From Vulcanimicrobiota bacterium (GTDB lineage Bacteria > Vulcanimicrobiota > Vulcanimicrobiia > Vulcanimicrobiales > Vulcanimicrobiaceae), in assembly GCA_963714015.1 (NCBI GenBank), contig OY970223.1:544001-608000 (forward strand): a DNA stretch of 64,000 nt, given 5' to 3'. Under the pieces are notes generated by a model, which saw only the letters and a list, made by a program, of their open reading frames with translations, was not told the origin of the DNA and ran no database searches. The translations under genes were made by a program, and so were the position numbers. Positions 1-64,000 of this stretch are shown one piece after another. Within the stretch, counting starts at the first letter, position 1. Each line of letters opens with the position of its first letter.

Positions 1-70
1 GCGCAGCCGCCGATCAAACCGGTTTCAAAACCGGCACCGGTCCAAAAGCCGATCCCGAAGTCGCCTTCAC

Positions 71-790
71 TTAAGCCGATACGCTGATCGCTTCGCGAAG
101 ATCGATCGTGCCTTCGTAGAGCGCATTGCCCAAAATGCAAGCATCGACGTTGGAAGGAGCGCGCTCGCGAAGCTCGCGCACGTGATCGATCGTCCGGGCG
201 CCGCCGGCGGCGGTAATCTTGACTCCGGCAGTCTCCGCGACGGCGGCAAGCGCATCCAAATCAAAGCCCTCGCCGGTGCCGAACCTCGAGATTTCGGTGA
301 AAACTATACGGGTTACGCCCCACTGCACGACGCGGGCAACGAGCGCATCCCGATTGATCTGCGTCTCGTCCTGCCAGCCGCGAACTGAAACCACGTCGCC
401 CCACGCGTCGACCCCGGCAAAGACACGTTCGCCCAATTGGTGAATCATGTTGCGCGCGGCGCGTTCTTCTTCGACCAGCACCGTGCCCAAAATGACGTAT
501 GCTGCGCCGGCGTCCAGCATCGCTTGCGCTTGAGCGAGCGTACGGATTCCGCCGCCCACCTGAACCGGCACGCCGGCGGCACGGCAGATTGCCGCCAGTA
601 CGTCGGAGTTTTCGCCGGTTCCGAACGCGCGATCCAAATCGACCACGTGTAACTGGCGCGCCCCGGCCGCGACGAAACTTTTTGCCTGAGCAACCGGATC
701 GGTTTCATACGTCTTCTCGCGGGACGGATCGCCTTGCTGCATCCGCACTACCTTGCCGCCGCGGACGTCGATGGCCGGAATGACCAGCAT
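71..790 (-). CDS. hisA: HisA/ProFAR isomerase-family TIM-barrel protein
   Basis: Motifs IPAID..GKVVR, LHVVDLD, VQVGGGIR, GNALYEG. The usual RDG catalytic Asp reads RFG. Confidence 0.8.
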   Translation of the reverse strand: MLVIPAIDVRGGKVVRMQQGDPSREKTYETDPVAQAKSFVAAGARQLHVVDLDRAFGTGENSDVLAAICRAAGVPVQVGGGIRTLAQAQAMLDAGAAYVILGTVLVEEERAARNMIHQLGERVFAGVDAWGDVVSVRGWQDETQINRDALVARVVQWGVTRIVFTEISRFGTGEGFDLDALAAVAETAGVKITAAGGARTIDHVRELRERAPSNVDACILGNALYEGTIDLREAISVSA

Positions 791-798
791 GCGCGCGG

Positions 799-1968
799 TT
801 ATGCCTTACCGTTGGCCGTGCGCTGTTCGATAGCTTCGAACGGATGCACGGGCGGTCCGGAGTATGTCGCCTGCGGACGAATCAGGCGATTGTCGGCGAG
901 CTGCTCGAGAATGTGCGCCGTCCAGCCGGCGATGCGGCCGCACGCAAAGATCGGCGTGAACTCATCGCCGGGAAATCCTAGGCTGTAAAACAGCGGCGCG
1001 CTGTAGAAGTCGACATTCGCGTAGATGCGCTTATCCGGCTTGGTTTCCTGAAGCACCTTGTTTGAGGCGTCTTCAAGCGCGCGCGCGATTTTGTACCACT
1101 TGGGATCGGTCGTTTCACTGAGCTTTTTGGCCACAAGTTCCAAATGCTGCGCGCGCGGATCGCGCACTTTGTACTCGCGGTGACCCATGCCCATGATCCG
1201 CTCGCCGCGCGCCAGAACCTCACGCACGGATGTTTCGGCGCGCTCCGGTTTGCCGATCTCCAGCAATACGCGGCCGACTGCGCTCGCGGCACCCCCATGG
1301 GCTTCACCTTGCAACGTGGAGATCGCTGCGGTGACCGCGGCGTAGAGATCCGCTTTGGTCGAAGCGGTAACGCGCGCGGAGAAGGTGGACGCGTTGTACG
1401 AGTGATCCGCGAGCAGCACCAGATACGTGTCCATCGCGTCCTCGGCGACGGCGGTCGGCACCTCGCCGCGGCTCATATATAAAAAGTTAGCCGCCTGCGT
1501 GAGGTCCGTGCGGGGCTCGATCGGTTCGAGTCCCCGCCGGATGCGATCCCACATCGCAACGACGGTGGGAACCTTGGCAATCAACTCGATTGCGGTGTGC
1601 ACGTCGGAAATGTGCGCGCCTTTTGCGTCGACCGGAACGAACAGCGAGAGACCCGACACGATCGTCCGAAGCACGTCCATGGGCCACGCATCTTTAGGTG
1701 CCCGCTCCATGGCATTGATGAGCGGCTCGGGGATCATCCGACGGGACGCCAGTTCTTTTTTGAGGATGGCGAGTTCGCTCTTCGAGGGCAGATGGCCGTA
1801 GAGCAACAGATGGACGACTTCTTCGAAACACGCGTTCGGTGCGAGATCGTTGATGTCGTAGCCGCGGTAGGTCAGGCGCCCTTCCTTACCCTCAACGTTG
1901 CTGAGCAGCGTCTTCCCGACGACGACGCCTTCGAGACCGCGATCGACGACAATACCAGTGGTAGACAG
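799..1968 (-). CDS. gltA: Citrate synthase (2-methylcitrate synthase not excluded)
   Basis: GLEGVV, LTYRGY, DHSYNASTF, HGGA, GMGH, NVDFY. Start placed at CTG 1968, 8 nt after GGAGGA. Confidence 0.88.
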   Translation of the reverse strand: MSTTGIVVDRGLEGVVVGKTLLSNVEGKEGRLTYRGYDINDLAPNACFEEVVHLLLYGHLPSKSELAILKKELASRRMIPEPLINAMERAPKDAWPMDVLRTIVSGLSLFVPVDAKGAHISDVHTAIELIAKVPTVVAMWDRIRRGLEPIEPRTDLTQAANFLYMSRGEVPTAVAEDAMDTYLVLLADHSYNASTFSARVTASTKADLYAAVTAAISTLQGEAHGGAASAVGRVLLEIGKPERAETSVREVLARGERIMGMGHREYKVRDPRAQHLELVAKKLSETTDPKWYKIARALEDASNKVLQETKPDKRIYANVDFYSAPLFYSLGFPGDEFTPIFACGRIAGWTAHILEQLADNRLIRPQATYSGPPVHPFEAIEQRTANGKA

Positions 1969-2089
1969 TGTTTGGTTCCTCCGGCCCGGAGCATTCGGCG
2001 GGCCCGCGAGCCATCCCCACGGGCTTGCTCCGGTAGCCGGGCGGCTCGGGCTTAAAGTGACGTTAACCCGGCTCTGAGAAAATGAGCGC

Positions 2090-2521
2090 GTGGCCGTTGC
2101 CGACCTCATCGAAATTCAACGCGTGACACCGCTTCTGCGTTTACAGCAAGCGCTGCGCTCGCACGGCCCCACGCTGAACCTGCTTTTCGAATACGCGCGC
2201 GCCGCACCCGACGAAGAGTGGACCGTACGCGAAGCGTTTGCCGGAGCCATCGCCCTCGTTCTGCACGATCTCGTTCGCCGCTTTTGGAAAGACTGCGGCG
2301 CAAACAAGCATGATTGGAAGTCGATCGGCCCGCTTCTGGACGGGTATTCGATTCCACAGCTCCTTGCCGCGGCCGCCAAACATAACGGAAAGAAACATGG
2401 ACTGCGCAGCAACTCGGCTTGGCCGCTTCTTGAATTGCTGGGCACGGGCGGCGGCTACGCGCACATCGACGAAGCCGTTCGCGGATTCGCGGCCGCGCTC
2501 ACCGAGCGTTTAGGAACTTAA
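2090..2521 (+). CDS. Hypothetical protein
   Basis: 143-aa ORF with protein-like composition, divergent from gltA. No motif recognised. Confidence 0.55.
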   Translation: MAVADLIEIQRVTPLLRLQQALRSHGPTLNLLFEYARAAPDEEWTVREAFAGAIALVLHDLVRRFWKDCGANKHDWKSIGPLLDGYSIPQLLAAAAKHNGKKHGLRSNSAWPLLELLGTGGGYAHIDEAVRGFAAALTERLGT

Positions 2522-2687
2522 GCCTCGCTCAATCGATTCGGTGCGACGTTACGTTAAAGCGCCGAATTGCGTTCCGATACCTATTGCACGTTCGCATGCG
2601 GAATGTTCGGGCGAAGGCGCCATCGCGTACGTTGCGGATCACGCCAACGGATCGATCTATGCGTTCGTCCGGCCGGCATGCCGGCTG

Positions 2688-3644
2688 CTATTCGGGCGCG
2701 TCGTCGACGTGCTGCGCGTACTCGCGCGGATTGAAATACCAGCTCGGGAGCGAACTCGGGAACTGAATGTCGTTATAGTCGAACGTAACCTTCTGCCCGT
2801 CTCCGGTATAGATCTTATCCTCGGTGATCGTGCCGCTCTTGTCCGTGTGAATAATGGGCATCACGGTGCCGTCCAAATGCGTGATTACGACGTAGCCGTC
2901 GAGATAGCCGAGCGTGTAGTCGAAGATCACCGGATAGATGTCGTCTCCTTGAACGAACAGGCGGTCATGGGCGATAATCTTGCGCAGAACGAAGGTCTTT
3001 TTGTCGACCCAGATCTGACGCAGCACGTTGCGCTCGGGATCGCGGCGCGGTTCGAGCCAAAGATGCAGCATGTCGCCTTCAACCGCGACCTTAGGAACGT
3101 TGTAATCGAATTCGCCGACGACGACGACCGCTGAGATCGTTTTGAGAGGTCCGTTGGTCGGCTCCGGCGTGGGCACGACGTTTATGGGCTGCGGATGCGC
3201 CGGCTCGAACAGGTCGGCCGTCGGCGGTCCCGGGTCGCGATCCTGATTGAGCGCCGGTCGATCGAAATTCAGCGGTCCGTCGGTATCGCCGCGGTCGACT
3301 TGGCGGTACAGCGCAGCGCGATCGGTATTACGAACCCAGTATTTGCGCGTATACGAACTGGCGTAATCCGGAAGCGGCGTGGAATCGGGACCGACGCTGT
3401 AATTGGTGTTCTGCGCGCGCACGAGCGTGTAGGTTTCGTACGCCGGAGGCGGGCGGTGCAGTCGATAAACACGCCGGATGTAACCGAGAAGGCGCACCGG
3501 CGTAAGCGTCTGATAAGGCGGAAGCGGCAATTCGGCTTGAGGATCCGCGCTCGTTTTTACGCGCGGGATCGAAAACGCGGCCGCAATCAATGCCGCGGCG
3601 AACACGGCAATGCCGGCGCGCCGGAGGGGCGATCCAGTACTCAT
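2688..3644 (-). CDS. Secreted hypothetical protein, possibly LolA/RseB-like fold
   Basis: Signal peptide. HLWLEP..DP...LRQIWVD..T...RK motif shared with 27400..28092. Confidence 0.7.
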   Translation of the reverse strand: MSTGSPLRRAGIAVFAAALIAAAFSIPRVKTSADPQAELPLPPYQTLTPVRLLGYIRRVYRLHRPPPAYETYTLVRAQNTNYSVGPDSTPLPDYASSYTRKYWVRNTDRAALYRQVDRGDTDGPLNFDRPALNQDRDPGPPTADLFEPAHPQPINVVPTPEPTNGPLKTISAVVVVGEFDYNVPKVAVEGDMLHLWLEPRRDPERNVLRQIWVDKKTFVLRKIIAHDRLFVQGDDIYPVIFDYTLGYLDGYVVITHLDGTVMPIIHTDKSGTITEDKIYTGDGQKVTFDYNDIQFPSSLPSWYFNPREYAQHVDDAPE

Positions 3645-3694
3645 GTCTGTGGTACAACGTACGGGAGGGGCACGAAGTTACATCCCGGCAGAGC

Positions 3695-4642
3695 CTAACG
3701 CGACAGAACGCGTTCGCCTGCGCGGGCAAGCGCGTACCCGACCAGCCGGTCGACCAGTGCCCCGTATGAGATTCCGGCCGCTCCGCACGCGTCCGGTATG
3801 AGGCTGGTCGGCGTAAGGCCGGGCAAAGAGTTTATCTCCAGGATATAAGGGCGGCCTTCTTTGCTGACGATGAAATCGCAGCGGGAGTAGTCGCGCAATC
3901 CGACGAGCCGGTGCACGGAAAGCGCCAGCATTTGCACGCGCGCGGCCAAATCAGGATCGATGCGCGCGGGGACGACGTGCGTACTCCCGCCGGCGCCGTA
4001 CTTTGCGTCGTAAGTATAAAATTCGTCTTTGGTCGGAATGACTTCGATGACGGGCAACGCATCCTCACCGAGGATCGCGCAGTGCAGTTCGCGACCGCCG
4101 ACAAACTCCTCCGCAATCACTTCGGTGTACTCTTCGGCCGCTGCCAGCATTGCCTTAGTCCATTGTTCGTGCGTATGCACGATCGTGACGCCGACGCTGC
4201 TGCCTTCGTACCTGGGCTTGATGACGAGCGGCAGATCGAGGGAACCGGGAAGCAGCGGCAGCGTACCCCCGGTGAGATCGAACAGATCCCATGCGGGCGT
4301 CGGCAGCCCTTCGGCCGCGCAGAGTTTCTTGGTGAGGTGTTTGTCCATCGCGATGGCCGACGCTTCTATGCCGCTTCCGGTGTACGGGATGTTCAAATGC
4401 TCGAGAATGCCTTGGATTTGTCCGTTCTCGCCGCCCGGGCCGTGGAGCGCGATAAACGTCACGTCCGGTGCGATCTCGCGAATGGCATCCACGAACCGCA
4501 CGTCGTAGTCGAGCGACTTGGTCTCGTAGCCGAGATCGTTCAGTGCGCGCAGCACGCCCGATCCGCTTTGAATCGAGATCTCGCGTTCGGCGCTGTTGCC
4601 GCCCATCACGACGGCGACGCTGCCCTTCGAAGTTCTAGTCAA
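3695..4642 (-). CDS. ddl: D-alanine--D-alanine ligase
   Basis: GGNSAEREIS, ALHGPGGENG, EGSSVG, YDAKY, EINSLPG. TTG start overlaps the murB stop. Confidence 0.95.
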   Translation of the reverse strand: MTRTSKGSVAVVMGGNSAEREISIQSGSGVLRALNDLGYETKSLDYDVRFVDAIREIAPDVTFIALHGPGGENGQIQGILEHLNIPYTGSGIEASAIAMDKHLTKKLCAAEGLPTPAWDLFDLTGGTLPLLPGSLDLPLVIKPRYEGSSVGVTIVHTHEQWTKAMLAAAEEYTEVIAEEFVGGRELHCAILGEDALPVIEVIPTKDEFYTYDAKYGAGGSTHVVPARIDPDLAARVQMLALSVHRLVGLRDYSRCDFIVSKEGRPYILEINSLPGLTPTSLIPDACGAAGISYGALVDRLVGYALARAGERVLSR

Positions 4643-5601
4643 GTGACCGGCTCCGTATCGATGAAGACGCCGACGAGATGCACTTCGAGCTCGAGTTCGA
4701 CGCTGAAGCGCTCCGCCACGGCTCGGCGCACGCGCGCCAGCAGCGCCGCGACGTCGCACGCGCGCGCATTCGCGACGTTGTTGATGAAATTTGCATGCAG
4801 CGGCGAGACTTCCGCGCCACCCTGACGCCACCCCTTAGCGCCGGCCGCTTCGATCAACCGAGCCGCCTTTTCGCCCCGAGGATTCCGAAAACAGGAACCC
4901 GCGTTCGGAAGCGCGATGGGTTGCGTGTTTTTGCGCCGCACGAGCCGGTGCTGCACTTCCTCGCGCACCATTTTGGCTTCGCCGCGTTCGAATTGCAATG
5001 TGACGCGCGTGACCACGGCGTCTCGCGCCAGTGAGGTGTGGCGGTAATAATATTGCACGCTGACCGGATGCGGATCGGCTTTCGCCGGCGATTGCACCCA
5101 TACGTCCATGACGAAATCGCCGATCTCTTTGTCGGTCCCCGCGTTCATACGCAACGAACCGCCGACGCTTCCCGGAATTCCGGCGAGCGAACCGATGCCG
5201 GTAGCGCCGGCACTCGCGGCTTTTGCAGTCAATTGCGCCATATTTGCGGATGCACCGGCGTATACCAGCACTGCGTCTTGCGAAGCGTCGATGCGAATCT
5301 GCGCAAACTCTCCTGCCAGTCGCAAAACCAAACCACGAATTCCGCCATCCCCGACCAGCAAATTGCTTCCGCTGCCCAGGACGAACCACGGGGTCTTGCG
5401 CTTGCAGCAGAACCGCATGATTTGCGCGAGGGCTGCTTCGTTTTGGACTGTCACCAGCGCATCGGCGGGACCGCCGACTCGCCACGACGTGTAGGGCGCC
5501 AGCGGCTCGTCAAAAGCTGCGTTCGCTCCGGCGATGCCCGTCAGGATCTCGCGATCGCCCGAGGAAAGGACGCTCTCGAGCGCTACTGACACGGCGCTCA
5601 T
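4639..5601 (-). CDS. murB: UDP-N-acetylenolpyruvoylglucosamine reductase
   Basis: VGGPAD, GSGSNLL, IPGSVGG..MNAG, AGSCFRNP, HANF, LELEV. Confidence 0.95.
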   Translation of the reverse strand: MSAVSVALESVLSSGDREILTGIAGANAAFDEPLAPYTSWRVGGPADALVTVQNEAALAQIMRFCCKRKTPWFVLGSGSNLLVGDGGIRGLVLRLAGEFAQIRIDASQDAVLVYAGASANMAQLTAKAASAGATGIGSLAGIPGSVGGSLRMNAGTDKEIGDFVMDVWVQSPAKADPHPVSVQYYYRHTSLARDAVVTRVTLQFERGEAKMVREEVQHRLVRRKNTQPIALPNAGSCFRNPRGEKAARLIEAAGAKGWRQGGAEVSPLHANFINNVANARACDVAALLARVRRAVAERFSVELELEVHLVGVFIDTEPVT

Positions 5602-6968
5602 GCGCCGGCCGCTTGCGGAATACCGGCCGCGAGCTGTGCGGCGACGTTCGTGATGTTGCCGGCGCCGAGCATCAAGACGAGCGCTCCAGGCGGCGCATCG
5701 CTCGCCAGGATATCGCGCAAATCCTCGACGGCTTTGACGTAATACACCGGTTTGCCGAGAGCCTGGAGGGGCTGGCCGATGTTGCGTTCGCTCACACCTT
5801 GGATGGGCGCTTCGCTGGCCGCGTAGATTGGGGCCAAGTATACTGCGTCGGCGCCTTGCAGCGCTTCGGCGAACTCACGCGCGAGATGGGCAGTTCGAGT
5901 GTACCGATGCGGCTGGAAAGCAACCAATACCGGACCGGAATGGTACAGACGCGCTGCGGCGATCGTTGCTCGAACAGCGGTCGGATGGTGCGCGTAATCG
6001 TCCACGACCGTGAAGCGGCTGCGCTTTGCGAGGATTTCGAAACGGCGGCGCACGCCGCGAAAGTCCTTCAGCGCTTCGGCGATCTTCAGGAACGGTATGC
6101 CCAGTTCGCGCGCCACCGCGATCGCGGCCAGCGCGTTCTGCACGTTGATTTCCCCCGGCACCTGGAGTTTTGCAGTACCCAAGCACACGCCGCCGGAGAC
6201 GACGTCGAAGGACGATCCGAAATCCGCGAAACGGACGTTCACTGCCCGCAGATCCGCTTCGGGGCGAAGTCCGTACGTTTGCGTTCGAGCGCGCCGCGTG
6301 CCTTGCGCGACGGTACGGCTGTGCAGGTTGTCGATGCCGACGATCGCGGCGCCGCCTTCGGGCAGTTTGCTCAAGAACGCGTCGAAGGCCTCGACCAACT
6401 GCGGAAGTTCGGCATCGGATGCCAAGTGATCGTTCTCGATGTTCGTTACGACGGCGATCGCCGGTTCGAGCAGTGCAAACGAGCCGTCGGACTCGTCCGC
6501 TTCCGTCAAAAACCATGGCGCGCTTCCATGGTGCGCATTCGTTCCGGTGAGTGCGTCGATTCCACCAAGGACCAAACTCGCGTCGATCCCGCAGCCGCGT
6601 AAAACCGTAGCGGTCATGGCAGTACTCGTCGTCTTGCCGTGCGTTCCGCAGATCGCGATGCCGCGCAATCCTTCCATGATGCGGCGCAGCATTTCCCCGC
6701 GTCGCACGATCGGCACGTCCCATTCGAGCGCGTGCCGGTATTCGGGATTCTGCGGATCGATTGCCGAACTCACGACGACGGTGCTTGCATTCACGTTGCG
6801 AGCATCGTGACCGATCGTTATCGCCGCACCTTGCTCGCGAAGCGCATCGATCAGCGGCGATTCCGCAACGTCGGAGCCGGTGATTCGCTCGCCGCGCGAG
6901 AGCAAAATCGAAGCGATGGCGCTCATACCGATGCCCCCGACACCGACGAAATGCAGAGAGTTGCTCAC
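5598..6968 (-). CDS. murC: UDP-N-acetylmuramate--L-alanine ligase
   Basis: HFVGVGGIGMS, GTHGKTT, EADESDGS, DDYAHHP, FQPHRY. GTG start overlaps the murG stop. Confidence 0.95.
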   Translation of the reverse strand: MSNSLHFVGVGGIGMSAIASILLSRGERITGSDVAESPLIDALREQGAAITIGHDARNVNASTVVVSSAIDPQNPEYRHALEWDVPIVRRGEMLRRIMEGLRGIAICGTHGKTTSTAMTATVLRGCGIDASLVLGGIDALTGTNAHHGSAPWFLTEADESDGSFALLEPAIAVVTNIENDHLASDAELPQLVEAFDAFLSKLPEGGAAIVGIDNLHSRTVAQGTRRARTQTYGLRPEADLRAVNVRFADFGSSFDVVSGGVCLGTAKLQVPGEINVQNALAAIAVARELGIPFLKIAEALKDFRGVRRRFEILAKRSRFTVVDDYAHHPTAVRATIAAARLYHSGPVLVAFQPHRYTRTAHLAREFAEALQGADAVYLAPIYAASEAPIQGVSERNIGQPLQALGKPVYYVKAVEDLRDILASDAPPGALVLMLGAGNITNVAAQLAAGIPQAAGA

Positions 6969-8080
6969 GCGGCTCTCCTTCGCGCCGCCAGGCCGTCTAT
7001 CCGTGCGACGATCGTCGCAACGGGATCGCCCCCGCCAAGCGAGCGTGCCGCAGCGCGCATTTCGGCAAGCCGCGAGGGCTCCATCGCGTTGCGCAGCGTC
7101 CACCAAAGCGAGTCGGCGTTCAGTTTGGAATCTTCAATGACGATCGCCGCACCGCTCGCCTCGAATACTGCGGCGTTACGCGCCTGATGATCCTCGGAGG
7201 CGAACGGATACGGAATCAGAATGGAAGGCGCTCCCAATGCCGCAAGTTCGCCGATCGTCGACGCACCGGCCCGTGCAACGACCAGCTCCGCTACGGCGTA
7301 CGCATCCGCCATCTCGGTGAGATACGGCACGAGTTTGACGAAATTTCCGCCGAACGTGTCCCGCTCCTCGGCGCGCATGTATTCGTAGTCGCGCTCACCG
7401 GCGACGTGCAGTATCTGCCAATCGTTCGGAAGCGCCCGTCGCGTCACCAGGGCAGCCACGGTTTCATTTATCGAGCGCGCGCCCTGACTTCCACCGATCG
7501 CCAAAATCGTGCGGCGGGACGGATCGAGGCCTAGACGACGCGCCGCTTCGACCCGGTTGTTCGGGCGAAGCAGTGAGGCGCGCACCGGGATCCCGGTATG
7601 CACGAACTTGTGAGCAAGTGCGCCGTCGGGCTGTGCGAACGCGCCCCAAACTTCGTCGACCATCGGCGCCAGGAGGCGATTCGTCAAACCGGGCTGAGCA
7701 TTCGGCTCGAGCAGCGCGAATCGCGCGCGCAGACGCCCGGCGGAACGCAGAACCTTGGCGGCCGCGATGACCGGAAAGCAGACATAGCCCCCGGTGGCGA
7801 TGACGACGTCGGGATCGAAACGCACGAGCGCGCGCATTGCCTGTGCGATTCCGGCAAGATTTGCCCAAGCAGTGCCGATCAGTGCGAGCGAGAGGCGGCG
7901 GCGAAGCGGGCGGCTCGAGATCGTCTCGAGTTCGTAGCCCGCAGAAGGAATGATGCTCGTCTCCAAACGGCCGTTCGTACCGATGAAGCGGATTTGCGCC
8001 CGCGATCGAATCGCGTCGGCAAGCGCGATGGCCGGATAGAGATGGCCGCCCGTGCCTCCCCCGGCAAAGATCACTTTCAT
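6965..8080 (-). CDS. murG: Lipid II N-acetylglucosaminyltransferase
   Basis: GGGTGGHLYP, TGGYV, GGSQGA, RAGAST, HQ..NA. Confidence 0.95.
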   Translation of the reverse strand: MKVIFAGGGTGGHLYPAIALADAIRSRAQIRFIGTNGRLETSIIPSAGYELETISSRPLRRRLSLALIGTAWANLAGIAQAMRALVRFDPDVVIATGGYVCFPVIAAAKVLRSAGRLRARFALLEPNAQPGLTNRLLAPMVDEVWGAFAQPDGALAHKFVHTGIPVRASLLRPNNRVEAARRLGLDPSRRTILAIGGSQGARSINETVAALVTRRALPNDWQILHVAGERDYEYMRAEERDTFGGNFVKLVPYLTEMADAYAVAELVVARAGASTIGELAALGAPSILIPYPFASEDHQARNAAVFEASGAAIVIEDSKLNADSLWWTLRNAMEPSRLAEMRAAARSLGGGDPVATIVARIDGLAARRRAA

Positions 8081-9126
8081 GCCGCTTCGGAATTCCAGAG
8101 CAAGTCCTGTGCGTGCCCGTCGGATCTCGCCACCAGCACGTCGCTTCCCCCGGGCCATAGCGTCATGGTCGTCTCGTACGAAAGGTTGAGCGCCGGCGGC
8201 TCCATGCGTACCCATGCGAACGGCGCTCGTTCGCTCGCGCGCGCGCCAATCTCCCGCACGTCGCGCTCGAGATCGCGCCGCTGCGCAGGAGTGAGGTGCT
8301 CGACCATGACGGTGTGCATGACGATCGTGGTGAAACCGGGCTTTGGAAGCGCGACCTCGGCCATCCATCGGATGCCGTCCGCTCGATCGATGCTGACGGG
8401 ATGCTCGCGCGCTATAGCGATTGCCCGCTCGACGCGGTCGAAGCGATCGCGCTGATCCGGCCATACGAAACTCAAGAGACGCGCAGCGTCCGAAGTTTTG
8501 CGCACGTCGAGCGGATGCACATCGCATCCGCGCCGCTCGACAACCTCGAGCGGCACTTCCAAATACGGAGGGGCGCCTTCGAGTGTCCGGTTGTTCAGCG
8601 TCAAACCGGAGTTTGCGCCGCCCCATGTCCACCCATCGCCGGTATGCCGGTAGCGGTCGAAGTTGAGCACGAGTCCGGCGCTCGAGCCGATTTCGAAGAT
8701 GCGCAGCGGCAGCTGCGTCAAACCGGCCACCCGCAGCACGGCGGCTAAGATCGGCGTCGCGCGCGCGACTTCATTCGTCTGAACGGTCAGCCGCAGTTGC
8801 TCTTCGTACTGCGCGAAGTGATGCTGCAAGTCGTCGGCGGTTGCGCGCCACGCGGCAGCAGGATCGCCGTCTCCGCCTGTGGATGGAAAGTGCGATGCAA
8901 GCGCCGGCGCAAGTTTGAGCAGCGCCCGGTAATGCGCAGCGCCGGCCAGCAGAAGTCCCGGTCTCGTGCGGTGAGCGTGACGGTCCAGCAGCCGGCGAAC
9001 GGCACCGCCCGATTCGTACGACGCTGCGGCATCGCGCAAGAGTGCGCCGTAGAACGGCGAGCCCATTGACGCGCAGGCCGCGGCTTGCAGCCGCAGGCGC
9101 TCCGCGATTCCGCCTTGCGCCTCCAT
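8077..9126 (-). CDS. DUF2332-family protein
   Basis: GSPFY, QTNEVAR, EIGSSAGL..NFDRY, RRGCD..P, RLLSFVWPDQ..R. Confidence 0.8.
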   Translation of the reverse strand: MEAQGGIAERLRLQAAACASMGSPFYGALLRDAAASYESGGAVRRLLDRHAHRTRPGLLLAGAAHYRALLKLAPALASHFPSTGGDGDPAAAWRATADDLQHHFAQYEEQLRLTVQTNEVARATPILAAVLRVAGLTQLPLRIFEIGSSAGLVLNFDRYRHTGDGWTWGGANSGLTLNNRTLEGAPPYLEVPLEVVERRGCDVHPLDVRKTSDAARLLSFVWPDQRDRFDRVERAIAIAREHPVSIDRADGIRWMAEVALPKPGFTTIVMHTVMVEHLTPAQRRDLERDVREIGARASERAPFAWVRMEPPALNLSYETTMTLWPGGSDVLVARSDGHAQDLLWNSEAA

Positions 9127-9131
9127 TGAAA

Positions 9132-10298
9132 TTACGGATCCAAGTTGACGCGGCGGTGGCGGCCCACGTTCATAACCAGCGCTACGGCGACGAGGCATAC
9201 GATTAGCGAACTGCCGCCGAACGAAATGAACGGCAGCGGAACGCCGGTCACCGGCCAGGACGACGTAACCACGCCGATGTTCACGAATGCTTGAATGACG
9301 ATCATCGCCGTGCAGCCCCCGGCGAGAAAGAACCCGAAGCGATCCGGTGCGCTGATTGCGATGCGAATTGCGCGGTACGCGAATGCGATGAACAGCGCTA
9401 TCACCGCAACGGTGCCAAAAAGCCCGAGTTCCTCGCCGAGCACCGAAAAGATGAAGTCGGTATATTGCTCCGGCAAGTAAAAGAATTTGGCTCGTGACTC
9501 ACCTAGGCCGACGCCGAAGAGTCCGCCGCTGCCCAGCGCAAGCAGCGACTGCACGATATGAAATCCCGTGTTCTGCGCATCTTTCCAAGGATCCAAGAAG
9601 GCGAAGATGCGCGCGCGCTTGTAGGGGCTGGCCAGCACGGCGAAAAGAACCGGCGGCACCGTCGAGAGCGCGATCACGAAGAGATGCTCCAAACGTGCGC
9701 CGGCCGCAAAAAGCATCGCAAACGCCGTGAACACGATGAGGCTGGCGGTGCCCATGTCGGGTTCCAGAAAGATGAGAATGGCGAACGTCAGAACCACTAG
9801 GCAAAGCGGAAATAACCCGCGGCTGAGCGACGTGATGCGATCGCCCCGAATCGAAAGCGCGGCCGAAAGATACAGAACTATTCCAAGCTTGGCAAACTCC
9901 GAGGGCTGAACGGAGATTATCCCTGCTCCTATCCAACGGCGCGCGCCGTTCACTGCCACGCCCACGTGCGGTACCAAAACCGCGGTCAACGCCAGCCCGC
10001 ACGCCAGGATGGCGTAGGGTGCGATCGGCCGGAGCTTGCGGTAGTCGATGCGGTAGGCGAAGAACGCGGCCGCAAGCCCCACCGCGAGATAGACGAGCTG
10101 ACGTTTGACGTAGTAAGCAGTGTCGTGATGATCTGCATAAGCCTGCGCGCTGGAGGCGCTGAATATCATCGCAAGGCCGATCGCGACCAGACATGCCACC
10201 GATCCGAAGAGCACGACGTCCGGCGGCGCTGCGTGATATGAGCGGGGCTTTGAGCCGCTTTGGGACCGGCTTCCTCTGAGCGGCAGCGTGACGCTCAT
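9132..10298 (-). CDS. ftsW: SEDS peptidoglycan polymerase FtsW
   Basis: NGARRWI, QPSEFAK, EPDMGT, LPEQYTDFIF, GVPLPFISFGGSS. Located in the dcw cluster. Confidence 0.95.
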   Translation of the reverse strand: MSVTLPLRGSRSQSGSKPRSYHAAPPDVVLFGSVACLVAIGLAMIFSASSAQAYADHHDTAYYVKRQLVYLAVGLAAAFFAYRIDYRKLRPIAPYAILACGLALTAVLVPHVGVAVNGARRWIGAGIISVQPSEFAKLGIVLYLSAALSIRGDRITSLSRGLFPLCLVVLTFAILIFLEPDMGTASLIVFTAFAMLFAAGARLEHLFVIALSTVPPVLFAVLASPYKRARIFAFLDPWKDAQNTGFHIVQSLLALGSGGLFGVGLGESRAKFFYLPEQYTDFIFSVLGEELGLFGTVAVIALFIAFAYRAIRIAISAPDRFGFFLAGGCTAMIVIQAFVNIGVVTSSWPVTGVPLPFISFGGSSLIVCLVAVALVMNVGRHRRVNLDP

Positions 10299-11689
10299 AG
10301 TTCCGCAGGCTCCGGAAGCTCGTGCACGGCCGCACTAAATTGCCGGCCGCGGTCCTCGGCGGATTCGAACATGTCGAATGATGCGCACGCCGGCGAGAGC
10401 AGCACCATCCACCCCGGCTTTGCAAGCGAGAGCGCTCGGCGCACCGCGTCGGCCATGCTCTCCGCGTGCTCGATCGGCGTGCGGTAAACGTGCGAGGCGA
10501 TATCTTCCGCCGCCTCGCCGATGAGCACTAATGCCTCCACTCGTTCGTCGATGACCCGTCCGAGCTCGGTGAAGTCGGTATTTTTAGACTTGCCGCCGGC
10601 AATCAGCACACAGGGGCGATCGTAAGCGCGCAGTGCCGCGATCGCGGATCCCGGATTCGTCGCTTTTGAGTCGTCGACGAACAGCACCCCGCCGATCTCC
10701 ATGACTGATTGGAGCCGGTGCGCCATTGCGGAGAACGACTTCACGCCTTCGCGCAGCGCATGCGGTTCCACTCCCACGGCCAGCGCCGCAAGCAGTGCCG
10801 CCATAACGTTCTGCACGTTATGGCTTCCGGCCAGCGGAATCTCGCCGGTTCGAACGATCTCGATCGCCCGCGGGTCTCCGCTGAACGGCGTGAAGATCAC
10901 CGAGTCGCCACTCAGGTACATGGCTGCGCGCTCGTGGCGGGCGCCCAGCGTGAACCATAGTTGGCGCGCGTGCATGCGAGGCTCTCCCGAATGCCAGTCG
11001 AGCTGCGCAACGCGCTCGTCGTCGAGGTTGCCGACGAAAAAGTCTTGCTCGCTTTGGTTGGCAAAGATGCGGTATTTCGCTTCGGCATACTCGTCCATCG
11101 AGTAATAGCGGTCCAGGTGATCCGCAGAAATGTTCAGGATGACCGAGACGCGCGGCCGGAACGAGCGGATCGCTTCGAGTTGAAACGAGGAGACCTCGGC
11201 AACGACCCAGTCGCAGGGATGCGCTGCCGGCACTTCGCGTATCAGCGGATTTCCGATGTTCCCGCCGACGTGCACGGATCGCCCCGCCGCTTGCAGCAGA
11301 TGACCGATCAGCGAGGTCGTGGTCGATTTTCCCTTTGTTCCGGTCACTGCGACGATCGGCGCGCTGCAAAGCCGGTACGCCACTTCGATCTCGCTGAAAA
11401 CCGGAACGCCCGCATCCTGTACCGCGCGCACGAGCGCGCCGTTCAGCGGTACGCCCGGTGAAAGCACCGCCACGGTAAATCGGCCCAGCAGTGGAGCAAG
11501 TTCGGCCGGCGCTATGAACCGGGCACCGGTGCTCTCTATTGCCGATATGGCATCGCGCAGCTCCGCGGGCGCTTTCTCGTCTACCGCATACACCGCCGCG
11601 CCGCGGGCCCGCAGCACTTCCGCCGTAGCTTGGCCGCTGCGTCCGATGCCGATGACCAATATCGTGTCGCCGCCGCCGAAATTCTTCAT
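10295..11689 (-). CDS. murD: UDP-N-acetylmuramoyl-L-alanine--D-glutamate ligase
   Basis: GIGRSG, SPGVP, TGTKGKSTT, EVSSFQL, DDSKATN, LSPACASFD. Confidence 0.95.
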   Translation of the reverse strand: MKNFGGGDTILVIGIGRSGQATAEVLRARGAAVYAVDEKAPAELRDAISAIESTGARFIAPAELAPLLGRFTVAVLSPGVPLNGALVRAVQDAGVPVFSEIEVAYRLCSAPIVAVTGTKGKSTTTSLIGHLLQAAGRSVHVGGNIGNPLIREVPAAHPCDWVVAEVSSFQLEAIRSFRPRVSVILNISADHLDRYYSMDEYAEAKYRIFANQSEQDFFVGNLDDERVAQLDWHSGEPRMHARQLWFTLGARHERAAMYLSGDSVIFTPFSGDPRAIEIVRTGEIPLAGSHNVQNVMAALLAALAVGVEPHALREGVKSFSAMAHRLQSVMEIGGVLFVDDSKATNPGSAIAALRAYDRPCVLIAGGKSKNTDFTELGRVIDERVEALVLIGEAAEDIASHVYRTPIEHAESMADAVRRALSLAKPGWMVLLSPACASFDMFESAEDRGRQFSAAVHELPEPAEL

Positions 11690-12651
11690 ATTGCGATCGC
11701 CATTCCGATGGCGGATAGAACGATCGAAGCGAGCCAAAATCGGCCCGTGACTTTGGTTTCGGGCCAGCCTTCCAACTCGAAATGGTGGTGGAGCGGACTC
11801 ATGCGCAAGATGCGCTTTCCGCCGGTGCGCTTGAAATAAACAACCTGGACGATCACCGAGAGCGCTTCGATGACGAAGACGCCGCCGACTACGATCAGCA
11901 AGAGCATCTCACCGGTGAGTATAGCCAGTGAAGCGAGCAAAGCTCCCAGCGCCAGCGAACCGGTGTCGCCCATGAACATTTTAGCCGGATAGCGATTGTA
12001 GAGCAGCAGGAATGCCGCCGTTGCTCCAATCTCCAGCAGCGCCACTTGCGGCACGGCCGGAACGTAGAACCAGAATCCCAGCGCAGCAAAAACCGCCAGC
12101 GGCGGTATGACGGTGCCGGTGGCAAGTCCATCGAGGCCGTCAGTGAGATTCACGGCGTGAATCGTACCGGTGATCGCCAAGATTCCGAGCAACAGCCAAG
12201 CCCAGTGGGGAACCGCGAGCACGAAACTGCCGGCATGCAGAACGACGTCGCGCGGAAAAGTTCCGTAAGAAGACGAGATTGCGGTCAAAAAAATCACTGC
12301 CACGAGCGCCGTGAGTAAGTATTTGCTGCGCGCGCGCAATCCCCGGTTTTTACCGCGCAAAATTCCCAGTGCGTCGTCGGCCGCGCCGATTGCGGCGCAG
12401 GCAGCGACGAGAAAGAAGATCGTGCCGTCGAACGGTGCGTCGAGCGAGGCGAGCAACACGAAAAGCGGCGTCACGAAACAGAGCCCGCCCATCGTCGGAG
12501 TTCCCGTTTTACGCTGGTGCGTTTGCGGCGCGTCCTCGTAAGCATGTTGGCGCAGCCGGCGCCGCCGCAGCAGGGGCAGCAGAAGCGCGCCCGTCAAGGC
12601 GGCAATTGCGAATCCGGCGGCAACCCAGAGGCCGGCGAGCGTCCAAGTCAC
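11686..12651 (-). CDS. mraY: Phospho-N-acetylmuramoyl-pentapeptide transferase
   Basis: GTPTMGG, NLTDGLDGLA, FMGDTGS, PLHHHFE. GTG start overlaps the upstream stop. Confidence 0.95.
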   Translation of the reverse strand: MTWTLAGLWVAAGFAIAALTGALLLPLLRRRRLRQHAYEDAPQTHQRKTGTPTMGGLCFVTPLFVLLASLDAPFDGTIFFLVAACAAIGAADDALGILRGKNRGLRARSKYLLTALVAVIFLTAISSSYGTFPRDVVLHAGSFVLAVPHWAWLLLGILAITGTIHAVNLTDGLDGLATGTVIPPLAVFAALGFWFYVPAVPQVALLEIGATAAFLLLYNRYPAKMFMGDTGSLALGALLASLAILTGEMLLLIVVGGVFVIEALSVIVQVVYFKRTGGKRILRMSPLHHHFELEGWPETKVTGRFWLASIVLSAIGMAIAI

Positions 12652-13352
12652 TCCGCGGCCTCTTCGAGCAGCGGATTTAAGCCGGTGCCGCGCCATTTCA
12701 GGACGACAATCGGCGTCTGCTCGTCGCCGTTGCCGTGCGGATTCGAAAGAAGCGCAAGCTCGACGTTACGACGGTTCACCCCCGCGCTGGCGCCCAGAAC
12801 CTTCGCTTTCTCTAAATCATTGGCATCGACGACCGCGCAGCCGATGCCGGTGCGATCCAAGACCGACTGCGCCAAGGCGTCCGGATTCTGCGGCGCAAAA
12901 ACGATCATGCGTTCGAACGGCGGCAGCGTTCCGGTATATCCGTCGATCGCCGCAATCGCCTCGCCCAAAATTTCGTAGAACATTCCTCGCCGCCCCGCGA
13001 ACCGTCCAAGCACTTGCATCAGCGCGGCATAGAGTACTCTGCCGGGGCCGGCCTGATCGATAACGATCTGCAGCGACTCGGGCTGACTCACCGTCGCAAG
13101 CGGGCCCGCACGGCGCGAAAGATAGTAGGCGATGCGCGAAGGACGCACGTATTCTGCGCGAACGGCTTGGCCTTGGGCGATCGCCACCGCCGTTTCGGAA
13201 ATGGCGAGCACGTCGCCGGGGCGCGCGATACCGCTTGCGCTGCGCTCGACGAGCGTAATGAGGTCGTCGCCGGCTTGCACCAGCGGCGTGCGCACCGGAA
13301 TGGCAACCACTCCGCTCGGAAGCTCCGTCCGCGAGATTTGCAGGCGTTTCAT
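12648..13352 (-). CDS. CofE-like (F420-0:gamma-glutamyl ligase family) amide ligase
   Basis: IPVRTPLV..GDDL, GDVLAISE.AVAIAQG, IDG..GT, VVDAND, NP.GN.DEQTPIV. Confidence 0.78.
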   Translation of the reverse strand: MKRLQISRTELPSGVVAIPVRTPLVQAGDDLITLVERSASGIARPGDVLAISETAVAIAQGQAVRAEYVRPSRIAYYLSRRAGPLATVSQPESLQIVIDQAGPGRVLYAALMQVLGRFAGRRGMFYEILGEAIAAIDGYTGTLPPFERMIVFAPQNPDALAQSVLDRTGIGCAVVDANDLEKAKVLGASAGVNRRNVELALLSNPHGNGDEQTPIVVLKWRGTGLNPLLEEAAE

Positions 13353-14734
13353 GCCGGCTCCGCCGCCCCAGGCACGCGCAAAGCGGCGACGATTTCTTCC
13401 ATCTTATATTTTCGGGAGCCCTTGAACAGGACGGCATCGCGCGGGCCCGTATGCTCGCGCAGCCAGCTCGCGGCTTCCTCGTTCGTCTCGAACCGCACGA
13501 TGCGATCCGCCGGCATCCCGGCGGCGACCGCGCCCGCGGCAATTGACGAGGCGTATTCACCCCCGACGAGGAGTGCGTCTACGCCGACTGCCGCTGCATG
13601 CGCACCCACGCGTTCGTGCAAAGCGGTCGAAAGCGGCCCCAGTTCCGCCATACTTGCGAGCACCGCGATGCGATGCTCGGCCGCTTCGGCAGAAAACGCA
13701 TTCAGCGCGGCGATCATTCCGCTCGCGTTGGCGTTGTACGCGTCGTATATCAAACGCGCTCCGTTTTCACCCGGAACGCTCTCATACCGCCCCGGCGGAA
13801 GCGTAAGGTGCGGAATCGCTTCGATCGCCGTGGATTTCGGCATGTCGAGGGCCAGTGCCGCAGCAACGGCCGCAGCCAAGTTTGCACGATTGTGGGCGCC
13901 GGGCAAGCGGACACGCGTCTCAAACTGCTGTTCGCGCCCCTGCAGTGTAACGATCAACGTCTGTTCGTTCGGGATCCACACGCCCGGACCGCAGGGTTTG
14001 CCGGTACCGAACCAGATCGGCGAGGTTCGCAGCAGCGGGGCGCGCAGCGCCGATTCCGTATCGCCTGCATTCAGCACTGCCTGCGCGCCGTTCGAGAACA
14101 GTCCCCATTTCGTACGCGCAAGGCGCTCGGCGGACCCGAAAATCTCCAGATGCGCCTCGCCGATATTCGTCAGCACGCCTACATGCGGGTGCGCAAGGGA
14201 GACCAGCTCCGCAATCTCGCCTTCGTGCCGCGCGCCCATCTCGATCACGGCTGCAGTATGACGAGATCGCAACTGCAGCAGCAGTTTGCTCACGCCGATC
14301 TCATTGTTTTCGTTCGCCGGCGTCGCCAGTACGCGGTCCTCACCGTAATACGCGATGAGCAGCTGCGCCAAGAGATGCTTGGTCGTGGTTTTGCCGGCGC
14401 TTCCCGTGATGGCGATGACGCGTCCGGCGTACGTGCTGCGCGCATCCGCCGCCAGCTGCATGTACGCGAGCTTTGTGTCGCCGACGATGAGCGCGCATAT
14501 ATCGGGCGGCAACATTGCCGGACCCTCGACGACGAACGCAGCGGCGCCCTTTCTGTGCGCTTCCTCGATGAACGCGTGACCGTCGTAACGCTCGCCTCGA
14601 AGCGCGAGAAACGTATCACCGGGGCAGATCGTCCGCGTGTCGGTAACGATGCGCAGTTCATTTGGAAACGCACCGCCGTTCACCACTTGCGCCGACGTGG
14701 CGGCAGCAGCTCGTTGCAGCGTTAAGCCATTCAC
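13349..14734 (-). CDS. murF: UDP-N-acetylmuramoyl-tripeptide--D-Ala-D-Ala ligase
   Basis: ITGSAGKTTTK, NNEIG, EMGARH.GEI, DAYNAN, KGSR. Confidence 0.95.
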   Translation of the reverse strand: MNGLTLQRAAAATSAQVVNGGAFPNELRIVTDTRTICPGDTFLALRGERYDGHAFIEEAHRKGAAAFVVEGPAMLPPDICALIVGDTKLAYMQLAADARSTYAGRVIAITGSAGKTTTKHLLAQLLIAYYGEDRVLATPANENNEIGVSKLLLQLRSRHTAAVIEMGARHEGEIAELVSLAHPHVGVLTNIGEAHLEIFGSAERLARTKWGLFSNGAQAVLNAGDTESALRAPLLRTSPIWFGTGKPCGPGVWIPNEQTLIVTLQGREQQFETRVRLPGAHNRANLAAAVAAALALDMPKSTAIEAIPHLTLPPGRYESVPGENGARLIYDAYNANASGMIAALNAFSAEAAEHRIAVLASMAELGPLSTALHERVGAHAAAVGVDALLVGGEYASSIAAGAVAAGMPADRIVRFETNEEAASWLREHTGPRDAVLFKGSRKYKMEEIVAALRVPGAAEPA

Positions 14735-16197
14735 AATTTCACCGTTCCGCGGCGCTGCAACGCTCCCCGAACGACTGCGACGTCGTCGAAAGGCAGAACA
14801 TGGGATCCGACGATTTGATAGCGCTCGTGGCCCTTTCCGGCAACCAAAATTGCATCCCCGGGCCTTGCTTCATTCACCGCCAACTCGATGGCGGCGCGGC
14901 GATCCGGTTCGACCGCATGCGGCGCTGTACCGATTGCCGGGAGAATATCGTCGATGATCGCGCCCGGATCTTCGGTGCGCGGATTGTCCGAGGTAACGAT
15001 CGCGAAATCGGCATAGCGCGCGGCCGCGGCTCCCATGAGGGCGCGTTTACCGCGATCGCGATCCCCGCCGCAGCCGAAAACGATGATGATCCGGCCGCGG
15101 GTTACTTCCCTAAGAGAGCGCAGCGCATTTTCAAGCGCGTCCGGCGTGTGTGCATAGTCGATGACGGCATCGACGCCGTCGCCGGGCACGTGCTCCATCC
15201 GTCCGCTGACGCGGGCGAGCGTTTCCAGTCCGGCGGCGGAATCGGCATCACCGATCCCTAGAGCGCGCGCCGACGCAATGGCACAAAGCGCATTGTACAC
15301 GTTGAAACGACCGGGAATGCGCACGCTGAACCGGCGCGCGTCTAAGGTGAACGCGCTTCCGTCGGCGCGCACCTCCAATTCCGAGGGGCGAACATCGGCG
15401 GCATTCTTGACAGCGTACGTCAGAACCGGTTTGCGGCTGCGCAATTCCCGCGACCAGCGATCTCCCAGTTCGTCGTCGACGTTGAAGATCGCATGCGGGG
15501 CTTGCTCGAACAACTGGTGCTTAGCCGCCGCATAGGCTTCGAACGTTTTGTGGAAGTCGAGATGGTCGCGCGTGACGTTCGTAAGCGCGCCGGCGTCGAA
15601 GTGAATGTCGGCGACGCGCTGCAGCGCAAGCGCATGCGAGCTGACCTCCATCGCGACGGCCTTCGCGCCTTGGCGGCGCATTTCCGCGAGCAGCGAATGG
15701 AGCTGCGGCGCAAGCGGCGTGGTGTTCTCCAGCGGCCGCTCGCTGCCGCCGAAGCGCGCGCCGATCGTTCCGATGGTTCCCGCAGGTATTCCGGCAGCAG
15801 TGAAAATAGCGGCGAGCATTTGCGTGGTCGTGGTTTTCCCGTTCGTGCCGGTAATGCCGGCAACGATCAGCGCACGCGAAGGGCTGCCGTAAAACACGTC
15901 GGCGATCTGAGAGACCGCCCGGGCCGAATCCGGAACGACGATCGCCGTTACGCCGGGCGGCACCTCACAATGCTCTTCCATGACGACCGCAACCGCACCG
16001 CGCTCCGCTGCCTGCGCGATGAAGCGGTGACCGTCGGTCTGTTCGCCGCGCAGCGCGACGAATAGCGCTCCCGGCCGGACTTCTCGGGAATCCGATGCTA
16101 GCGCCGTCACCTGTTTTGCGGTTTCGCCGACGACTCGTGTGTTCTGCGCAAGCGTGCGCAGCAGCGTTTCCAGCGCTACGCCTTGCTCCGGCTCCAT
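14731..16197 (-). CDS. murE: UDP-MurNAc-L-Ala-D-Glu--meso-diaminopimelate ligase
   Basis: TGTNGKTT, MEVSSH, DHLDFH, DYAHTPD, GCGGDRD, AGKGHE. DNPR motif indicates mDAP specificity. Confidence 0.95.
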   Translation of the reverse strand: MEPEQGVALETLLRTLAQNTRVVGETAKQVTALASDSREVRPGALFVALRGEQTDGHRFIAQAAERGAVAVVMEEHCEVPPGVTAIVVPDSARAVSQIADVFYGSPSRALIVAGITGTNGKTTTTQMLAAIFTAAGIPAGTIGTIGARFGGSERPLENTTPLAPQLHSLLAEMRRQGAKAVAMEVSSHALALQRVADIHFDAGALTNVTRDHLDFHKTFEAYAAAKHQLFEQAPHAIFNVDDELGDRWSRELRSRKPVLTYAVKNAADVRPSELEVRADGSAFTLDARRFSVRIPGRFNVYNALCAIASARALGIGDADSAAGLETLARVSGRMEHVPGDGVDAVIDYAHTPDALENALRSLREVTRGRIIIVFGCGGDRDRGKRALMGAAAARYADFAIVTSDNPRTEDPGAIIDDILPAIGTAPHAVEPDRRAAIELAVNEARPGDAILVAGKGHERYQIVGSHVLPFDDVAVVRGALQRRGTVKL

Positions 16198-16199
16198 GG

Positions 16200-17966
16200 C
16201 TATCGGCTATTCTCCGCGAGCTTCGGCCGGACCAAGCGCGCCGGCGGATTTATTGCGGGGAGCACGCCCGCATGGAGCATCGCGGCCTTTGCGATTTCGA
16301 CGAAAGCCGGAGCCGCAACCTCGGAGCCGTAGATGGACCCGACCGGCCTTTCCACTTTGACGTAGATAACGTAGCGCGGACGTTGGTAGGGGATCATGCC
16401 GATGAAGGACGCTACGTACGCGCCCGGCTCGTAGATGCCGTTTACGGGAATCTGCGCGGTGCCGGTCTTTCCCGCAGTCGTATATCCGGCGATTTGCGCG
16501 GCGGGATTGCCCGTTCCGCGTACGACGACCGCTCGCAGAAAGGCTCTCAGCCGCGCCGCGGTGCGGGACGAGAAGACGCGGCGTTCGATTTCCGGTGGAT
16601 ATTGATAGATCTGATTGCCTTGCGGGTCGAGAACTGCGCGTAATACGCGCGGACGCATGAGCAGACCGCCGTTGGCAATCGCGCTGTAGAAGCGCGCCAT
16701 GGCGATCGGCGTCACTGAGACGCCTTGTCCGAATGCCATGGTCGCCAGCGAACTCCCGCTCCAGTCAGCCGGCGCCGGCACGATTCCGGGATTTTCTCCG
16801 GAGATGCCAATCTGCGTCGGATCGCCGAATCCCGCGCGGCGCTCCATCGCGTAGAACGTCGAGCCGCCGATCTTCATCGCCACTTGGGCCGCGCCGATGT
16901 TCAGCGAATCGGCAATGATCGTCTCGAGCGTATCGCCGCCGGGGCTTGGCGCCAGTCCGTCGACGGCGTTATAGATTTGACGCCCTCCGACGACAAGGGG
17001 GCCGGTCGAGAGAAATTTCTCGCCCAGCGAAACCTTGCCGCTTTCGATTGCGGCCGCGGCCGTTACGAGTTTGAAGGTCGAACCGGGTTCGTACGCGTCT
17101 TGAACGGCCCGGTCGCGCAAATCGCCGGCGGAGAACTTCCAATACTGATTCGGATCGAAGTGCGGCAGATTCGCCAGCGCGAGCACTTCGCCGGTGTTCG
17201 GATCCATTACGATTGCGGTGCCGCTTTCCGCGTGATATTCCTTGACCTGCTTGGCAAGCGACGATTCTGCGACGAATTGCAGATACGGATCGATCGTCAG
17301 TTCGAGTGAGAGGCCGGGTTTTGCGGGTTTGATCACGCGCTCGCGCCCGAAGGGAATCGGACGGCCGAATTCGTCGGTTTCCATCGTAACGCGGCCGGAC
17401 GTGCCTTTGAGCAGATCGTCGTACGTGTATTCCAGGCCGTCCAGCCCATTCTCGTCGATCCCGACAAAGCCCAGGAGCGTCGACGCACTTTTGCCGGCCA
17501 AATCGACTCGCCGTCCCGTGTCCTCTTCAATCAGCGAAATGCCGGGCAGATCCAGACTTTGCACTTTGACTGCGAGGTCGTGCGGAATCTTTCGCGCAAT
17601 CCAAACAAACTGCAGCGCCCGATCGTGCAGCAACTCGATCGTCGCTTTGTCGAGTTTGCCGACCAGCGGCTCGAGCTCGCGCACGGCGGCGTCGGGATCC
17701 GCCAGATCGTGCGGCACGCCGTACACACTTTCGGACGGAAGGGATTGCACCAGCACGTTACCGTCGCGATCGAGGATGCTCCCGCGGCGGGCAAAGACTT
17801 CGACCGTATCGCTGCGCTGTTCCAAAGCCTCTTTGGCGTAAAGCGGGCCTTTGAGCATCTGCACGTCGACCAGGCGCCACGACAAGTAGATGCCTACGGC
17901 CATCAGCACGTAAAAGAGCGTTTTCGCGCGCCGGGGTGCGACGCGCGAAAAGGTCCGCTTATGCAT
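16200..17966 (-). CDS. ftsI: Class B penicillin-binding protein (FtsI/SpoVD-like), no PASTA domain
   Basis: N-terminal TM, RGSILDR, EPGSTFK (SxxK), SLN (SxN), GKTGTA (KTG). Confidence 0.92.
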   Translation of the reverse strand: MHKRTFSRVAPRRAKTLFYVLMAVGIYLSWRLVDVQMLKGPLYAKEALEQRSDTVEVFARRGSILDRDGNVLVQSLPSESVYGVPHDLADPDAAVRELEPLVGKLDKATIELLHDRALQFVWIARKIPHDLAVKVQSLDLPGISLIEEDTGRRVDLAGKSASTLLGFVGIDENGLDGLEYTYDDLLKGTSGRVTMETDEFGRPIPFGRERVIKPAKPGLSLELTIDPYLQFVAESSLAKQVKEYHAESGTAIVMDPNTGEVLALANLPHFDPNQYWKFSAGDLRDRAVQDAYEPGSTFKLVTAAAAIESGKVSLGEKFLSTGPLVVGGRQIYNAVDGLAPSPGGDTLETIIADSLNIGAAQVAMKIGGSTFYAMERRAGFGDPTQIGISGENPGIVPAPADWSGSSLATMAFGQGVSVTPIAMARFYSAIANGGLLMRPRVLRAVLDPQGNQIYQYPPEIERRVFSSRTAARLRAFLRAVVVRGTGNPAAQIAGYTTAGKTGTAQIPVNGIYEPGAYVASFIGMIPYQRPRYVIYVKVERPVGSIYGSEVAAPAFVEIAKAAMLHAGVLPAINPPARLVRPKLAENSR

Positions 17967-17972
17967 GGCGGA

Positions 17973-18413
17973 CTATTTCGCGCGCAGCAGGCTGGTCAAA
18001 CTGGAGAGGAAGGCCAAGTGCGATCCGTCTTCGCGTTTGACGCGCGCCGGAAGTGTGACGACGGCGAATTGCTGCGGATCGCTCATATGCAGCGACGAGG
18101 CCAGACGGGCGAGCCGATCGTCGGATTCGAGTTGGGCAAGCCGATCGTCCAAACGCGCGGCTTCGGCCTGTAAATCCGCTCGCTGACGTTCGGCGCGCGC
18201 CATGGCGTAATTGAGACTGGTAAGATGCGCGGTGAGCATGACGTATAGCATCGCGCAAGCAAGCCCGGCGAACAGCATTGCGCAAAACGAGCGCAGCGCC
18301 GAATAGCGGGCAAGGGCTTTGCGCCGCACTCGACGCTGGGTGGCCTGTTTGGCGGTGCGAACGTTGGAGATGCGCGGTTTGGGCTGAAGCGTTTGTGCAA
18401 GTTGTGCCGGCAT
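17973..18413 (-). CDS. ftsL: FtsL-like cell division protein
   Basis: Single TM followed by a coiled coil, between rsmH and ftsI. Confidence 0.75.
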   Translation of the reverse strand: MPAQLAQTLQPKPRISNVRTAKQATQRRVRRKALARYSALRSFCAMLFAGLACAMLYVMLTAHLTSLNYAMARAERQRADLQAEAARLDDRLAQLESDDRLARLASSLHMSDPQQFAVVTLPARVKREDGSHLAFLSSLTSLLRAK

Positions 18414-18416
18414 CGA

Positions 18417-19292
18417 TCAGCTTGCCTTCCGTTTGGCGGCGCGCAGCTTGGCGCTGCGTGCGCGGGGATTTTGCTGGAGTTCGTCCTGGCCCGGAACGAC
18501 GGGCTTACGCGTGAGCACTTCAAGCCGTTCATCCTCACGGAAAGCGTGCTTGACGATCCGGTCTTCCAGTGAATGAAAGCTGATGGCGACAACGCGGCCC
18601 GCGTCACGCAGCCGATCGACTGCGGCGTCGAGGCCTTCACGCAGGACATCGAGCTCGTCGTTCACCGCAATGCGCAGCGCTTGGAATACTCGGGTTGCGG
18701 GATGGATCCGTTCGCGCCGCCCCGGCCGGTAGAGCAGTCCGCTGATCATCTGTCCGAACTCCACGGTCGTGTCGGGCAGCGTTCCGGTTTTGCGGCGCTG
18801 CACGATAACGCGCGCGATGCGCCGGGCCGCGCGTTCCTGTCCATAGTTAAAGAAGATGTCCGCCAGCTCGGATTCGCTGGCCGTCATGAGAATGTCGAAT
18901 GCGCTCCGGCCGACACGTGAATCCATCCGCATGTCGAGCGGCGCCGATTCTCGAAACGAGAATCCGCGAGAGCCCTCATCAAACTGCATTGACGAAATCC
19001 CAAGGTCGAAGAGGATGCCGTCGACCCGCTCGATTCCGAGCCGATCCAAGGCTGAGGAAATGTGGCGGAAGTTCGATTGCGCGAAGGTGAAATGCCGGTC
19101 GGCGATCTGCGCGGCGCGACCCGCTGCCGACGGATCTGCATCGAGCGCAATGAGCCGGCCGCTCGTCAAGCGCGCCAGGATGCCCCGGCTGTGTCCGCCC
19201 GCGCCGAACGTCGCATCGACATAGATCCCATCCGGGCGGATCGCCAAATACTCCAGCGAGGCCTCGAACAGGACCGGAACGTGTTGATCCAT
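18417..19292 (-). CDS. rsmH: 16S rRNA C1402 N4-methyltransferase
   Basis: HVPVL, DATFGAGGHS, DLGISS.Q, PLDMRM, TRVFQALRI, SFHSLEDR, NPRARSAKLR. Confidence 0.96.
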   Translation of the reverse strand: MDQHVPVLFEASLEYLAIRPDGIYVDATFGAGGHSRGILARLTSGRLIALDADPSAAGRAAQIADRHFTFAQSNFRHISSALDRLGIERVDGILFDLGISSMQFDEGSRGFSFRESAPLDMRMDSRVGRSAFDILMTASESELADIFFNYGQERAARRIARVIVQRRKTGTLPDTTVEFGQMISGLLYRPGRRERIHPATRVFQALRIAVNDELDVLREGLDAAVDRLRDAGRVVAISFHSLEDRIVKHAFREDERLEVLTRKPVVPGQDELQQNPRARSAKLRAAKRKAS

Positions 19293-19310
19293 CCGTCCAC
19301 CACTCCGGCA

Positions 19311-19754
19311 TCAGTACAATCCCAGCTCCGCCATGATGTCGGACACGTCGTCAGCAGGCTTGGCATACTCGGCCACGCGCTCGCGAGCCCAAACTTCCAC
19401 CCGCGTTAGTGAACCTATCGAAGTCACATCCCGCTCGATGGCCGCGAACGTCCGCAGCGACCCGGGAATCAGCAGGCGGCCTTGCGCGTCGCACGCGACC
19501 TCTTCGGTATGCGCGAACACGTGGCGAACGAAGCGCCGAAACCGGTCGTCCTTCGTTGCTGCAGTCTCCAATCGCGTGCAGATCTGCTCCCAAGCCGACT
19601 CGGGATAGAGCAGCAGACACGGGTCGGACGAGGAAATAGTTAAGATGAAGCCTGTGCCTAGCCGCTCCCGGAACCGCGCAGGCACGATGAGACGCCCCTT
19701 CTCGTCCAGGGCGTGCTCGACCGAGCCGGTGAAGCGCGGCAAGTCCGCGTGCAA
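19311..19754 (-). CDS. mraZ: Division/cell wall cluster repressor MraZ
   Basis: DEKGRLIVP and DAQGRLLIP repeats. TTG start after AAGGGAGG. Confidence 0.95.
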   Translation of the reverse strand: MHADLPRFTGSVEHALDEKGRLIVPARFRERLGTGFILTISSSDPCLLLYPESAWEQICTRLETAATKDDRFRRFVRHVFAHTEEVACDAQGRLLIPGSLRTFAAIERDVTSIGSLTRVEVWARERVAEYAKPADDVSDIMAELGLY

Positions 19755-19770
19755 GCTACCCTCCCTTGGT

Positions 19771-19823
19771 CACCACTTTGCACCACTTTGCACCACTATA
19801 CGCTTACGGCTCTCCCCATGCAA
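19771..19823 (-). promoter_or_regulatory. dcw promoter (TTGCAT-N17-TATAGT) with three MraZ-type GTGGTG repeats
   Basis: -35 at 19818-19823 and -10 at 19795-19800. CACCAC repeats three times at 10-bp period over 19771-19800. Confidence 0.85.
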
Positions 19824-19989
19824 GGCCGGTACGCAGGCCTAAAACTTAGCGGAAGTTCGGGATTGACGGGACGTATTCGAACGCGTGTTCGATGCTCGAA
19901 CTGAGCGGTACGTTTCGAGGCAACGGCCGCGTAAATGATGCGACTGAAACATGCCGGAATGATCCTGAAGGACGCTAAAGCGGGAAACG

Positions 19990-21114
19990 ATGTTCGGCAA
20001 AGCGATCGCCATTGCGGCCATAGCCATCGCAGCGATTTCGGTTGTTTCAGCAAACGCTGAACCCTGGCGTGTGCCGCCGAGCACCAAGATCATCACCGAA
20101 CCGGTCACCTTTCATGACGCAGGCGCGACGCTGCGAGGAACGGTTTACATTCCGGATGTCCCAAAAGAAGTGCCGGCGATTGTCGTATTGCATGGAGCGT
20201 CGGAGCCGCTCGCAAGCACGCCCCTTTACGAACACCTGCGGTACGCGCTGCCCCAAATCGGCGTAGCGGTGCTGCTTTTCGACCGGCGCGGAACGGGAGC
20301 ATCGACCGGGAATCCAAAGGTGCCGTACAGCACGCTCGCCGAGGACGGTATCGCAGGCGCGCGCGCCGTTCGAAAGTTGCGGAACATCGACCCAAAGCGC
20401 GTAGGATATTGGGGCATAAGCCAAGGCGGATGGCTCGCAACGTTCTCAGCCGCCAGAGATCCCCAGGCCGCGTTCGCGGTTGCCGTGTCCGCACCACTCG
20501 TAACTGCAGAAACGCAGATGGAGTTTGCCATGTCAAACCAGCTCACTGTTCTGGGCTTCGGCAAGGCGGACATCGACGACATGCTACAAGCGCGCCGCGA
20601 ATTGGACGGATACTATAACGGCCGAAATTCGCGGACCGGCGCGGTAACCGCCCTAAGCAAAATCAGCGGCAAATCGTGGTTCAAGCTGATGTATCTGCCG
20701 GCGCCTCAGTCCGTACCTAAAACGTCCGCTTCGCGCTCGGCATACGTATGGCGCACCCAAATGGACGTCGATTCGGTCGCGTCGTTGTCGCAGGTGAAGG
20801 TGCCGACGCTTTTCCTCCTGGGCGATTCAGACCCGTGGATTCCCGTTCAGCGCACCACCGAGCTGCTTCGGGCGGCGTCGAAGAAACAGCCTTTGCTGAG
20901 CTATGCCGTCGTAGCCGACGCCAACCATCTCATGATGATCCCTCCGGCAAAGGAACGAATGAGCGATGCGTCCCCGGCCGAGGTAGCTGTGGAGAGACCT
21001 CAAGCGCCGGCGTATTTCCTGATCTTGGCCGCTTGGCTGCAAAAGAACGTCCTGGATCGGGGCGATGTACCGTTATGGAAAGCTGACAGGCGCCTGCCCG
21101 ATAGGACTAAGTAG
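19990..21114 (+). CDS. Secreted alpha/beta hydrolase (S9/S15-like)
   Basis: Signal peptide, LHGA, DRRGTG.S, GISQGG nucleophile, D and H triad residues. Confidence 0.85.
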   Translation: MFGKAIAIAAIAIAAISVVSANAEPWRVPPSTKIITEPVTFHDAGATLRGTVYIPDVPKEVPAIVVLHGASEPLASTPLYEHLRYALPQIGVAVLLFDRRGTGASTGNPKVPYSTLAEDGIAGARAVRKLRNIDPKRVGYWGISQGGWLATFSAARDPQAAFAVAVSAPLVTAETQMEFAMSNQLTVLGFGKADIDDMLQARRELDGYYNGRNSRTGAVTALSKISGKSWFKLMYLPAPQSVPKTSASRSAYVWRTQMDVDSVASLSQVKVPTLFLLGDSDPWIPVQRTTELLRAASKKQPLLSYAVVADANHLMMIPPAKERMSDASPAEVAVERPQAPAYFLILAAWLQKNVLDRGDVPLWKADRRLPDRTK

Positions 21115-21183
21115 CAACTGGCCAAGGTTTGCAGTATAGTGGAAGTGCCGGGCGGTTAGAGCTTCTCGAGGAGGGACCGTCAA

Positions 21184-21567
21184 ATGACTCGCCTTCTGAG
21201 CCGGCGCTCTATCGTTTTCTTAGCAGCCTATCTGCTAATGACGATATCGGTCGTGCTCCCATCAGCTCCCGCGAACGCATGCAACAAGTCGTTTCGCGTT
21301 TACAACGATACCGACACCGCGATCGAACAGCTCTTCGTTTCTCCAACGTCCGCCTCTAATTGGGAAGACGACGTGCTCGGAGATAACATGCTCGATTCCG
21401 CCGAGAATACTTTGATCGACATGTCAAGCGATCAACGCGACTTGAAGATGTACGACGTCAAAGCGGTATTCACCAACGGCGCCGTGGTCATCGGCGACAA
21501 AATTCCGATTTGCGCGGCCGTACACGTACATATTCGGGCGAGCGGAGTCACCTACACGACAGAATAG
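21184..21567 (+). CDS. Small secreted hypothetical protein
   Basis: Signal peptide, F.VYNDT, LFVSP, NWEDDVLG, YDVKAVF. GAGG RBS. Confidence 0.7.
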   Translation: MTRLLSRRSIVFLAAYLLMTISVVLPSAPANACNKSFRVYNDTDTAIEQLFVSPTSASNWEDDVLGDNMLDSAENTLIDMSSDQRDLKMYDVKAVFTNGAVVIGDKIPICAAVHVHIRASGVTYTTE

Positions 21568-21716
21568 GGGCCCGGCGTGCCGTTGCAGGGAACCCCCCGG
21601 CGAGAGGTAAGACGTCTGATGTGTTGAAGGGAAAGCGGCATCATGCCGATTTCTTCCGGCTGCCGAATCGACGGCGAGGACGTAGGTGCACTCGGTAAAA
21701 CACCCGTTCGCATGGC

Positions 21717-24211
21717 ATGCTTCGCCGGCGATGCCGGGATCGGTGCGTTTCCGTAACGCGACTGATTGACGCCAATCTCGGGCGAGCAACTCTTGTATCT
21801 CTCGCCATGGCGCTGACGTCCGCCGCTTCTGCGAGCGCGGCAGATCTCGGCGGCTACGTGCACCGGACCGTGCAGGCGCCCTACCGATTCCTCGACACGA
21901 TCGTACGTCTTCATTTCGACATCGGCGCGGGAATCGTCTATGGCCGCGAGACGGCCATAATCTCCGCAAAAGGCGCGATGCAGGACATCCCGTTCAACAC
22001 GAGCGGCATCCACTACCGTAGCATCACCGTCAGCGGAATACCCAGCGCCTATGCGGTACGCGAGCGCGAAGAAAGGCTGACGATCCGCCTCGCCAAACCG
22101 GTCACCGCCGGCAAACGGCTGCGCATCGATTTCGACTACTGGGCAAAACCGCGGCGCGGCCTTTACTTCATTCGACCGGACAAGTCATATCCGAATGAAA
22201 CGCCGCAAATCTGGACGCAAGGGGAGCCTACGGACAACCGCGCGTGGTTTCCCACTTGGGATCAGCCGAATGAAAAAACTCCGAGCGAACTGATCGTCTC
22301 GGTACCGCACGGCTGGACCGTCATCGGCAACGGATATCTCAAGACCCACACTCGCCTCGCTTCCCACGACGTATGGGATTGGGCCGCGCCCCGTCGGAAA
22401 TCAACATATCTCATTGCCTTTGCCGCCGGACCGCTCGTCGAATGGCACGACGCGCTCGGACGCCTTTCCATCGACTCGTTTGTGAAACCGCCGTTAGCAC
22501 CTTTCAACGCACAGTGCTTTCGCGAAACGAAAGCAATGGTCGCGTTCTACCAGCAGATCACAGGCACGCCGTTCCCGTTTGCGAAATACGATCAGATCGC
22601 TGCCGAACGTTTCATATTCGGCGGTATGGAAGACGCGTCCGATACGATAGTCACGGAGGTTGCGCTCCATCCCGCAATCGAAGAGGCGGAAAACCCATGC
22701 GATCGGCTCGTCGCGCACGAACTAGCGCAGCATTGGTACGGTGACGACGCGACGATGGCAGACTGGGCCGACATCTGGCTGAACGAAGGTTTCGCGACGT
22801 ACTACGACGAGCTTTGGACCGAGCATCGCTTCGGCGTTCCCGATTTCGAGTATGCGCGTTACAATGCGCAGCAGGCATATTTCTCAGAGGCGCAGCTGTA
22901 CCAGCGCCCCATCGTTGACTATAAATACGCAAATCCGCTCCAAGATGTTGATCGACGCCAGCAGCCACGAACGTCCCGCGCAAGTCCTCCACATGCTGCG
23001 GACGATGGCCGGCGATGCGCGCTTCTTCGCCGCCGTCGACGCCTATCTGCACGAGTATACCTACCGCAACGCCGACACGCATCAATTCTTCAAGGCGATC
23101 GGCAAGTCGCTCGGCATGAACCTCGATTGGTTCGAAAACGAATGGTTTTATCGTGCGTCGTATCCGCGCTTCGTCGTGTCGCAAAAGTACGAAACCGCAA
23201 CGCGTACGCTGCTGCTGCACGTGGAGCAGCACAACGTCGACGGACGCCCGTTTCGCATGCCCATCGCCGTGGAAGTCTTTACGGACGGCCGCACGATCTC
23301 CACGACGGCGATACTGCGGAGGAACGTGCAGGATCTCTCGATCGAGAACGTCCGCTCGTATCCGCAGATGGTGCTCTTCGATCCCGACAACAATCTCTTG
23401 CGCCGGCTAACGTTCGGGAAAACCACAGCCGAGCTGGCATACCAGCTGTCACATGCACGCCACGTCGGAGATCGTGAATGGGCGCTCGCGAAACTCGCGA
23501 GCGACGCTAGCGCTTCGCCGCCCACGCATGCGGCTGCGTTGAGAGCGATCCGGTACGCCGCCGGCTACGATCCGTTCTGGGGGGTTCGTCAGGACGCGGT
23601 TAGCGCAGCCGCGAGCTTCGATGACGCCGTGGCGGTCGAGCGCGCGTTGCACGACGCGGACGTACGCGTTCGCATCGCCGCCGAAAACGCCGCCGGCCAT
23701 CTCCACGGTCCGCCCGCAGCATTGGTCGCCGCACTGCAGCGAGATTCCAGCGACGCAAATCCGGATGTCGCCGCCGCCGCGCTCACGGCTCTCGGCGCGC
23801 TGCGGCCGCTGCAAGAATGGGAGCGCCTGACCTCCGCGCTCAATCATGCATCCTTTGGCGACGCCGTGGCCATCGGAGCGCTCAATGGACTAGCGGTCCA
23901 CTGCGATCGGTCGGCATACGAGCTCGATTCGGCAGCGCACGGCGTACGGCATCGACGAGCCGGAACGAGACGCCGCCGTTCAAGCGCTCGCGCAATGCGC
24001 GCTGCAGCGCAAAGAGCCCGATCTGGCACTCAAGCCGCTTACGAATCTCGCTTTGTACGATCCGCTGATCTCGACGAGAATCGCGGCGGCAGCCGCGCTT
24101 GGAACGCTGCACGACAAGCGGGCCATTCCGTCACTCCAACGCATCGAAGCGACCGATCCGCTCGAGCTCGTGCGCGAAAATGCGCGCGCCGCCGTCACCG
24201 CACTGCGATGA
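21717..24211 (+). CDS. M1-family aminopeptidase with C-terminal HEAT repeats (two +1 frameshifts, near 22945 and 23925)
   Basis: GGMED, HELAQHW...WLNEGFA zinc motif. Reading continues through three frames to TGA 24209-24211. Start uncertain. Confidence 0.82.
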
Positions 24212-24226
24212 CGAGCGCCGGGCCCG

Positions 24227-24937
24227 TTAACGCCGGCGCAGCAACGCTTCGATTCCCTCGCGCGATCCCTGCAGGTGGGATTTCGCCAGCCTACGCACCT
24301 TTGAGATCTCGCCCCGCGCGATCGCCGAACACAACGCGTCGTGCAGCGTGTCGTCCTCGTCACGAATATAACGCGCATCGATGGCGGCATTGACTGCAGG
24401 CTTCGCGATCTCGACGAGGGAGGCATAAATGTCGTACAATGCGGTGTTCTTCGCAGCCCGCGCGATCGCAAGATGAAAATCGAAATCAGCATCGCCATAC
24501 GCCGCAACGTCGCCGAGCTTCGCCGCCGCTGCCCGCAGCTTGAGCGCTTTACGCATCGCCGCCACATCACGCGCGCTGCGCCGCGCGGCAGCCAATTCCG
24601 CAAGCGGCACTTCAAGGACGAGCCGCGCCTCGTAGAGGTCGTTCAATGCGGCACGCCCGAGCCGTTCCTCAAAGCTTTCGCGCAGCGCCCCTTCGGCTAC
24701 GAACGTTCCCTCGCCATGGCGCACGTTCACGACTCCCGTGCTCGATAGCACGCGCATCGCCTCGCGCACCGTCGAACGGCCCACGCCAAACGTTTCGCTT
24801 AGGGCTCCCTCCGGGGGCAAACGGCCTCCGACGGCATACGTACCGTTGACGACCAGGGCGCGAATCCGATCGGCAACCTGCTGCGCGAGGCTGTCCCGCT
24901 TTACTCTTCGGGCCGGCATGAACATCGCTTCGTCCAC
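24227..24937 (-). CDS. GntR/FadR-family transcriptional regulator
   Basis: RLPPE..L...FGVGRSTVREA, G.GTFV, FCD motif DFDFH. Start may be 24925. Confidence 0.88.
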   Translation of the reverse strand: MDEAMFMPARRVKRDSLAQQVADRIRALVVNGTYAVGGRLPPEGALSETFGVGRSTVREAMRVLSSTGVVNVRHGEGTFVAEGALRESFEERLGRAALNDLYEARLVLEVPLAELAAARRSARDVAAMRKALKLRAAAAKLGDVAAYGDADFDFHLAIARAAKNTALYDIYASLVEIAKPAVNAAIDARYIRDEDDTLHDALCSAIARGEISKVRRLAKSHLQGSREGIEALLRRR

Positions 24938-25163
24938 ATGGCTTCCGCCGCCTCGAACTATTGCCAGGCCCGCGTGTATCGGGATCTGAACGCATCCTGC
25001 GCCCGCAGTTCGCATTCGGTGCGCAGATGGTTGGCCATTTCCACTCGACAGGCACGCTCGAAGCGCTCCGCCAAGTCACCATTTTGAGATCAATTGCGTT
25101 CTAGAGGCTTGAGTGCACGTCACTGTGCTCGATCAGGCAACAGAACGAAAGGAGTACGAGATC

Positions 25164-25526
25164 TTGAAGGAAGTTTCCCTAATCCTCTATCCTGCAGCAG
25201 ACGTAACGAAAACCAAGCAGTTTTTTCGCGAGCTCACCGGTGTCGACCCTTACGTAGATTCACCGCAATATATCGGCTACAAGAATGGCGATATGGAAAT
25301 CGGACTGGTTCCAAGCAAACGCGAATCGGGTGGCCTTCCGTATTGGACCGTAAGCGACATCGAGGCCAGCATTAAAGCGCTCGTCGATGCGGGCGGCACA
25401 GTCGAGCAGCAGATCACCGACGTCGGTTACGGGTTGCTGGTTGCCAGCGTCAAGGATCCCGGCGGATCGAGCGTCGGCTTGCGGCAGTTCCCGAAAGGTA
25501 ATGATCAAAGCGCTGGTCCGGCTTGA
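25164..25526 (+). CDS. VOC (glyoxalase-like) protein
   Basis: YW.VSDIEA....DAGG, VKDPGG..VGL. AGGAG RBS before TTG 25164. Confidence 0.85.
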   Translation: MKEVSLILYPAADVTKTKQFFRELTGVDPYVDSPQYIGYKNGDMEIGLVPSKRESGGLPYWTVSDIEASIKALVDAGGTVEQQITDVGYGLLVASVKDPGGSSVGLRQFPKGNDQSAGPA

Positions 25527-25608
25527 ATCTGGGGCTTATTCGTCCTGTCTTGCTTGTCTCGCAACTAGGGCAGCAATGAAGAAGAAGGCGCCGGCATTGG
25601 CAAACGCG

Positions 25609-26481
25609 TCAGGACGCTGCGTGGGCATTCGGCGCAGAGCGGACGGGCCAAACGGTCAGTACGCGCGATTGCCAATCGAAAATCGTATTAAAGCGGCGCA
25701 GCAAACCGTCGCCGATGCTTCCCATCAGGCTCGAGGTCGAAAAAGCGCCCGCATTTCCGAGCGGTATGCGGGTGCGCACGTCCGGCACGGAAAATCCGAA
25801 AACCGTTCACCGTGCTCGAGAAGACGTCACCGCGGATCGGGCCGCCGATGCCGTAACCGGTTACCACGTTGCGTGCGCTCATGGGCAACGCGTAAAAGCC
25901 TTTTGCGCGCGCGAACCGCTGAAACACCGTAAGAGCGGAACGATCGCCCGTATCGACGGCCATATCTCCGTGCACGCCGTTGATTGCGCCCTTGACAACG
26001 ATAAGCCCGTCTTTAACCTCAAATGGAATCCGGTGCGCGCTCGCCGGAGCTTCGGGCATCGTGGAAGAGACCGCCAGGAGACGACCGTCCATGTCTATCG
26101 CGGTGTACCGCGTCCTCAAAGCGTCGTAGCCGATAATTCCGTCGAGTTGGGGAAACCCGAAAATTTTGCGGATGGCGTCGAGACTCACCACCAAGGCCGG
26201 CATTCTTCCCGTACGGTAGCTCCCAGCTGCACACTGCGTATTTCGGTCAGATACGTCTGCGCGCGCCGGGCGCCTGCGCCCCCGACGAGGGGTCCGCGCT
26301 TCAACGCGAGATGCAATTGCGCCGCGGCTTGAGGCGTAAGTCCGATGCCGTTGGTTCCCGTATCGAATATCATGGCAAAGCCGCGCTTGCCGTTGACGTC
26401 TGCGCGAACGACGATGCGGTTGTCGACGATTTGAAACGGCACTCGCGTCTGCAGCGCCGCAGCAAGTACGAGGGCGACCAT
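25609..26481 (-). CDS. Secreted two-domain retropepsin-like aspartyl protease (frameshifts near 26210 and 25805)
   Basis: FDTG...GIIGYD and VDTG...GSIG motifs recovered across frames. Confidence 0.75.
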
Positions 26482-26596
26482 CTGCCGCTCGAAGTTGCGG
26501 CTTATTTTGCACGCCCCTGCTTGCCGCAATTATGGCATCGCATAGAGGAACCAACCGCTATTCCGAACACCAGTTCGCAGCCTGATTTTTTTTGCA

Positions 26597-26626
26597 TGTC
26601 GAAATCGGCCGGCCTCGGGCGACGTA
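26597..26626 (+). promoter_or_regulatory. ECF42-type promoter (TGTCGA-N17-CGAC)
   Basis: Motif lies directly upstream of a DGPF/YciI gene, the known ECF42 target class. Confidence 0.6.
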
Positions 26627-26663
26627 TCAGCAGAGCACGTTCACTCGATAGGAGCAACCGCAC

Positions 26664-27011
26664 ATGAAAGTAGTTTCCATATTCACGATCGATCCCGCGA
26701 CTGCTAAGCCTCCGACTCCCGAAATGCAGCAGCGCATGGGCGAACTGATCGGCGAGATGCGCGCGAAAGGGATTCTTATCGAAACCGGCGGCCGCGGTCC
26801 GTCCAGCGACATGCTCGAGCTGCGGGTCTCGCGCAAAAGCGGGTCATACGACGTAACGGACGGCCCGTTTGCCGAAGCCAAGGAAGTCGTCGGCGGGTTC
26901 GCGCTCATGGAGCTTCGCGATCGTGACGACGTCATCGCTTGGTCTAAGCGGTTCCTCGATATTGTCGGCGATGCGACCTGCTATCTGCACGAAGTCGAGA
27001 TGGCTCCCTAG
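26664..27011 (+). CDS. YciI/DGPF-family protein
   Basis: VTDGPFAEAKEVVGGF. Confidence 0.9.
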   Translation: MKVVSIFTIDPATAKPPTPEMQQRMGELIGEMRAKGILIETGGRGPSSDMLELRVSRKSGSYDVTDGPFAEAKEVVGGFALMELRDRDDVIAWSKRFLDIVGDATCYLHEVEMAP

Positions 27012-27013
27012 CC

Positions 27014-27403
27014 ATGCAAGTCGCACGCACGGTCGTTCGGATACTGATCGGTTTACTGTTCGTCTTTGCGGGAGTGATGACGTTCGTCATCGCCCCGCCG
27101 CCGCAGCCGGGCTTAGCCGGAACCGTAAGCGAAGCGCTGTACCGTTCGCATTGGTCGTTTTTCGTAGCGTTCGCTCAAATCGCTCTCGGTGCGTTGTTCT
27201 TATGGAATCGATACATGCCGATAGCGCTCGTAATACTCTTCGCATTCCTCTACAACAGCCTTGCGTTCCACTTGGGAACTTCGCCGGCATTTGCTCCGGT
27301 TCCAATCGTCATCGCGGCGCTGGCAGTTTTCGTGGCGTGGCCGTACCGCGCCGCCTTCGCGCCGTTATTTCGGGCTAAGCCCGAGATGAATCGTTTGGGC
27401 TAA
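27014..27403 (+). CDS. DoxX-like membrane protein
   Basis: Four hydrophobic helices, RILIGLLF..AG, N...FH. Confidence 0.7.
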   Translation: MQVARTVVRILIGLLFVFAGVMTFVIAPPPQPGLAGTVSEALYRSHWSFFVAFAQIALGALFLWNRYMPIALVILFAFLYNSLAFHLGTSPAFAPVPIVIAALAVFVAWPYRAAFAPLFRAKPEMNRLG

Positions 27404-28092
27404 TCTTTTCCGAAAGCGTAGGATGGGAACGTCACGCTTTCGAGCCGGAGCGAACTGGTAAAGGGTGCGTCGGTGCGATCGTTCGGCGGCGGAGTCCAAA
27501 CGGCGTCAATCCGGGATATCCACCACGTTTGGTTCGGGGGAAACGGCTCGAACGCGTAATCGATGAGCCCGGACCAGCCGTTTTGGTGCATGGCGTACGT
27601 AAGTTTGCGCACGTCGGAAGTCTGCGCGTCGACCCAGACGGCACGCAGAGGATAATAGTCCGGGTCGCCCAGCGGCCTAAGCACCAAGTGGTAACATTCT
27701 CGGCCGTCCACCGGCTCCTCACCGGCCGGCGTGACGTCGTAGTGAATCGCATGCACCGATGCAATCGTGCGCAAGTCTGAAACAAACGGATCGATCTGGG
27801 TGCTATGCGGATACTGCGCCGCAATGTTGAATCCCAGCGGCGAGCGTCCCGGTCCGACGCAAGCCGGTCCTATCGACGTCGCCGGCTGCGGCGAGTCCGA
27901 GTCGAGCTCGCGTGTTTTACACCAGTGGTCCTCGGTGCGCAGCAGCACATGTTCGATTCCGGTCGTGACTTTGCCGCCGGCGTTAACGTGCTTAATCCGC
28001 ACGTCGAAATCGATGAACGGCGGCAGCCTGCGGCTCTCCCAGGCGCTTTGCGCCTTTTGGAAGATTGCTAACGGTGGAGGCGGTTGGAGCAT
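27400..28092 (-). CDS. Hypothetical protein, paralog of 2688..3644 (LolA/RseB-like)
   Basis: YHLVLRP..DP...LRAVWVD..T...RK. Confidence 0.7.
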   Translation of the reverse strand: MLQPPPPLAIFQKAQSAWESRRLPPFIDFDVRIKHVNAGGKVTTGIEHVLLRTEDHWCKTRELDSDSPQPATSIGPACVGPGRSPLGFNIAAQYPHSTQIDPFVSDLRTIASVHAIHYDVTPAGEEPVDGRECYHLVLRPLGDPDYYPLRAVWVDAQTSDVRKLTYAMHQNGWSGLIDYAFEPFPPNQTWWISRIDAVWTPPPNDRTDAPFTSSLRLESVTFPSYAFGKD

Positions 28093-28099
28093 CTAGTGC

Positions 28100-28921
28100 T
28101 CAAGGAACGATTGCAACAACGCGGGCGGGGAAGCCCGAGCCGCCTTTCGGTTTTGCGAACGTCACCATTACAAGCGCTCCGGCATCCGGGACACGATCCA
28201 GATGTGCGAGCATTTCTATTTGATAATGGCCTTGGTGGAGGAGCCAGGACTCCAGTGAATAGTCGTTGTGGGAAGCTGCCACGCCGGGATCCGTGTCGGT
28301 CGTCTCGTGTCCAGTCGCGGTGACGTGACGCACTTGGTACAAGTACTTGAGTACCGGCATGCTCCATCCGGGGTAGTGCGCCACACCGTGCGCGTCTTTG
28401 TTGGCCATAGCAGCGGCGTTAGGCCAGCGTTTCGACCAGTCGGTTCGCATCGCAACGAAGGCGTCCGCCGGTATAGGACCATGAGCGGACTCCCACGCAC
28501 GCACGTCTGCCATGGTGAGCGTATAGTCGGAATTGCGCGCAACTTTCCCGTGCACGTCGATGACTACTAACGGCAGCAGCATCTGGCTGGGGTCGATTTG
28601 ATCCACGGTGCGGCCGCCGGGCGCGAAATGCGCCGGAGCGTCGACGTGCGTTCCCCATTGGCCCACGTGACAGAACTCCTGCGCGAGAAATCCATCGTGC
28701 CGGTAAGTGTAGAGCGTCTTCACAGTCTCATCGGGGAAACCGGGCCAGTGCGGAATACCGGGGGCAAACGCGTGCGTCAGGTCGACGAAACGATGCGCGT
28801 GCAGCGTGCGGTAAGCTTGCGTCAACGTCGGAGGTGCCTGCGCGGGAGCGCGCAGCGCAGCAGCTCCGTAACCAATTATCGAGCCGGCAAATACGAGAGC
28901 CGCTGCTGCCGATAATTTCAC
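28100..28921 (-). CDS. Secreted cyclase-family (kynurenine formamidase-like) metallohydrolase
   Basis: VDLTH, GTHVDAPAHF, GHETTDTD, GGSGFPAR. Confidence 0.88.
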   Translation of the reverse strand: MKLSAAAALVFAGSIIGYGAAALRAPAQAPPTLTQAYRTLHAHRFVDLTHAFAPGIPHWPGFPDETVKTLYTYRHDGFLAQEFCHVGQWGTHVDAPAHFAPGGRTVDQIDPSQMLLPLVVIDVHGKVARNSDYTLTMADVRAWESAHGPIPADAFVAMRTDWSKRWPNAAAMANKDAHGVAHYPGWSMPVLKYLYQVRHVTATGHETTDTDPGVAASHNDYSLESWLLHQGHYQIEMLAHLDRVPDAGALVMVTFAKPKGGSGFPARVVAIVP

Positions 28922-29250
28922 GCTGCACCTCCGGAACGAATGCGAACGTAGCCTTGCAGCCGGCGCTTCGCCTTTTTGAAGGCACCGCGGACGGCGAGAA
29001 CCGGATCTCTGAAGGCCGGCTCCAATTCGCCGTCCTCGCGATTGATGAAGATGTCTTCGCCCGGCACGCTCACTACGATTCGCGCGTGAAACGGCGCGCC
29101 GGCACGTTTATGGGCGTGCTCCACGACCACTCGGCAGGCGATGATGTGATGATAATACTTATCCAGCCGCTCCGCCTCACGGGTAATGAGCTGATCGAGC
29201 GCTTCAGAGTGCCGTACGTCACGGTACGAGATCTGCACGGGAATAGCCAT
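28918..29250 (-). CDS. HPF/RaiA-family ribosome-associated protein
   Basis: PVQISYR...SEAL, I.ACRVV, VPG, A.RGAF..A.RRL. GGAGG RBS. Confidence 0.82.
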   Translation of the reverse strand: MAIPVQISYRDVRHSEALDQLITREAERLDKYYHHIIACRVVVEHAHKRAGAPFHARIVVSVPGEDIFINREDGELEPAFRDPVLAVRGAFKKAKRRLQGYVRIRSGGAA

Positions 29251-29448
29251 ACGCAAGCGCCTCCGGAGGAGGTTTTCCGCATCTAACTCGCTCGTCCCGC
29301 CTCCCCGAGAAGATCTCGCGTTCTCCGGTTTTTCTCGACGAAGGCTCCTGGCTAACGTATCGTTCGCAACGGCGGTCATACTGCATCCGTTCGGATGATC
29401 CGTTCGGAGGCTGGCGCGTATATCTCGACAACCGTAGGATGTGTAGGG

Positions 29449-30519
29449 ATGCTCGATCTCGTCTTGTCGGCGCTGTTCATCTCGCCGCAATCAACCGCGT
29501 CTCCGACACCCTCACCGGCGCCTTCGCCGGCCGTGGCGGCCGGTTACGACGTCACGCTGTTCGCGCTCGACACGCAAGGGTCGTGGAGTTCGGACTTTTC
29601 GAACGCCACGATAAACTTGACGGCTAACGCCGGCAATCTGCATGGCACTGCGAGCGTCGGCGAGTATAACTTCCCCACCGTTGGTTTTCCGATAGCGCAA
29701 AGCACTGCGTTTCAGTCGAATACCAACCTCTATTCGGTCGTTCCGGTTGGCTCCGTGTCGTACAGCTTGGGCCCGCACTGGAGCGTCGCGGCCGGTAAGT
29801 TCGCGGCGCTGCTCGGCCAAGAGTCGCCTTTTACCTATCAAAACGTCAACATCGAACGCGGTGTGGCTTGGGCAATGGAGCCGACGATAAGCCGCGGCGT
29901 GCAGGCAGCGTATACGACCGGTCCGTGGGCGCTCACGCTGCAATACAACGACGCTTACTATTCCGGGCATGACCGAGCCTTTGAAGGCCTGATCGGATGG
30001 GCGCCGTCCTCAAGCACTAACGTTCAATTCGCCGCAATACTGCCGAACCAGAACGCAGGTCCAAATCCAACGGTTAGCGTGGGAAACAAGGCCGAGTACG
30101 ATTTTATGTATACGCGGCAGATCGGCAAGCTGCAGCTCTTGCCGTACGTTCTGCTCGTGAACTCTCCCTCGTCGGCGAAGCTGGGATACGCGCAGGCCCA
30201 AAGTGCATGGGCCGGCGCAGCGATCGCGACGTGGACGTTCAATACACCGTTGTCCATTGCGCTGCGCTACGAAACAGCGGCCAACGGCAGCTCCGTCTCA
30301 GACAAGCATGGTAACGCGGATCTGATCGGATTCGGTCCGGGCAGCAACGCGCGCACTTTGACGGTTACGCCGGCGCTGCACTTCGGCGATGGCGGAATAC
30401 TTCGCCTGGAATATTCGACGATTTCACTTTCCTCTTATACACCCGGCTTGGGCTTGGGCCCATTGGGAACGGCCGCAGCGCAAGATCGCATCGGTTTTGA
30501 ATTCGGAGTAATGCGATGA
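29449..30519 (+). CDS. Putative outer-membrane beta-barrel porin heading the kdp operon
   Basis: Signal peptide, PSP linker, alternating aromatic beta strands (GKF..LLGQE, LRYE, LRLEY). Confidence 0.72.
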   Translation: MLDLVLSALFISPQSTASPTPSPAPSPAVAAGYDVTLFALDTQGSWSSDFSNATINLTANAGNLHGTASVGEYNFPTVGFPIAQSTAFQSNTNLYSVVPVGSVSYSLGPHWSVAAGKFAALLGQESPFTYQNVNIERGVAWAMEPTISRGVQAAYTTGPWALTLQYNDAYYSGHDRAFEGLIGWAPSSSTNVQFAAILPNQNAGPNPTVSVGNKAEYDFMYTRQIGKLQLLPYVLLVNSPSSAKLGYAQAQSAWAGAAIATWTFNTPLSIALRYETAANGSSVSDKHGNADLIGFGPGSNARTLTVTPALHFGDGGILRLEYSTISLSSYTPGLGLGPLGTAAAQDRIGFEFGVMR

Positions 30520-30602
30520 TTCTCGAAATCGCACTGGTCATTGGATCCATAGCCATCTTCGCCCTTTTGGACTACTACGTCGAAGGCTGCGAGCGGGTGT
30601 AG
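30516..30602 (+). CDS. 28-aa single-TM peptide preceding kdpF
   Basis: MILEIALVIGSIAIFALLDYYVEGCERV. ATGA overlap with the porin, GGAG RBS. Confidence 0.7.
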   Translation: MILEIALVIGSIAIFALLDYYVEGCERV

Positions 30603-30605
30603 CAG

Positions 30606-30695
30606 ATGCATTTTGACGACGTGCTCGGCTTGATCCTGTCGTTGCTGGGGCTTGCGTATCTGATCTTCGCCATGCTTCGGCCGGAAAAGTTTTAA
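30606..30695 (+). CDS. kdpF: K+-transporting ATPase subunit F
   Basis: MHFDDVLGLILSLLGLAYLIFAMLRPEKF, with the YL..A..RPEKF signature. Confidence 0.92.
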   Translation: MHFDDVLGLILSLLGLAYLIFAMLRPEKF

Positions 30696-30703
30696 GAGAC
30701 GCT

Positions 30704-32404
30704 ATGACGATCGCAGGCTGGGCGCAGTGGGCAGTATTCTTTCTGATAATACTGGCGCTCACGAAGCCGCTGGGTTCATACATGGCTCGAGTTTTCCAAG
30801 GGGAACGCACGTGGCTTTCCCCGTTGCTGGTACCGCTCGAACGCGTAATCTATCGTTTCGGTGGGGTACGTGAAGACGAGGAGATGACCTGGTACGGCTA
30901 CGCGCTTTCGATGCTGGCGTTTTCGGCGGTGGGCCTAGCGTGGCTTTACGTGTTGCTGCGCACTCAGCAGTGGCTGCCGCTCAATCCGCAGCACATTCCG
31001 AACATGGCGCCGGGCTTGGCGTGGAACACGGCTGCGAGCTTTCTTACCAACACGAATTGGCAGTTCTACAGCGGCGAGAGCGCCATGAGCTACCTCTGTC
31101 AGATGGCCGGGCTTGCCTGGCACAACTTCGTCTCCGCCGCTGTGGGTATTGCCATGGCCGTCGCGGTCGTTCGCGGCGTGGTGCGCACTTCTCAGAATAC
31201 GCTGGGCAATTTTTGGGTCGACCTCACGCGCTGCTGTCTGTACGTTTTGCTTCCGATTTCGATCGCCGGCTGTCTGCTTTTGGTGATGCTGGGAGTCCCG
31301 CAGAACTTTCACGCTTACGAAACCGTGAAATCCGTTGAAGGCTTTTCGCAGGCCATCACGGGCGGCCCCATGGCCTCGCAAGAAGTCATCAAAGAGCTCG
31401 GCACGAACGGCGGCGGCTTCGTAAACGCCAACTCCGCATCACCGAGCGAGAATCCGACGCCGTTTTCTAATTTTTTCGAGATGATCCTCATTTTCTTGAT
31501 CGCCGCGGGTCTTACGTTCATGTATGGAAGAATGGCCAAAGATACGCGGCAAGGCTGGGCCATCTTCACCGCAATGGCGATTTTGTTTACGGCTGGTTTT
31601 TGCGTTGCTTACGCGGCGGAGTCGGCCGGAAATCCGATCGTTCATCACCTCGGCGTCTCCGGCCCAAATATGGAGGGCAAAGAGTGCCGGTTCGGCATAG
31701 CCGGCTCGGCGCTTTTTGCAACGGTGACGACCGATACGTCTTGCGGTGCAGTGAACTCCATGCACGATTCTTTCATGCCGCTCGGCGGCCTCGTACCGCT
31801 GGTAAACATGCAGCTGGGCGAAATCGCATTCGGGGGGGTCGGCAGCGGGCTCTACGGCATGATCGTCTTCGTCGTTCTCACGGTGTTCATCGCAGGGCTA
31901 ATGGTCGGGAGGACCCCCGAGTTTCTCGGCAAGAAAATCGAGCGGCGAGAGGTGCAGTTCGCAATTCTTGCCATACTCGTGACGCCGGTCCTCTCTTTGG
32001 TACCGACTGCGATTGCGTTGCTGCGTCCCGAAGGCTTAGCGACGTTGAGCAACAACGGGCCTCACGGTTTTTCTGAAATCTTGTACGCATTCACGTCGAC
32101 GAATGCGAACAACGGCAGCGCCTTCGCAGGCCTTGGTCCCAATCTGTTTTACAACATCGCCACGGGGACGAATATGTTCTTCGGACGGTTCGCCGCGGCC
32201 ATTCCTGCGCTGGCGCTCGCCGGTGCGCTGGCCGGAAAGAAAGCTGCCCCGGAAGGGCCTGGGACTTTCACTACCTATTCGCCGATCTTCGTAGCGCTGA
32301 TGCTGGGCACCATTTTGATCGTCGGAGCTTTGACGTTCTTCCCCGCCGACGCGCTCGGCCCCATTGTCGAACATCTGCTCAATTTGCAAGGCAAGACGTT
32401 CTGA
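30704..32404 (+). CDS. kdpA: K+-transporting ATPase subunit A
   Basis: NTNWQ.YSGE, LGTNGGGF, SCGAVNSMHDS, NNGSAFAGL. Confidence 0.97.
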   Translation: MTIAGWAQWAVFFLIILALTKPLGSYMARVFQGERTWLSPLLVPLERVIYRFGGVREDEEMTWYGYALSMLAFSAVGLAWLYVLLRTQQWLPLNPQHIPNMAPGLAWNTAASFLTNTNWQFYSGESAMSYLCQMAGLAWHNFVSAAVGIAMAVAVVRGVVRTSQNTLGNFWVDLTRCCLYVLLPISIAGCLLLVMLGVPQNFHAYETVKSVEGFSQAITGGPMASQEVIKELGTNGGGFVNANSASPSENPTPFSNFFEMILIFLIAAGLTFMYGRMAKDTRQGWAIFTAMAILFTAGFCVAYAAESAGNPIVHHLGVSGPNMEGKECRFGIAGSALFATVTTDTSCGAVNSMHDSFMPLGGLVPLVNMQLGEIAFGGVGSGLYGMIVFVVLTVFIAGLMVGRTPEFLGKKIERREVQFAILAILVTPVLSLVPTAIALLRPEGLATLSNNGPHGFSEILYAFTSTNANNGSAFAGLGPNLFYNIATGTNMFFGRFAAAIPALALAGALAGKKAAPEGPGTFTTYSPIFVALMLGTILIVGALTFFPADALGPIVEHLLNLQGKTF

Positions 32405-32479
32405 ACAGGCGTATCCGCGCTACGCGCTGCGCCCGTCACCATCGTCATAAAGATTTCCGCCAAGAAAAGACGTTTTGAT

Positions 32480-34538
32480 ATGCTTTCGCAACGCCGGCTG
32501 GAGCGCCGCGCCAAAGGCCGTTCGCTGTTTGACTGGGAGATCGTCGGCAGAGCCGCCGTCGACTCGTTCAGAAAACTGGATCCGCGCTGGCAAGCGCGCA
32601 ATCCGGTCATGTTCGTCGTCGAAATCGGTTCGATCGTAACGTCCGGTTATTTCATCGGAGACCTGCTCACGCATGGGAGTCAGGCCGGTTTCGATTTCGC
32701 CATTGCTGCGTGGCTTTGGTTTACCGTCCTCTTTGCAAACTTCGCCGAAGCGGTAGCCGAGGGCCGCGGTAAAGCGCAAGCCGATCACCTGCGTCGCACG
32801 AAGTCCGACACTATCGCGAAAAAGCTCGACGGCTACGGAAACATCTTCCCGATTCCCTCGACCGCACTCCGTAAGGGGGATACCGTGCAGGTTGACGCAG
32901 GCGAGCTGATCCCTGCGGACGGCGACGTCATCAAAGGCGCCGCTGCCGTGGACGAGTCGGCAATTACAGGCGAATCCGCGCCGGTTATTCGCGAGTCCGG
33001 CGGAGATCGCAGCGCTGTAACCGGCGGCACTCGCGTTCTTTCGGACCAAATCGTCGTCAAGGTGACCACTAACCCGGGTGATAGCTTCCTGGATCGAATG
33101 ATCGCTCTCGTTGAAGGCTCGCAGCGCCGGAAAACTCCGAACGAGATCGCGCTCTCGATTTTGCTCTCGGGCTTGACAATCGTCTTTTTGATCGCGGTTG
33201 CCACTTTGGGTCCGTTCTCACTTTACGCCGGCGCGAAGCAGTCGCTCGTCGTACTAATCGCACTTCTGGTCTGTTTGATTCCCACGACCATCGGCGGACT
33301 GCTCTCCGCAATAGGCATTGCCGGCATGGATCGAGTCATGCAGCGCAATGTGCTTGCGATGAGCGGACGCGCAGTTGAGGCTGCCGGAGACGTCGACACG
33401 CTGCTGCTGGACAAGACCGGAACTATTACGCTGGGCAACCGCCAAGCCGTGGAGATCGTTGCGGCGGGCGGGGATCGATCCCAAGGACGCAACGCGGGTT
33501 GCTTTGATGTCGTCGATTCCGGACGAAACGCCCGAAGGCCGTTCAATCGTTGCACTGGCGCAGCGGAGCGGCGTCAATGGCGAAGTGCAATTGCCGCGAG
33601 GATCCAATTTCGTACCGTTCAGCGCGTACACGCGGATGAGCGGAGTCGACATGAACGGCACGCAAATCCGCAAAGGGGCTCCGGACGCAGTGCTCAATTG
33701 GGTTCGCGAGAACGGCGGCACTCCGGCAACGGAACTGGCGCAGACGGTCGAGCGCATCGCGCGAAGCGGCGGCACGCCGCTCCTTCTGGCGCGCGACAAG
33801 GTGGTGCTGGGGGCGATTCATCTCAAAGACATTTTGAAACCCAATATGGCGCAGCGCTTCGATAGGCTGCGCGCAATGGGCATCCGCGCGGTGATGATCA
33901 CCGGCGACAATCCGCTCACGGCGGCCGCTATAGCCAAAGAGGCCGGGGTGGACGATTTCCTAGCCGAGGCGACGCCGGAAACAAAGATGGATCTCATCAA
34001 ACGAGAACAGGCCTCAGGGCGGCTCGTGGCCATGACGGGTGACGGAACGAACGATGCGCCGGCGCTCGCGCAAGCCGACGTGGGCGTCGCAATGAACTCC
34101 GGAACGCAGGCCGCCAAAGAAGCGGCAAACATGGTCGATCTCGACTCGGACCCCACCAAATTAATCGAGGTCGTCGAGATCGGCAAACAGTTGCTGATGA
34201 CGCGAGGGGCGCTGACCACGTTCTCGATCGCCAACGACGTCGCCAAATATTTCGCTATTCTTCCGGCGATGTTTGCGACAGCCTATCCCGCTATGAACGT
34301 CTTGAACGTCATGCGCCTGAGCACTCCGCAGAGCGCGATTCTCTCCGCCGTCATTTTCAATGCGCTGATTATCGTTGCGCTAATTCCGCTTGCGCTCAGA
34401 GGCGTCCGGTACCGGCCTCGGGGCGCCGGCGCCGTGCTGCTGGAGAACGTGATGGTGTACGGCGTGGGAGGCATCATCGTACCGTTCATCGGTATCAAAC
34501 TCATCGATCTCATTCTCGCCGGTCTGCATCTCACGTAG
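32480..34538 (+). CDS. kdpB: K+-transporting ATPase subunit B (+1 frameshift near 33470)
   Basis: TGES, IPTT and DKTGT in frame 1; [17 protein letters not shown] in frame 2. Extra G in a G-rich stretch. Confidence 0.93.
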
Positions 34539-34546
34539 GATTCGAC

Positions 34547-35116
34547 ATGATTAAGTATTTCGGCACGTCGATACGCATGACCATCGTCAGCATAGTTCTT
34601 CTAGGCCTCATCTATCCGTTCGTCATGACGGGAATAGCGCAACTGATCTTTCCGAACCAGGCCAACGGCTCACTCGTACGCGTTAACGGACGAGTGGTTG
34701 GTTCAGATCTTGTCGGCCAGCTCTGGACGAAGCCTCAGTATTTTCATGGACGTCCTTCAGCGGCCGGAAAAGGCTACGATCCAACGCAGACCGGCGGCAC
34801 GAACCTCGGCCCGACGTCCAAGAAATTGATCGACGCCACCAAAGCCGCTATCGCACATGTCGAAGAAGAGAATCCGTCACAGAGCGGTCCGCCGCCGATG
34901 GATCTGGTAACCTCGAGCGCGAGCGGAATCGATCCGGACATCTCTCCCGAAGGCGCATATTATCAAGCCGCGCGCGTGGCAAAAGCCCGCGGCATTCCGA
35001 TCGGCCGAGTGGACGCCCTCATTGCAACGCACATGCATGGCCGCACGCTCGGCTTCCTCGGCGAACCGCGAGTCAACGTCATGGACTTGAACCTTTCGCT
35101 GGACCGCCTTCGCTGA
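34547..35116 (+). CDS. kdpC: K+-transporting ATPase subunit C
   Basis: QANGS, YFHGRPSA, SGIDPDIS, GEPRVNV..LN. Confidence 0.96.
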   Translation: MIKYFGTSIRMTIVSIVLLGLIYPFVMTGIAQLIFPNQANGSLVRVNGRVVGSDLVGQLWTKPQYFHGRPSAAGKGYDPTQTGGTNLGPTSKKLIDATKAAIAHVEEENPSQSGPPPMDLVTSSASGIDPDISPEGAYYQAARVAKARGIPIGRVDALIATHMHGRTLGFLGEPRVNVMDLNLSLDRLR

Positions 35117-35266
35117 AATCGCTCGCGCGCGATGCCCAACGGATTTTGGAGAAAGCTCGCTAACGTTAAAGCCGGAATAATCCAGCCGAACCCGAAACGG
35201 ACGCCATACGCCCGGCGAGGCACCCCCTGAGCGTCTGACGCAGTAAGCCCTCGAAACGTTCTCCAC

Positions 35267-36482
35267 ATGCTATTGCACGTTTTGTTCGCCGCGGCGCTGG
35301 CCGCCGCGCATCCGCAAATCATGGCGAGCGTACCGTACCGCGGGACGTGTGATTTACGTTGGAACGGATGCCGAGCCGCCGGATCATCCCTCGATTGAGT
35401 TCTACGATCCCAAAACGCGCCGCCTCGGAACGCTCGATCGTATCTCGGGTGCGGAATACCGGGCCGCCGAGATGCCGGTGCTCCGGTTCAGCCTTGCAAG
35501 ACCGGCCGTTCGCGTGCTCGAGAGGCGCGTGACGTTGGGCCACGGTGCCGCACGTTTCGGCGGGTCGCTGTGGTACGCTGCACATGCGCGCCAACGCGCG
35601 ACCATGGTTTTGATCCAAGGCGCCGATGATTCCACCCGGCTGATGGGCTTTTTGATTCCGTATTTCGTTTCGCGCGGTTTGAACGTGGTAACGTACGATC
35701 AGCGAGGTACCGGCGTTTCCGCGGGCAATTGGCGCTACACGGGGCCGGAGTCGAAGGCGGCAGATGTGGTGGCGCTCCTGAACGCGATTAAGGACGACCC
35801 GACTGTCGACAGCCGGCGAATCGGCGCGTGGGCCGCGAGTAACGGCGGCTGGGTTGCGCCGATCGTCGCGCACCGCTTTCCGCTCGCGTTTCTGATTCTG
35901 AAAAGTGCTCCCAGCGGCACGATTGCCGAAAACGTGCAGTACGAGATCGAGCAGCAGCTTCGCGAAAACGGCCGGTTCACGACGCAGCAGATCGACGACG
36001 CGATGGCCTTTGAAGGTACGATTTTCAATGCCCTGCAGAGAAATTCCGGATGGGAGGGCGCAGCGAAAGCACTCGAGGCGGCGCGTTCGCAGCCGTGGTT
36101 TTCGTACATGCGCATTCCCCCCGGCTTTACGGCGCCGCCCGTGCCGCCGCTTCTCGCCATGCTTCGGGCCTCGTTGATCTACGATCCCGCGGCAGAGCTG
36201 AATAAACTGCGCGTGCCCACGCTGGCGATATTCGGTGCGCTGGACAAGAACGTCGACGCGGAGCGGAGCGCGGCCCGTCTGCGTGCGGCGTTCCGGCAAT
36301 CCGGGGAGCGCGACCTGACGATCGTTACCTTCCCGAACGCCGGGCACTTTCTCGTTGCGTCCTCCACCGGTTACGAGGACCGGCCGTTGCTTCCGGTGCG
36401 CTACGTGGGCTATCCGGAGGAAATGATCCGGTGGCTCTCAGATCGCCATTTCTGCACCGCGAGCGTTACCGCGCAGCAATAA
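35267..36482 (+). CDS. Secreted alpha/beta hydrolase (+1 frameshift near 35310-35348)
   Basis: Signal peptide MLLHVLFAAALAAA is out of frame with the DQRGTG/ASNGG/GH body. Paralog of 19990..21114. Confidence 0.78.
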
Positions 36483-36594
36483 GCCGCAACTACGGAGGAC
36501 GCGACTCCGCGCACCCTTGTCTGCATTTTGCGGCGATGCAGCGGCCGTAGCTTTTGCTACGGCAAGGATCGCACCGCCGCGTTACTATCGAGCC

Positions 36595-37164
36595 ATGATT
36601 GCATCGACGATTACAGATCTCTGGCTCGCATTCTTCGCATTCTGGCTCGCGGCAGGTTTGTACACGCGCCTGACGAGAAAATCGGCGGTCCGCGGCGAGA
36701 GCGTGCTAAGCACCGTTTTGCAATGGAGCTTCTACGGAGCCGCCGTGCAATTGGCGCTGTTTACCGACTACGCCGTTTTACAGCGTCCCCTCTTCACCGC
36801 GCCGGCTGCCTTCGCGTGGGTCGGGGTCGGTGTCCTCATCGCATCGCTCGGCTCAGCCGTCTGGGCGCGCATCCTGCTCGGCCGAAATTGGAGCGGCACG
36901 ATTCAACGCGTCGCGGCGCACGTGCTCGTCGTTTCGGGGCCGTACCGGCTCGTTCGTAACCCGATCTACGGCGGAATCCTTGCCGGTTTTTACGGAACCG
37001 TCATCGCACACCCAACCATCGGATCCTTGTGCGGATTCTGCGCGCTGCTGGCGTTCTATCTTTGGAAGGTCCCGGCGGAGACAAGGTTTCTGGAGAGCCA
37101 GTTCGGCGAGGAGTACCGACAGTACGAACGGTCGACTTGGGCACTCTTTCCGTACGTCTACTGA
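36595..37164 (+). CDS. Isoprenylcysteine carboxyl methyltransferase-family membrane protein
   Basis: LGRNWS, GPYRLVRNPIY.G, E..FL...FG..Y..Y. Confidence 0.85.
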   Translation: MIASTITDLWLAFFAFWLAAGLYTRLTRKSAVRGESVLSTVLQWSFYGAAVQLALFTDYAVLQRPLFTAPAAFAWVGVGVLIASLGSAVWARILLGRNWSGTIQRVAAHVLVVSGPYRLVRNPIYGGILAGFYGTVIAHPTIGSLCGFCALLAFYLWKVPAETRFLESQFGEEYRQYERSTWALFPYVY

Positions 37165-37832
37165 AGCGACGCGATGCGTGCTAATTTCGACGGGTCCGTC
37201 ACGGTAAGGTAGCCTCCGCTGCTCGCGACGATCCGCTCCTCGCGGAGCTCGCCCAGCGTGCGCGCGACGCTTTCGCGCAGCGAACCCACCGCGTCCGCCA
37301 GTTGCTGCTGCGTGACGCGGGCGCGCAACCCGCCTTCCGATGGCTGGGCGAACGCGAGAATCTGGCGCGCGACGCGCTGACGCAGCGTTGCGAAACTGGC
37401 GAATTCGATCTCGGCCACGGCGAGCCGCAGTTCTCGAGCGAGCTGCTCGACAATCAATAGCGCGGCCGACGCGTCGGTCATCATAACCGCACGTACCACA
37501 TCAGCGTCGACGGCAATAATCCGCGAAGGAATCAGCGTCTGCGCCGACGCTTCGTAAGCGGGGACCATGGCCAGCAAGACGCTGCCGATGAGGTCCGGGC
37601 GCTTCGCGTGAGTCAGCGTCACCTCGCGCCCGTTCGGTGCACTGATAAAGACGCGGAGCAGGCCGCCCGCAATAAGCCCGATACGGTGACGATCGCCGCC
37701 TGCCAGAATGCGCCCCGCCGGCACGGTCACTAAGCGCGCAGTGCGAGCGATCTCGCGCTGGTGCGCCGCGCTCATGCCGCCTAAAATGCTCTCACGAACA
37801 ACTGCCCCAATCACGTCGGCGTCGCTGGGCAT
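37158..37832 (-). CDS. Crp/Fnr-family transcriptional regulator
   Basis: cNMP-binding domain (G.LRV, GREVT) and HTH TQQQLADAVG..RESVAR. Confidence 0.88.
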   Translation of the reverse strand: MPSDADVIGAVVRESILGGMSAAHQREIARTARLVTVPAGRILAGGDRHRIGLIAGGLLRVFISAPNGREVTLTHAKRPDLIGSVLLAMVPAYEASAQTLIPSRIIAVDADVVRAVMMTDASAALLIVEQLARELRLAVAEIEFASFATLRQRVARQILAFAQPSEGGLRARVTQQQLADAVGSLRESVARTLGELREERIVASSGGYLTVTDPSKLARIASLQ

Positions 37833-37891
37833 GCAAAAAACTACGACGCTTGCAGATAGGTTCCCGGCCTACCGTCAGGAACCGGCATACG

Positions 37892-40051
37892 TCAGTTGGC
37901 GTCGGGCGCGTCTTCGCCGGTTTGGGTAAGACGCAATAAAATGAGCAGTTCTCGAGCCCCGGCATCCAGCAGCCGTTTGGCAAAGGGGCCGCGTTCGAGC
38001 CAACGGGGATTACGGAGCGCGCCGCCTACCGCAACCGTCGTTTCGGGCCGTTCCCGCGCGATCTGGAGCACTTTCGCCGGCTTGTCTTTTGCCGATTCAC
38101 AAATCCAGGTGCCGCGATAACTCTCGGTCTCGCGCTGCAGCCGCTCTAGAATTTGGTCGTCCACGGCTTCGCCTTCGCCCGTTACGCAAATGACCGCGAA
38201 CTCCGTGCCCATACGGCGCGCGATCTTCGAGCAGCGTTGAATGAATGCTGCATCGCTCGAGCGCGGCGCAACCGTCAGCAGGAGGCGCTCGAACGGCGCA
38301 CGCGAGCGCGCGCGATCGCGAGCCGCTATTGCCTCGCGAACCGCGAGCTCCCGCAATGCGCGCAGATTGTTCACGCGAAAGAAGTTGTTCAACGCAGCGT
38401 CGATGCGTTCGGCGGAATAGATCTTGCCTTCACGTAAACGATCGCGCAAAGCTTCGGGCGTGATGTCGATGAGGACGACCTCGTCCGCGAGGGTCAGAAT
38501 CTCGTCGGGAAGGGTTTCGCGCACGTCGGTCCCCGTTAGGCGCAGCACCGAGTCCGTGAGCGCTTCGAGATGCTGAACGTTCAGCGTTGTCAGGACGTCG
38601 ATCCCGGCGCGGAGTATTGCCAATACATCCTCGTACCGCTTATGCGCTTGAAAACCGGGAGCGTTGGTATGCGCTAGCTCGTCCACAAGCACGACCTTGG
38701 GCTTGCGGGCAATGACCGCGTCACGATCGAGCTCTTCATAACGGATACCGCCGGCGGTGACGCGCTTGCGCGGAATTACGTCCAAACCTTCGATCAGCGC
38801 CGCGGTCTCTTTTCGCCCGTGCGTCTCGATATAGCCGGCAACGACGTCGACGTCCTCGCTCCGCAGCTGATGGGCGCGATCGAGCATCGCGTACGTCTTT
38901 CCCGATCCCGCGACCGGACCAAGGAACACCGTGAGCTTTCCGTAGCCCGCGCGCGAGCGATCGCCGAAGACGCGCGCAGTGCGTTCTTCTGCCGGAGCCG
39001 CAGCGGTCAAGAACGTCTGCCCTATTCCCGCGATGAACAGGTCGCGATCCAACCGCTGATTTGCAAGCCTCCTCGCGAGCGCACTATTCGGCACGGCGAC
39101 CAGTGAGGCGCGCAACTCGGCAAAGTTCGCCTTGGGATCATTGAAGTCGCCGGAGAGCACTTCACCGTCGAGGTCGTGGGCGATCGGCTCGACGTCCTCT
39201 ACGGGAATCGCCGGTGGACAATACACGAGAAACTGCAGATCCAGCGCGTGCGCTATCGCGGCGGTTCGTTCGAGGAACGGCTCGATCGGCACGCCCGCAA
39301 GCACGAGTGCCGCGGCGCTCGAGACGGTCCCCGCCGAAACGGCGGGTATCGTCAATTCGTCGATCGTGCGCAGCAGCAACTCGCGCAGCACGTACAGCGT
39401 GCGATCGCTGAACGCGCCGTCCAATGCGCGCTCCACGTCTTGCGCCCGCACGACTTTGCCGGAACGCAGGCGGCTCTTGAGCAAAGCGGGGGAGACGTCC
39501 AGCGCGATAACTTCGTCGGCGGCGCGCAGAAAGGAGCGCGGAACGATCTCACGCACCGGATATCCGAGCGCCGCCTCAGCGACCGGTGCCGCCGTCTCCA
39601 AGTGCGCGATGTTGAACGCGCCGAGCACCGAAATTCCCGCATCGCGTAATGCGAGCGCGTCTTGCCAGCGCTTGGGATGAACCGCGCCGGGAAGATTGTC
39701 GTGTGCCAGCTCGTCCAGAATGACCGCGTCCGGATGCGCCGCGATCGCGGCCCCAAAGTCGAATTCGGGAAAATGCTTCCCTTCGATCTCCGCCATGCGC
39801 TCCGGGATTTGCGGGATGCCGCGCGCAAGCGCCTCCAACTCCGGACGGCCTTTGAAATCGACCCAGCCGATCGCGACCTCTTTACCGCCGGCGCGCATCC
39901 GGCGGGCGTCGTCCAGCAAACGCCGAGTCTTACCCGCGCCGGGAGCGCTGGCAATGTACACCAGAAGGCGGGCGCGAACGCGAAGCTCGTCCAAGTATTC
40001 CGAGGCTTTACGCTTACGCTGTTCTTCCAGGTCCTCGGATCGACGGGCCAT
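37892..40051 (-). CDS. kdpD: Soluble tandem KdpD N-terminal-domain protein (KdpD-Usp-KdpD-Usp), no TM or histidine kinase part
   Basis: Two copies of the G.GKT / DELAH.N / KR..D / N..HLE / LREL module. Confidence 0.85.
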   Translation of the reverse strand: MARRSEDLEEQRKRKASEYLDELRVRARLLVYIASAPGAGKTRRLLDDARRMRAGGKEVAIGWVDFKGRPELEALARGIPQIPERMAEIEGKHFPEFDFGAAIAAHPDAVILDELAHDNLPGAVHPKRWQDALALRDAGISVLGAFNIAHLETAAPVAEAALGYPVREIVPRSFLRAADEVIALDVSPALLKSRLRSGKVVRAQDVERALDGAFSDRTLYVLRELLLRTIDELTIPAVSAGTVSSAAALVLAGVPIEPFLERTAAIAHALDLQFLVYCPPAIPVEDVEPIAHDLDGEVLSGDFNDPKANFAELRASLVAVPNSALARRLANQRLDRDLFIAGIGQTFLTAAAPAEERTARVFGDRSRAGYGKLTVFLGPVAGSGKTYAMLDRAHQLRSEDVDVVAGYIETHGRKETAALIEGLDVIPRKRVTAGGIRYEELDRDAVIARKPKVVLVDELAHTNAPGFQAHKRYEDVLAILRAGIDVLTTLNVQHLEALTDSVLRLTGTDVRETLPDEILTLADEVVLIDITPEALRDRLREGKIYSAERIDAALNNFFRVNNLRALRELAVREAIAARDRARSRAPFERLLLTVAPRSSDAAFIQRCSKIARRMGTEFAVICVTGEGEAVDDQILERLQRETESYRGTWICESAKDKPAKVLQIARERPETTVAVGGALRNPRWLERGPFAKRLLDAGARELLILLRLTQTGEDAPDAN

Positions 40052-40068
40052 AACTTCACAGTTAAAAC

Positions 40069-41634
40069 ATGGATATCAAACGCCTGCCGTTGATACCGGT
40101 ACTCTGCTACACGCTGCTGCTTATTGCATGGATCGTCGACCTTCTCACGCCGCAGTTGTTCGTAACTGCAATCCTCCTCAACGGCCCGATTGCGCTGAGC
40201 GGATTGGCCCTGAGCCGTCGCCTCACGGCTTCGCTCGTGATTGCCGCCGAGATCGCCAACGTCGTAGCGGGTTTCTTCAACGGTCTGCAGGTCCATCAAT
40301 GGGCGTCCTCGGCGATCGGCGATCGCATTCTGTCGGCGGCGTCGTTTCTGCTGGTGGGCTACCTCACGGCCCGCGCACAAGAATATGCCCGCGACGCGGG
40401 CTCGGCGACGGAACGCGAGCGTATCGCCGCCGGCGAGAAGGCTTTGCGCCGGTCGCTCGAAGCCGTTCGCGCGACACTCAACGTCGAGCTCGTTTTGCGC
40501 GCGATTGCGCGCGAAGGGCAGCGCCTTTTTGATGCGCAGGAAGCGGTCTTGATCGTCCGTTCTTCATCGCTGGACCTGCCGGATTCGTACCGGATCGGCC
40601 GTGAATCGACCGACGTGAAGCTCGGCCGCGCCGCTTTGGATCCCCCGATGGCTTCGATAATCGCGCGAGTAAACGAAGAGGCGCGTCTGATTCGCGAAGG
40701 CGAAGGCGATCCCGTCGGCAATATGCTGCTGGATTCGTACCACGCGAAGTCCGCGCTTTGCGTTCGACTGCGCAGTTCGCAGGACGCCGCCGTACTCTTT
40801 CTCTTCGCGCCGCAGTATTGGCGCAGCGCGGAACGAATGCTTCAGGCCTTTGCCGAGGGCTGTTCGGTAGCGCTGGATCAGGCGCAACTGTTCATGCAGC
40901 TCGGTTATCGCAACGAGCAGGTCGCCGCGCAGCGCGACGCGCTGGAACGCAGCACGCGCGTCATTCGCGATATCGTGTACGCGCTGGCCCACGATTTGCG
41001 GACGCCGCTGGTTGCGACCAACCTGACCATGCAGCAGGCGCTCGAAGGAAAGTACGGACAGCTTCCGGAGCAATACCGCGAGATACTGCGCACGACGCTG
41101 GCCAGCAACCACGACGTTCGACGACTCGTCGACACACTTTTGCTCGTTGCCCGCTTCGAGTCGGGCGAGACCTCGACGCGTTCCGAGCCGGTACGCTTGG
41201 AAGCGCAGGTGGCGCGCGTCCTGGATGAGCTCAAGCCGATTGCGGAAGTGAAAGGCGTGACGCTGCACGCGGACGGCGACCAGGCGACGGTTGACGGAGA
41301 CGACATCGAACTGCGTCGCGCGATCACGAACCTGACGGCGAACGCCATCGAAGCCACGCCAAAGTCAGGAACGGTCGCAGTTCACGTTTCGCAGGCCGAC
41401 GGCGAGGTTCGAGTTGCCGTGGAAGACGACGGCTACGGCGTTCCGCCCGAACGGCGCGCGCAACTGTTCGAACGCTTCGGATCGGTCGATCGAACCGCCG
41501 GAGCGGGGACCGGCCTAGGATTGTACATCGTTCGCCTCATCGCCCAAAAGTACGGGGGGAACGTATCGTATACGCCACGCGAACCGCGCGGAAGCATTTT
41601 CACCATCGCGCTCCCTGCCGGTCAAATCCGATGA
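40069..41634 (+). CDS. Membrane sensor histidine kinase (about 4 TM, GAF-like, HisKA, HATPase)
   Basis: AHDLRTPL, NL..NA, EDDGYG, GTGLGL. Confidence 0.92.
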   Translation: MDIKRLPLIPVLCYTLLLIAWIVDLLTPQLFVTAILLNGPIALSGLALSRRLTASLVIAAEIANVVAGFFNGLQVHQWASSAIGDRILSAASFLLVGYLTARAQEYARDAGSATERERIAAGEKALRRSLEAVRATLNVELVLRAIAREGQRLFDAQEAVLIVRSSSLDLPDSYRIGRESTDVKLGRAALDPPMASIIARVNEEARLIREGEGDPVGNMLLDSYHAKSALCVRLRSSQDAAVLFLFAPQYWRSAERMLQAFAEGCSVALDQAQLFMQLGYRNEQVAAQRDALERSTRVIRDIVYALAHDLRTPLVATNLTMQQALEGKYGQLPEQYREILRTTLASNHDVRRLVDTLLLVARFESGETSTRSEPVRLEAQVARVLDELKPIAEVKGVTLHADGDQATVDGDDIELRRAITNLTANAIEATPKSGTVAVHVSQADGEVRVAVEDDGYGVPPERRAQLFERFGSVDRTAGAGTGLGLYIVRLIAQKYGGNVSYTPREPRGSIFTIALPAGQIR

Positions 41635-42263
41635 ACAAGCCCTCGCGCGTCGTCATCGTCGAAGACCATGCGTTGACGCGCGCAGGTCTGCGCACCTCGC
41701 TGAGCGCCGACTTTAGCGTAGTCGGCGAGGCCCCGGACGGCGCCTCCGGATACGAGGTCATTCTGCGCGAACGGCCCGACGTCGCTGTCATCGACATCGG
41801 GCTGCCGGACGAAGACGGAATCGCATTAACCCAACGCGTGCGCGCGGCGCTGCCGAAGACGCACGTCGTCATCGTGACGATGATCGACTTGGAAGAGCAG
41901 GTGATCGCCGCGCTCGCGGCCGGCGCGGACGCCTACTGTCTAAAGAACAGCGAATCCAAACGAATCGTGGATGCCGTGCGGATAGCGGCAGAGGGGGGCG
42001 CGTATTTCGATCCCCAGATCGCCCACGTCGTGCTGACGCGGTTTTCTCCGCGCGAAGCGTCCGCGCTCGATTCGCCTCTCACCGAGCGCGAGACGGAGAT
42101 CTTGCGACTCATTGCCGAGGGCGCCGGCAACTCGGAGATCGCACAGCGCTTATATATGGGACTGGGGACGGTCAAAGGCCACGTCCGCGATATCATGGAA
42201 AAACTCTCGGCCGCCGATCGGACGCAAGCCGCGGTCGTTGCGCTGCGTAGAGGATATATCTGA
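41631..42263 (+). CDS. NarL/LuxR-family response regulator
   Basis: VEDH, DIGLP..DG, LTERE.EIL..IAEG..N.EIA, TVKGH. Confidence 0.93.
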   Translation: MNKPSRVVIVEDHALTRAGLRTSLSADFSVVGEAPDGASGYEVILRERPDVAVIDIGLPDEDGIALTQRVRAALPKTHVVIVTMIDLEEQVIAALAAGADAYCLKNSESKRIVDAVRIAAEGGAYFDPQIAHVVLTRFSPREASALDSPLTERETEILRLIAEGAGNSEIAQRLYMGLGTVKGHVRDIMEKLSAADRTQAAVVALRRGYI

Positions 42264-42333
42264 AAGAGTCCGCTTCCAAAAAATTGAAGGCAGGTATAAT
42301 GCGAAGGACCGGACTCCTCTCGGTTTCACTACT

Positions 42334-43120
42334 ATGATGTCCATAGACGACGAGGCACTGCTTCATCCGCAGCCGGGACACCACTACTGTCAGTCTGTTC
42401 GAAGCTGACGCACGGCTGCTTGCACGAAACGCAGCCGCGTTCTTGTCCGGTACGCTGCTTTCAAATCAGCATGCAGTCGTCATTGCGGGCTCGTTCAACT
42501 TAACCGCCATCTATCGCGAACTTCAAACGCTCGGCGCCGAACCGCAGAAGGCGTTGCGCGAGTCCCGTCTGCTCCTCATCGACGCGCAGGACATGCTCGA
42601 TCGATTCATGTCCGCCGGCTACCCCGACGCTCGGCGTTTCGACGCAAGCGTCGGCAACTTGGTACGGTCTATCGCTCGGCGCGGCTCCCAGCTGCGCGCA
42701 TACGGCGAGATGGTCGGCGTTCTTTGGAGCCGAGGCGAAGACGCTGCAGCGTTACGGCTCGAGCACCTTTGGAACAAGCTGCGCAAAGAAGTGCCGTTCA
42801 GCTTGTTTTGCGGCTATCCCATCGACGTCTTCGGCGATCATTTTGAGTCGGGCTCCGTCGACGGCCTGCTGAGCGCGCATACCCATCTGCTGTCGGCCGG
42901 GCCCGGTGAATCCGTGCACGCGGCCGTGGCGCGGGCTGTGCAGGAGGTCGTCGGCGACAACGTTTTATCGCCCCCCTCGACCGGCCAAGACCAAGCAACG
43001 GCAACCCTGCCGAAGGGGGAGCGGCTTATCCTATGGGTTCGCAAGAATTTGCCGGAGAAGGCGCCGGAAATTCTCGCTTTGGCAAGGACTTATCAGCAAG
43101 AACTCTCTGCCGCTTCCTGA
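42334..43120 (+). CDS. Stand-alone MEDS (DcmR-like sensory) domain protein (+1 frameshift near 42394)
   Basis: GHHYCQ then LFE in the next frame; RAYGEMV..LW, LE.LWN, LFCGYP. Confidence 0.8.
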
Positions 43121-43297
43121 GGCTTAACGCTCCTCGGAGTGCAGCAGTACCGGCAGCCGCCTACACGCCGCACGGGCATCCTCGTAAAGCAAAGTCCGGT
43201 GAAAGCTCCGTAAAGAAGCGCATTTTCCGCCTATTCCGGCCGTTACTTCAAGCGTTGGGGGAGCCGCGACGGCTACCCCAGAAAGGGGCGCTGACAC

Positions 43298-43771
43298 ATG
43301 AGCAAACTCGCCGGGCTTTTTCTTTTATTGACCCTTCTGTATGGCTGCGGCGGCGCCGGCTATTTGCCATATGCTCCGCACGCGCTCGACCCGACGCAAA
43401 TTCAGGCTCTGGTGAGCGACGCGTCCTCGCGTAACGGCGTTCCGCCGGCTTTGGTGAATGCGGTCGTGATGGCGGAGTCCGCCGGAGATCCCTCGGCGAT
43501 CAGTCCCGCAGGAGCACAAGGCATCATGCAGCTGATGCCCGGCACGTCCCAGTCTTGCGGAATCCAGAATCCCTTCGATGCTCAGCAAAACATGGATTGC
43601 GGCACGCGCTACCTGCGCGGGTTGCTGGCGCGATACGACAATAACGTCGAGCTGGCGGTCGCGGCCTACAACGCCGGACCCGGTGCGGTCGACCATTACC
43701 GCGGCGTTCCGCCCTTTTCCGAAACGCGCGCGTACGTGGCGCGGGTTCTGACCGCTTACCGGAACTACTAG
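43298..43771 (+). CDS. Lytic transglycosylase (SLT domain) lipoprotein
   Basis: Lipobox LYGC, AES, GAQGIMQLMP, AAYNAG, ETR.YV. Confidence 0.92.
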   Translation: MSKLAGLFLLLTLLYGCGGAGYLPYAPHALDPTQIQALVSDASSRNGVPPALVNAVVMAESAGDPSAISPAGAQGIMQLMPGTSQSCGIQNPFDAQQNMDCGTRYLRGLLARYDNNVELAVAAYNAGPGAVDHYRGVPPFSETRAYVARVLTAYRNY

Positions 43772-43784
43772 CCGCAGCGGAAGT

Positions 43785-44939
43785 ATGGCGACAATCAGCG
43801 GAGCTCGCTCGGCGCCGGTCGGTTTGCTCCGCAAATTGCGTCTGCCCATCCTCGACTCATATGTGCTCGCCGAGTTCCTGGGGCCGTTCGCATTTGCGTT
43901 CCTGGCCTTTTTTCTGTTCTGGGGCTTCAATATTTTCTTCTTGGCGGCGAAGTACATCATCCAGCAGAACGCGCCGTTCTTCTTGGTCATGCGCTTTGTC
44001 GCATTCCGCATCCCCCAGTCGATCCCGATGGCTTTTCCCTTCGCCACAATCTTCGCGACGCTGCTGGGCATCGGCCGCCTCATGGCGGACAACGAAATCA
44101 ACGCCATCCGCACCTCCGGCGTATCCCTGTGGCGGCTCTCGCTGACGCCGTTCATTTTCGGCCTCGTCGTCTTTGGTTTCACGTACACGACCAACGAATA
44201 CGTCGCCCCTAAGGCGGTCGATCTCTCGACGCGGACGTTCTACCAGATCATTTATCACACTGCCGCGCTTCCGGTGGAACCGCAGTTCTTTCGCAAGGAT
44301 CCGGATACGGGAAACGTCTTCTTCGTAAGCCAGGTCTTGCCTGATATGAAAACGATGGCGGGCGTGCAGATTTTCAAGCCCGGACGCAGCGGTTATTGGA
44401 ACGAGACGATCCAAGCCAAGACCGCGCACGTGGAAGGCGCGACGCTGGTAATGACCCAGGCCGTGACCACGTTCTACAACGCCGACGGCTTTATGACCGC
44501 TCAGAACACGACGCCCGAGCTGCGCATCGGCCTGCCTCTTGCGGAAAGCGCCGCGCAGTTCATGAGTACCGCCAATAGCGACGCATGGACCATGAACACC
44601 AAGCAGCTCACTCAGCAAGTAAACGCTTTGCGCGATCAGGGCGTCGGCGGCGAGGCTCTTGGGAATCTGGAGATAAATCTCGCCGACAAACTCGCGTTTC
44701 CGTTCTCAGCAGTGGTCAGCGTGCTCATCGCGCTTCCGATGGCCATACGGTTCGGGAAAAAAGGCCGCGCGATGGGAATGGCTTTGGCCATTGTTGCGTT
44801 CTTCGTGTATTACGTCTTGACCGAAGCGGCGTCGGTTTTCGGAAGCACGGGTCACGTTAATCCATACTTCGCATCCTGGCTCCCCAACATCGTCTTCGGT
44901 CTGTCCGGCCTCTGGCTGCTCTGGAGCGACGAACACTGA
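43785..44939 (+). CDS. LptF/LptG-family permease
   Basis: 3 TM, periplasmic domain, 3 TM; NEI.AI..SGVS, WLPN. Confidence 0.9.
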   Translation: MATISGARSAPVGLLRKLRLPILDSYVLAEFLGPFAFAFLAFFLFWGFNIFFLAAKYIIQQNAPFFLVMRFVAFRIPQSIPMAFPFATIFATLLGIGRLMADNEINAIRTSGVSLWRLSLTPFIFGLVVFGFTYTTNEYVAPKAVDLSTRTFYQIIYHTAALPVEPQFFRKDPDTGNVFFVSQVLPDMKTMAGVQIFKPGRSGYWNETIQAKTAHVEGATLVMTQAVTTFYNADGFMTAQNTTPELRIGLPLAESAAQFMSTANSDAWTMNTKQLTQQVNALRDQGVGGEALGNLEINLADKLAFPFSAVVSVLIALPMAIRFGKKGRAMGMALAIVAFFVYYVLTEAASVFGSTGHVNPYFASWLPNIVFGLSGLWLLWSDEH

Positions 44940-47443
44940 AAAAACGCGCGCTGCTGTGCTTGATCGCTTTCATCGGAAGCATCACGCCCACGTTTGCGTC
45001 ATCGTCGACGCCGCGCTGGGACGATCCCGACTCTCAGCGCGTGATGCAGCTGCTCAACGGACAAAGCTGCGCGGTGCGCCTTGGGGACGATTCTCAGAAT
45101 TCGCAGGAAGTCGCGCGCGTTCAGTTTACGCCGACGCCGTTTCCAACGTTTACTCCGGTTCCGACGCCCACGCCCTTTGGTTCCACGCCGACACCTTCCC
45201 CGTCCCCGTCGTTCCCGCCGTTCGGACAGCCGTTCCCGCCGAACGGGAGCCCATACGCCACGCCGTTTCCGCGCGGAACGGGGGTAACGCCGCCGCCCGT
45301 TCCGACACCAACACCGATGGTGCAGGGCACCCCGGGGCCGGTCTATCTCACCCGCTCCTCCGCCCCGCCGTCGATTGCGCCGGCGAACCCGTTCGGCACG
45401 CCCGCGCCGGGCCCGACGCCCAGCGCCGTTCCTACCCTCCCGCCGGGGCATATCGCCGTCATCGCCGACAAAGTCAGCGGCAGCACCAAGAACGGCGTTC
45501 CGGGTGATGCGACCGGAAACGTGCATGTGTTCTATTCGAACGAAGTGCTCGTCGGCGATCGGGCGCATTATGACGGCGTGAAGACGATCACGGTGACCGG
45601 GCATCCGTACATCCTCAACCAAGCGAAAGATTCCGTCTTGTACGCGGACCAGATCGTCTTCGATCTCGTCGCCGAAAAGGCATATTTGTACAAAGGCCGC
45701 GGGGAGAGCACGCAAGGCGTGCAGACCGGACTCGTCTACTATAGCGCCGTCGACATGCACACGGACCAACACGGCGTGGCGCACGGCGACTATACCAGCC
45801 TCACGACGTGCGATAATCCGCGTGCCGGTTATCACGTCACAGGAAAAACGATCGACGTCTACCCCGGCGACAAGATCGTCATAACCAAGGCGATCATGTG
45901 GCTTGGCGCCGCAGCGGTGTTCTTTCTGCCGCGGGTGGTCATTCCGCTGCGCACGGTGAGCGATCAGCGACAGAAGCCGCAGCTGTTCCCCGACATGGGC
46001 TACAACGATCTGCAAGGCTACTACATTCGAACCAAGCTGGGTTTCGGCAAAGACCAATACTATTACGGAACTTACGACGTCGAGTTTTACAGCCGGCAAG
46101 GATTGACGCTGGGCTACAGCGGTCAGATTACCAAGAAGAACGGCAGGCGCGTCACGCAGATCACCGTTCAGCGCGTCGAGAACCACTTGCCCGGCGCCAG
46201 CAATACGACGAATGCGCAGCTCCAGGATCAAGAAAACTTCTCGCAGACGCTCCGCGGGCAACTGGGGTTCAACTACCAAGGCTCCTATGGGCCATACACG
46301 AGTTTTCCGCCGCAAGAGCAGTACTCGACGCAGGTTGCCCACGACACCGCCAAGGACTCACAGTCCTACACGTTCAGCCGCAGTGCGGTTTCGGGGCAGT
46401 CTACGAACGATAACTACGGATTTACGGACACGCGCACGTTTGAAACGGATCTCCAGAACGATTTCAGCGTGGCGCTCACGCACAGCAACACGTACGGAAC
46501 GTTCACGTCATCGAACGCGACCGCAACCTACAGCGATCTGCTGCATTGGGCCAGCCGCGGCGCGGACTACGAGCTGGACTTCGACAAGACGCTTGCGGCC
46601 ACACCGTACGGTTTGAACAAAGAACCCGAACTGACGATTCGGCCGCAAGAATTCTTTCCGCATCTCAGCTTTCCAATCGCTCCCACGTTTACCGTGGGCG
46701 AGTACAACGAACCCGCCACGCCCGAGACGACGCAGCGCGCCGATCTGGCGTTCGACGTGGGACCGGCGCTCTACAACATCTACGGCAACGACCTGAGCGC
46801 CACGCTGAACGTCGACCAGTTCTTATACGGCACCGGCGACGAGAAGGCGAGCATTCAGCAGACGCTCGATCTGACCTCGCCCATCGGACGCCACATGGTC
46901 AATAACGTCACGTACGACGAGGAGAACTTCAACGGTCCGGGCACTGTGCCGTTCTCCACGATCGATCTCCAGGACACGCCCAACACGAAGACCGCAAACG
47001 ACATCCTACGCATCTTCAACGGCGACGTGTACGATCTCTCGCTCAGTTATTCCACGCTCTTCGAGCCGCAGGCCCAGCCGATCTCATACGTTCTGACGAC
47101 TCGCCCCTCGCCGCGATCGTATGCGACCATCAGCGGCACGTTCAATCCCGGACCGGGCAACGGCTTTTACACGACCAACTTTCAAACGATAACGCCCTTC
47201 GGGCGCGACTCCTGGATCAATTTCGCCGGCGACTTCAACTGGAAAGAAGACGGACGGATTGAAAACAAGAGCATCTTTTACAGCCACATCATCGGCGGCT
47301 GTTATGAGTTTCAGCTCCAGTACAACCAGAGCGCCAGCACGGTCAACCTGGCCGTGTTCATCCTCGCATTTCCTACGCAGGCAGCGGAATTCCAGCTGAA
47401 CTCCTCCGGCACGGTGCTTCCCTCGAGTTTCAACGGCATTTAG
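44936..47443 (+). CDS. lptD: LptD/OstA-like outer-membrane assembly protein with Pro/Thr-rich N-terminus
   Basis: ADKVSG/GNV OstA-type repeats, LTTC, C-terminal beta strands. Signal peptide is complete only from CTG 44936. Confidence 0.72.
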   Translation: MKKRALLCLIAFIGSITPTFASSSTPRWDDPDSQRVMQLLNGQSCAVRLGDDSQNSQEVARVQFTPTPFPTFTPVPTPTPFGSTPTPSPSPSFPPFGQPFPPNGSPYATPFPRGTGVTPPPVPTPTPMVQGTPGPVYLTRSSAPPSIAPANPFGTPAPGPTPSAVPTLPPGHIAVIADKVSGSTKNGVPGDATGNVHVFYSNEVLVGDRAHYDGVKTITVTGHPYILNQAKDSVLYADQIVFDLVAEKAYLYKGRGESTQGVQTGLVYYSAVDMHTDQHGVAHGDYTSLTTCDNPRAGYHVTGKTIDVYPGDKIVITKAIMWLGAAAVFFLPRVVIPLRTVSDQRQKPQLFPDMGYNDLQGYYIRTKLGFGKDQYYYGTYDVEFYSRQGLTLGYSGQITKKNGRRVTQITVQRVENHLPGASNTTNAQLQDQENFSQTLRGQLGFNYQGSYGPYTSFPPQEQYSTQVAHDTAKDSQSYTFSRSAVSGQSTNDNYGFTDTRTFETDLQNDFSVALTHSNTYGTFTSSNATATYSDLLHWASRGADYELDFDKTLAATPYGLNKEPELTIRPQEFFPHLSFPIAPTFTVGEYNEPATPETTQRADLAFDVGPALYNIYGNDLSATLNVDQFLYGTGDEKASIQQTLDLTSPIGRHMVNNVTYDEENFNGPGTVPFSTIDLQDTPNTKTANDILRIFNGDVYDLSLSYSTLFEPQAQPISYVLTTRPSPRSYATISGTFNPGPGNGFYTTNFQTITPFGRDSWINFAGDFNWKEDGRIENKSIFYSHIIGGCYEFQLQYNQSASTVNLAVFILAFPTQAAEFQLNSSGTVLPSSFNGI

Positions 47444-47517
47444 CAGACTCTAAAACGGGACACCGCTCGATGGAGCAGAAATAGCGGGGTCCGGGATCAC
47501 TGATGAAAGGACGAGCT

Positions 47518-48136
47518 ATGAAAAGCCGCCCCATTTTCTTACTTTTGGGATTCGTGCTGGCGCTCTCGGCATGCGGCAGCGGTACGGCCGGAGTCTCTCC
47601 GGCGTTTTCCGGTTCTAACCAGACTTGCGTCGCAAAATGCGGCCCCCTCGGGCGTGCCGGACTCTCCTCGGGTGGAGTACTGCAAGTCGACGCACGGCAC
47701 GGTTCAGATGCGCGAAGCCGAATACGGCACGAACGGCAGCAATCCGCTGCCTCTGGCGAATTACGAAACATTCTGCCGCTACACGGCCAAAGCCGACGGA
47801 TCGCGCATCTACATCAATGCCTATTCACTCTACACGAGTCAGCCCACTCTGGCAGTCCTGGCATATCTGGCGAAAGTTCCGAACGGCAGCTGCGAGGGTA
47901 ATCCGGCTTCGTGTTACTGCACGCTGCTCGGCGGAAGCGATCAGTTCGGTGGCACGACGGGTGCCGGAGGCGGCTGGGTTTACAAGACGAGCGTCGATCC
48001 CGTCCTAGAAGCCTGCATCTTTCCCGACATGTCGTCGATCGACTCGTGGGGCTTGATCTATCACGCCAACAACATCATTCGGGGCATCGACCTCTCGAAG
48101 GTCATCAATTACAAGGGGCCCCCGATGCGGAGCTGA
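47518..48136 (+). CDS. Lipoprotein with DUF333-like Cys motif (+1 frameshift near 47620)
   Basis: Lipobox LSAC in frame 1; GNPASCYC..LGG...C.FPD....W in frame 2. Confidence 0.62.
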
Positions 48137-48138
48137 GT

Positions 48139-48300
48139 CTACTGCACGTCGCACGGCGGGTGACCGCAGCCGCAAACCTCCATTTCGATGCCGTTTTCGT
48201 CCGAGTCTTTGCATGCGCTGCTGCAGTACTCTTCCGTTTCGATCTCCGCGGTAAGCACGCAGTTGCATAGGTCGTGGGCGCACTCGATGCTCTGTTGCAT
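48139..48300 (-). CDS. Bacterial metallothionein-like protein (53 aa)
   Basis: CAH..C.C, YCS..C, CGCGH..C; 8 Cys and 2 His. AGGAG RBS. Confidence 0.82.
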   Translation of the reverse strand: MQQSIECAHDLCNCVLTAEIETEEYCSSACKDSDENGIEMEVCGCGHPPCDVQ

Positions 48301-48318
48301 GTTTGCTCCTTACCCAGG

Positions 48319-49140
48319 CTACGGATTATTGATGACTTGGCCGCCTTCTATTTGCGCGCTCTGCGATGACACGCTCGGCCACCCGCCCTGCGCCGTCCAC
48401 GTGCAGTTCGTTACGGACGTAAAGCTGTAGCACGTAGTGGAGGTGCCGACGTCCACGAGAAAACTGAACGTGCTTTTGTCCTGAGGACCTTGAAGGCCCG
48501 GCGCATCGACGATCGTTCCGGTCGTAGGCGAAACGGTCCACCAATTGATCGCCCAAAGCGTACTGGATCCGCAGGGAGAGCCGCCGCCCGGCGAAGCCGA
48601 AGCGGTCGGAGATGAGGACGGCGTCGTACTGGGCGACGACGTGGCGGTGCCGGTCGGACAGGTGGTCGGGGTCGGTGTCGGCGTCGCGACCGACGACGGC
48701 GGCTGGACGAGCACCGCCCGATTGATCGTCAGACAAAATTGCGTGCCCTGCTGATTGCAATTGGTATTTAATACGACGTCCTGCGGGGAATAGCCGATCG
48801 GCGGCAACTGCACGCGAATCGTATGATTTCCGGTACCGATTGCACTGCCGTACGGGTAAATCGTTACGCTGGGCTGCGCGCCGTTCTGGCTGGATACGAT
48901 GATTTCAAAGTCGATGTTTTGATAATTGTAGACTTGCGACGCGTAAAACGGTTCCGGCTCCTGGCCCTCTTGATTGACCACGATCATGTAGACGTTGTTG
49001 GTAAAGTCCAGCTGGCCTTGCGTCGTGAAATTGATCTGCAAAGTACCGAGCTGGCTTGCCCGGTCGGGCGTAACTTGCCGTCCGCACGATGCGAGCGTTA
49101 GCGAGAGCGCAACGAGCGCCAGGATGATTCTACGCAGCAT
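48319..49140 (-). CDS. Lipoprotein with Pro/Thr/Ser-rich linker
   Basis: Lipobox LASC, GGAGG RBS. Confidence 0.78.
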   Translation of the reverse strand: MLRRIILALVALSLTLASCGRQVTPDRASQLGTLQINFTTQGQLDFTNNVYMIVVNQEGQEPEPFYASQVYNYQNIDFEIIVSSQNGAQPSVTIYPYGSAIGTGNHTIRVQLPPIGYSPQDVVLNTNCNQQGTQFCLTINRAVLVQPPSSVATPTPTPTTCPTGTATSSPSTTPSSSPTASASPGGGSPCGSSTLWAINWWTVSPTTGTIVDAPGLQGPQDKSTFSFLVDVGTSTTCYSFTSVTNCTWTAQGGWPSVSSQSAQIEGGQVINNP

Positions 49141-49343
49141 AGGTCCTCCAGGGCCGGTTTTTGCTTTTACCGCGGGCACAGACTCTCCGCTCGAGATTGT
49201 GGACGACGAGCTTGGGAATGACCTTGGGTTCGCCCGCTCCGTGCGCCCCCGCGCCGGTCAACGATCGAAGAACTAGGACGTGAGGCGTCTTGGTTAAATC
49301 TAACCGGCCTTGAGTATACCGGCCGAACGTTCCCAAAATCATC

Positions 49344-50912
49344 TTGCGTAAAGTCCTCGTCTCTGCGCGCGCCGTCGAATTGACAGTAGCCATGCTCAGT
49401 GCCGTAGCACTGGCTTTGGCGTTCCCTAAAGCGGGACAAGCGTGGCTCGCTCCGCTCGGTGCCGCAGGCCTCTTTTGGACCTGGCGGTCCCCTTCATGGA
49501 AACGCGCGTTCTTTACCGGATGGTTCGCCGGCGCCGTTTTTTTTGGAATCAACCTGTCGTGGATAACCTATACCGTCGGCAGCTACGTCGGCGCGCTGGC
49601 GTTCGCGGTCGTCATGATTCCCGCCCTCGTGGAGGGGCTGGCGTTCGCGCTGACGGCTGTGGCTTTTCGCGGCGCACTATTGGTCGCTCCGCAATGGCTC
49701 GCGCCCGCAGCGGGCGCAGCGGCTTTCGGCGTTTTCGAGTGGTTGCGATCGATCGGGATAACCGGCCTGCCGTTCGCGCAAATCGGTTATTCTCAAACCT
49801 CGACGCCGCTCGCCGTCTTCGCGGCGTACATCGGTTGTTTCGGCGTGACGTTCGTCGTCATGCTCATCGGCGGATACGTCGCTCATGCGGTGGTGACGCG
49901 GCGGCCCGGAGCGCTTGCCGTAGTCGTGCTGATCGTCGCCGCAAGTTGGGGCGTATGTTTTGCCGATTGGCCGGCGCGTCATACGCCGGCGCCGTTTATG
50001 CGCGTCGCAGCGGTGCAGGGCAACATCGCGCAATCGATCAAGTGGAATCCGCAGACGCTGCCGAGGAGTGTGTCGCGTTACACCGCTCTGACGGAAAAAC
50101 TGGCGCCCTTTCATCCGTCGCTCATCGTATGGCCGGAAACGGTCGTGACGACGGATCTCAACGACAACGAATTCACTGCCGTCATTCCGCGGCTACGCAA
50201 GCAGATTCCCCGCGATTCGTCGCTCAGTTCGCAATTCGCGCGGCTGGCGCACCGCATGAATGCAACGCTCGTCGTCGGCAGCGTCGATATTCACTACGGA
50301 CCCGAGAATCTTCGCGAGTACAACGCGCTTTACACGTACGGGCCCGCCGGTGTGCTCGAAAACATCTATGACAAGCGTCAGCTCGTGCCGTTCGTCGAGA
50401 GTCTCCCTGCTCCGCGGTTTTGGTCCTGGCTGCCGCACGCCGATCTGATTAGCCGGCTGGGTCACGGCATGGTTCCGGCCGTCATTCCGGCCGGACCTCT
50501 GGAATTTGCGCCGCTGATTTGCTGGGAATCCGCGTTTCCGGACATCATCCATTCTCAGTTGCAAAACGGGGCTCAGTTCCTCGTCATCTCCACTGACGAC
50601 GCATGGTTCGGTGAGACGTCGGGAACGTATCAGCATGCACAGATCGCGCAGATGCGCGCCATCGAGTCGGGCGAGTGGGTGCTTCAATCGGCGTCCACGG
50701 GGATCAGCGGAATCATCTCGCCCGCAGGTGATTGGACGGAGTCGCTCGGCGTCGAACGCGAGGGTATCGTCGCCGGCAACGTGGGTTTTCCCGCCGGTTC
50801 GCTGTTTGCGCGCATCGGTCCGAATCCCGTCATCTTCGGCTTCGTCGTGTTATACGGATTGGTGTTGATAGGCGGGTGGGCGCTGCGGCCGAGTGATAAT
50901 GCGGCGAATTAA
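49344..50912 (+). CDS. lnt: Apolipoprotein N-acyltransferase
   Basis: QGNI, WPE, YDK..LVPF.E, LICWES catalytic triad; multiple TMs. Confidence 0.95.
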   Translation: MRKVLVSARAVELTVAMLSAVALALAFPKAGQAWLAPLGAAGLFWTWRSPSWKRAFFTGWFAGAVFFGINLSWITYTVGSYVGALAFAVVMIPALVEGLAFALTAVAFRGALLVAPQWLAPAAGAAAFGVFEWLRSIGITGLPFAQIGYSQTSTPLAVFAAYIGCFGVTFVVMLIGGYVAHAVVTRRPGALAVVVLIVAASWGVCFADWPARHTPAPFMRVAAVQGNIAQSIKWNPQTLPRSVSRYTALTEKLAPFHPSLIVWPETVVTTDLNDNEFTAVIPRLRKQIPRDSSLSSQFARLAHRMNATLVVGSVDIHYGPENLREYNALYTYGPAGVLENIYDKRQLVPFVESLPAPRFWSWLPHADLISRLGHGMVPAVIPAGPLEFAPLICWESAFPDIIHSQLQNGAQFLVISTDDAWFGETSGTYQHAQIAQMRAIESGEWVLQSASTGISGIISPAGDWTESLGVEREGIVAGNVGFPAGSLFARIGPNPVIFGFVVLYGLVLIGGWALRPSDNAAN

Positions 50913-51462
50913 TTGGCGCAAGGCGGCATGGATTACCGGCGGCGTGCTGCTCGTTTGGCTGATCGTCGGGATTATTTTAGCGGGCAACGAGCCGGGCGGA
51001 ATACCACCCGGATCGGCGCCGATCACGCTGCGCGGCGGCCGCGTCACCGGCAACCGCATCAGCACGCGCAGCTGGTCGTTCCAATATACGAAGGCGCAGA
51101 CCACGCCGGACGGGACGTTCGCTACGATCGACGGAGTAAAGAACGGCATTTTGTACAAGAAGGGAAAACCGTACTTGAGGATCTCCGCGCAGCACGTGTC
51201 CCTCAATACGCAAACGCTCGATTTCACCGCGATCGGCGACGTTCACGTCTCGTCGATCAATCCGAATGACGGAATTCCCAAATCGTTCGACACCGATCTC
51301 GTCCAGTGGGGCAACAGCAGCAAACTGCTGCAGCTCACTCATCCCAGTATCGTGCATACCGGAAACGAGATATTGCGCGTCGCCACCATCACCGTCGACT
51401 TCAACACGAACGACGTGCATATGGGCAAGGTGCAAGGTTCGGTAGAGGCTCCGCTGCAGTGA
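50899..51462 (+). CDS. lptC: LptC-like periplasmic beta-jellyroll protein
   Basis: N-terminal TM anchor, GDVHV, TD..QW beta repeats; lnt/lpt context. Confidence 0.62.
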   Translation: MRRINWRKAAWITGGVLLVWLIVGIILAGNEPGGIPPGSAPITLRGGRVTGNRISTRSWSFQYTKAQTTPDGTFATIDGVKNGILYKKGKPYLRISAQHVSLNTQTLDFTAIGDVHVSSINPNDGIPKSFDTDLVQWGNSSKLLQLTHPSIVHTGNEILRVATITVDFNTNDVHMGKVQGSVEAPLQ

Positions 51463-51968
51463 AACGAATCCTCTGGTGCACGCTCGCGGCTGCCGCTATG
51501 GCCTGGTCGGGATGTGCTAAGAAGAGCCCGCAGAGTGCGCCGACGCGGTCCCCGCGTCCGATTGCGACGCTGCTCATTGAATCAAAGGGCATCACCATGC
51601 CGTTTAGGCTCGCGGTGCGCTCGCTCAGATTCCGGCCGTTCCTGCCGCGGGCGACCATCCTGGAAACAGCGGTTATCCCGCCGCTCAACGTCGACCGGCA
51701 AAAGAGCCACGGCATTGCGTTCGAGTATGCCTCGGCAAACAGCGTCCTACTGCTCTCCGAGTGGCCGAGAGCGGGCGCGAACCTGACGTGGGCCGACGCC
51801 GGCGGCACGCCTTGCGCACCCAGCGCCTATAAGGCCGGCAGTGTTATCTGGACGACTCACACGGGGCTTGTGATGACTCTGCAGCCGGATGGTGCTGTGG
51901 AACCCTCGAGCGTTCAGCGCGAGGCGCGCCGCTTGATTGCAAGCGGCGCCTGCGGAAAACCGGGCTAG
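51459..51968 (+). CDS. Hypothetical lipoprotein
   Basis: GTG overlaps the upstream stop; lipobox WSGC. Confidence 0.65.
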   Translation: MKRILWCTLAAAAMAWSGCAKKSPQSAPTRSPRPIATLLIESKGITMPFRLAVRSLRFRPFLPRATILETAVIPPLNVDRQKSHGIAFEYASANSVLLLSEWPRAGANLTWADAGGTPCAPSAYKAGSVIWTTHTGLVMTLQPDGAVEPSSVQREARRLIASGACGKPG

Positions 51969-52300
51969 GACTTCTCCTCGCCGGCTTCCGCACCCAGCTG
52001 CTTCTTCGCCTCAGCGATCAGCTTTTTGACTTTCTGACCGCCCTTGTGGCCGATTTCCTCGTAGAAGTCGGCCCCGTATTTTTCCTTGACCACCTTACCG
52101 CCTTTTTGGCCGATGCTCTCGTAGAACTCGACACCGTGGCGCTGACGGGTGGCCTGCCCTCCCTTGCGACCTATCTCCTCGTAAAAGCCCGAGCCATAGC
52201 GGTCTCGGACGGTGTTCCCGCCCTTTTTGCCGGCCTCACGCACCGACATTTCGCCACCCGGCTGCTTGTCGTCCGGCTCGCCTTTGGTGGGTTTTGCCAT
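51965..52300 (-). CDS. KGG-repeat general stress protein (GsiB/Em-like)
   Basis: MSVREAGKKGG plus three 20-aa FYE.IG.KGG repeats. Confidence 0.9.
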   Translation of the reverse strand: MAKPTKGEPDDKQPGGEMSVREAGKKGGNTVRDRYGSGFYEEIGRKGGQATRQRHGVEFYESIGQKGGKVVKEKYGADFYEEIGHKGGQKVKKLIAEAKKQLGAEAGEEKS

Positions 52301-52335
52301 GAAGTTGTCCCCGGAAAAAGCTTAGTTTGAAAAGT

Positions 52336-52554
52336 CTAGTTACTCTTGCGTTTTAGCTTCTGGCCGCCCTTTTGGCCGATGACCTCGTAAAACGAGGGAC
52401 CGTACTTTTCCTTGGTCGCCTCGCCGCCCTTGCGGCCGATCGCCTCGTAGAATTCGGTTCCGTATTTCGCCTTAACGCGCTCTCCACCGCGTTTTCCGGC
52501 TTCACGGACCGTCATACCCCCGCCGGGGCCGTTTTGGGGTTCTTGCATCGCCAT
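52336..52554 (-). CDS. KGG-repeat general stress protein (GsiB/Em-like)
   Basis: MTVREAGKRGG plus two FYE.IG.KGG repeats; GAGG RBS. Confidence 0.88.
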   Translation of the reverse strand: MAMQEPQNGPGGGMTVREAGKRGGERVKAKYGTEFYEAIGRKGGEATKEKYGPSFYEVIGQKGGQKLKRKSN

Positions 52555-52595
52555 GCTGGTTTCGCACCTCAAAGTGAGAAATGGTCGTCGAGTAA

Positions 52596-52620
52596 ATACC
52601 CACTCGACCGCCTGTTAAAC
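52596..52620 (-). promoter_or_regulatory. SigB/SigF-type promoter GTTTAA-N13-GGGTAT
   Basis: Matches the Bacillus SigB consensus, upstream of gsiB-like genes. Confidence 0.75.
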
Positions 52621-52646
52621 GAAGCAGCAGACAGGACTATTGCTCA

Positions 52647-54185
52647 GTGCTATCGACGGTGCTCCGGAACGCCGCAATACTCGACGGAACCGGGCGAACA
52701 GCTTATACCACAGATGTCGGGCTTTCAGGCGATCGAATTGCACTGATCGGCGATCTCTCCGATCGTGAAGCCGTCGAAAACATCGACTGCAGCGGAAAAA
52801 CATTGGCGCCCGGATTCATCGACGTCCACTCTCACAGCGACGAGCTCTGGCTGACGCTGCCGCGTTGCGACGGAAAAATTGCGCAGGGCGTCACCACCGA
52901 GATCGGCGGCAACTGCGGAACGTCGGTCGCACCCGTGCGGGACAGCTCCGCACAGTGGAAATCCCTGGACGAATTTTTCGGGATCGTCGAACGGAACGGT
53001 GTGGCGCTGAACGTCGCGACCCTTGCCGGATTGGGAAGCACGCGCCGCGCCGTGGCCGGCGATTCCGAGCACCGTTTGGAAAAGACCGAACTTGCCGCGC
53101 AAGCGAATCTCGTCCGCGAACTCTGCGAACAGGGCGCGCTCGGCGTATCGAGCGGCCTCATCTACCCGCCCTCGAGCTATGCGGATACCGCGGAGCTGGC
53201 GGCTATGGCCGCCGCCGCGCGCCAAGCCGGGGCGCCGCGCTACGCCTCGCACCTGCGTGACGAGGGCGACGGCGTCATCGACGCGGTCGAGGAGGCTCTC
53301 GAGATCGGACGCCAAGCCGAAGTCATCGTCGAGTGTTCGCATCACAAAGCCGCCGGCAAACGCAATTGGGGCAAGGTACATGCGACGCTGCAGCTGATCG
53401 AAGCAGCGCGAAGCCGCGGCTTGGAAGTCTATTGTGACGTGTATCCCTACGTTGCAAGCTGGACGGATCTGGCGACGCTCCTTCCGCCCCAAGCACGGTT
53501 CGGCGGACTGGATGCAACGCTCGAGCGGCTGGCCGATCCGCCGAGCGCCGAGGCGATCGCGCTGTATCTGAATCTGCGCAACGCCGATTGCTGGCACGAC
53601 GTGATGATTACGGACGCCGGAAGTGAGAAGAACAGCGCGCTCGCCGGCCTGCGGCTTGACGAAATCGGCCGCCGCGTGCGGTTGACGCCGGCGCGCGCGG
53701 TCATCCGGCTGCTGCTGGAGGAGCGGCTCGAGGTGGGCGCGGTGTTCTTCACGATGAACGAAGAAGACGTCGCGACAGTGCTTTCAGCGGGGTTTTGCTG
53801 CGTCGGCAGCGATGCGTCGGTCCGCGCCCTCCAAGGACCGACTGCTCGAGGCGTGCCCCACCCGCGCACGTTCGGCACCTTCCCCCGAATCTTCGGACGA
53901 TTCGTTCGTCAGCGGCGCACGCTGGATTTGCCGGAAGCGGTTCGGCGCATGACCTCGCTGCCTGCGTCGATCTTCGGCCTGCAAGATCGCGGCATCGTCG
54001 CGGCAGATAAGTTTGCGGATTTGGTCGTCTTCGACGCGGAGCGCGTTCGCGATACGGCGACGTACGAGGCGCCGTACAGTCTTCCCACCGGAATAGAGCA
54101 CGTCTTCGTGAACGGGCGCGCGGTCCTGCGCAACGGTTCCTTCACCGCCGATCGGCCGGGACGCGTCCTGCGCGGCGGCAAGTAA
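52647..54185 (+). CDS. N-acyl-D-amino-acid deacylase (amidohydrolase)
   Basis: PGFIDVHSHSD, GNCG, SHLRDE, DVYPY, GSD, HPR.FGTFPR. Confidence 0.92.
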   Translation: MLSTVLRNAAILDGTGRTAYTTDVGLSGDRIALIGDLSDREAVENIDCSGKTLAPGFIDVHSHSDELWLTLPRCDGKIAQGVTTEIGGNCGTSVAPVRDSSAQWKSLDEFFGIVERNGVALNVATLAGLGSTRRAVAGDSEHRLEKTELAAQANLVRELCEQGALGVSSGLIYPPSSYADTAELAAMAAAARQAGAPRYASHLRDEGDGVIDAVEEALEIGRQAEVIVECSHHKAAGKRNWGKVHATLQLIEAARSRGLEVYCDVYPYVASWTDLATLLPPQARFGGLDATLERLADPPSAEAIALYLNLRNADCWHDVMITDAGSEKNSALAGLRLDEIGRRVRLTPARAVIRLLLEERLEVGAVFFTMNEEDVATVLSAGFCCVGSDASVRALQGPTARGVPHPRTFGTFPRIFGRFVRQRRTLDLPEAVRRMTSLPASIFGLQDRGIVAADKFADLVVFDAERVRDTATYEAPYSLPTGIEHVFVNGRAVLRNGSFTADRPGRVLRGGK

Positions 54186-54211
54186 CGCGAAAGCGTCGAA
54201 CGGAAAGCAGC

Positions 54212-54841
54212 ATGTACGTACCGCCGCACTTTTCAGAAACCGATCCCGCTCGCATCCTCGGCTTCATAAAAGCGCGGCCGTTCGGTTTACTGATCTCCAT
54301 TATCGATGAGAAACCGTTTGCGACCCACGTGCCGTTCGTGGTTCTGAACGAAGGCAGCGATCTCGTCCTGGGCGCGCACGTCGCCCGCGCGAACGCACAG
54401 TGGCGCTCGATTCAGAATGCTGCCGTGCTGGCCGTTTTTGAAGGCGCGCACGCGCACGTCTCGGCCGCGTGGTACGAACATCCCGAGAAGACCGTACCCA
54501 CATGGAACTACGCTGCCGTGCATTGCTCGGGGCGGGCCGAAACGGCGAGCGTGGACGAAACGCGCGCAATCTTGGATCGGCTCGTGAACGAAAACGAAGG
54601 TCCTGCCGGATGGACGATGCAGACGGCGCCGCAAGCGTACATCGAACAGATGCTTCAGGCAATCGTGGGAATTCGCATCGCGGTCGAGCGGGTCGACGCT
54701 CAGTTCAAATATAGTCAAAACCGGACCGAGTACGATCGTGCTCGCGTGATGGCGCATTTGGCGGATTCAAGTAATCCGGAAGCGCGCGCGCTGGCCCGCG
54801 ACATGCGGGCGTACTACGTTCCCGAACCGCCGCCCGCGTGA
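54212..54841 (+). CDS. PaiB-like FMN-binding negative transcriptional regulator
   Basis: MYVP.HF, HVARAN, VPTWNY..VH, K.SQNR. Confidence 0.9.
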   Translation: MYVPPHFSETDPARILGFIKARPFGLLISIIDEKPFATHVPFVVLNEGSDLVLGAHVARANAQWRSIQNAAVLAVFEGAHAHVSAAWYEHPEKTVPTWNYAAVHCSGRAETASVDETRAILDRLVNENEGPAGWTMQTAPQAYIEQMLQAIVGIRIAVERVDAQFKYSQNRTEYDRARVMAHLADSSNPEARALARDMRAYYVPEPPPA

Positions 54842-56934
54842 AAGACGTACTTGACGATGAGGCGATGAAGCGTCTGCACTGCGGCGGGCGTTCCATACTC
54901 CAAGTAGAGCAAGTCCTGGTTCGGAAAACGCTTCTGGTAGAGCAGCGAGAAGTTGGTGCCGGGGAGCGCAAATCCACCCGTTCCGTTGATCGATCGCAGC
55001 GCGATGCCGATCGACGAATCGTGACCGAACGAGCGCGAGACCGTTAGCCGGCGCAGCCACTGCGAATTGAAGATCGGTCCGCCGGCACTCGTCCGTTCGA
55101 TATTGCCGTCGTATTCGATTGCGGCGTCGTACGCGCCGAACACGCGGGTAGCGCCCGCATTGGTCTGCTGGACGTAAAATCCTGAGAACGGCCCCCACGT
55201 GTAGCCGAGCGTGACGGGCTGCGGCGTAGACTCGCGGTAGCCCAGCTGAATCTGCCGCCGGTTGAACGAGTCGATGACGCCCGGCGCGACCTGCAGTTCG
55301 CTTGGGCCGAAGAAACCTTGCAGCGAGACCAAATCGCGAAACTGCAGATTGTAGAATGCGTTGATATCGGCTTCGTGCACGCTGCCGTCCGTGGCCAAAT
55401 ACCGATCGCTCGTAACGCTGGCGGTGTACGAGAGAACCGGGCTGCGCGCCGATCCCGTGCCGTTGTATCCGGCCGTCAGCGCCGGGCCGCGCGCATCGTT
55501 GATTGCGGTGTAGCCGTCGATCGGACCGTATCCGGGTGACGTATCGCGATAGAATGCCGCCAAATTGAAATGCTGGTTGTGCAGCCCCTCGGTGACGTTG
55601 AAGTCGTGCGCCGCGCCTGTGAGCGTGTTGCTCTCGCTCGCAAACTCAACCTGCGTAGTCTCCCCCGAATGCGGATTGATGCGCGCGAGGCCGTAGCCGC
55701 CGGTCTCGTCCCGGACCCCGTCGTGATTCGCGACGACGTCTTCAGTGCTTACGCCCGCATCGCCGTTGGGCGTGGTAAACGCATATCCGAGCGCGTCGTC
55801 ATCCAAGCCCGGGCCCACCACGTTCAACAAGCCCACCGCGTTCTGGCCGGCCGTGCCTTCGACTTTGAGACCGCGATTGAATATTCCGATCGACGGCGTG
55901 TAGAACATCGAGCTTCCGCCAAAGGCACCGATCTGCGGAACGGCATTGATGTACTGCGCGCCTTGGGAGAAAAACGGCCGGTACTCTTGGTAGGCCTTCT
56001 GGAATTCCTGCGGCTGAATCGAGGTCTGATCTTCTTCGACGTTCGAAAAATCCGGATTCAGCGTGCCTACGAACGCCAGCGTATTCGTAAATGGATACGT
56101 TACGTCCAGGCCCGCCACACGAGGAGACTGCTGCTGAAACTCGCCGATCCCGTTTTGAAAAACGTTGCGCTGAGATCCGGCGCTCTCGAGAACGAAGGCG
56201 TCGGCCTGCGGTTTGGGTCTGGCGGCGGAAGCAATGCGTATCTGCGTCAGCCACGGCCAAAATTGCACGGACGTCGTGTTCTGCATCACCGGCTGGTACG
56301 CCCAAGTGTAATCCACGTTTCGCGCCGCAATGAATCGTTCAAAGTTGAACCGCCACTGTTGGACGGGTGCGGCTTGCGCCCGGATGTCGCTGAGCGGAAT
56401 GACCATCATGACGTCGTAGTCTCCGCTGCGTCCGACGCTCGCGAGCGACTGCCACGGCGGAGCGTACCGTGTGTTCTCGGACGAGGACTCGTCGTGAATC
56501 CCGATGGGATTGACGCGGAACGTGTAGGTGCGCGACCCGTTGCCGGACGTATCGATGTCGAAGCTGACGTGGTCGTCGCTGCCGACTCCTGCGTGATCGA
56601 TGCGCTGCGCGGCGGTTATCGGAACGCCGCCTTGCGCGCAGTGAAACGCGACGTACAGATTCGTGTCGTCGTACAGGAAGTACGCCGTCGTCGCGTATTC
56701 GGCGGCGCGGCGATTGCTGAAGTCGATGAAGTCCCGCGCGGTGAGCGCCCGCTGCCACACCGGCGCGGTTGCAACGGCACTGAGCGGCGGCGGCGAAGAG
56801 GTCTTGACGGCCGGAAAGTGACCGGCCGAGGAAACGAACGCGAGCGCTGCAGCGGGAGCAAAGAAAAAGCCGGCGGCCCCGGCAAAACGCAGTCCGCGCC
56901 ATGCTTTACACGGCATCAATTTGGCACTCTTCAA
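54814..56934 (-). CDS. CBM9-like/DUF5916 outer-membrane protein
   Basis: YDD.NLYVAF, F.VNP.G...D, TLNPDFS.VE.D, E.RPFF. Start uncertain. Confidence 0.78.
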   Translation of the reverse strand: MKSAKLMPCKAWRGLRFAGAAGFFFAPAAALAFVSSAGHFPAVKTSSPPPLSAVATAPVWQRALTARDFIDFSNRRAAEYATTAYFLYDDTNLYVAFHCAQGGVPITAAQRIDHAGVGSDDHVSFDIDTSGNGSRTYTFRVNPIGIHDESSSENTRYAPPWQSLASVGRSGDYDVMMVIPLSDIRAQAAPVQQWRFNFERFIAARNVDYTWAYQPVMQNTTSVQFWPWLTQIRIASAARPKPQADAFVLESAGSQRNVFQNGIGEFQQQSPRVAGLDVTYPFTNTLAFVGTLNPDFSNVEEDQTSIQPQEFQKAYQEYRPFFSQGAQYINAVPQIGAFGGSSMFYTPSIGIFNRGLKVEGTAGQNAVGLLNVVGPGLDDDALGYAFTTPNGDAGVSTEDVVANHDGVRDETGGYGLARINPHSGETTQVEFASESNTLTGAAHDFNVTEGLHNQHFNLAAFYRDTSPGYGPIDGYTAINDARGPALTAGYNGTGSARSPVLSYTASVTSDRYLATDGSVHEADINAFYNLQFRDLVSLQGFFGPSELQVAPGVIDSFNRRQIQLGYRESTPQPVTLGYTWGPFSGFYVQQTNAGATRVFGAYDAAIEYDGNIERTSAGGPIFNSQWLRRLTVSRSFGHDSSIGIALRSINGTGGFALPGTNFSLLYQKRFPNQDLLYLEYGTPAAVQTLHRLIVKYVFHAGGGSGT

Positions 56935-57124
56935 GGCGACTCCATGCTGCTTATCGCTATACTACTCCGGCGCGTGACTGAGCGCTATGCGTTACCACAG
57001 GGTGTGCCAAGCAGCCCGAGGGTCGCGCGGGCGGCGAGAGAACGCGTTTAGGGTTCTGGGCGGCGGTGGAATACTGAGAGAGTCAAGACAAGACAGAGGT
57101 TTAGTCCAATGGCTTAGCTCTGGA

Positions 57125-57153
57125 ATGAAGGACCGGTCATGCCGGTCCTTCAT
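57125..57153. terminator. 12-bp perfect hairpin at the coaE 3' end
   Basis: ATGAAGGACCGG-N5-CCGGTCCTTCAT; weak U-tail. Confidence 0.55.
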
Positions 57154-57752
57154 GCACTCCTCGGCTTATTCACTTGGGCCGCAATAGTATCGTAGACGCC
57201 GCGCGTTCGCGCTCTGAGATGGGCAAGGTCGCCGTCGTTCTCGATGCAATACGTTGCGCGCAGGCGCGCTTGATCCGGCGGAATTTGTGCCGCGATACGG
57301 GCGCGCACTTGAGAGTCGCTCATTCGATCCCGTTTGACGACGCGTGCGATGCGCGCCTCTTCCGGGGCGATAACCACGATGGAGGCGTCGACGCGCTGGT
57401 CGTAACCCGTTTCGAACAGCAGCGGAACCACGTGGACGATCAGCTGCTCGGCACGCGCGTAGCGCTCGGCGTCTTCCGCCAAACGCCGGACGTGCGGATG
57501 AACGATCGCATTTAGGCGGTCTCGCGCAGTCGGATCGTGAAAGACGATTTCGGCGAGCGCCGCGCGATCGAGCCAGTCGTCGCGCACAACCCGCGGCCAT
57601 ACACGGGCGATCTGCCGCAAACCATCACTGCCGGGCGCAACCGCTTCGCGCGCCAGTTTGTCCGTGTCGATGATGTAGGCACCCAGTGATTCGAGGATCC
57701 GCGCGACCTCGCTCTTCCCCGATCCGATGCCCCCGGTAAGTCCGACTCTCAT
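57150..57752 (-). CDS. coaE: Dephospho-CoA kinase
   Basis: GLTGGIGSGKS, IDTD, DR..LA..VF, IVHP, PLLFE. Confidence 0.95.
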   Translation of the reverse strand: MRVGLTGGIGSGKSEVARILESLGAYIIDTDKLAREAVAPGSDGLRQIARVWPRVVRDDWLDRAALAEIVFHDPTARDRLNAIVHPHVRRLAEDAERYARAEQLIVHVVPLLFETGYDQRVDASIVVIAPEEARIARVVKRDRMSDSQVRARIAAQIPPDQARLRATYCIENDGDLAHLRARTRGVYDTIAAQVNKPRSA

Positions 57753-57792
57753 AAAGAAAGAGTGCCACCGCTTCGACGCGGCGGCACTCTTT
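57753..57792 (-). terminator. Intrinsic terminator after rpsA
   Basis: AAAGAGUGCCGCCGC-loop-GCGGUGGCACUCUUU followed by CUUU. Confidence 0.75.
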
Positions 57793-57812
57793 ACTTGTGA
57801 CGGGGATGCCGT

Positions 57813-58967
57813 TTATTCGGCGGGCGCCGGCAACTCGTCGGCAATCGTGCCCACGCCTTCTTCGTCGACGACGTATTTCTCGATCTCCTCGGGCGGAATA
57901 TCCGCAACGTGCTGGATCGAGGCCGTGATGCGACGCGTCGAGTGGTTGATCGTCAGCAGCGTCACTTCCACTTCTTGTCCGGGGCTGAACTGGGCACCCG
58001 GATCGAACTCGCCCTTGGGCACCATCGCAAGCACGCCGGGAACGATCTCGACGAGGAGATAGTTCGGCGTGACTTTCACGATTTGAGCCGTGAGTTTGTT
58101 CGTTTCGTAGAGCTTGTCCGCATGCTGATCCCAAGGATCCGGAAGCGTGTGTTTGAGCGACAAGCTGACCTTTTTGGCTTCGGCGTCGAATTTCATGATC
58201 TCGACGTTGACGACGTCGCCGATCTTGACGACTTCGGACGGATGCTTGATTCGCGCGTAGCTCAGTTCGCTGTTGTGAATCAATCCGTCGATGCCGCCCA
58301 AGTCCACGAAAGCCCCGAACTCGGCAAGACGCACGACGACGCCCTCGCGAATTTGGCCCACCTCGAGCGTGCCCAACAGTTCTTGCTTCTTGGCGTTGAG
58401 CTCTTCTTCGAGAACCAGACGCTGAGAAAGCACGACGCGATGGCGCTTGTGATCCAGATCGATGACCTTCAGGCGAAGCCGCTTACCGATCAGTTCGTCC
58501 AGATTGCCCACCGGCTGCCGGCGTATCTGCGAGGCAGGAACGAATCCGCGCATGCCAAGGTCGACAAGCACGCCGCCTTTGACGACCTGCGTGACGGTTG
58601 CTTCGATCACTTCGTCGCGATCGTGCGCTTCGATGACCTTCTCCCAAGTTTTGAGCGCGCGCGCCCGCCGCTCGGACAGGAACAGCGTACCGTCTTGATC
58701 GTCGATGCGATGGATCATCACCTCGAGCGTATCGTTGACTTTGAGATCTTTGGGTTCGATCGCGAGGGAGAGCTCGCGGAAGGGCAAAACGCCTTCCGAC
58801 TTGCCGCCGATGTCTACCAGCAGTTCGTCCTGGTACTTGGCAACGATGAGGCCGTTGAGGACTTGGCCTTCGTCGAGGACTTTGAGGGATTCTTCGTAGA
58901 GGCGCTGCTCGAGTGCAAGTTGATCTTCTTCTTCGTGTTGCACCGGAGCGATGTCAGTCGTAGAGAT
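57813..58967 (-). CDS. rpsA: 30S ribosomal protein S1 (short, about four S1 domains)
   Basis: VDIG.KSEG, GFVPASQ, FGAFVDLGG.DGLIH.SEL. Start is ATC 58967 or GTG 58943. Confidence 0.92.
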   Translation of the reverse strand: MSTTDIAPVQHEEEDQLALEQRLYEESLKVLDEGQVLNGLIVAKYQDELLVDIGGKSEGVLPFRELSLAIEPKDLKVNDTLEVMIHRIDDQDGTLFLSERRARALKTWEKVIEAHDRDEVIEATVTQVVKGGVLVDLGMRGFVPASQIRRQPVGNLDELIGKRLRLKVIDLDHKRHRVVLSQRLVLEEELNAKKQELLGTLEVGQIREGVVVRLAEFGAFVDLGGIDGLIHNSELSYARIKHPSEVVKIGDVVNVEIMKFDAEAKKVSLSLKHTLPDPWDQHADKLYETNKLTAQIVKVTPNYLLVEIVPGVLAMVPKGEFDPGAQFSPGQEVEVTLLTINHSTRRITASIQHVADIPPEEIEKYVVDEEGVGTIADELPAPAE

Positions 58968-58996
58968 TGTGTATTTCCTACCTTAATTTAAAATTT

Positions 58997-59809
58997 TTAT
59001 TTTTGACAGTTGCGGCACCACCAGGTCCCGCGCCCGGCGACGACCGTTCGCACGATCCCGCCTTTGCAACGCGGACATTTCCGGCCCGCTTTTCCGTACA
59101 CCGAAAGCACGTTCTGAAACCCGCCCTTCATGCCTTCGGAATCCACGTAATCGTCGATACTGCTGCCGCGCAGCGCTACTGCGCGATTTAAAACCTCGAC
59201 GACCGCGTGATGCAGACGGCGAATGGCCGGCTTACTGAGGGATTTCGCTGGTTTTCCAGGACGTATCCCGGCTTTCCAAAGCGCTTCGCAAGCATAGATG
59301 TTACCTATACCCGCAACGCGCCGCTGATCGAGGAGCAAGACCTTGATCGGCGTCGTCCGCCCCGAAAGCATACCGATAAAGCCGTCCGGAGTAAAGTCCC
59401 CGGAAAGGGGCTCCGTGCCGAGAGCGGCATCCCAGGCCTCCTCCGCCTCCACCAGACGCATGCGTCCGAACTGCCGCACATCCGCGAAAACCAGACGGCT
59501 TTTGTCGCTTAGCTCAAGCGTGATATACCCATAAGGGTACGGCGGATCGCTTGGCCCAAGCACCACGAGGCGGCCGGTCATACGTAAACCGGTGACCAAT
59601 TTACGCCCGGAATGCAGCCGGATAACCGCATACTTTCCGCGGCGATCTACCGCTTCGATGCGCTCGCCGGTGACGGCTCGCTCGAAGTCCACACCGGCGG
59701 GCGAGACGGCCATCTTCTTTAATAACACGTGAACCGCGCAAATGGTTGTGCCGGGAAGCGTCCGCCGAAGGCCGCGAACGATCGTTTCCACTTCGGGCAA
59801 CTCCGGCAT
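58997..59809 (-). CDS. mutM: Formamidopyrimidine-DNA glycosylase
   Basis: MPELPEVE, RRGK, GIGNIY, C-terminal CxxC...CxxC zinc finger. Confidence 0.96.
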   Translation of the reverse strand: MPELPEVETIVRGLRRTLPGTTICAVHVLLKKMAVSPAGVDFERAVTGERIEAVDRRGKYAVIRLHSGRKLVTGLRMTGRLVVLGPSDPPYPYGYITLELSDKSRLVFADVRQFGRMRLVEAEEAWDAALGTEPLSGDFTPDGFIGMLSGRTTPIKVLLLDQRRVAGIGNIYACEALWKAGIRPGKPAKSLSKPAIRRLHHAVVEVLNRAVALRGSSIDDYVDSEGMKGGFQNVLSVYGKAGRKCPRCKGGIVRTVVAGRGTWWCRNCQK

Positions 59810-59829
59810 ACCTTATTAGGACTGCTCCG

Positions 59830-60288
59830 TCATTTCGGCAAGTTTCGCACGCGGGCGCCCTGCCGGAGGCCGTCTTTGGCGGCCTCGCCCGCAGCAAGCT
59901 CGATCACGTACTTCGCGTTTCCTTGTTCTCGCGGTATCGCATCATCGGTCATCGTCTGCGGAACTACGGAGACGTTTGCGAAAACTTTGCGCACGATGCC
60001 GTTTTGCGCGATGAACACCATGTCGAGCGGAATGAGCGTGTCCTTCATCCAGAACGCCACCGGTCCGTCCGTATCGAAGACGAAGACCATACCGGTGTGC
60101 GGCTTGAGCGAAGTTACCGACATCAGACCGCGCTCGCGCTGATCCTCGGTCCGCGCCACTTGCAATCGAAGCGCCGCTTTGGGCGCACGGACGACGATGG
60201 CCGAAAGCGACTGGGGCGTCGGCAGCGGCGAAGGGGAAGGCGTAGGCGACAGCTGCAGGGCGAGCAGCGCCAAAATACTATAGATCAT
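59830..60288 (-). CDS. DUF192-family protein
   Basis: RERGLM, GMVF, FWMKDT..PLD, YVIEL. Confidence 0.9.
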   Translation of the reverse strand: MIYSILALLALQLSPTPSPSPLPTPQSLSAIVVRAPKAALRLQVARTEDQRERGLMSVTSLKPHTGMVFVFDTDGPVAFWMKDTLIPLDMVFIAQNGIVRKVFANVSVVPQTMTDDAIPREQGNAKYVIELAAGEAAKDGLRQGARVRNLPK

Positions 60289-62896
60289 TGGTTTCCTCCA
60301 CGTCGTACCAGTTTTTGCCGACCTTCAGCGTGACGGCGAGCGGCACGCTCAGCTCGACCACGTTTTCCATTTCGGCGCGGACCAGGTCCGCAACGTCGCG
60401 CAGTTGCCGATCCCGAACTTCGAAGATCAACTCGTCGTGAATCTGCAGCAGCATTCGGGCGTCCAAGCCGTCCCGAGCCAGACCGCCGTCGATCCGAACC
60501 ATTGCGAGCTTCATGATGTCGGCCGCACTGCCTTGTAACGGAGCATTGGTGGCTTCCCGTTCCGCCGCCGAGCGAAGCATATAGTTGCTGGAGCGAAGCG
60601 CCGGCATGTAACGCCGCCGTCCCAACAATGTCGAGACGTAACCCTGAGCGCGCCCCTGCTCGATGACGCTCTCGATATATGCGCGTACCGAAGGGAAGCG
60701 CGCGAAGTAAGCCGCCGTCATCTCCTTGGCCTCGGCGCGGCTGATCTCCAGGCGTTGCGCCAGACCGAAATCGGACATGCCGTAGAGCAATCCGAAATTC
60801 ACTGACTTGGCGATTCGCCGCTGGTTGTGATCGGCGCCGGTTCCTGCCGGAACGTTGAAGATCTGACGCGCCGTAAAGTCATGAATGTCGGCGCCCTCGT
60901 GAAACGCCCGGCGCATCGCTTCGTCCCCGGATAGATGCGCCATCAAGCGCAGCTCGATCTGGCTGTAGTCCGCCGCGAGCAGAACGTAGCCGTCCTTCGG
61001 CGCGACGAACGCCCGCCGGATGCGCCGCCCGAGCTCGCCGCGGACGGGAATGTTCTGCAGATTCGGATTTGTAGAACTGAGCCTTCCGGTTGCCGTTGCC
61101 GTTTGATTGAAGATCGTGCGCAAACGGCCGTCTTGTTTGTCGGCAAGTTCGGGAATGACGTCGATATACGTGTTCTTGAGTTTGGTAACTTCGCGGTATT
61201 CGAGCACGCGCGCACAAATGGGATAATCGCGCGAGAGCCCTTGCAGCACTTCAACGCCGGTCGCCCACCCCGTCTTGGTTTTCTTTCCTCCGGGAATGCA
61301 GAGTCTGCCGAAGAGGATGTTGCCTAATTGCTGAGGAGAGCCTATGTTGAACTGCTCGCCGGCGAGATCGTAGATCTCTTTCTGCAGGCGTCCTATCGAG
61401 GTATCCACTTCCTGCGCCAAGCTCTCCAGCTCGCGCGGATCGACGAGCACCCCGGTCCATTCCATCTTAGCCAGCACCGGAGCCAGCGGCACCTCGACGT
61501 TTTCGTAGAGACGCAATTGTTCGCGCGCTTCCAATTCCGCTCGCTCTTTTTCGATCAACTGCAGAACCACGTCCGCATGCGCCGCAACGTCCTCTCCGGC
61601 GGAGAGCGCAAGGTTCTCTTGCGCCGCCTCTTCTATTTCCGCGAACGTCCGCGACGGGTTGAGCAGATGCGCCCCAATCATCGCATCGTCCGCGAACACG
61701 CGCGGTTCGAAGCCGCGATCGTGCAGCAGGCGGAGCACCGCTTTGACGTCGTGCGCGCCTAAACGCTGTCCGCCGAGCCACAGTTTCTCGAACGCTGCCC
61801 TCACCGGCCCATGCGCGAGCGCACCGGCCAGAAATGAGAGGCCCGTGCCGCGCTCGGCGCTGATTCCAATCTCGCCGTCGAGTTTGACGGCGAAAGCCAG
61901 CTGCCGCGCACCGGCGAGCGCCTCGATCTCCCGCGCAAGCTCCGCGTACTCGGGAGGATCGGTGGCGGAAATATATGACCGGTACCGTCCCTTCACGCGT
62001 TCCTGCGTCTCGAGCAACGGCATCTCGACCGGAACGTCGAGCTTGTTCAAAAGCGTCTTGAACTCGAGCTCGCTATAGAGACGATAGAGTTCGTCATTCG
62101 AAGGCGGCGTGTACTTGGACTCCTCCCAATCGATCGCGATCGGCAGATTCTTATTCGCGACGGAAACGTCGCGGCAGATCTGCGCCTGTTTGCCGAAGTC
62201 CTCAACCAGTTTCTGAAGCTTCGCCGTTCCGGCGAGCTGCGGATTTTCAACCAGACGATCGAGTGAGCCCGCGGCCTTGATCAATTTGATCGCCGTTTTT
62301 TCGCCGACGCCGGGAATGCCCGGCAGATTGTCGGACGGATCGCCTTTGAGACCGCGGTAGTCCGGAAGCTGCGAAGGATCCAAACCATCGTAACGCTCGC
62401 GAACGGCCGCCAAGTCGTACCGGCCCAGCTCGGTGATTCCCCGGCGCGTCATCAACACCGTCGTGCGATCGTCGACGACCTGCATGAGATCCGTGTCGCC
62501 GGTGACGACCACCGTCTCTTCCCCTGCCTCCTCGATTTGACGCGCGAGCGTCGCGATCACGTCGTCCGCTTCTTCGCCTTCGACCTCGACGATCGGAATG
62601 CGGTTCACCGCCAGAATCTGCCGCACGAGCGCGAACTGACTGCGCAAGTCGTCCGGCATTTGATCGCGCTGCGCCTTGTAATGCTGATACAGCGCCACAC
62701 GGTGCGCCGGAAGCCCCTTGTCGAACGCCGCCACGATGTGCGTGGGTTTTTCGTCGCCGGCGATCTTGTTCAGCATCATCGTAAAGCCGTACGCTGCATT
62801 GATCGGCTGGCCGCGCGTCGTCGTCAGCGGCGGCAGCGCAAAAAACGCTCGATAGATGAGCCCGTAGCTGTCGAGGAGCATGACTTTAGCGGCCAT
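60278..62896 (-). CDS. polA: DNA polymerase I
   Basis: 5'-3' exonuclease (EADD, GD.SDN), TGRLSS..PNLQNIP, DYSQIELR, K..NFG..YG, QIHDE. Confidence 0.97.
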   Translation of the reverse strand: MAAKVMLLDSYGLIYRAFFALPPLTTTRGQPINAAYGFTMMLNKIAGDEKPTHIVAAFDKGLPAHRVALYQHYKAQRDQMPDDLRSQFALVRQILAVNRIPIVEVEGEEADDVIATLARQIEEAGEETVVVTGDTDLMQVVDDRTTVLMTRRGITELGRYDLAAVRERYDGLDPSQLPDYRGLKGDPSDNLPGIPGVGEKTAIKLIKAAGSLDRLVENPQLAGTAKLQKLVEDFGKQAQICRDVSVANKNLPIAIDWEESKYTPPSNDELYRLYSELEFKTLLNKLDVPVEMPLLETQERVKGRYRSYISATDPPEYAELAREIEALAGARQLAFAVKLDGEIGISAERGTGLSFLAGALAHGPVRAAFEKLWLGGQRLGAHDVKAVLRLLHDRGFEPRVFADDAMIGAHLLNPSRTFAEIEEAAQENLALSAGEDVAAHADVVLQLIEKERAELEAREQLRLYENVEVPLAPVLAKMEWTGVLVDPRELESLAQEVDTSIGRLQKEIYDLAGEQFNIGSPQQLGNILFGRLCIPGGKKTKTGWATGVEVLQGLSRDYPICARVLEYREVTKLKNTYIDVIPELADKQDGRLRTIFNQTATATGRLSSTNPNLQNIPVRGELGRRIRRAFVAPKDGYVLLAADYSQIELRLMAHLSGDEAMRRAFHEGADIHDFTARQIFNVPAGTGADHNQRRIAKSVNFGLLYGMSDFGLAQRLEISRAEAKEMTAAYFARFPSVRAYIESVIEQGRAQGYVSTLLGRRRYMPALRSSNYMLRSAAEREATNAPLQGSAADIMKLAMVRIDGGLARDGLDARMLLQIHDELIFEVRDRQLRDVADLVRAEMENVVELSVPLAVTLKVGKNWYDVEETNDL

Positions 62897-62919
62897 CTGA
62901 TCCCAAATATGCCGGCTTC

Positions 62920-63086
62920 AGCGCTTCGGGCGGTGGGGTAGGCTGCGGAAAGAACGCTCGAAAATCGCCGTCCATGGCGATTTTCTGCTTGCTGCATTTT
63001 CGCGAGACAAGTGATGAAGAAACCATCCTGGTTTGCGCGAAAATAGCAGACATCTTTCCGCAGCCTACCCCTCCGCCCGAAGCACT
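62920..63086. repeat. 167-bp element with 34-bp terminal inverted repeats (MITE/REPIN-like)
   Basis: Arms 62920-62953 and 63053-63086 match at 32/34 positions; internal hairpins. Confidence 0.8.
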
Positions 63087-63142
63087 TAGCGTCTCAGCTG
63101 TAGGATATGCGGCAAAAAGCATGCGATCTTCGAGAGCTACGG

Positions 63143-64000
63143 TCACTGAACGATCAGGTCTGAGGAGGCGGCTGTGACGCGGCCGTCGTCGTCGATCTTG
63201 AGCAAGGACAGATGGTATTTGCCGGGTTGATCGGGGACGAGGATCTGCGTCGAGTCGCCGGCGCGGCGATCGACGCGCCAGAATACGCTGCTGGTGCTCG
63301 CTTCGGTCATCGTGAGATCGGCGGGGGGCGCCGAGCGGCGTAAGAACGTTTGCACCAAGGGATGTTCGCCGGTGGAATCGACGCCGGGATGCCAGGAAGA
63401 AGCGCCGGATGCGGTGTCTTGCGTTGCCGTGGTACCGATGGCCAGCAAATCGGGCGCGTTGGAGAAGAACGCGGAGCCGGTTGGAAGTCCCTTGGTGATG
63501 CGCACGACTATCGTTCCGGTTCCGGGGCGCACGCCGTCGAGCGTTGCAGTCGCGACGGCGCCCGGTGCGTAGGCCGTTTTATCGAGCATCAGCGCTGCCT
63601 GAAGCGGACGCCCCGGTGCATCGACAATTACGGGAACCGAGCTCCATTGAACCTCGCCGTCGCGAACGAAGGCGGCGCCCACTGAAAGCATCCCCGGTCC
63701 GTCCTCGATTTTGAACGATGCGTGCGCGCGTCCGCCGCCGGCCGGCACGACGCGAATCTCCGTCGATGCGCCGCTCTCCATCGTCACGAGCGCCGAACCC
63801 TGCGCGCCCGGGAGTTCCGCGTCGACTTGCGCGACGTCGCCGGCTGCGTAGCGCCGGCGATCTAGAACGATGCGAACGTTCTGATTACCGGACGCATCCT
63901 GCATCTGCATGGTTTGTGGTTCCACCGTGACTTCCGCCGCATCCATTGCGCGTCCGGAAATCGCAACGATGAGGTTGGAACCCTCCTGCGGCGAGCTGAA
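63143..64000 (-). CDS. Alpha-2-macroglobulin-like MG-domain protein (3' part; continues beyond the window)
   Basis: D...Y..GD and DK..Y.PG MG-domain starts, ALVT.E, W....PD..G.Y. Frame is open to the window edge. Confidence 0.6.
   Translation of the reverse strand, partial: FSSPQEGSNLIVAISGRAMDAAEVTVEPQTMQMQDASGNQNVRIVLDRRRYAAGDVAQVDAELPGAQGSALVTMESGASTEIRVVPAGGGRAHASFKIEDGPGMLSVGAAFVRDGEVQWSSVPVIVDAPGRPLQAALMLDKTAYAPGAVATATLDGVRPGTGTIVVRITKGLPTGSAFFSNAPDLLAIGTTATQDTASGASSWHPGVDSTGEHPLVQTFLRRSAPPADLTMTEASTSSVFWRVDRRAGDSTQILVPDQPGKYHLSLLKIDDDGRVTAASSDLIVQ

Follow-up and report, generated by a model that had tools for sequence, protein, structure and literature searches.

What is a relative of the coenzyme F420 ligase CofE doing inside a cell-wall operon, between murF and mraY? 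In the window analysed here (the whole 64,000-nucleotide stretch), an open reading frame with an ATG start at 12648..13352, on the minus strand like every feature given below, encodes a 234-aa soluble CofE-fold protein that we call X. No transmembrane segment was found in it (maximum KD19 = 1.02), and a Pfam domain search returned no Mur-ligase, MurT_C, GATase or Asn_synthase domain. X follows murF (13349..14734), encoding the UDP-MurNAc-tripeptide:D-Ala-D-Ala ligase with its Mur_ligase N, M and C domains, and precedes mraY (11686..12651), encoding the phospho-MurNAc-pentapeptide translocase (Glycos_transf_4 domain; 321 aa from the overlapping GTG). Domain searches place murE (14731..16197) and the gene of an ftsI-type class B PBP (16200..17966) upstream in the same operon, which the adjoining murD (10295..11737) also belongs to. 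The sequence-only reading described X as overlapping murF by ATGA and mraY by GTGA, and MurE as carrying a DNPR motif, and all three details hold: the murF stop and X start share 13349..13352 (translational coupling), the X stop and candidate mraY start share 12648..12651 in the junction sequence, and DNPR occupies MurE residues 404-407. The GTG is a candidate start for mraY; the longest mraY reading frame reaches upstream beyond it, to 12696, and most relatives have a start codon at this position. Since murE/murF and murD/ftsW overlap by four nucleotides too, such junctions are the general style of the operon, and that of X shows operon membership and nothing more special.

X belongs to the PF01996 (F420_ligase) superfamily by its Pfam gathering score (50.3 bits, cut-off 25) and its CofE-like predicted fold, the match covering only profile positions 2-112 of 218. 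The fold is that of CofE and of the FbiB N-terminal domain (2PHN, 2G9I, 7ULD, A. fulgidus). An hhalign comparison of the X family with CofE gave a probability of 97.3%, and with an AF2 model of X (pLDDT 84.5) the only PDB matches returned by Foldseek at E <= 0.001 were to A. fulgidus CofE (E 5e-10 to 1.6e-8; the next match had E 2.7), at a moderate TM of 0.54-0.58 and an rmsd of 4.6 Å. The N-terminal GDDL and AxGR-type motifs are shared. Resemblance to the true ligase is far weaker elsewhere: the CofE equivalog TIGR01916 scores 34 bits against a cut-off of 180.65 and matches residues 18-101 only, NF009809 scores 33.6 against 274, and a HMMER alignment to solved CofE extends over just the first ~80 residues. 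Measured against five true CofE sequences from one phylum, several invariant residues are replaced in X (K33->T54, K37->I58, E39->Q60, D64->L85 and R66->E92), among them the lysines of the THKIVSKAEGR motif, and the C-terminal CofE motifs ANAGxDxSN, DSxGRxWR and ELxxGK are unaligned or not kept. The arginine of the AQGR motif (position 62) is Q in the window's X, E in some relatives and R in others. The X family has instead its own invariant acidic and polar set across 28 aligned sequences from both architectures, with and without the anchor described below: D47, E53, D137, T140, T142, D176, N178, D179, N204, N208 and T213. With the lysines and several polar invariants replaced, one cannot simply assume that X works by CofE chemistry, and given also the short alignment and the moderate fold match its use of a nucleotide is putative.

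The genomic context separates X from F420 synthesis. F420 genes, of which the sequence-only reading saw none, were found neither in the window nor in the whole source genome: CofD (TIGR01819) and CofC (PF01983) gave no match in its 3.56-Mb single contig, and the CofH-like matches (319 and 262 bits, cut-off 374) do not qualify. Because completeness is estimated at 89.6%, CofC and CofD are to be read here as not found rather than as proven absent. CofD was found in none of the 132 genomes of the host class and in 38 of 69 genomes from other classes of the phylum; CofD-bearing sister classes carry both a true CofE (184-230 bits) and an X-type paralog (28-51 bits). In a quick IQ-TREE phylogeny with a midpoint root, the five CofE rows part from all 154 X-family rows at an SH-aLRT of 100, and X does not group with true CofE; such a grouping would have counted against its proposed independence. 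A genuine CofE that glutamylates F420-0 might be read from the PF01996 match and from public records, which call close relatives 'coenzyme F420-0:L-glutamate ligase', but this reading is effectively refuted by the equivalog scores, the missing CofC and CofD, the separate clade and the replaced invariants. On these sequence criteria X is not an F420 ligase, and its neighbouring genes and the domains fused to it also differ from those of CofE.

The position of X is highly conserved. The order murF-X-mraY is kept in the window and in each of the 39 loci examined from relatives (29 best family loci plus 10 chosen from 18 order- or class-level genomes), and X was found in 131 of the 132 genomes of this class of soil bacteria, the source genome included. 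An ATGA-type four-nucleotide overlap joins murF to X in 37 of the 40 loci; the other three, all from genus g43, are in-frame MurF-X fusions, and a metagenomic MurF-X protein (P0123) is 736 aa long. Open-frame length was rejected as evidence of fusion in general, because high-GC frames stay open by chance, and only the three loci of g43 proved to be fused in frame. The X/mraY junction, tallied by eye, is ATGA or GTGA in 32 of 40 loci and TAATG or TGATG in three, with none obvious in five. In 39 of 39 loci X is better conserved than both MurF and MraY (mean identity within the family 72.6%, against 56.6% and 65.2%, respectively). The suggestion that murF-X-mraY might be conserved across the phylum stands for the class and fails beyond it: in the other classes the X homolog is fused to a membrane anchor, Y, and lies away from the dcw cluster. 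The phylum has a cultured member, Vulcanimicrobium alpinus WC8-2.

Y consists of a transmembrane helix and a beta-sandwich and, as defined here from sequence and predicted structure, is a new membrane anchor. No Pfam or NCBIfam family matched it, and Foldseek returned generic beta-sandwiches only (GAE/appendage, ApaG, the TMEM106B luminal domain; TM <= 0.5), matches that point to no function more specific than 'anchor or adaptor'. Its helix would hold X on the cytoplasmic side of the membrane, the site of the lipid intermediates. An FbiB-like reading of the ~400-aa relatives was ruled out, the extra domain being N-terminal and Y rather than a nitroreductase. No Y was found in the source genome at E <= 10. 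The tree places the dcw X clade within the Y-X proteins, so that dcw X seems to have arisen from them by loss of Y. Of the 150 best representatives of the X-type domain, Y-X fusions account for 42, TPR-X for 11, Amidase_3-X for six (with no obvious signal peptide), AsnB-type amidotransferases for five and X-MraY for up to four; MurF-X, X-(TM)-polysaccharide deacetylase, X-M20 peptidase, X-GNAT, X-adenylate kinase and HD-X each occur once. The X-MraY fusions may be sequencing errors, as they lie on short metagenomic contigs and the N-terminus of at least one of them, P0252, looks out of frame.

An F420-independent CofE homolog linked to peptidoglycan-precursor synthesis, as first suggested from the window alone, is thus strongly supported by class-wide synteny, MurF-X fusions, the failure to find CofD in any of the 132 genomes, a clade of its own and fusions to wall enzymes. 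We define X as the founding member of a peptidoglycan-linked PF01996 subfamily, delimited by sequence. To our knowledge, the list of cytoplasmic steps in peptidoglycan synthesis is considered complete. A protein encoded between two essential genes throughout a class with no F420 route probably represents a cell-wall-building step that has escaped description; its position, its conservation above that of both neighbours, its class-wide presence and the wall-enzyme fusions in other phyla suggest a missing step or a modifier. We hold with moderate confidence that X is a cytoplasmic peptidoglycan-precursor enzyme, most likely a CofE-fold amide ligase acting on a stem-peptide carboxylate. The observations behind this proposal are the fold, the split from true F420 ligases, the class-wide operon position, the fusion to MurF, the cell-wall fusions and the anchored relatives. 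X would be produced together with MurF and MraY and be dedicated to precursor synthesis, and its substrate would most likely be the completed stem peptide, in the form of UDP-MurNAc-pentapeptide or lipid I. For its chemistry we infer that a nucleotide activates a free stem-peptide carboxylate, to which an amine is then joined; ligase activity, nucleotide, carboxylate and nucleophile are all putative, and the leading candidate carboxylate is the alpha-carboxyl of D-Glu. No MurT (MurT_C) was found in the source genome, so no known D-Glu amidation system would compete for this role. A predicted-complex run of X with MraY scored 0.00, which speaks neither for nor against binding. The available text of the V. 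alpinus paper holds no biochemical or muropeptide results on X-family members. If the proposal is right, it would explain the many CofE homologs annotated as 'F420 ligase' in organisms that lack F420.

Several other roles would also fit parts of these data. X could be a non-catalytic adaptor, its ligase fold now serving to bind UDP-MurNAc-pentapeptide or to dock MurF to MraY and so to hand over or gate the precursor. The loss of the CofE lysines and the R/Q/E variation at position 62 would be expected of such a protein, as would its fusion to MurF and tight coupling to MraY, and in 53 of the 150 best representatives the partner is an anchoring or adaptor module (Y or TPR) with no second catalytic domain. 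Yet the roughly eleven acidic or polar residues that stay invariant across clades with quite different partners form an active-site pattern, X evolves more slowly than the neighbouring Mur enzymes, and the fusions to AsnB, GNAT, M20 and adenylate kinase domains suggest chemistry over scaffolding; we therefore regard a purely structural role as improbable. The same M20 fusion, together with the six Amidase_3 fusions devoid of an obvious signal peptide, could point to turnover or recycling, with X acting in the cytoplasm to trim, re-ligate or proofread stem peptides or incorrect precursors. Such a role is rather doubtful given that X lies within a biosynthetic operon in the host class, is fused there to MurF and follows murI in Negativicutes, whereas recycling genes were not seen beside it in the annotated loci.

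It is also conceivable that X merely rides the dcw operon and ligates glutamate or another amino acid to a soluble small molecule outside the wall, such as a folate-like or other cofactor tail. The sole characterised CofE-fold members described in the available text of PMC10861534 do glutamylate a cofactor, X has a weak match to TIGR04132 (13.3 bits, cut-off 350), and the Y-X genes of Xenobia have no cell-wall neighbours in the two loci annotated. A passenger role is nevertheless hard to reconcile with a position kept in 39 of 39 loci and with the MurF fusion, and independent fusions to Amidase_3, MraY and deacetylase domains are difficult to explain if there is no wall substrate; we consider it very unlikely. 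The amide ligase remains our preferred reading.

The nucleophile that such a ligase might use is suggested by the Negativicutes. The peptidoglycan of these bacteria carries cadaverine or putrescine on the alpha-carboxyl of D-Glu (Kamio and co-workers), a polyamine decoration known since 1981 and required for outer-membrane tethering. A 1982 J Biol Chem paper reportedly describes the diamine-attaching enzyme as one that works on lipid intermediates, and no gene for it is named in the literature searched. X is present as a single copy in 148 of 151 Negativicutes genomes; Y immediately precedes X in 77 of 80 loci, and the order is murI-Y-X (murI encoding glutamate racemase) in five of the five annotated. 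Among Bacillota, 69 of 201 genomes sampled encode X-type proteins, some with a match far from the Negativicutes type, and in other phyla as well. It is therefore tempting to speculate that the X/Y-X family comprises the ligase that amide-links cadaverine or putrescine to the D-Glu alpha-carboxyl in diderm Firmicutes, with the same chemistry placed between MurF and MraY in the host class, but we rate this specific version as unlikely. A simple polyamine-SLH link was rejected for the source genome, in which no SLH-domain protein and one PF02784 decarboxylase locus (which we guess to be lysA) were found; within its family only 42 of 113 genomes have an SLH domain, and X is kept regardless. With SLH missing here, any diamine addition by X would not serve OmpM-type tethering. 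Veillonella parvula is genetically tractable. X/Y-X would give the polyamine-decorated peptidoglycan of Negativicutes a concrete candidate gene and, if the assignment were true, Eremiobacteria would likewise carry amine-decorated peptidoglycan; if the nucleophile varied by clade, these proteins would amount to a general toolkit, not seen before, with which stem-peptide carboxylates are decorated.

How, then, does X compare with known systems? MurT/GatD, which amidates the D-Glu of lipid II, and AsnB/LtsA-type enzymes, which amidate mDAP, form an amide on a free stem-peptide carboxylate at the cytoplasmic precursor stage (see also the abstract of PMC3266927). This is the task proposed for X, but their folds are unrelated to it; AsnB-type domains are nonetheless the partners in the five fusions noted above. 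Neither is X a member of the Mur ligase family, which includes MurT, and the Mur ligase to which it is fused in genus g43 is MurF itself. TIGR04132, the 'putative folate metabolism gamma-glutamate ligase', is likewise a CofE-fold family with no F420 context, and X, far under its cut-off, does not belong to it. The orphan diamine-attaching activity requires amide ligation on a carboxylate, the chemistry proposed for X. It occurs in Negativicutes, a class with a near-universal X ortholog that follows glutamate racemase, whereas X-type proteins extend to other Bacillota and other phyla, and the pairing of X with a membrane anchor would fit an enzyme said to act on lipid intermediates.

X, the 234-aa CofE-fold protein encoded at 12648-13352, sits in a dcw operon that lies on the minus strand throughout: mraZ (19311-19754), rsmH (18417-19292), a small ORF (17959-18285), ftsI (16200-17966), murE (14731-16197), murF (13349-14734), X, mraY (11686-12651 or 12696), murD (10295-11737), ftsW (9132-10298), a DUF2332 gene (8077-9198; PF10094, 281 bits), murG (within the ORF 6965-8632), murC (5598-7106), murB (4639-5601) and ddl (3695-4831). 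The sequence-only reading had reported that the murF stop and the X ATG overlap as ATGA, that the X TGA and a candidate mraY GTG start overlap as GTGA, and that MurE carries a DNPR motif; all of this is borne out, with DNPR at MurE residues 404-407, and 4-nt overlaps are the rule across the whole operon rather than special to X. The longest murG ORF runs with its 5′ extension into the DUF2332 gene, which looks like a recent insertion, since none of the 10 order- and class-level loci with ftsW gave a match to it. Downstream of ddl lies a 318-aa ORF (2688-3644, minus strand) with no Pfam match, possibly ftsQ, followed by citrate synthase and a His_biosynth gene (71-2109, minus strand); ftsA and ftsZ do not come next after the mur genes in the window.

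The order murF-X-mraY recurs in all 39 relatives' loci that we examined (the 29 best-scoring family loci and 10 chosen from 18 order- and class-level genomes). With the window's own locus included, 37 of 40 loci show a 4-nt overlap of murF stop and X start, and in the other three (L038-L040, all genus g43) MurF and X form a single stop-free open frame, an architecture also seen in a 736-aa metagenomic protein (P0123). By-eye counting gave ATGA or GTGA at the X/mraY junction in 32 of 40 loci, TAATG or TGATG in three and neither in five. X is the best conserved of the three proteins in 39/39 loci, with mean identities to the window of 72.6% (MurF 56.6%, MraY 65.2%) in the family and 57.4% (MurF 44.7%, MraY 48.5%) in the order- and class-level loci. 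Synteny across the phylum, as had been envisaged, holds within the class only: in 10 loci from other classes the homolog (~41% identical) is a ~400-aa protein, Y-X, encoded away from the mur genes.

X has the CofE fold, yet it is not a CofE. Its PF01996 match (50.3 bits) is confined to profile positions 2-112 of 218, and it scores 34 and 33.6 bits against two NCBIfam CofE equivalogs with cut-offs of 180.65 and 274. An AlphaFold2 model (mean pLDDT 84.5; alignment of 28 homologs) matched only A. fulgidus CofE chains in the PDB at E <= 0.001 (E 5e-10 to 1.6e-8; TM 0.54-0.58, rmsd about 4.6-5.5 Å, identity 20-22%), the next match having E 2.7. The HMMER alignment with the solved CofE covers X residues 6-80 only. 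As a reference we used five true CofE genes that adjoin cofD in sister classes of the phylum (PF01996 184-230 bits); profile-profile comparison with these gave 97.3% probability over X residues 23-186. Here the CofE-invariant T-H-K-I-V-S-K-A-E-G-R aligns with S-E-T-A-V-A-I-A-Q-G-(R/Q/E), so that both lysines and the glutamate are replaced, and D64 and R66 correspond to L85 and E92; later CofE motifs were unaligned. Rather than grouping with true CofE, X stands apart from it: a quick maximum-likelihood tree (159 rows, midpoint-rooted) separates the CofE sequences with 100% support.

The distribution of F420 genes agrees with the F420 independence first proposed for X. The window's genome, G000 (one contig, 3.56 Mb), has one PF01996 gene, and CofC and CofD were not found in it at an estimated completeness of 89.6%. 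Two CofH/CofG-like radical-SAM genes (L002, L003), which adjoin each other outside the window (G000:C1:1411170-1414103), score 319 and 262 bits, under the CofH cut-off of 374; our guess is that they are MqnC and MqnE of the futalosine pathway, in keeping with a report of menaquinone in a cultured relative. X-type matches occur in 198/201 genomes of the phylum and in 131/132 of the window's class, G000 included (families f1 112/113, f2 3/3, f3 15/15), the sole exception being G197, which is 90% complete. CofD is present in 0/132 genomes of this class versus 38/69 of other classes. Four of five CofD genomes looked at carry both a true CofE and an X-type paralog (28-51 bits), and the fifth (G072) gave a CofE match alone with the PF01996 query. 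These tallies include two unpublished genomes (G128, G178); the conclusions are unchanged without both, and no other result depends on them. Three genomes of genus g21 (G115, G169, G200) have a single in-frame TAG within the X match, and three of g28 (G137, G170, G193) a single TGA; the search may have run past the end of a shorter protein, or the stop may be conserved.

A full HMMER scan of 1.84 billion representatives returned 715 matches at E <= 0.001 (88 at E <= 1e-30). Among the best 150 of the 715, 42 are Y-X, with a new N-terminal module (Y) of ~180 aa, 39 are X alone, 11 TPR-X, six Amidase_3-X (signal peptide not evident), five AsnB-type amidotransferase-X and up to four X-MraY (from short contigs; the N-terminus of one is suspect); MurF-X, X-TM-polysaccharide deacetylase, X-M20 peptidase, X-GNAT, X-adenylate kinase and HD-X occur once each, and the remainder are fragments or proteins with unassigned extensions. 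The dcw-embedded X proteins form one clade (100% support, 24 rows including a MurF-X fusion) nested among Y-X proteins in the 159-row tree; as the tree is midpoint-rooted, loss of Y and a move of the gene into dcw are a putative direction of change. Y starts with a TM helix, matches no Pfam or NCBIfam family, and is modelled (pLDDT 91) as a helix plus beta-sandwich that matches generic sandwich domains only. It was not found in G000, and X itself has no hydrophobic segment. In L050 (Xenobia), where Y is the N-terminal ~190 aa of the protein at 4471-5775, a fused ECF-transporter S/T component and a double ABC ATPase (1338-4437) directly precede Y-X; L045 showed neighbours of neither kind.

With a Sporomusa ortholog as query, at least 327 relatives were recovered, of which 80 (identity 62-87%) were kept. 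Nearly all are labelled Negativicutes (among them Sporomusa, Pelosinus, Megasphaera, Anaerovibrio, Mitsuokella and Selenomonas ruminantium), with a few MAG records labelled Lachnospiraceae, Patescibacteria or Bacillota. In 77/80 loci (L056:5447-5989, L134:5440-5985 and 75 further Negativicutes loci) X is immediately preceded by a separate Y gene, whose product is homologous to the fused module (E 2e-12 and 2e-7); invariant residues include N60, Q64, D70, R74, P78, E80, Q81, R98, D100, Y102 and E104 (Sporomusa numbering). The order glutamate racemase-Y-X holds in 5/5 annotated Negativicutes loci, and 148/151 sampled Negativicutes genomes have X, almost always in single copy. X-type matches also occur in 69/201 Bacillota genomes, many at 25-50% identity only, so the family extends beyond Negativicutes.

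X is linked to the cell wall, and several of its features are hard to explain unless its substrate is a peptidoglycan precursor. It is kept between MurF, which finishes UDP-MurNAc-pentapeptide, and MraY, which moves this onto the lipid carrier; it can be fused to MurF; it is under stronger purifying selection than the Mur enzymes; it is independently fused to a muramoyl-alanine amidase, MraY, a wall deacetylase and AsnB-type amidotransferases; and relatives elsewhere have a membrane anchor and a murI neighbourhood. The only chemistry so far known for the CofE fold depends on a nucleotide and forms an amide on a carboxylate, and the stem peptide has free carboxylates on D-Glu and mDAP, for which reasons X is predicted to be an amide ligase acting on a stem-peptide carboxylate, probably the D-Glu alpha-COOH. 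We regard this putative assignment, target included, as evenly poised between right and wrong. The CofE mechanism has itself been likened to that of MurD (PMC10861534). Nucleotide use and even catalysis stay putative because the CofE residues are replaced, and a serious rival is that X acts as an adaptor rather than a catalyst. Of the peptidoglycan role originally suggested for an F420-independent CofE homolog, the cell-wall link stands and the amide-ligase chemistry is a prediction.

A bolder version concerns diamines. According to a 1982 paper, a diamine-attaching activity is reportedly membrane-bound and uses lipid intermediates. Y-X fits this activity and its distribution. In Negativicutes, cadaverine or putrescine is amide-linked to the D-Glu alpha-carboxyl, and the OmpM SLH domain cannot bind without it; no gene for the attachment is named in the accessible parts of these sources (PMC10628300, PMC5020339, PMC12826042, PMC5007114, bioRxiv 10.1101/2021.05.31.446380); a full-text literature search returned nothing on a peptidoglycan polyamination transferase, nor on F420 with Veillonella polyamine. 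We nevertheless think it improbable that this family is the diamine-attaching enzyme of Negativicutes and that the same chemistry was carried over to the window's class. G000 is diderm, with BamA present; against carry-over count the failure to find an SLH domain in it, its single PF02784 decarboxylase locus, and the presence of SLH in only 42/113 genomes of the window's family versus 67/69 of other classes. Within genus g4 SLH occurs in 4/44 genomes, and the pattern suggests that an SLH-based envelope component was lost repeatedly in the family.
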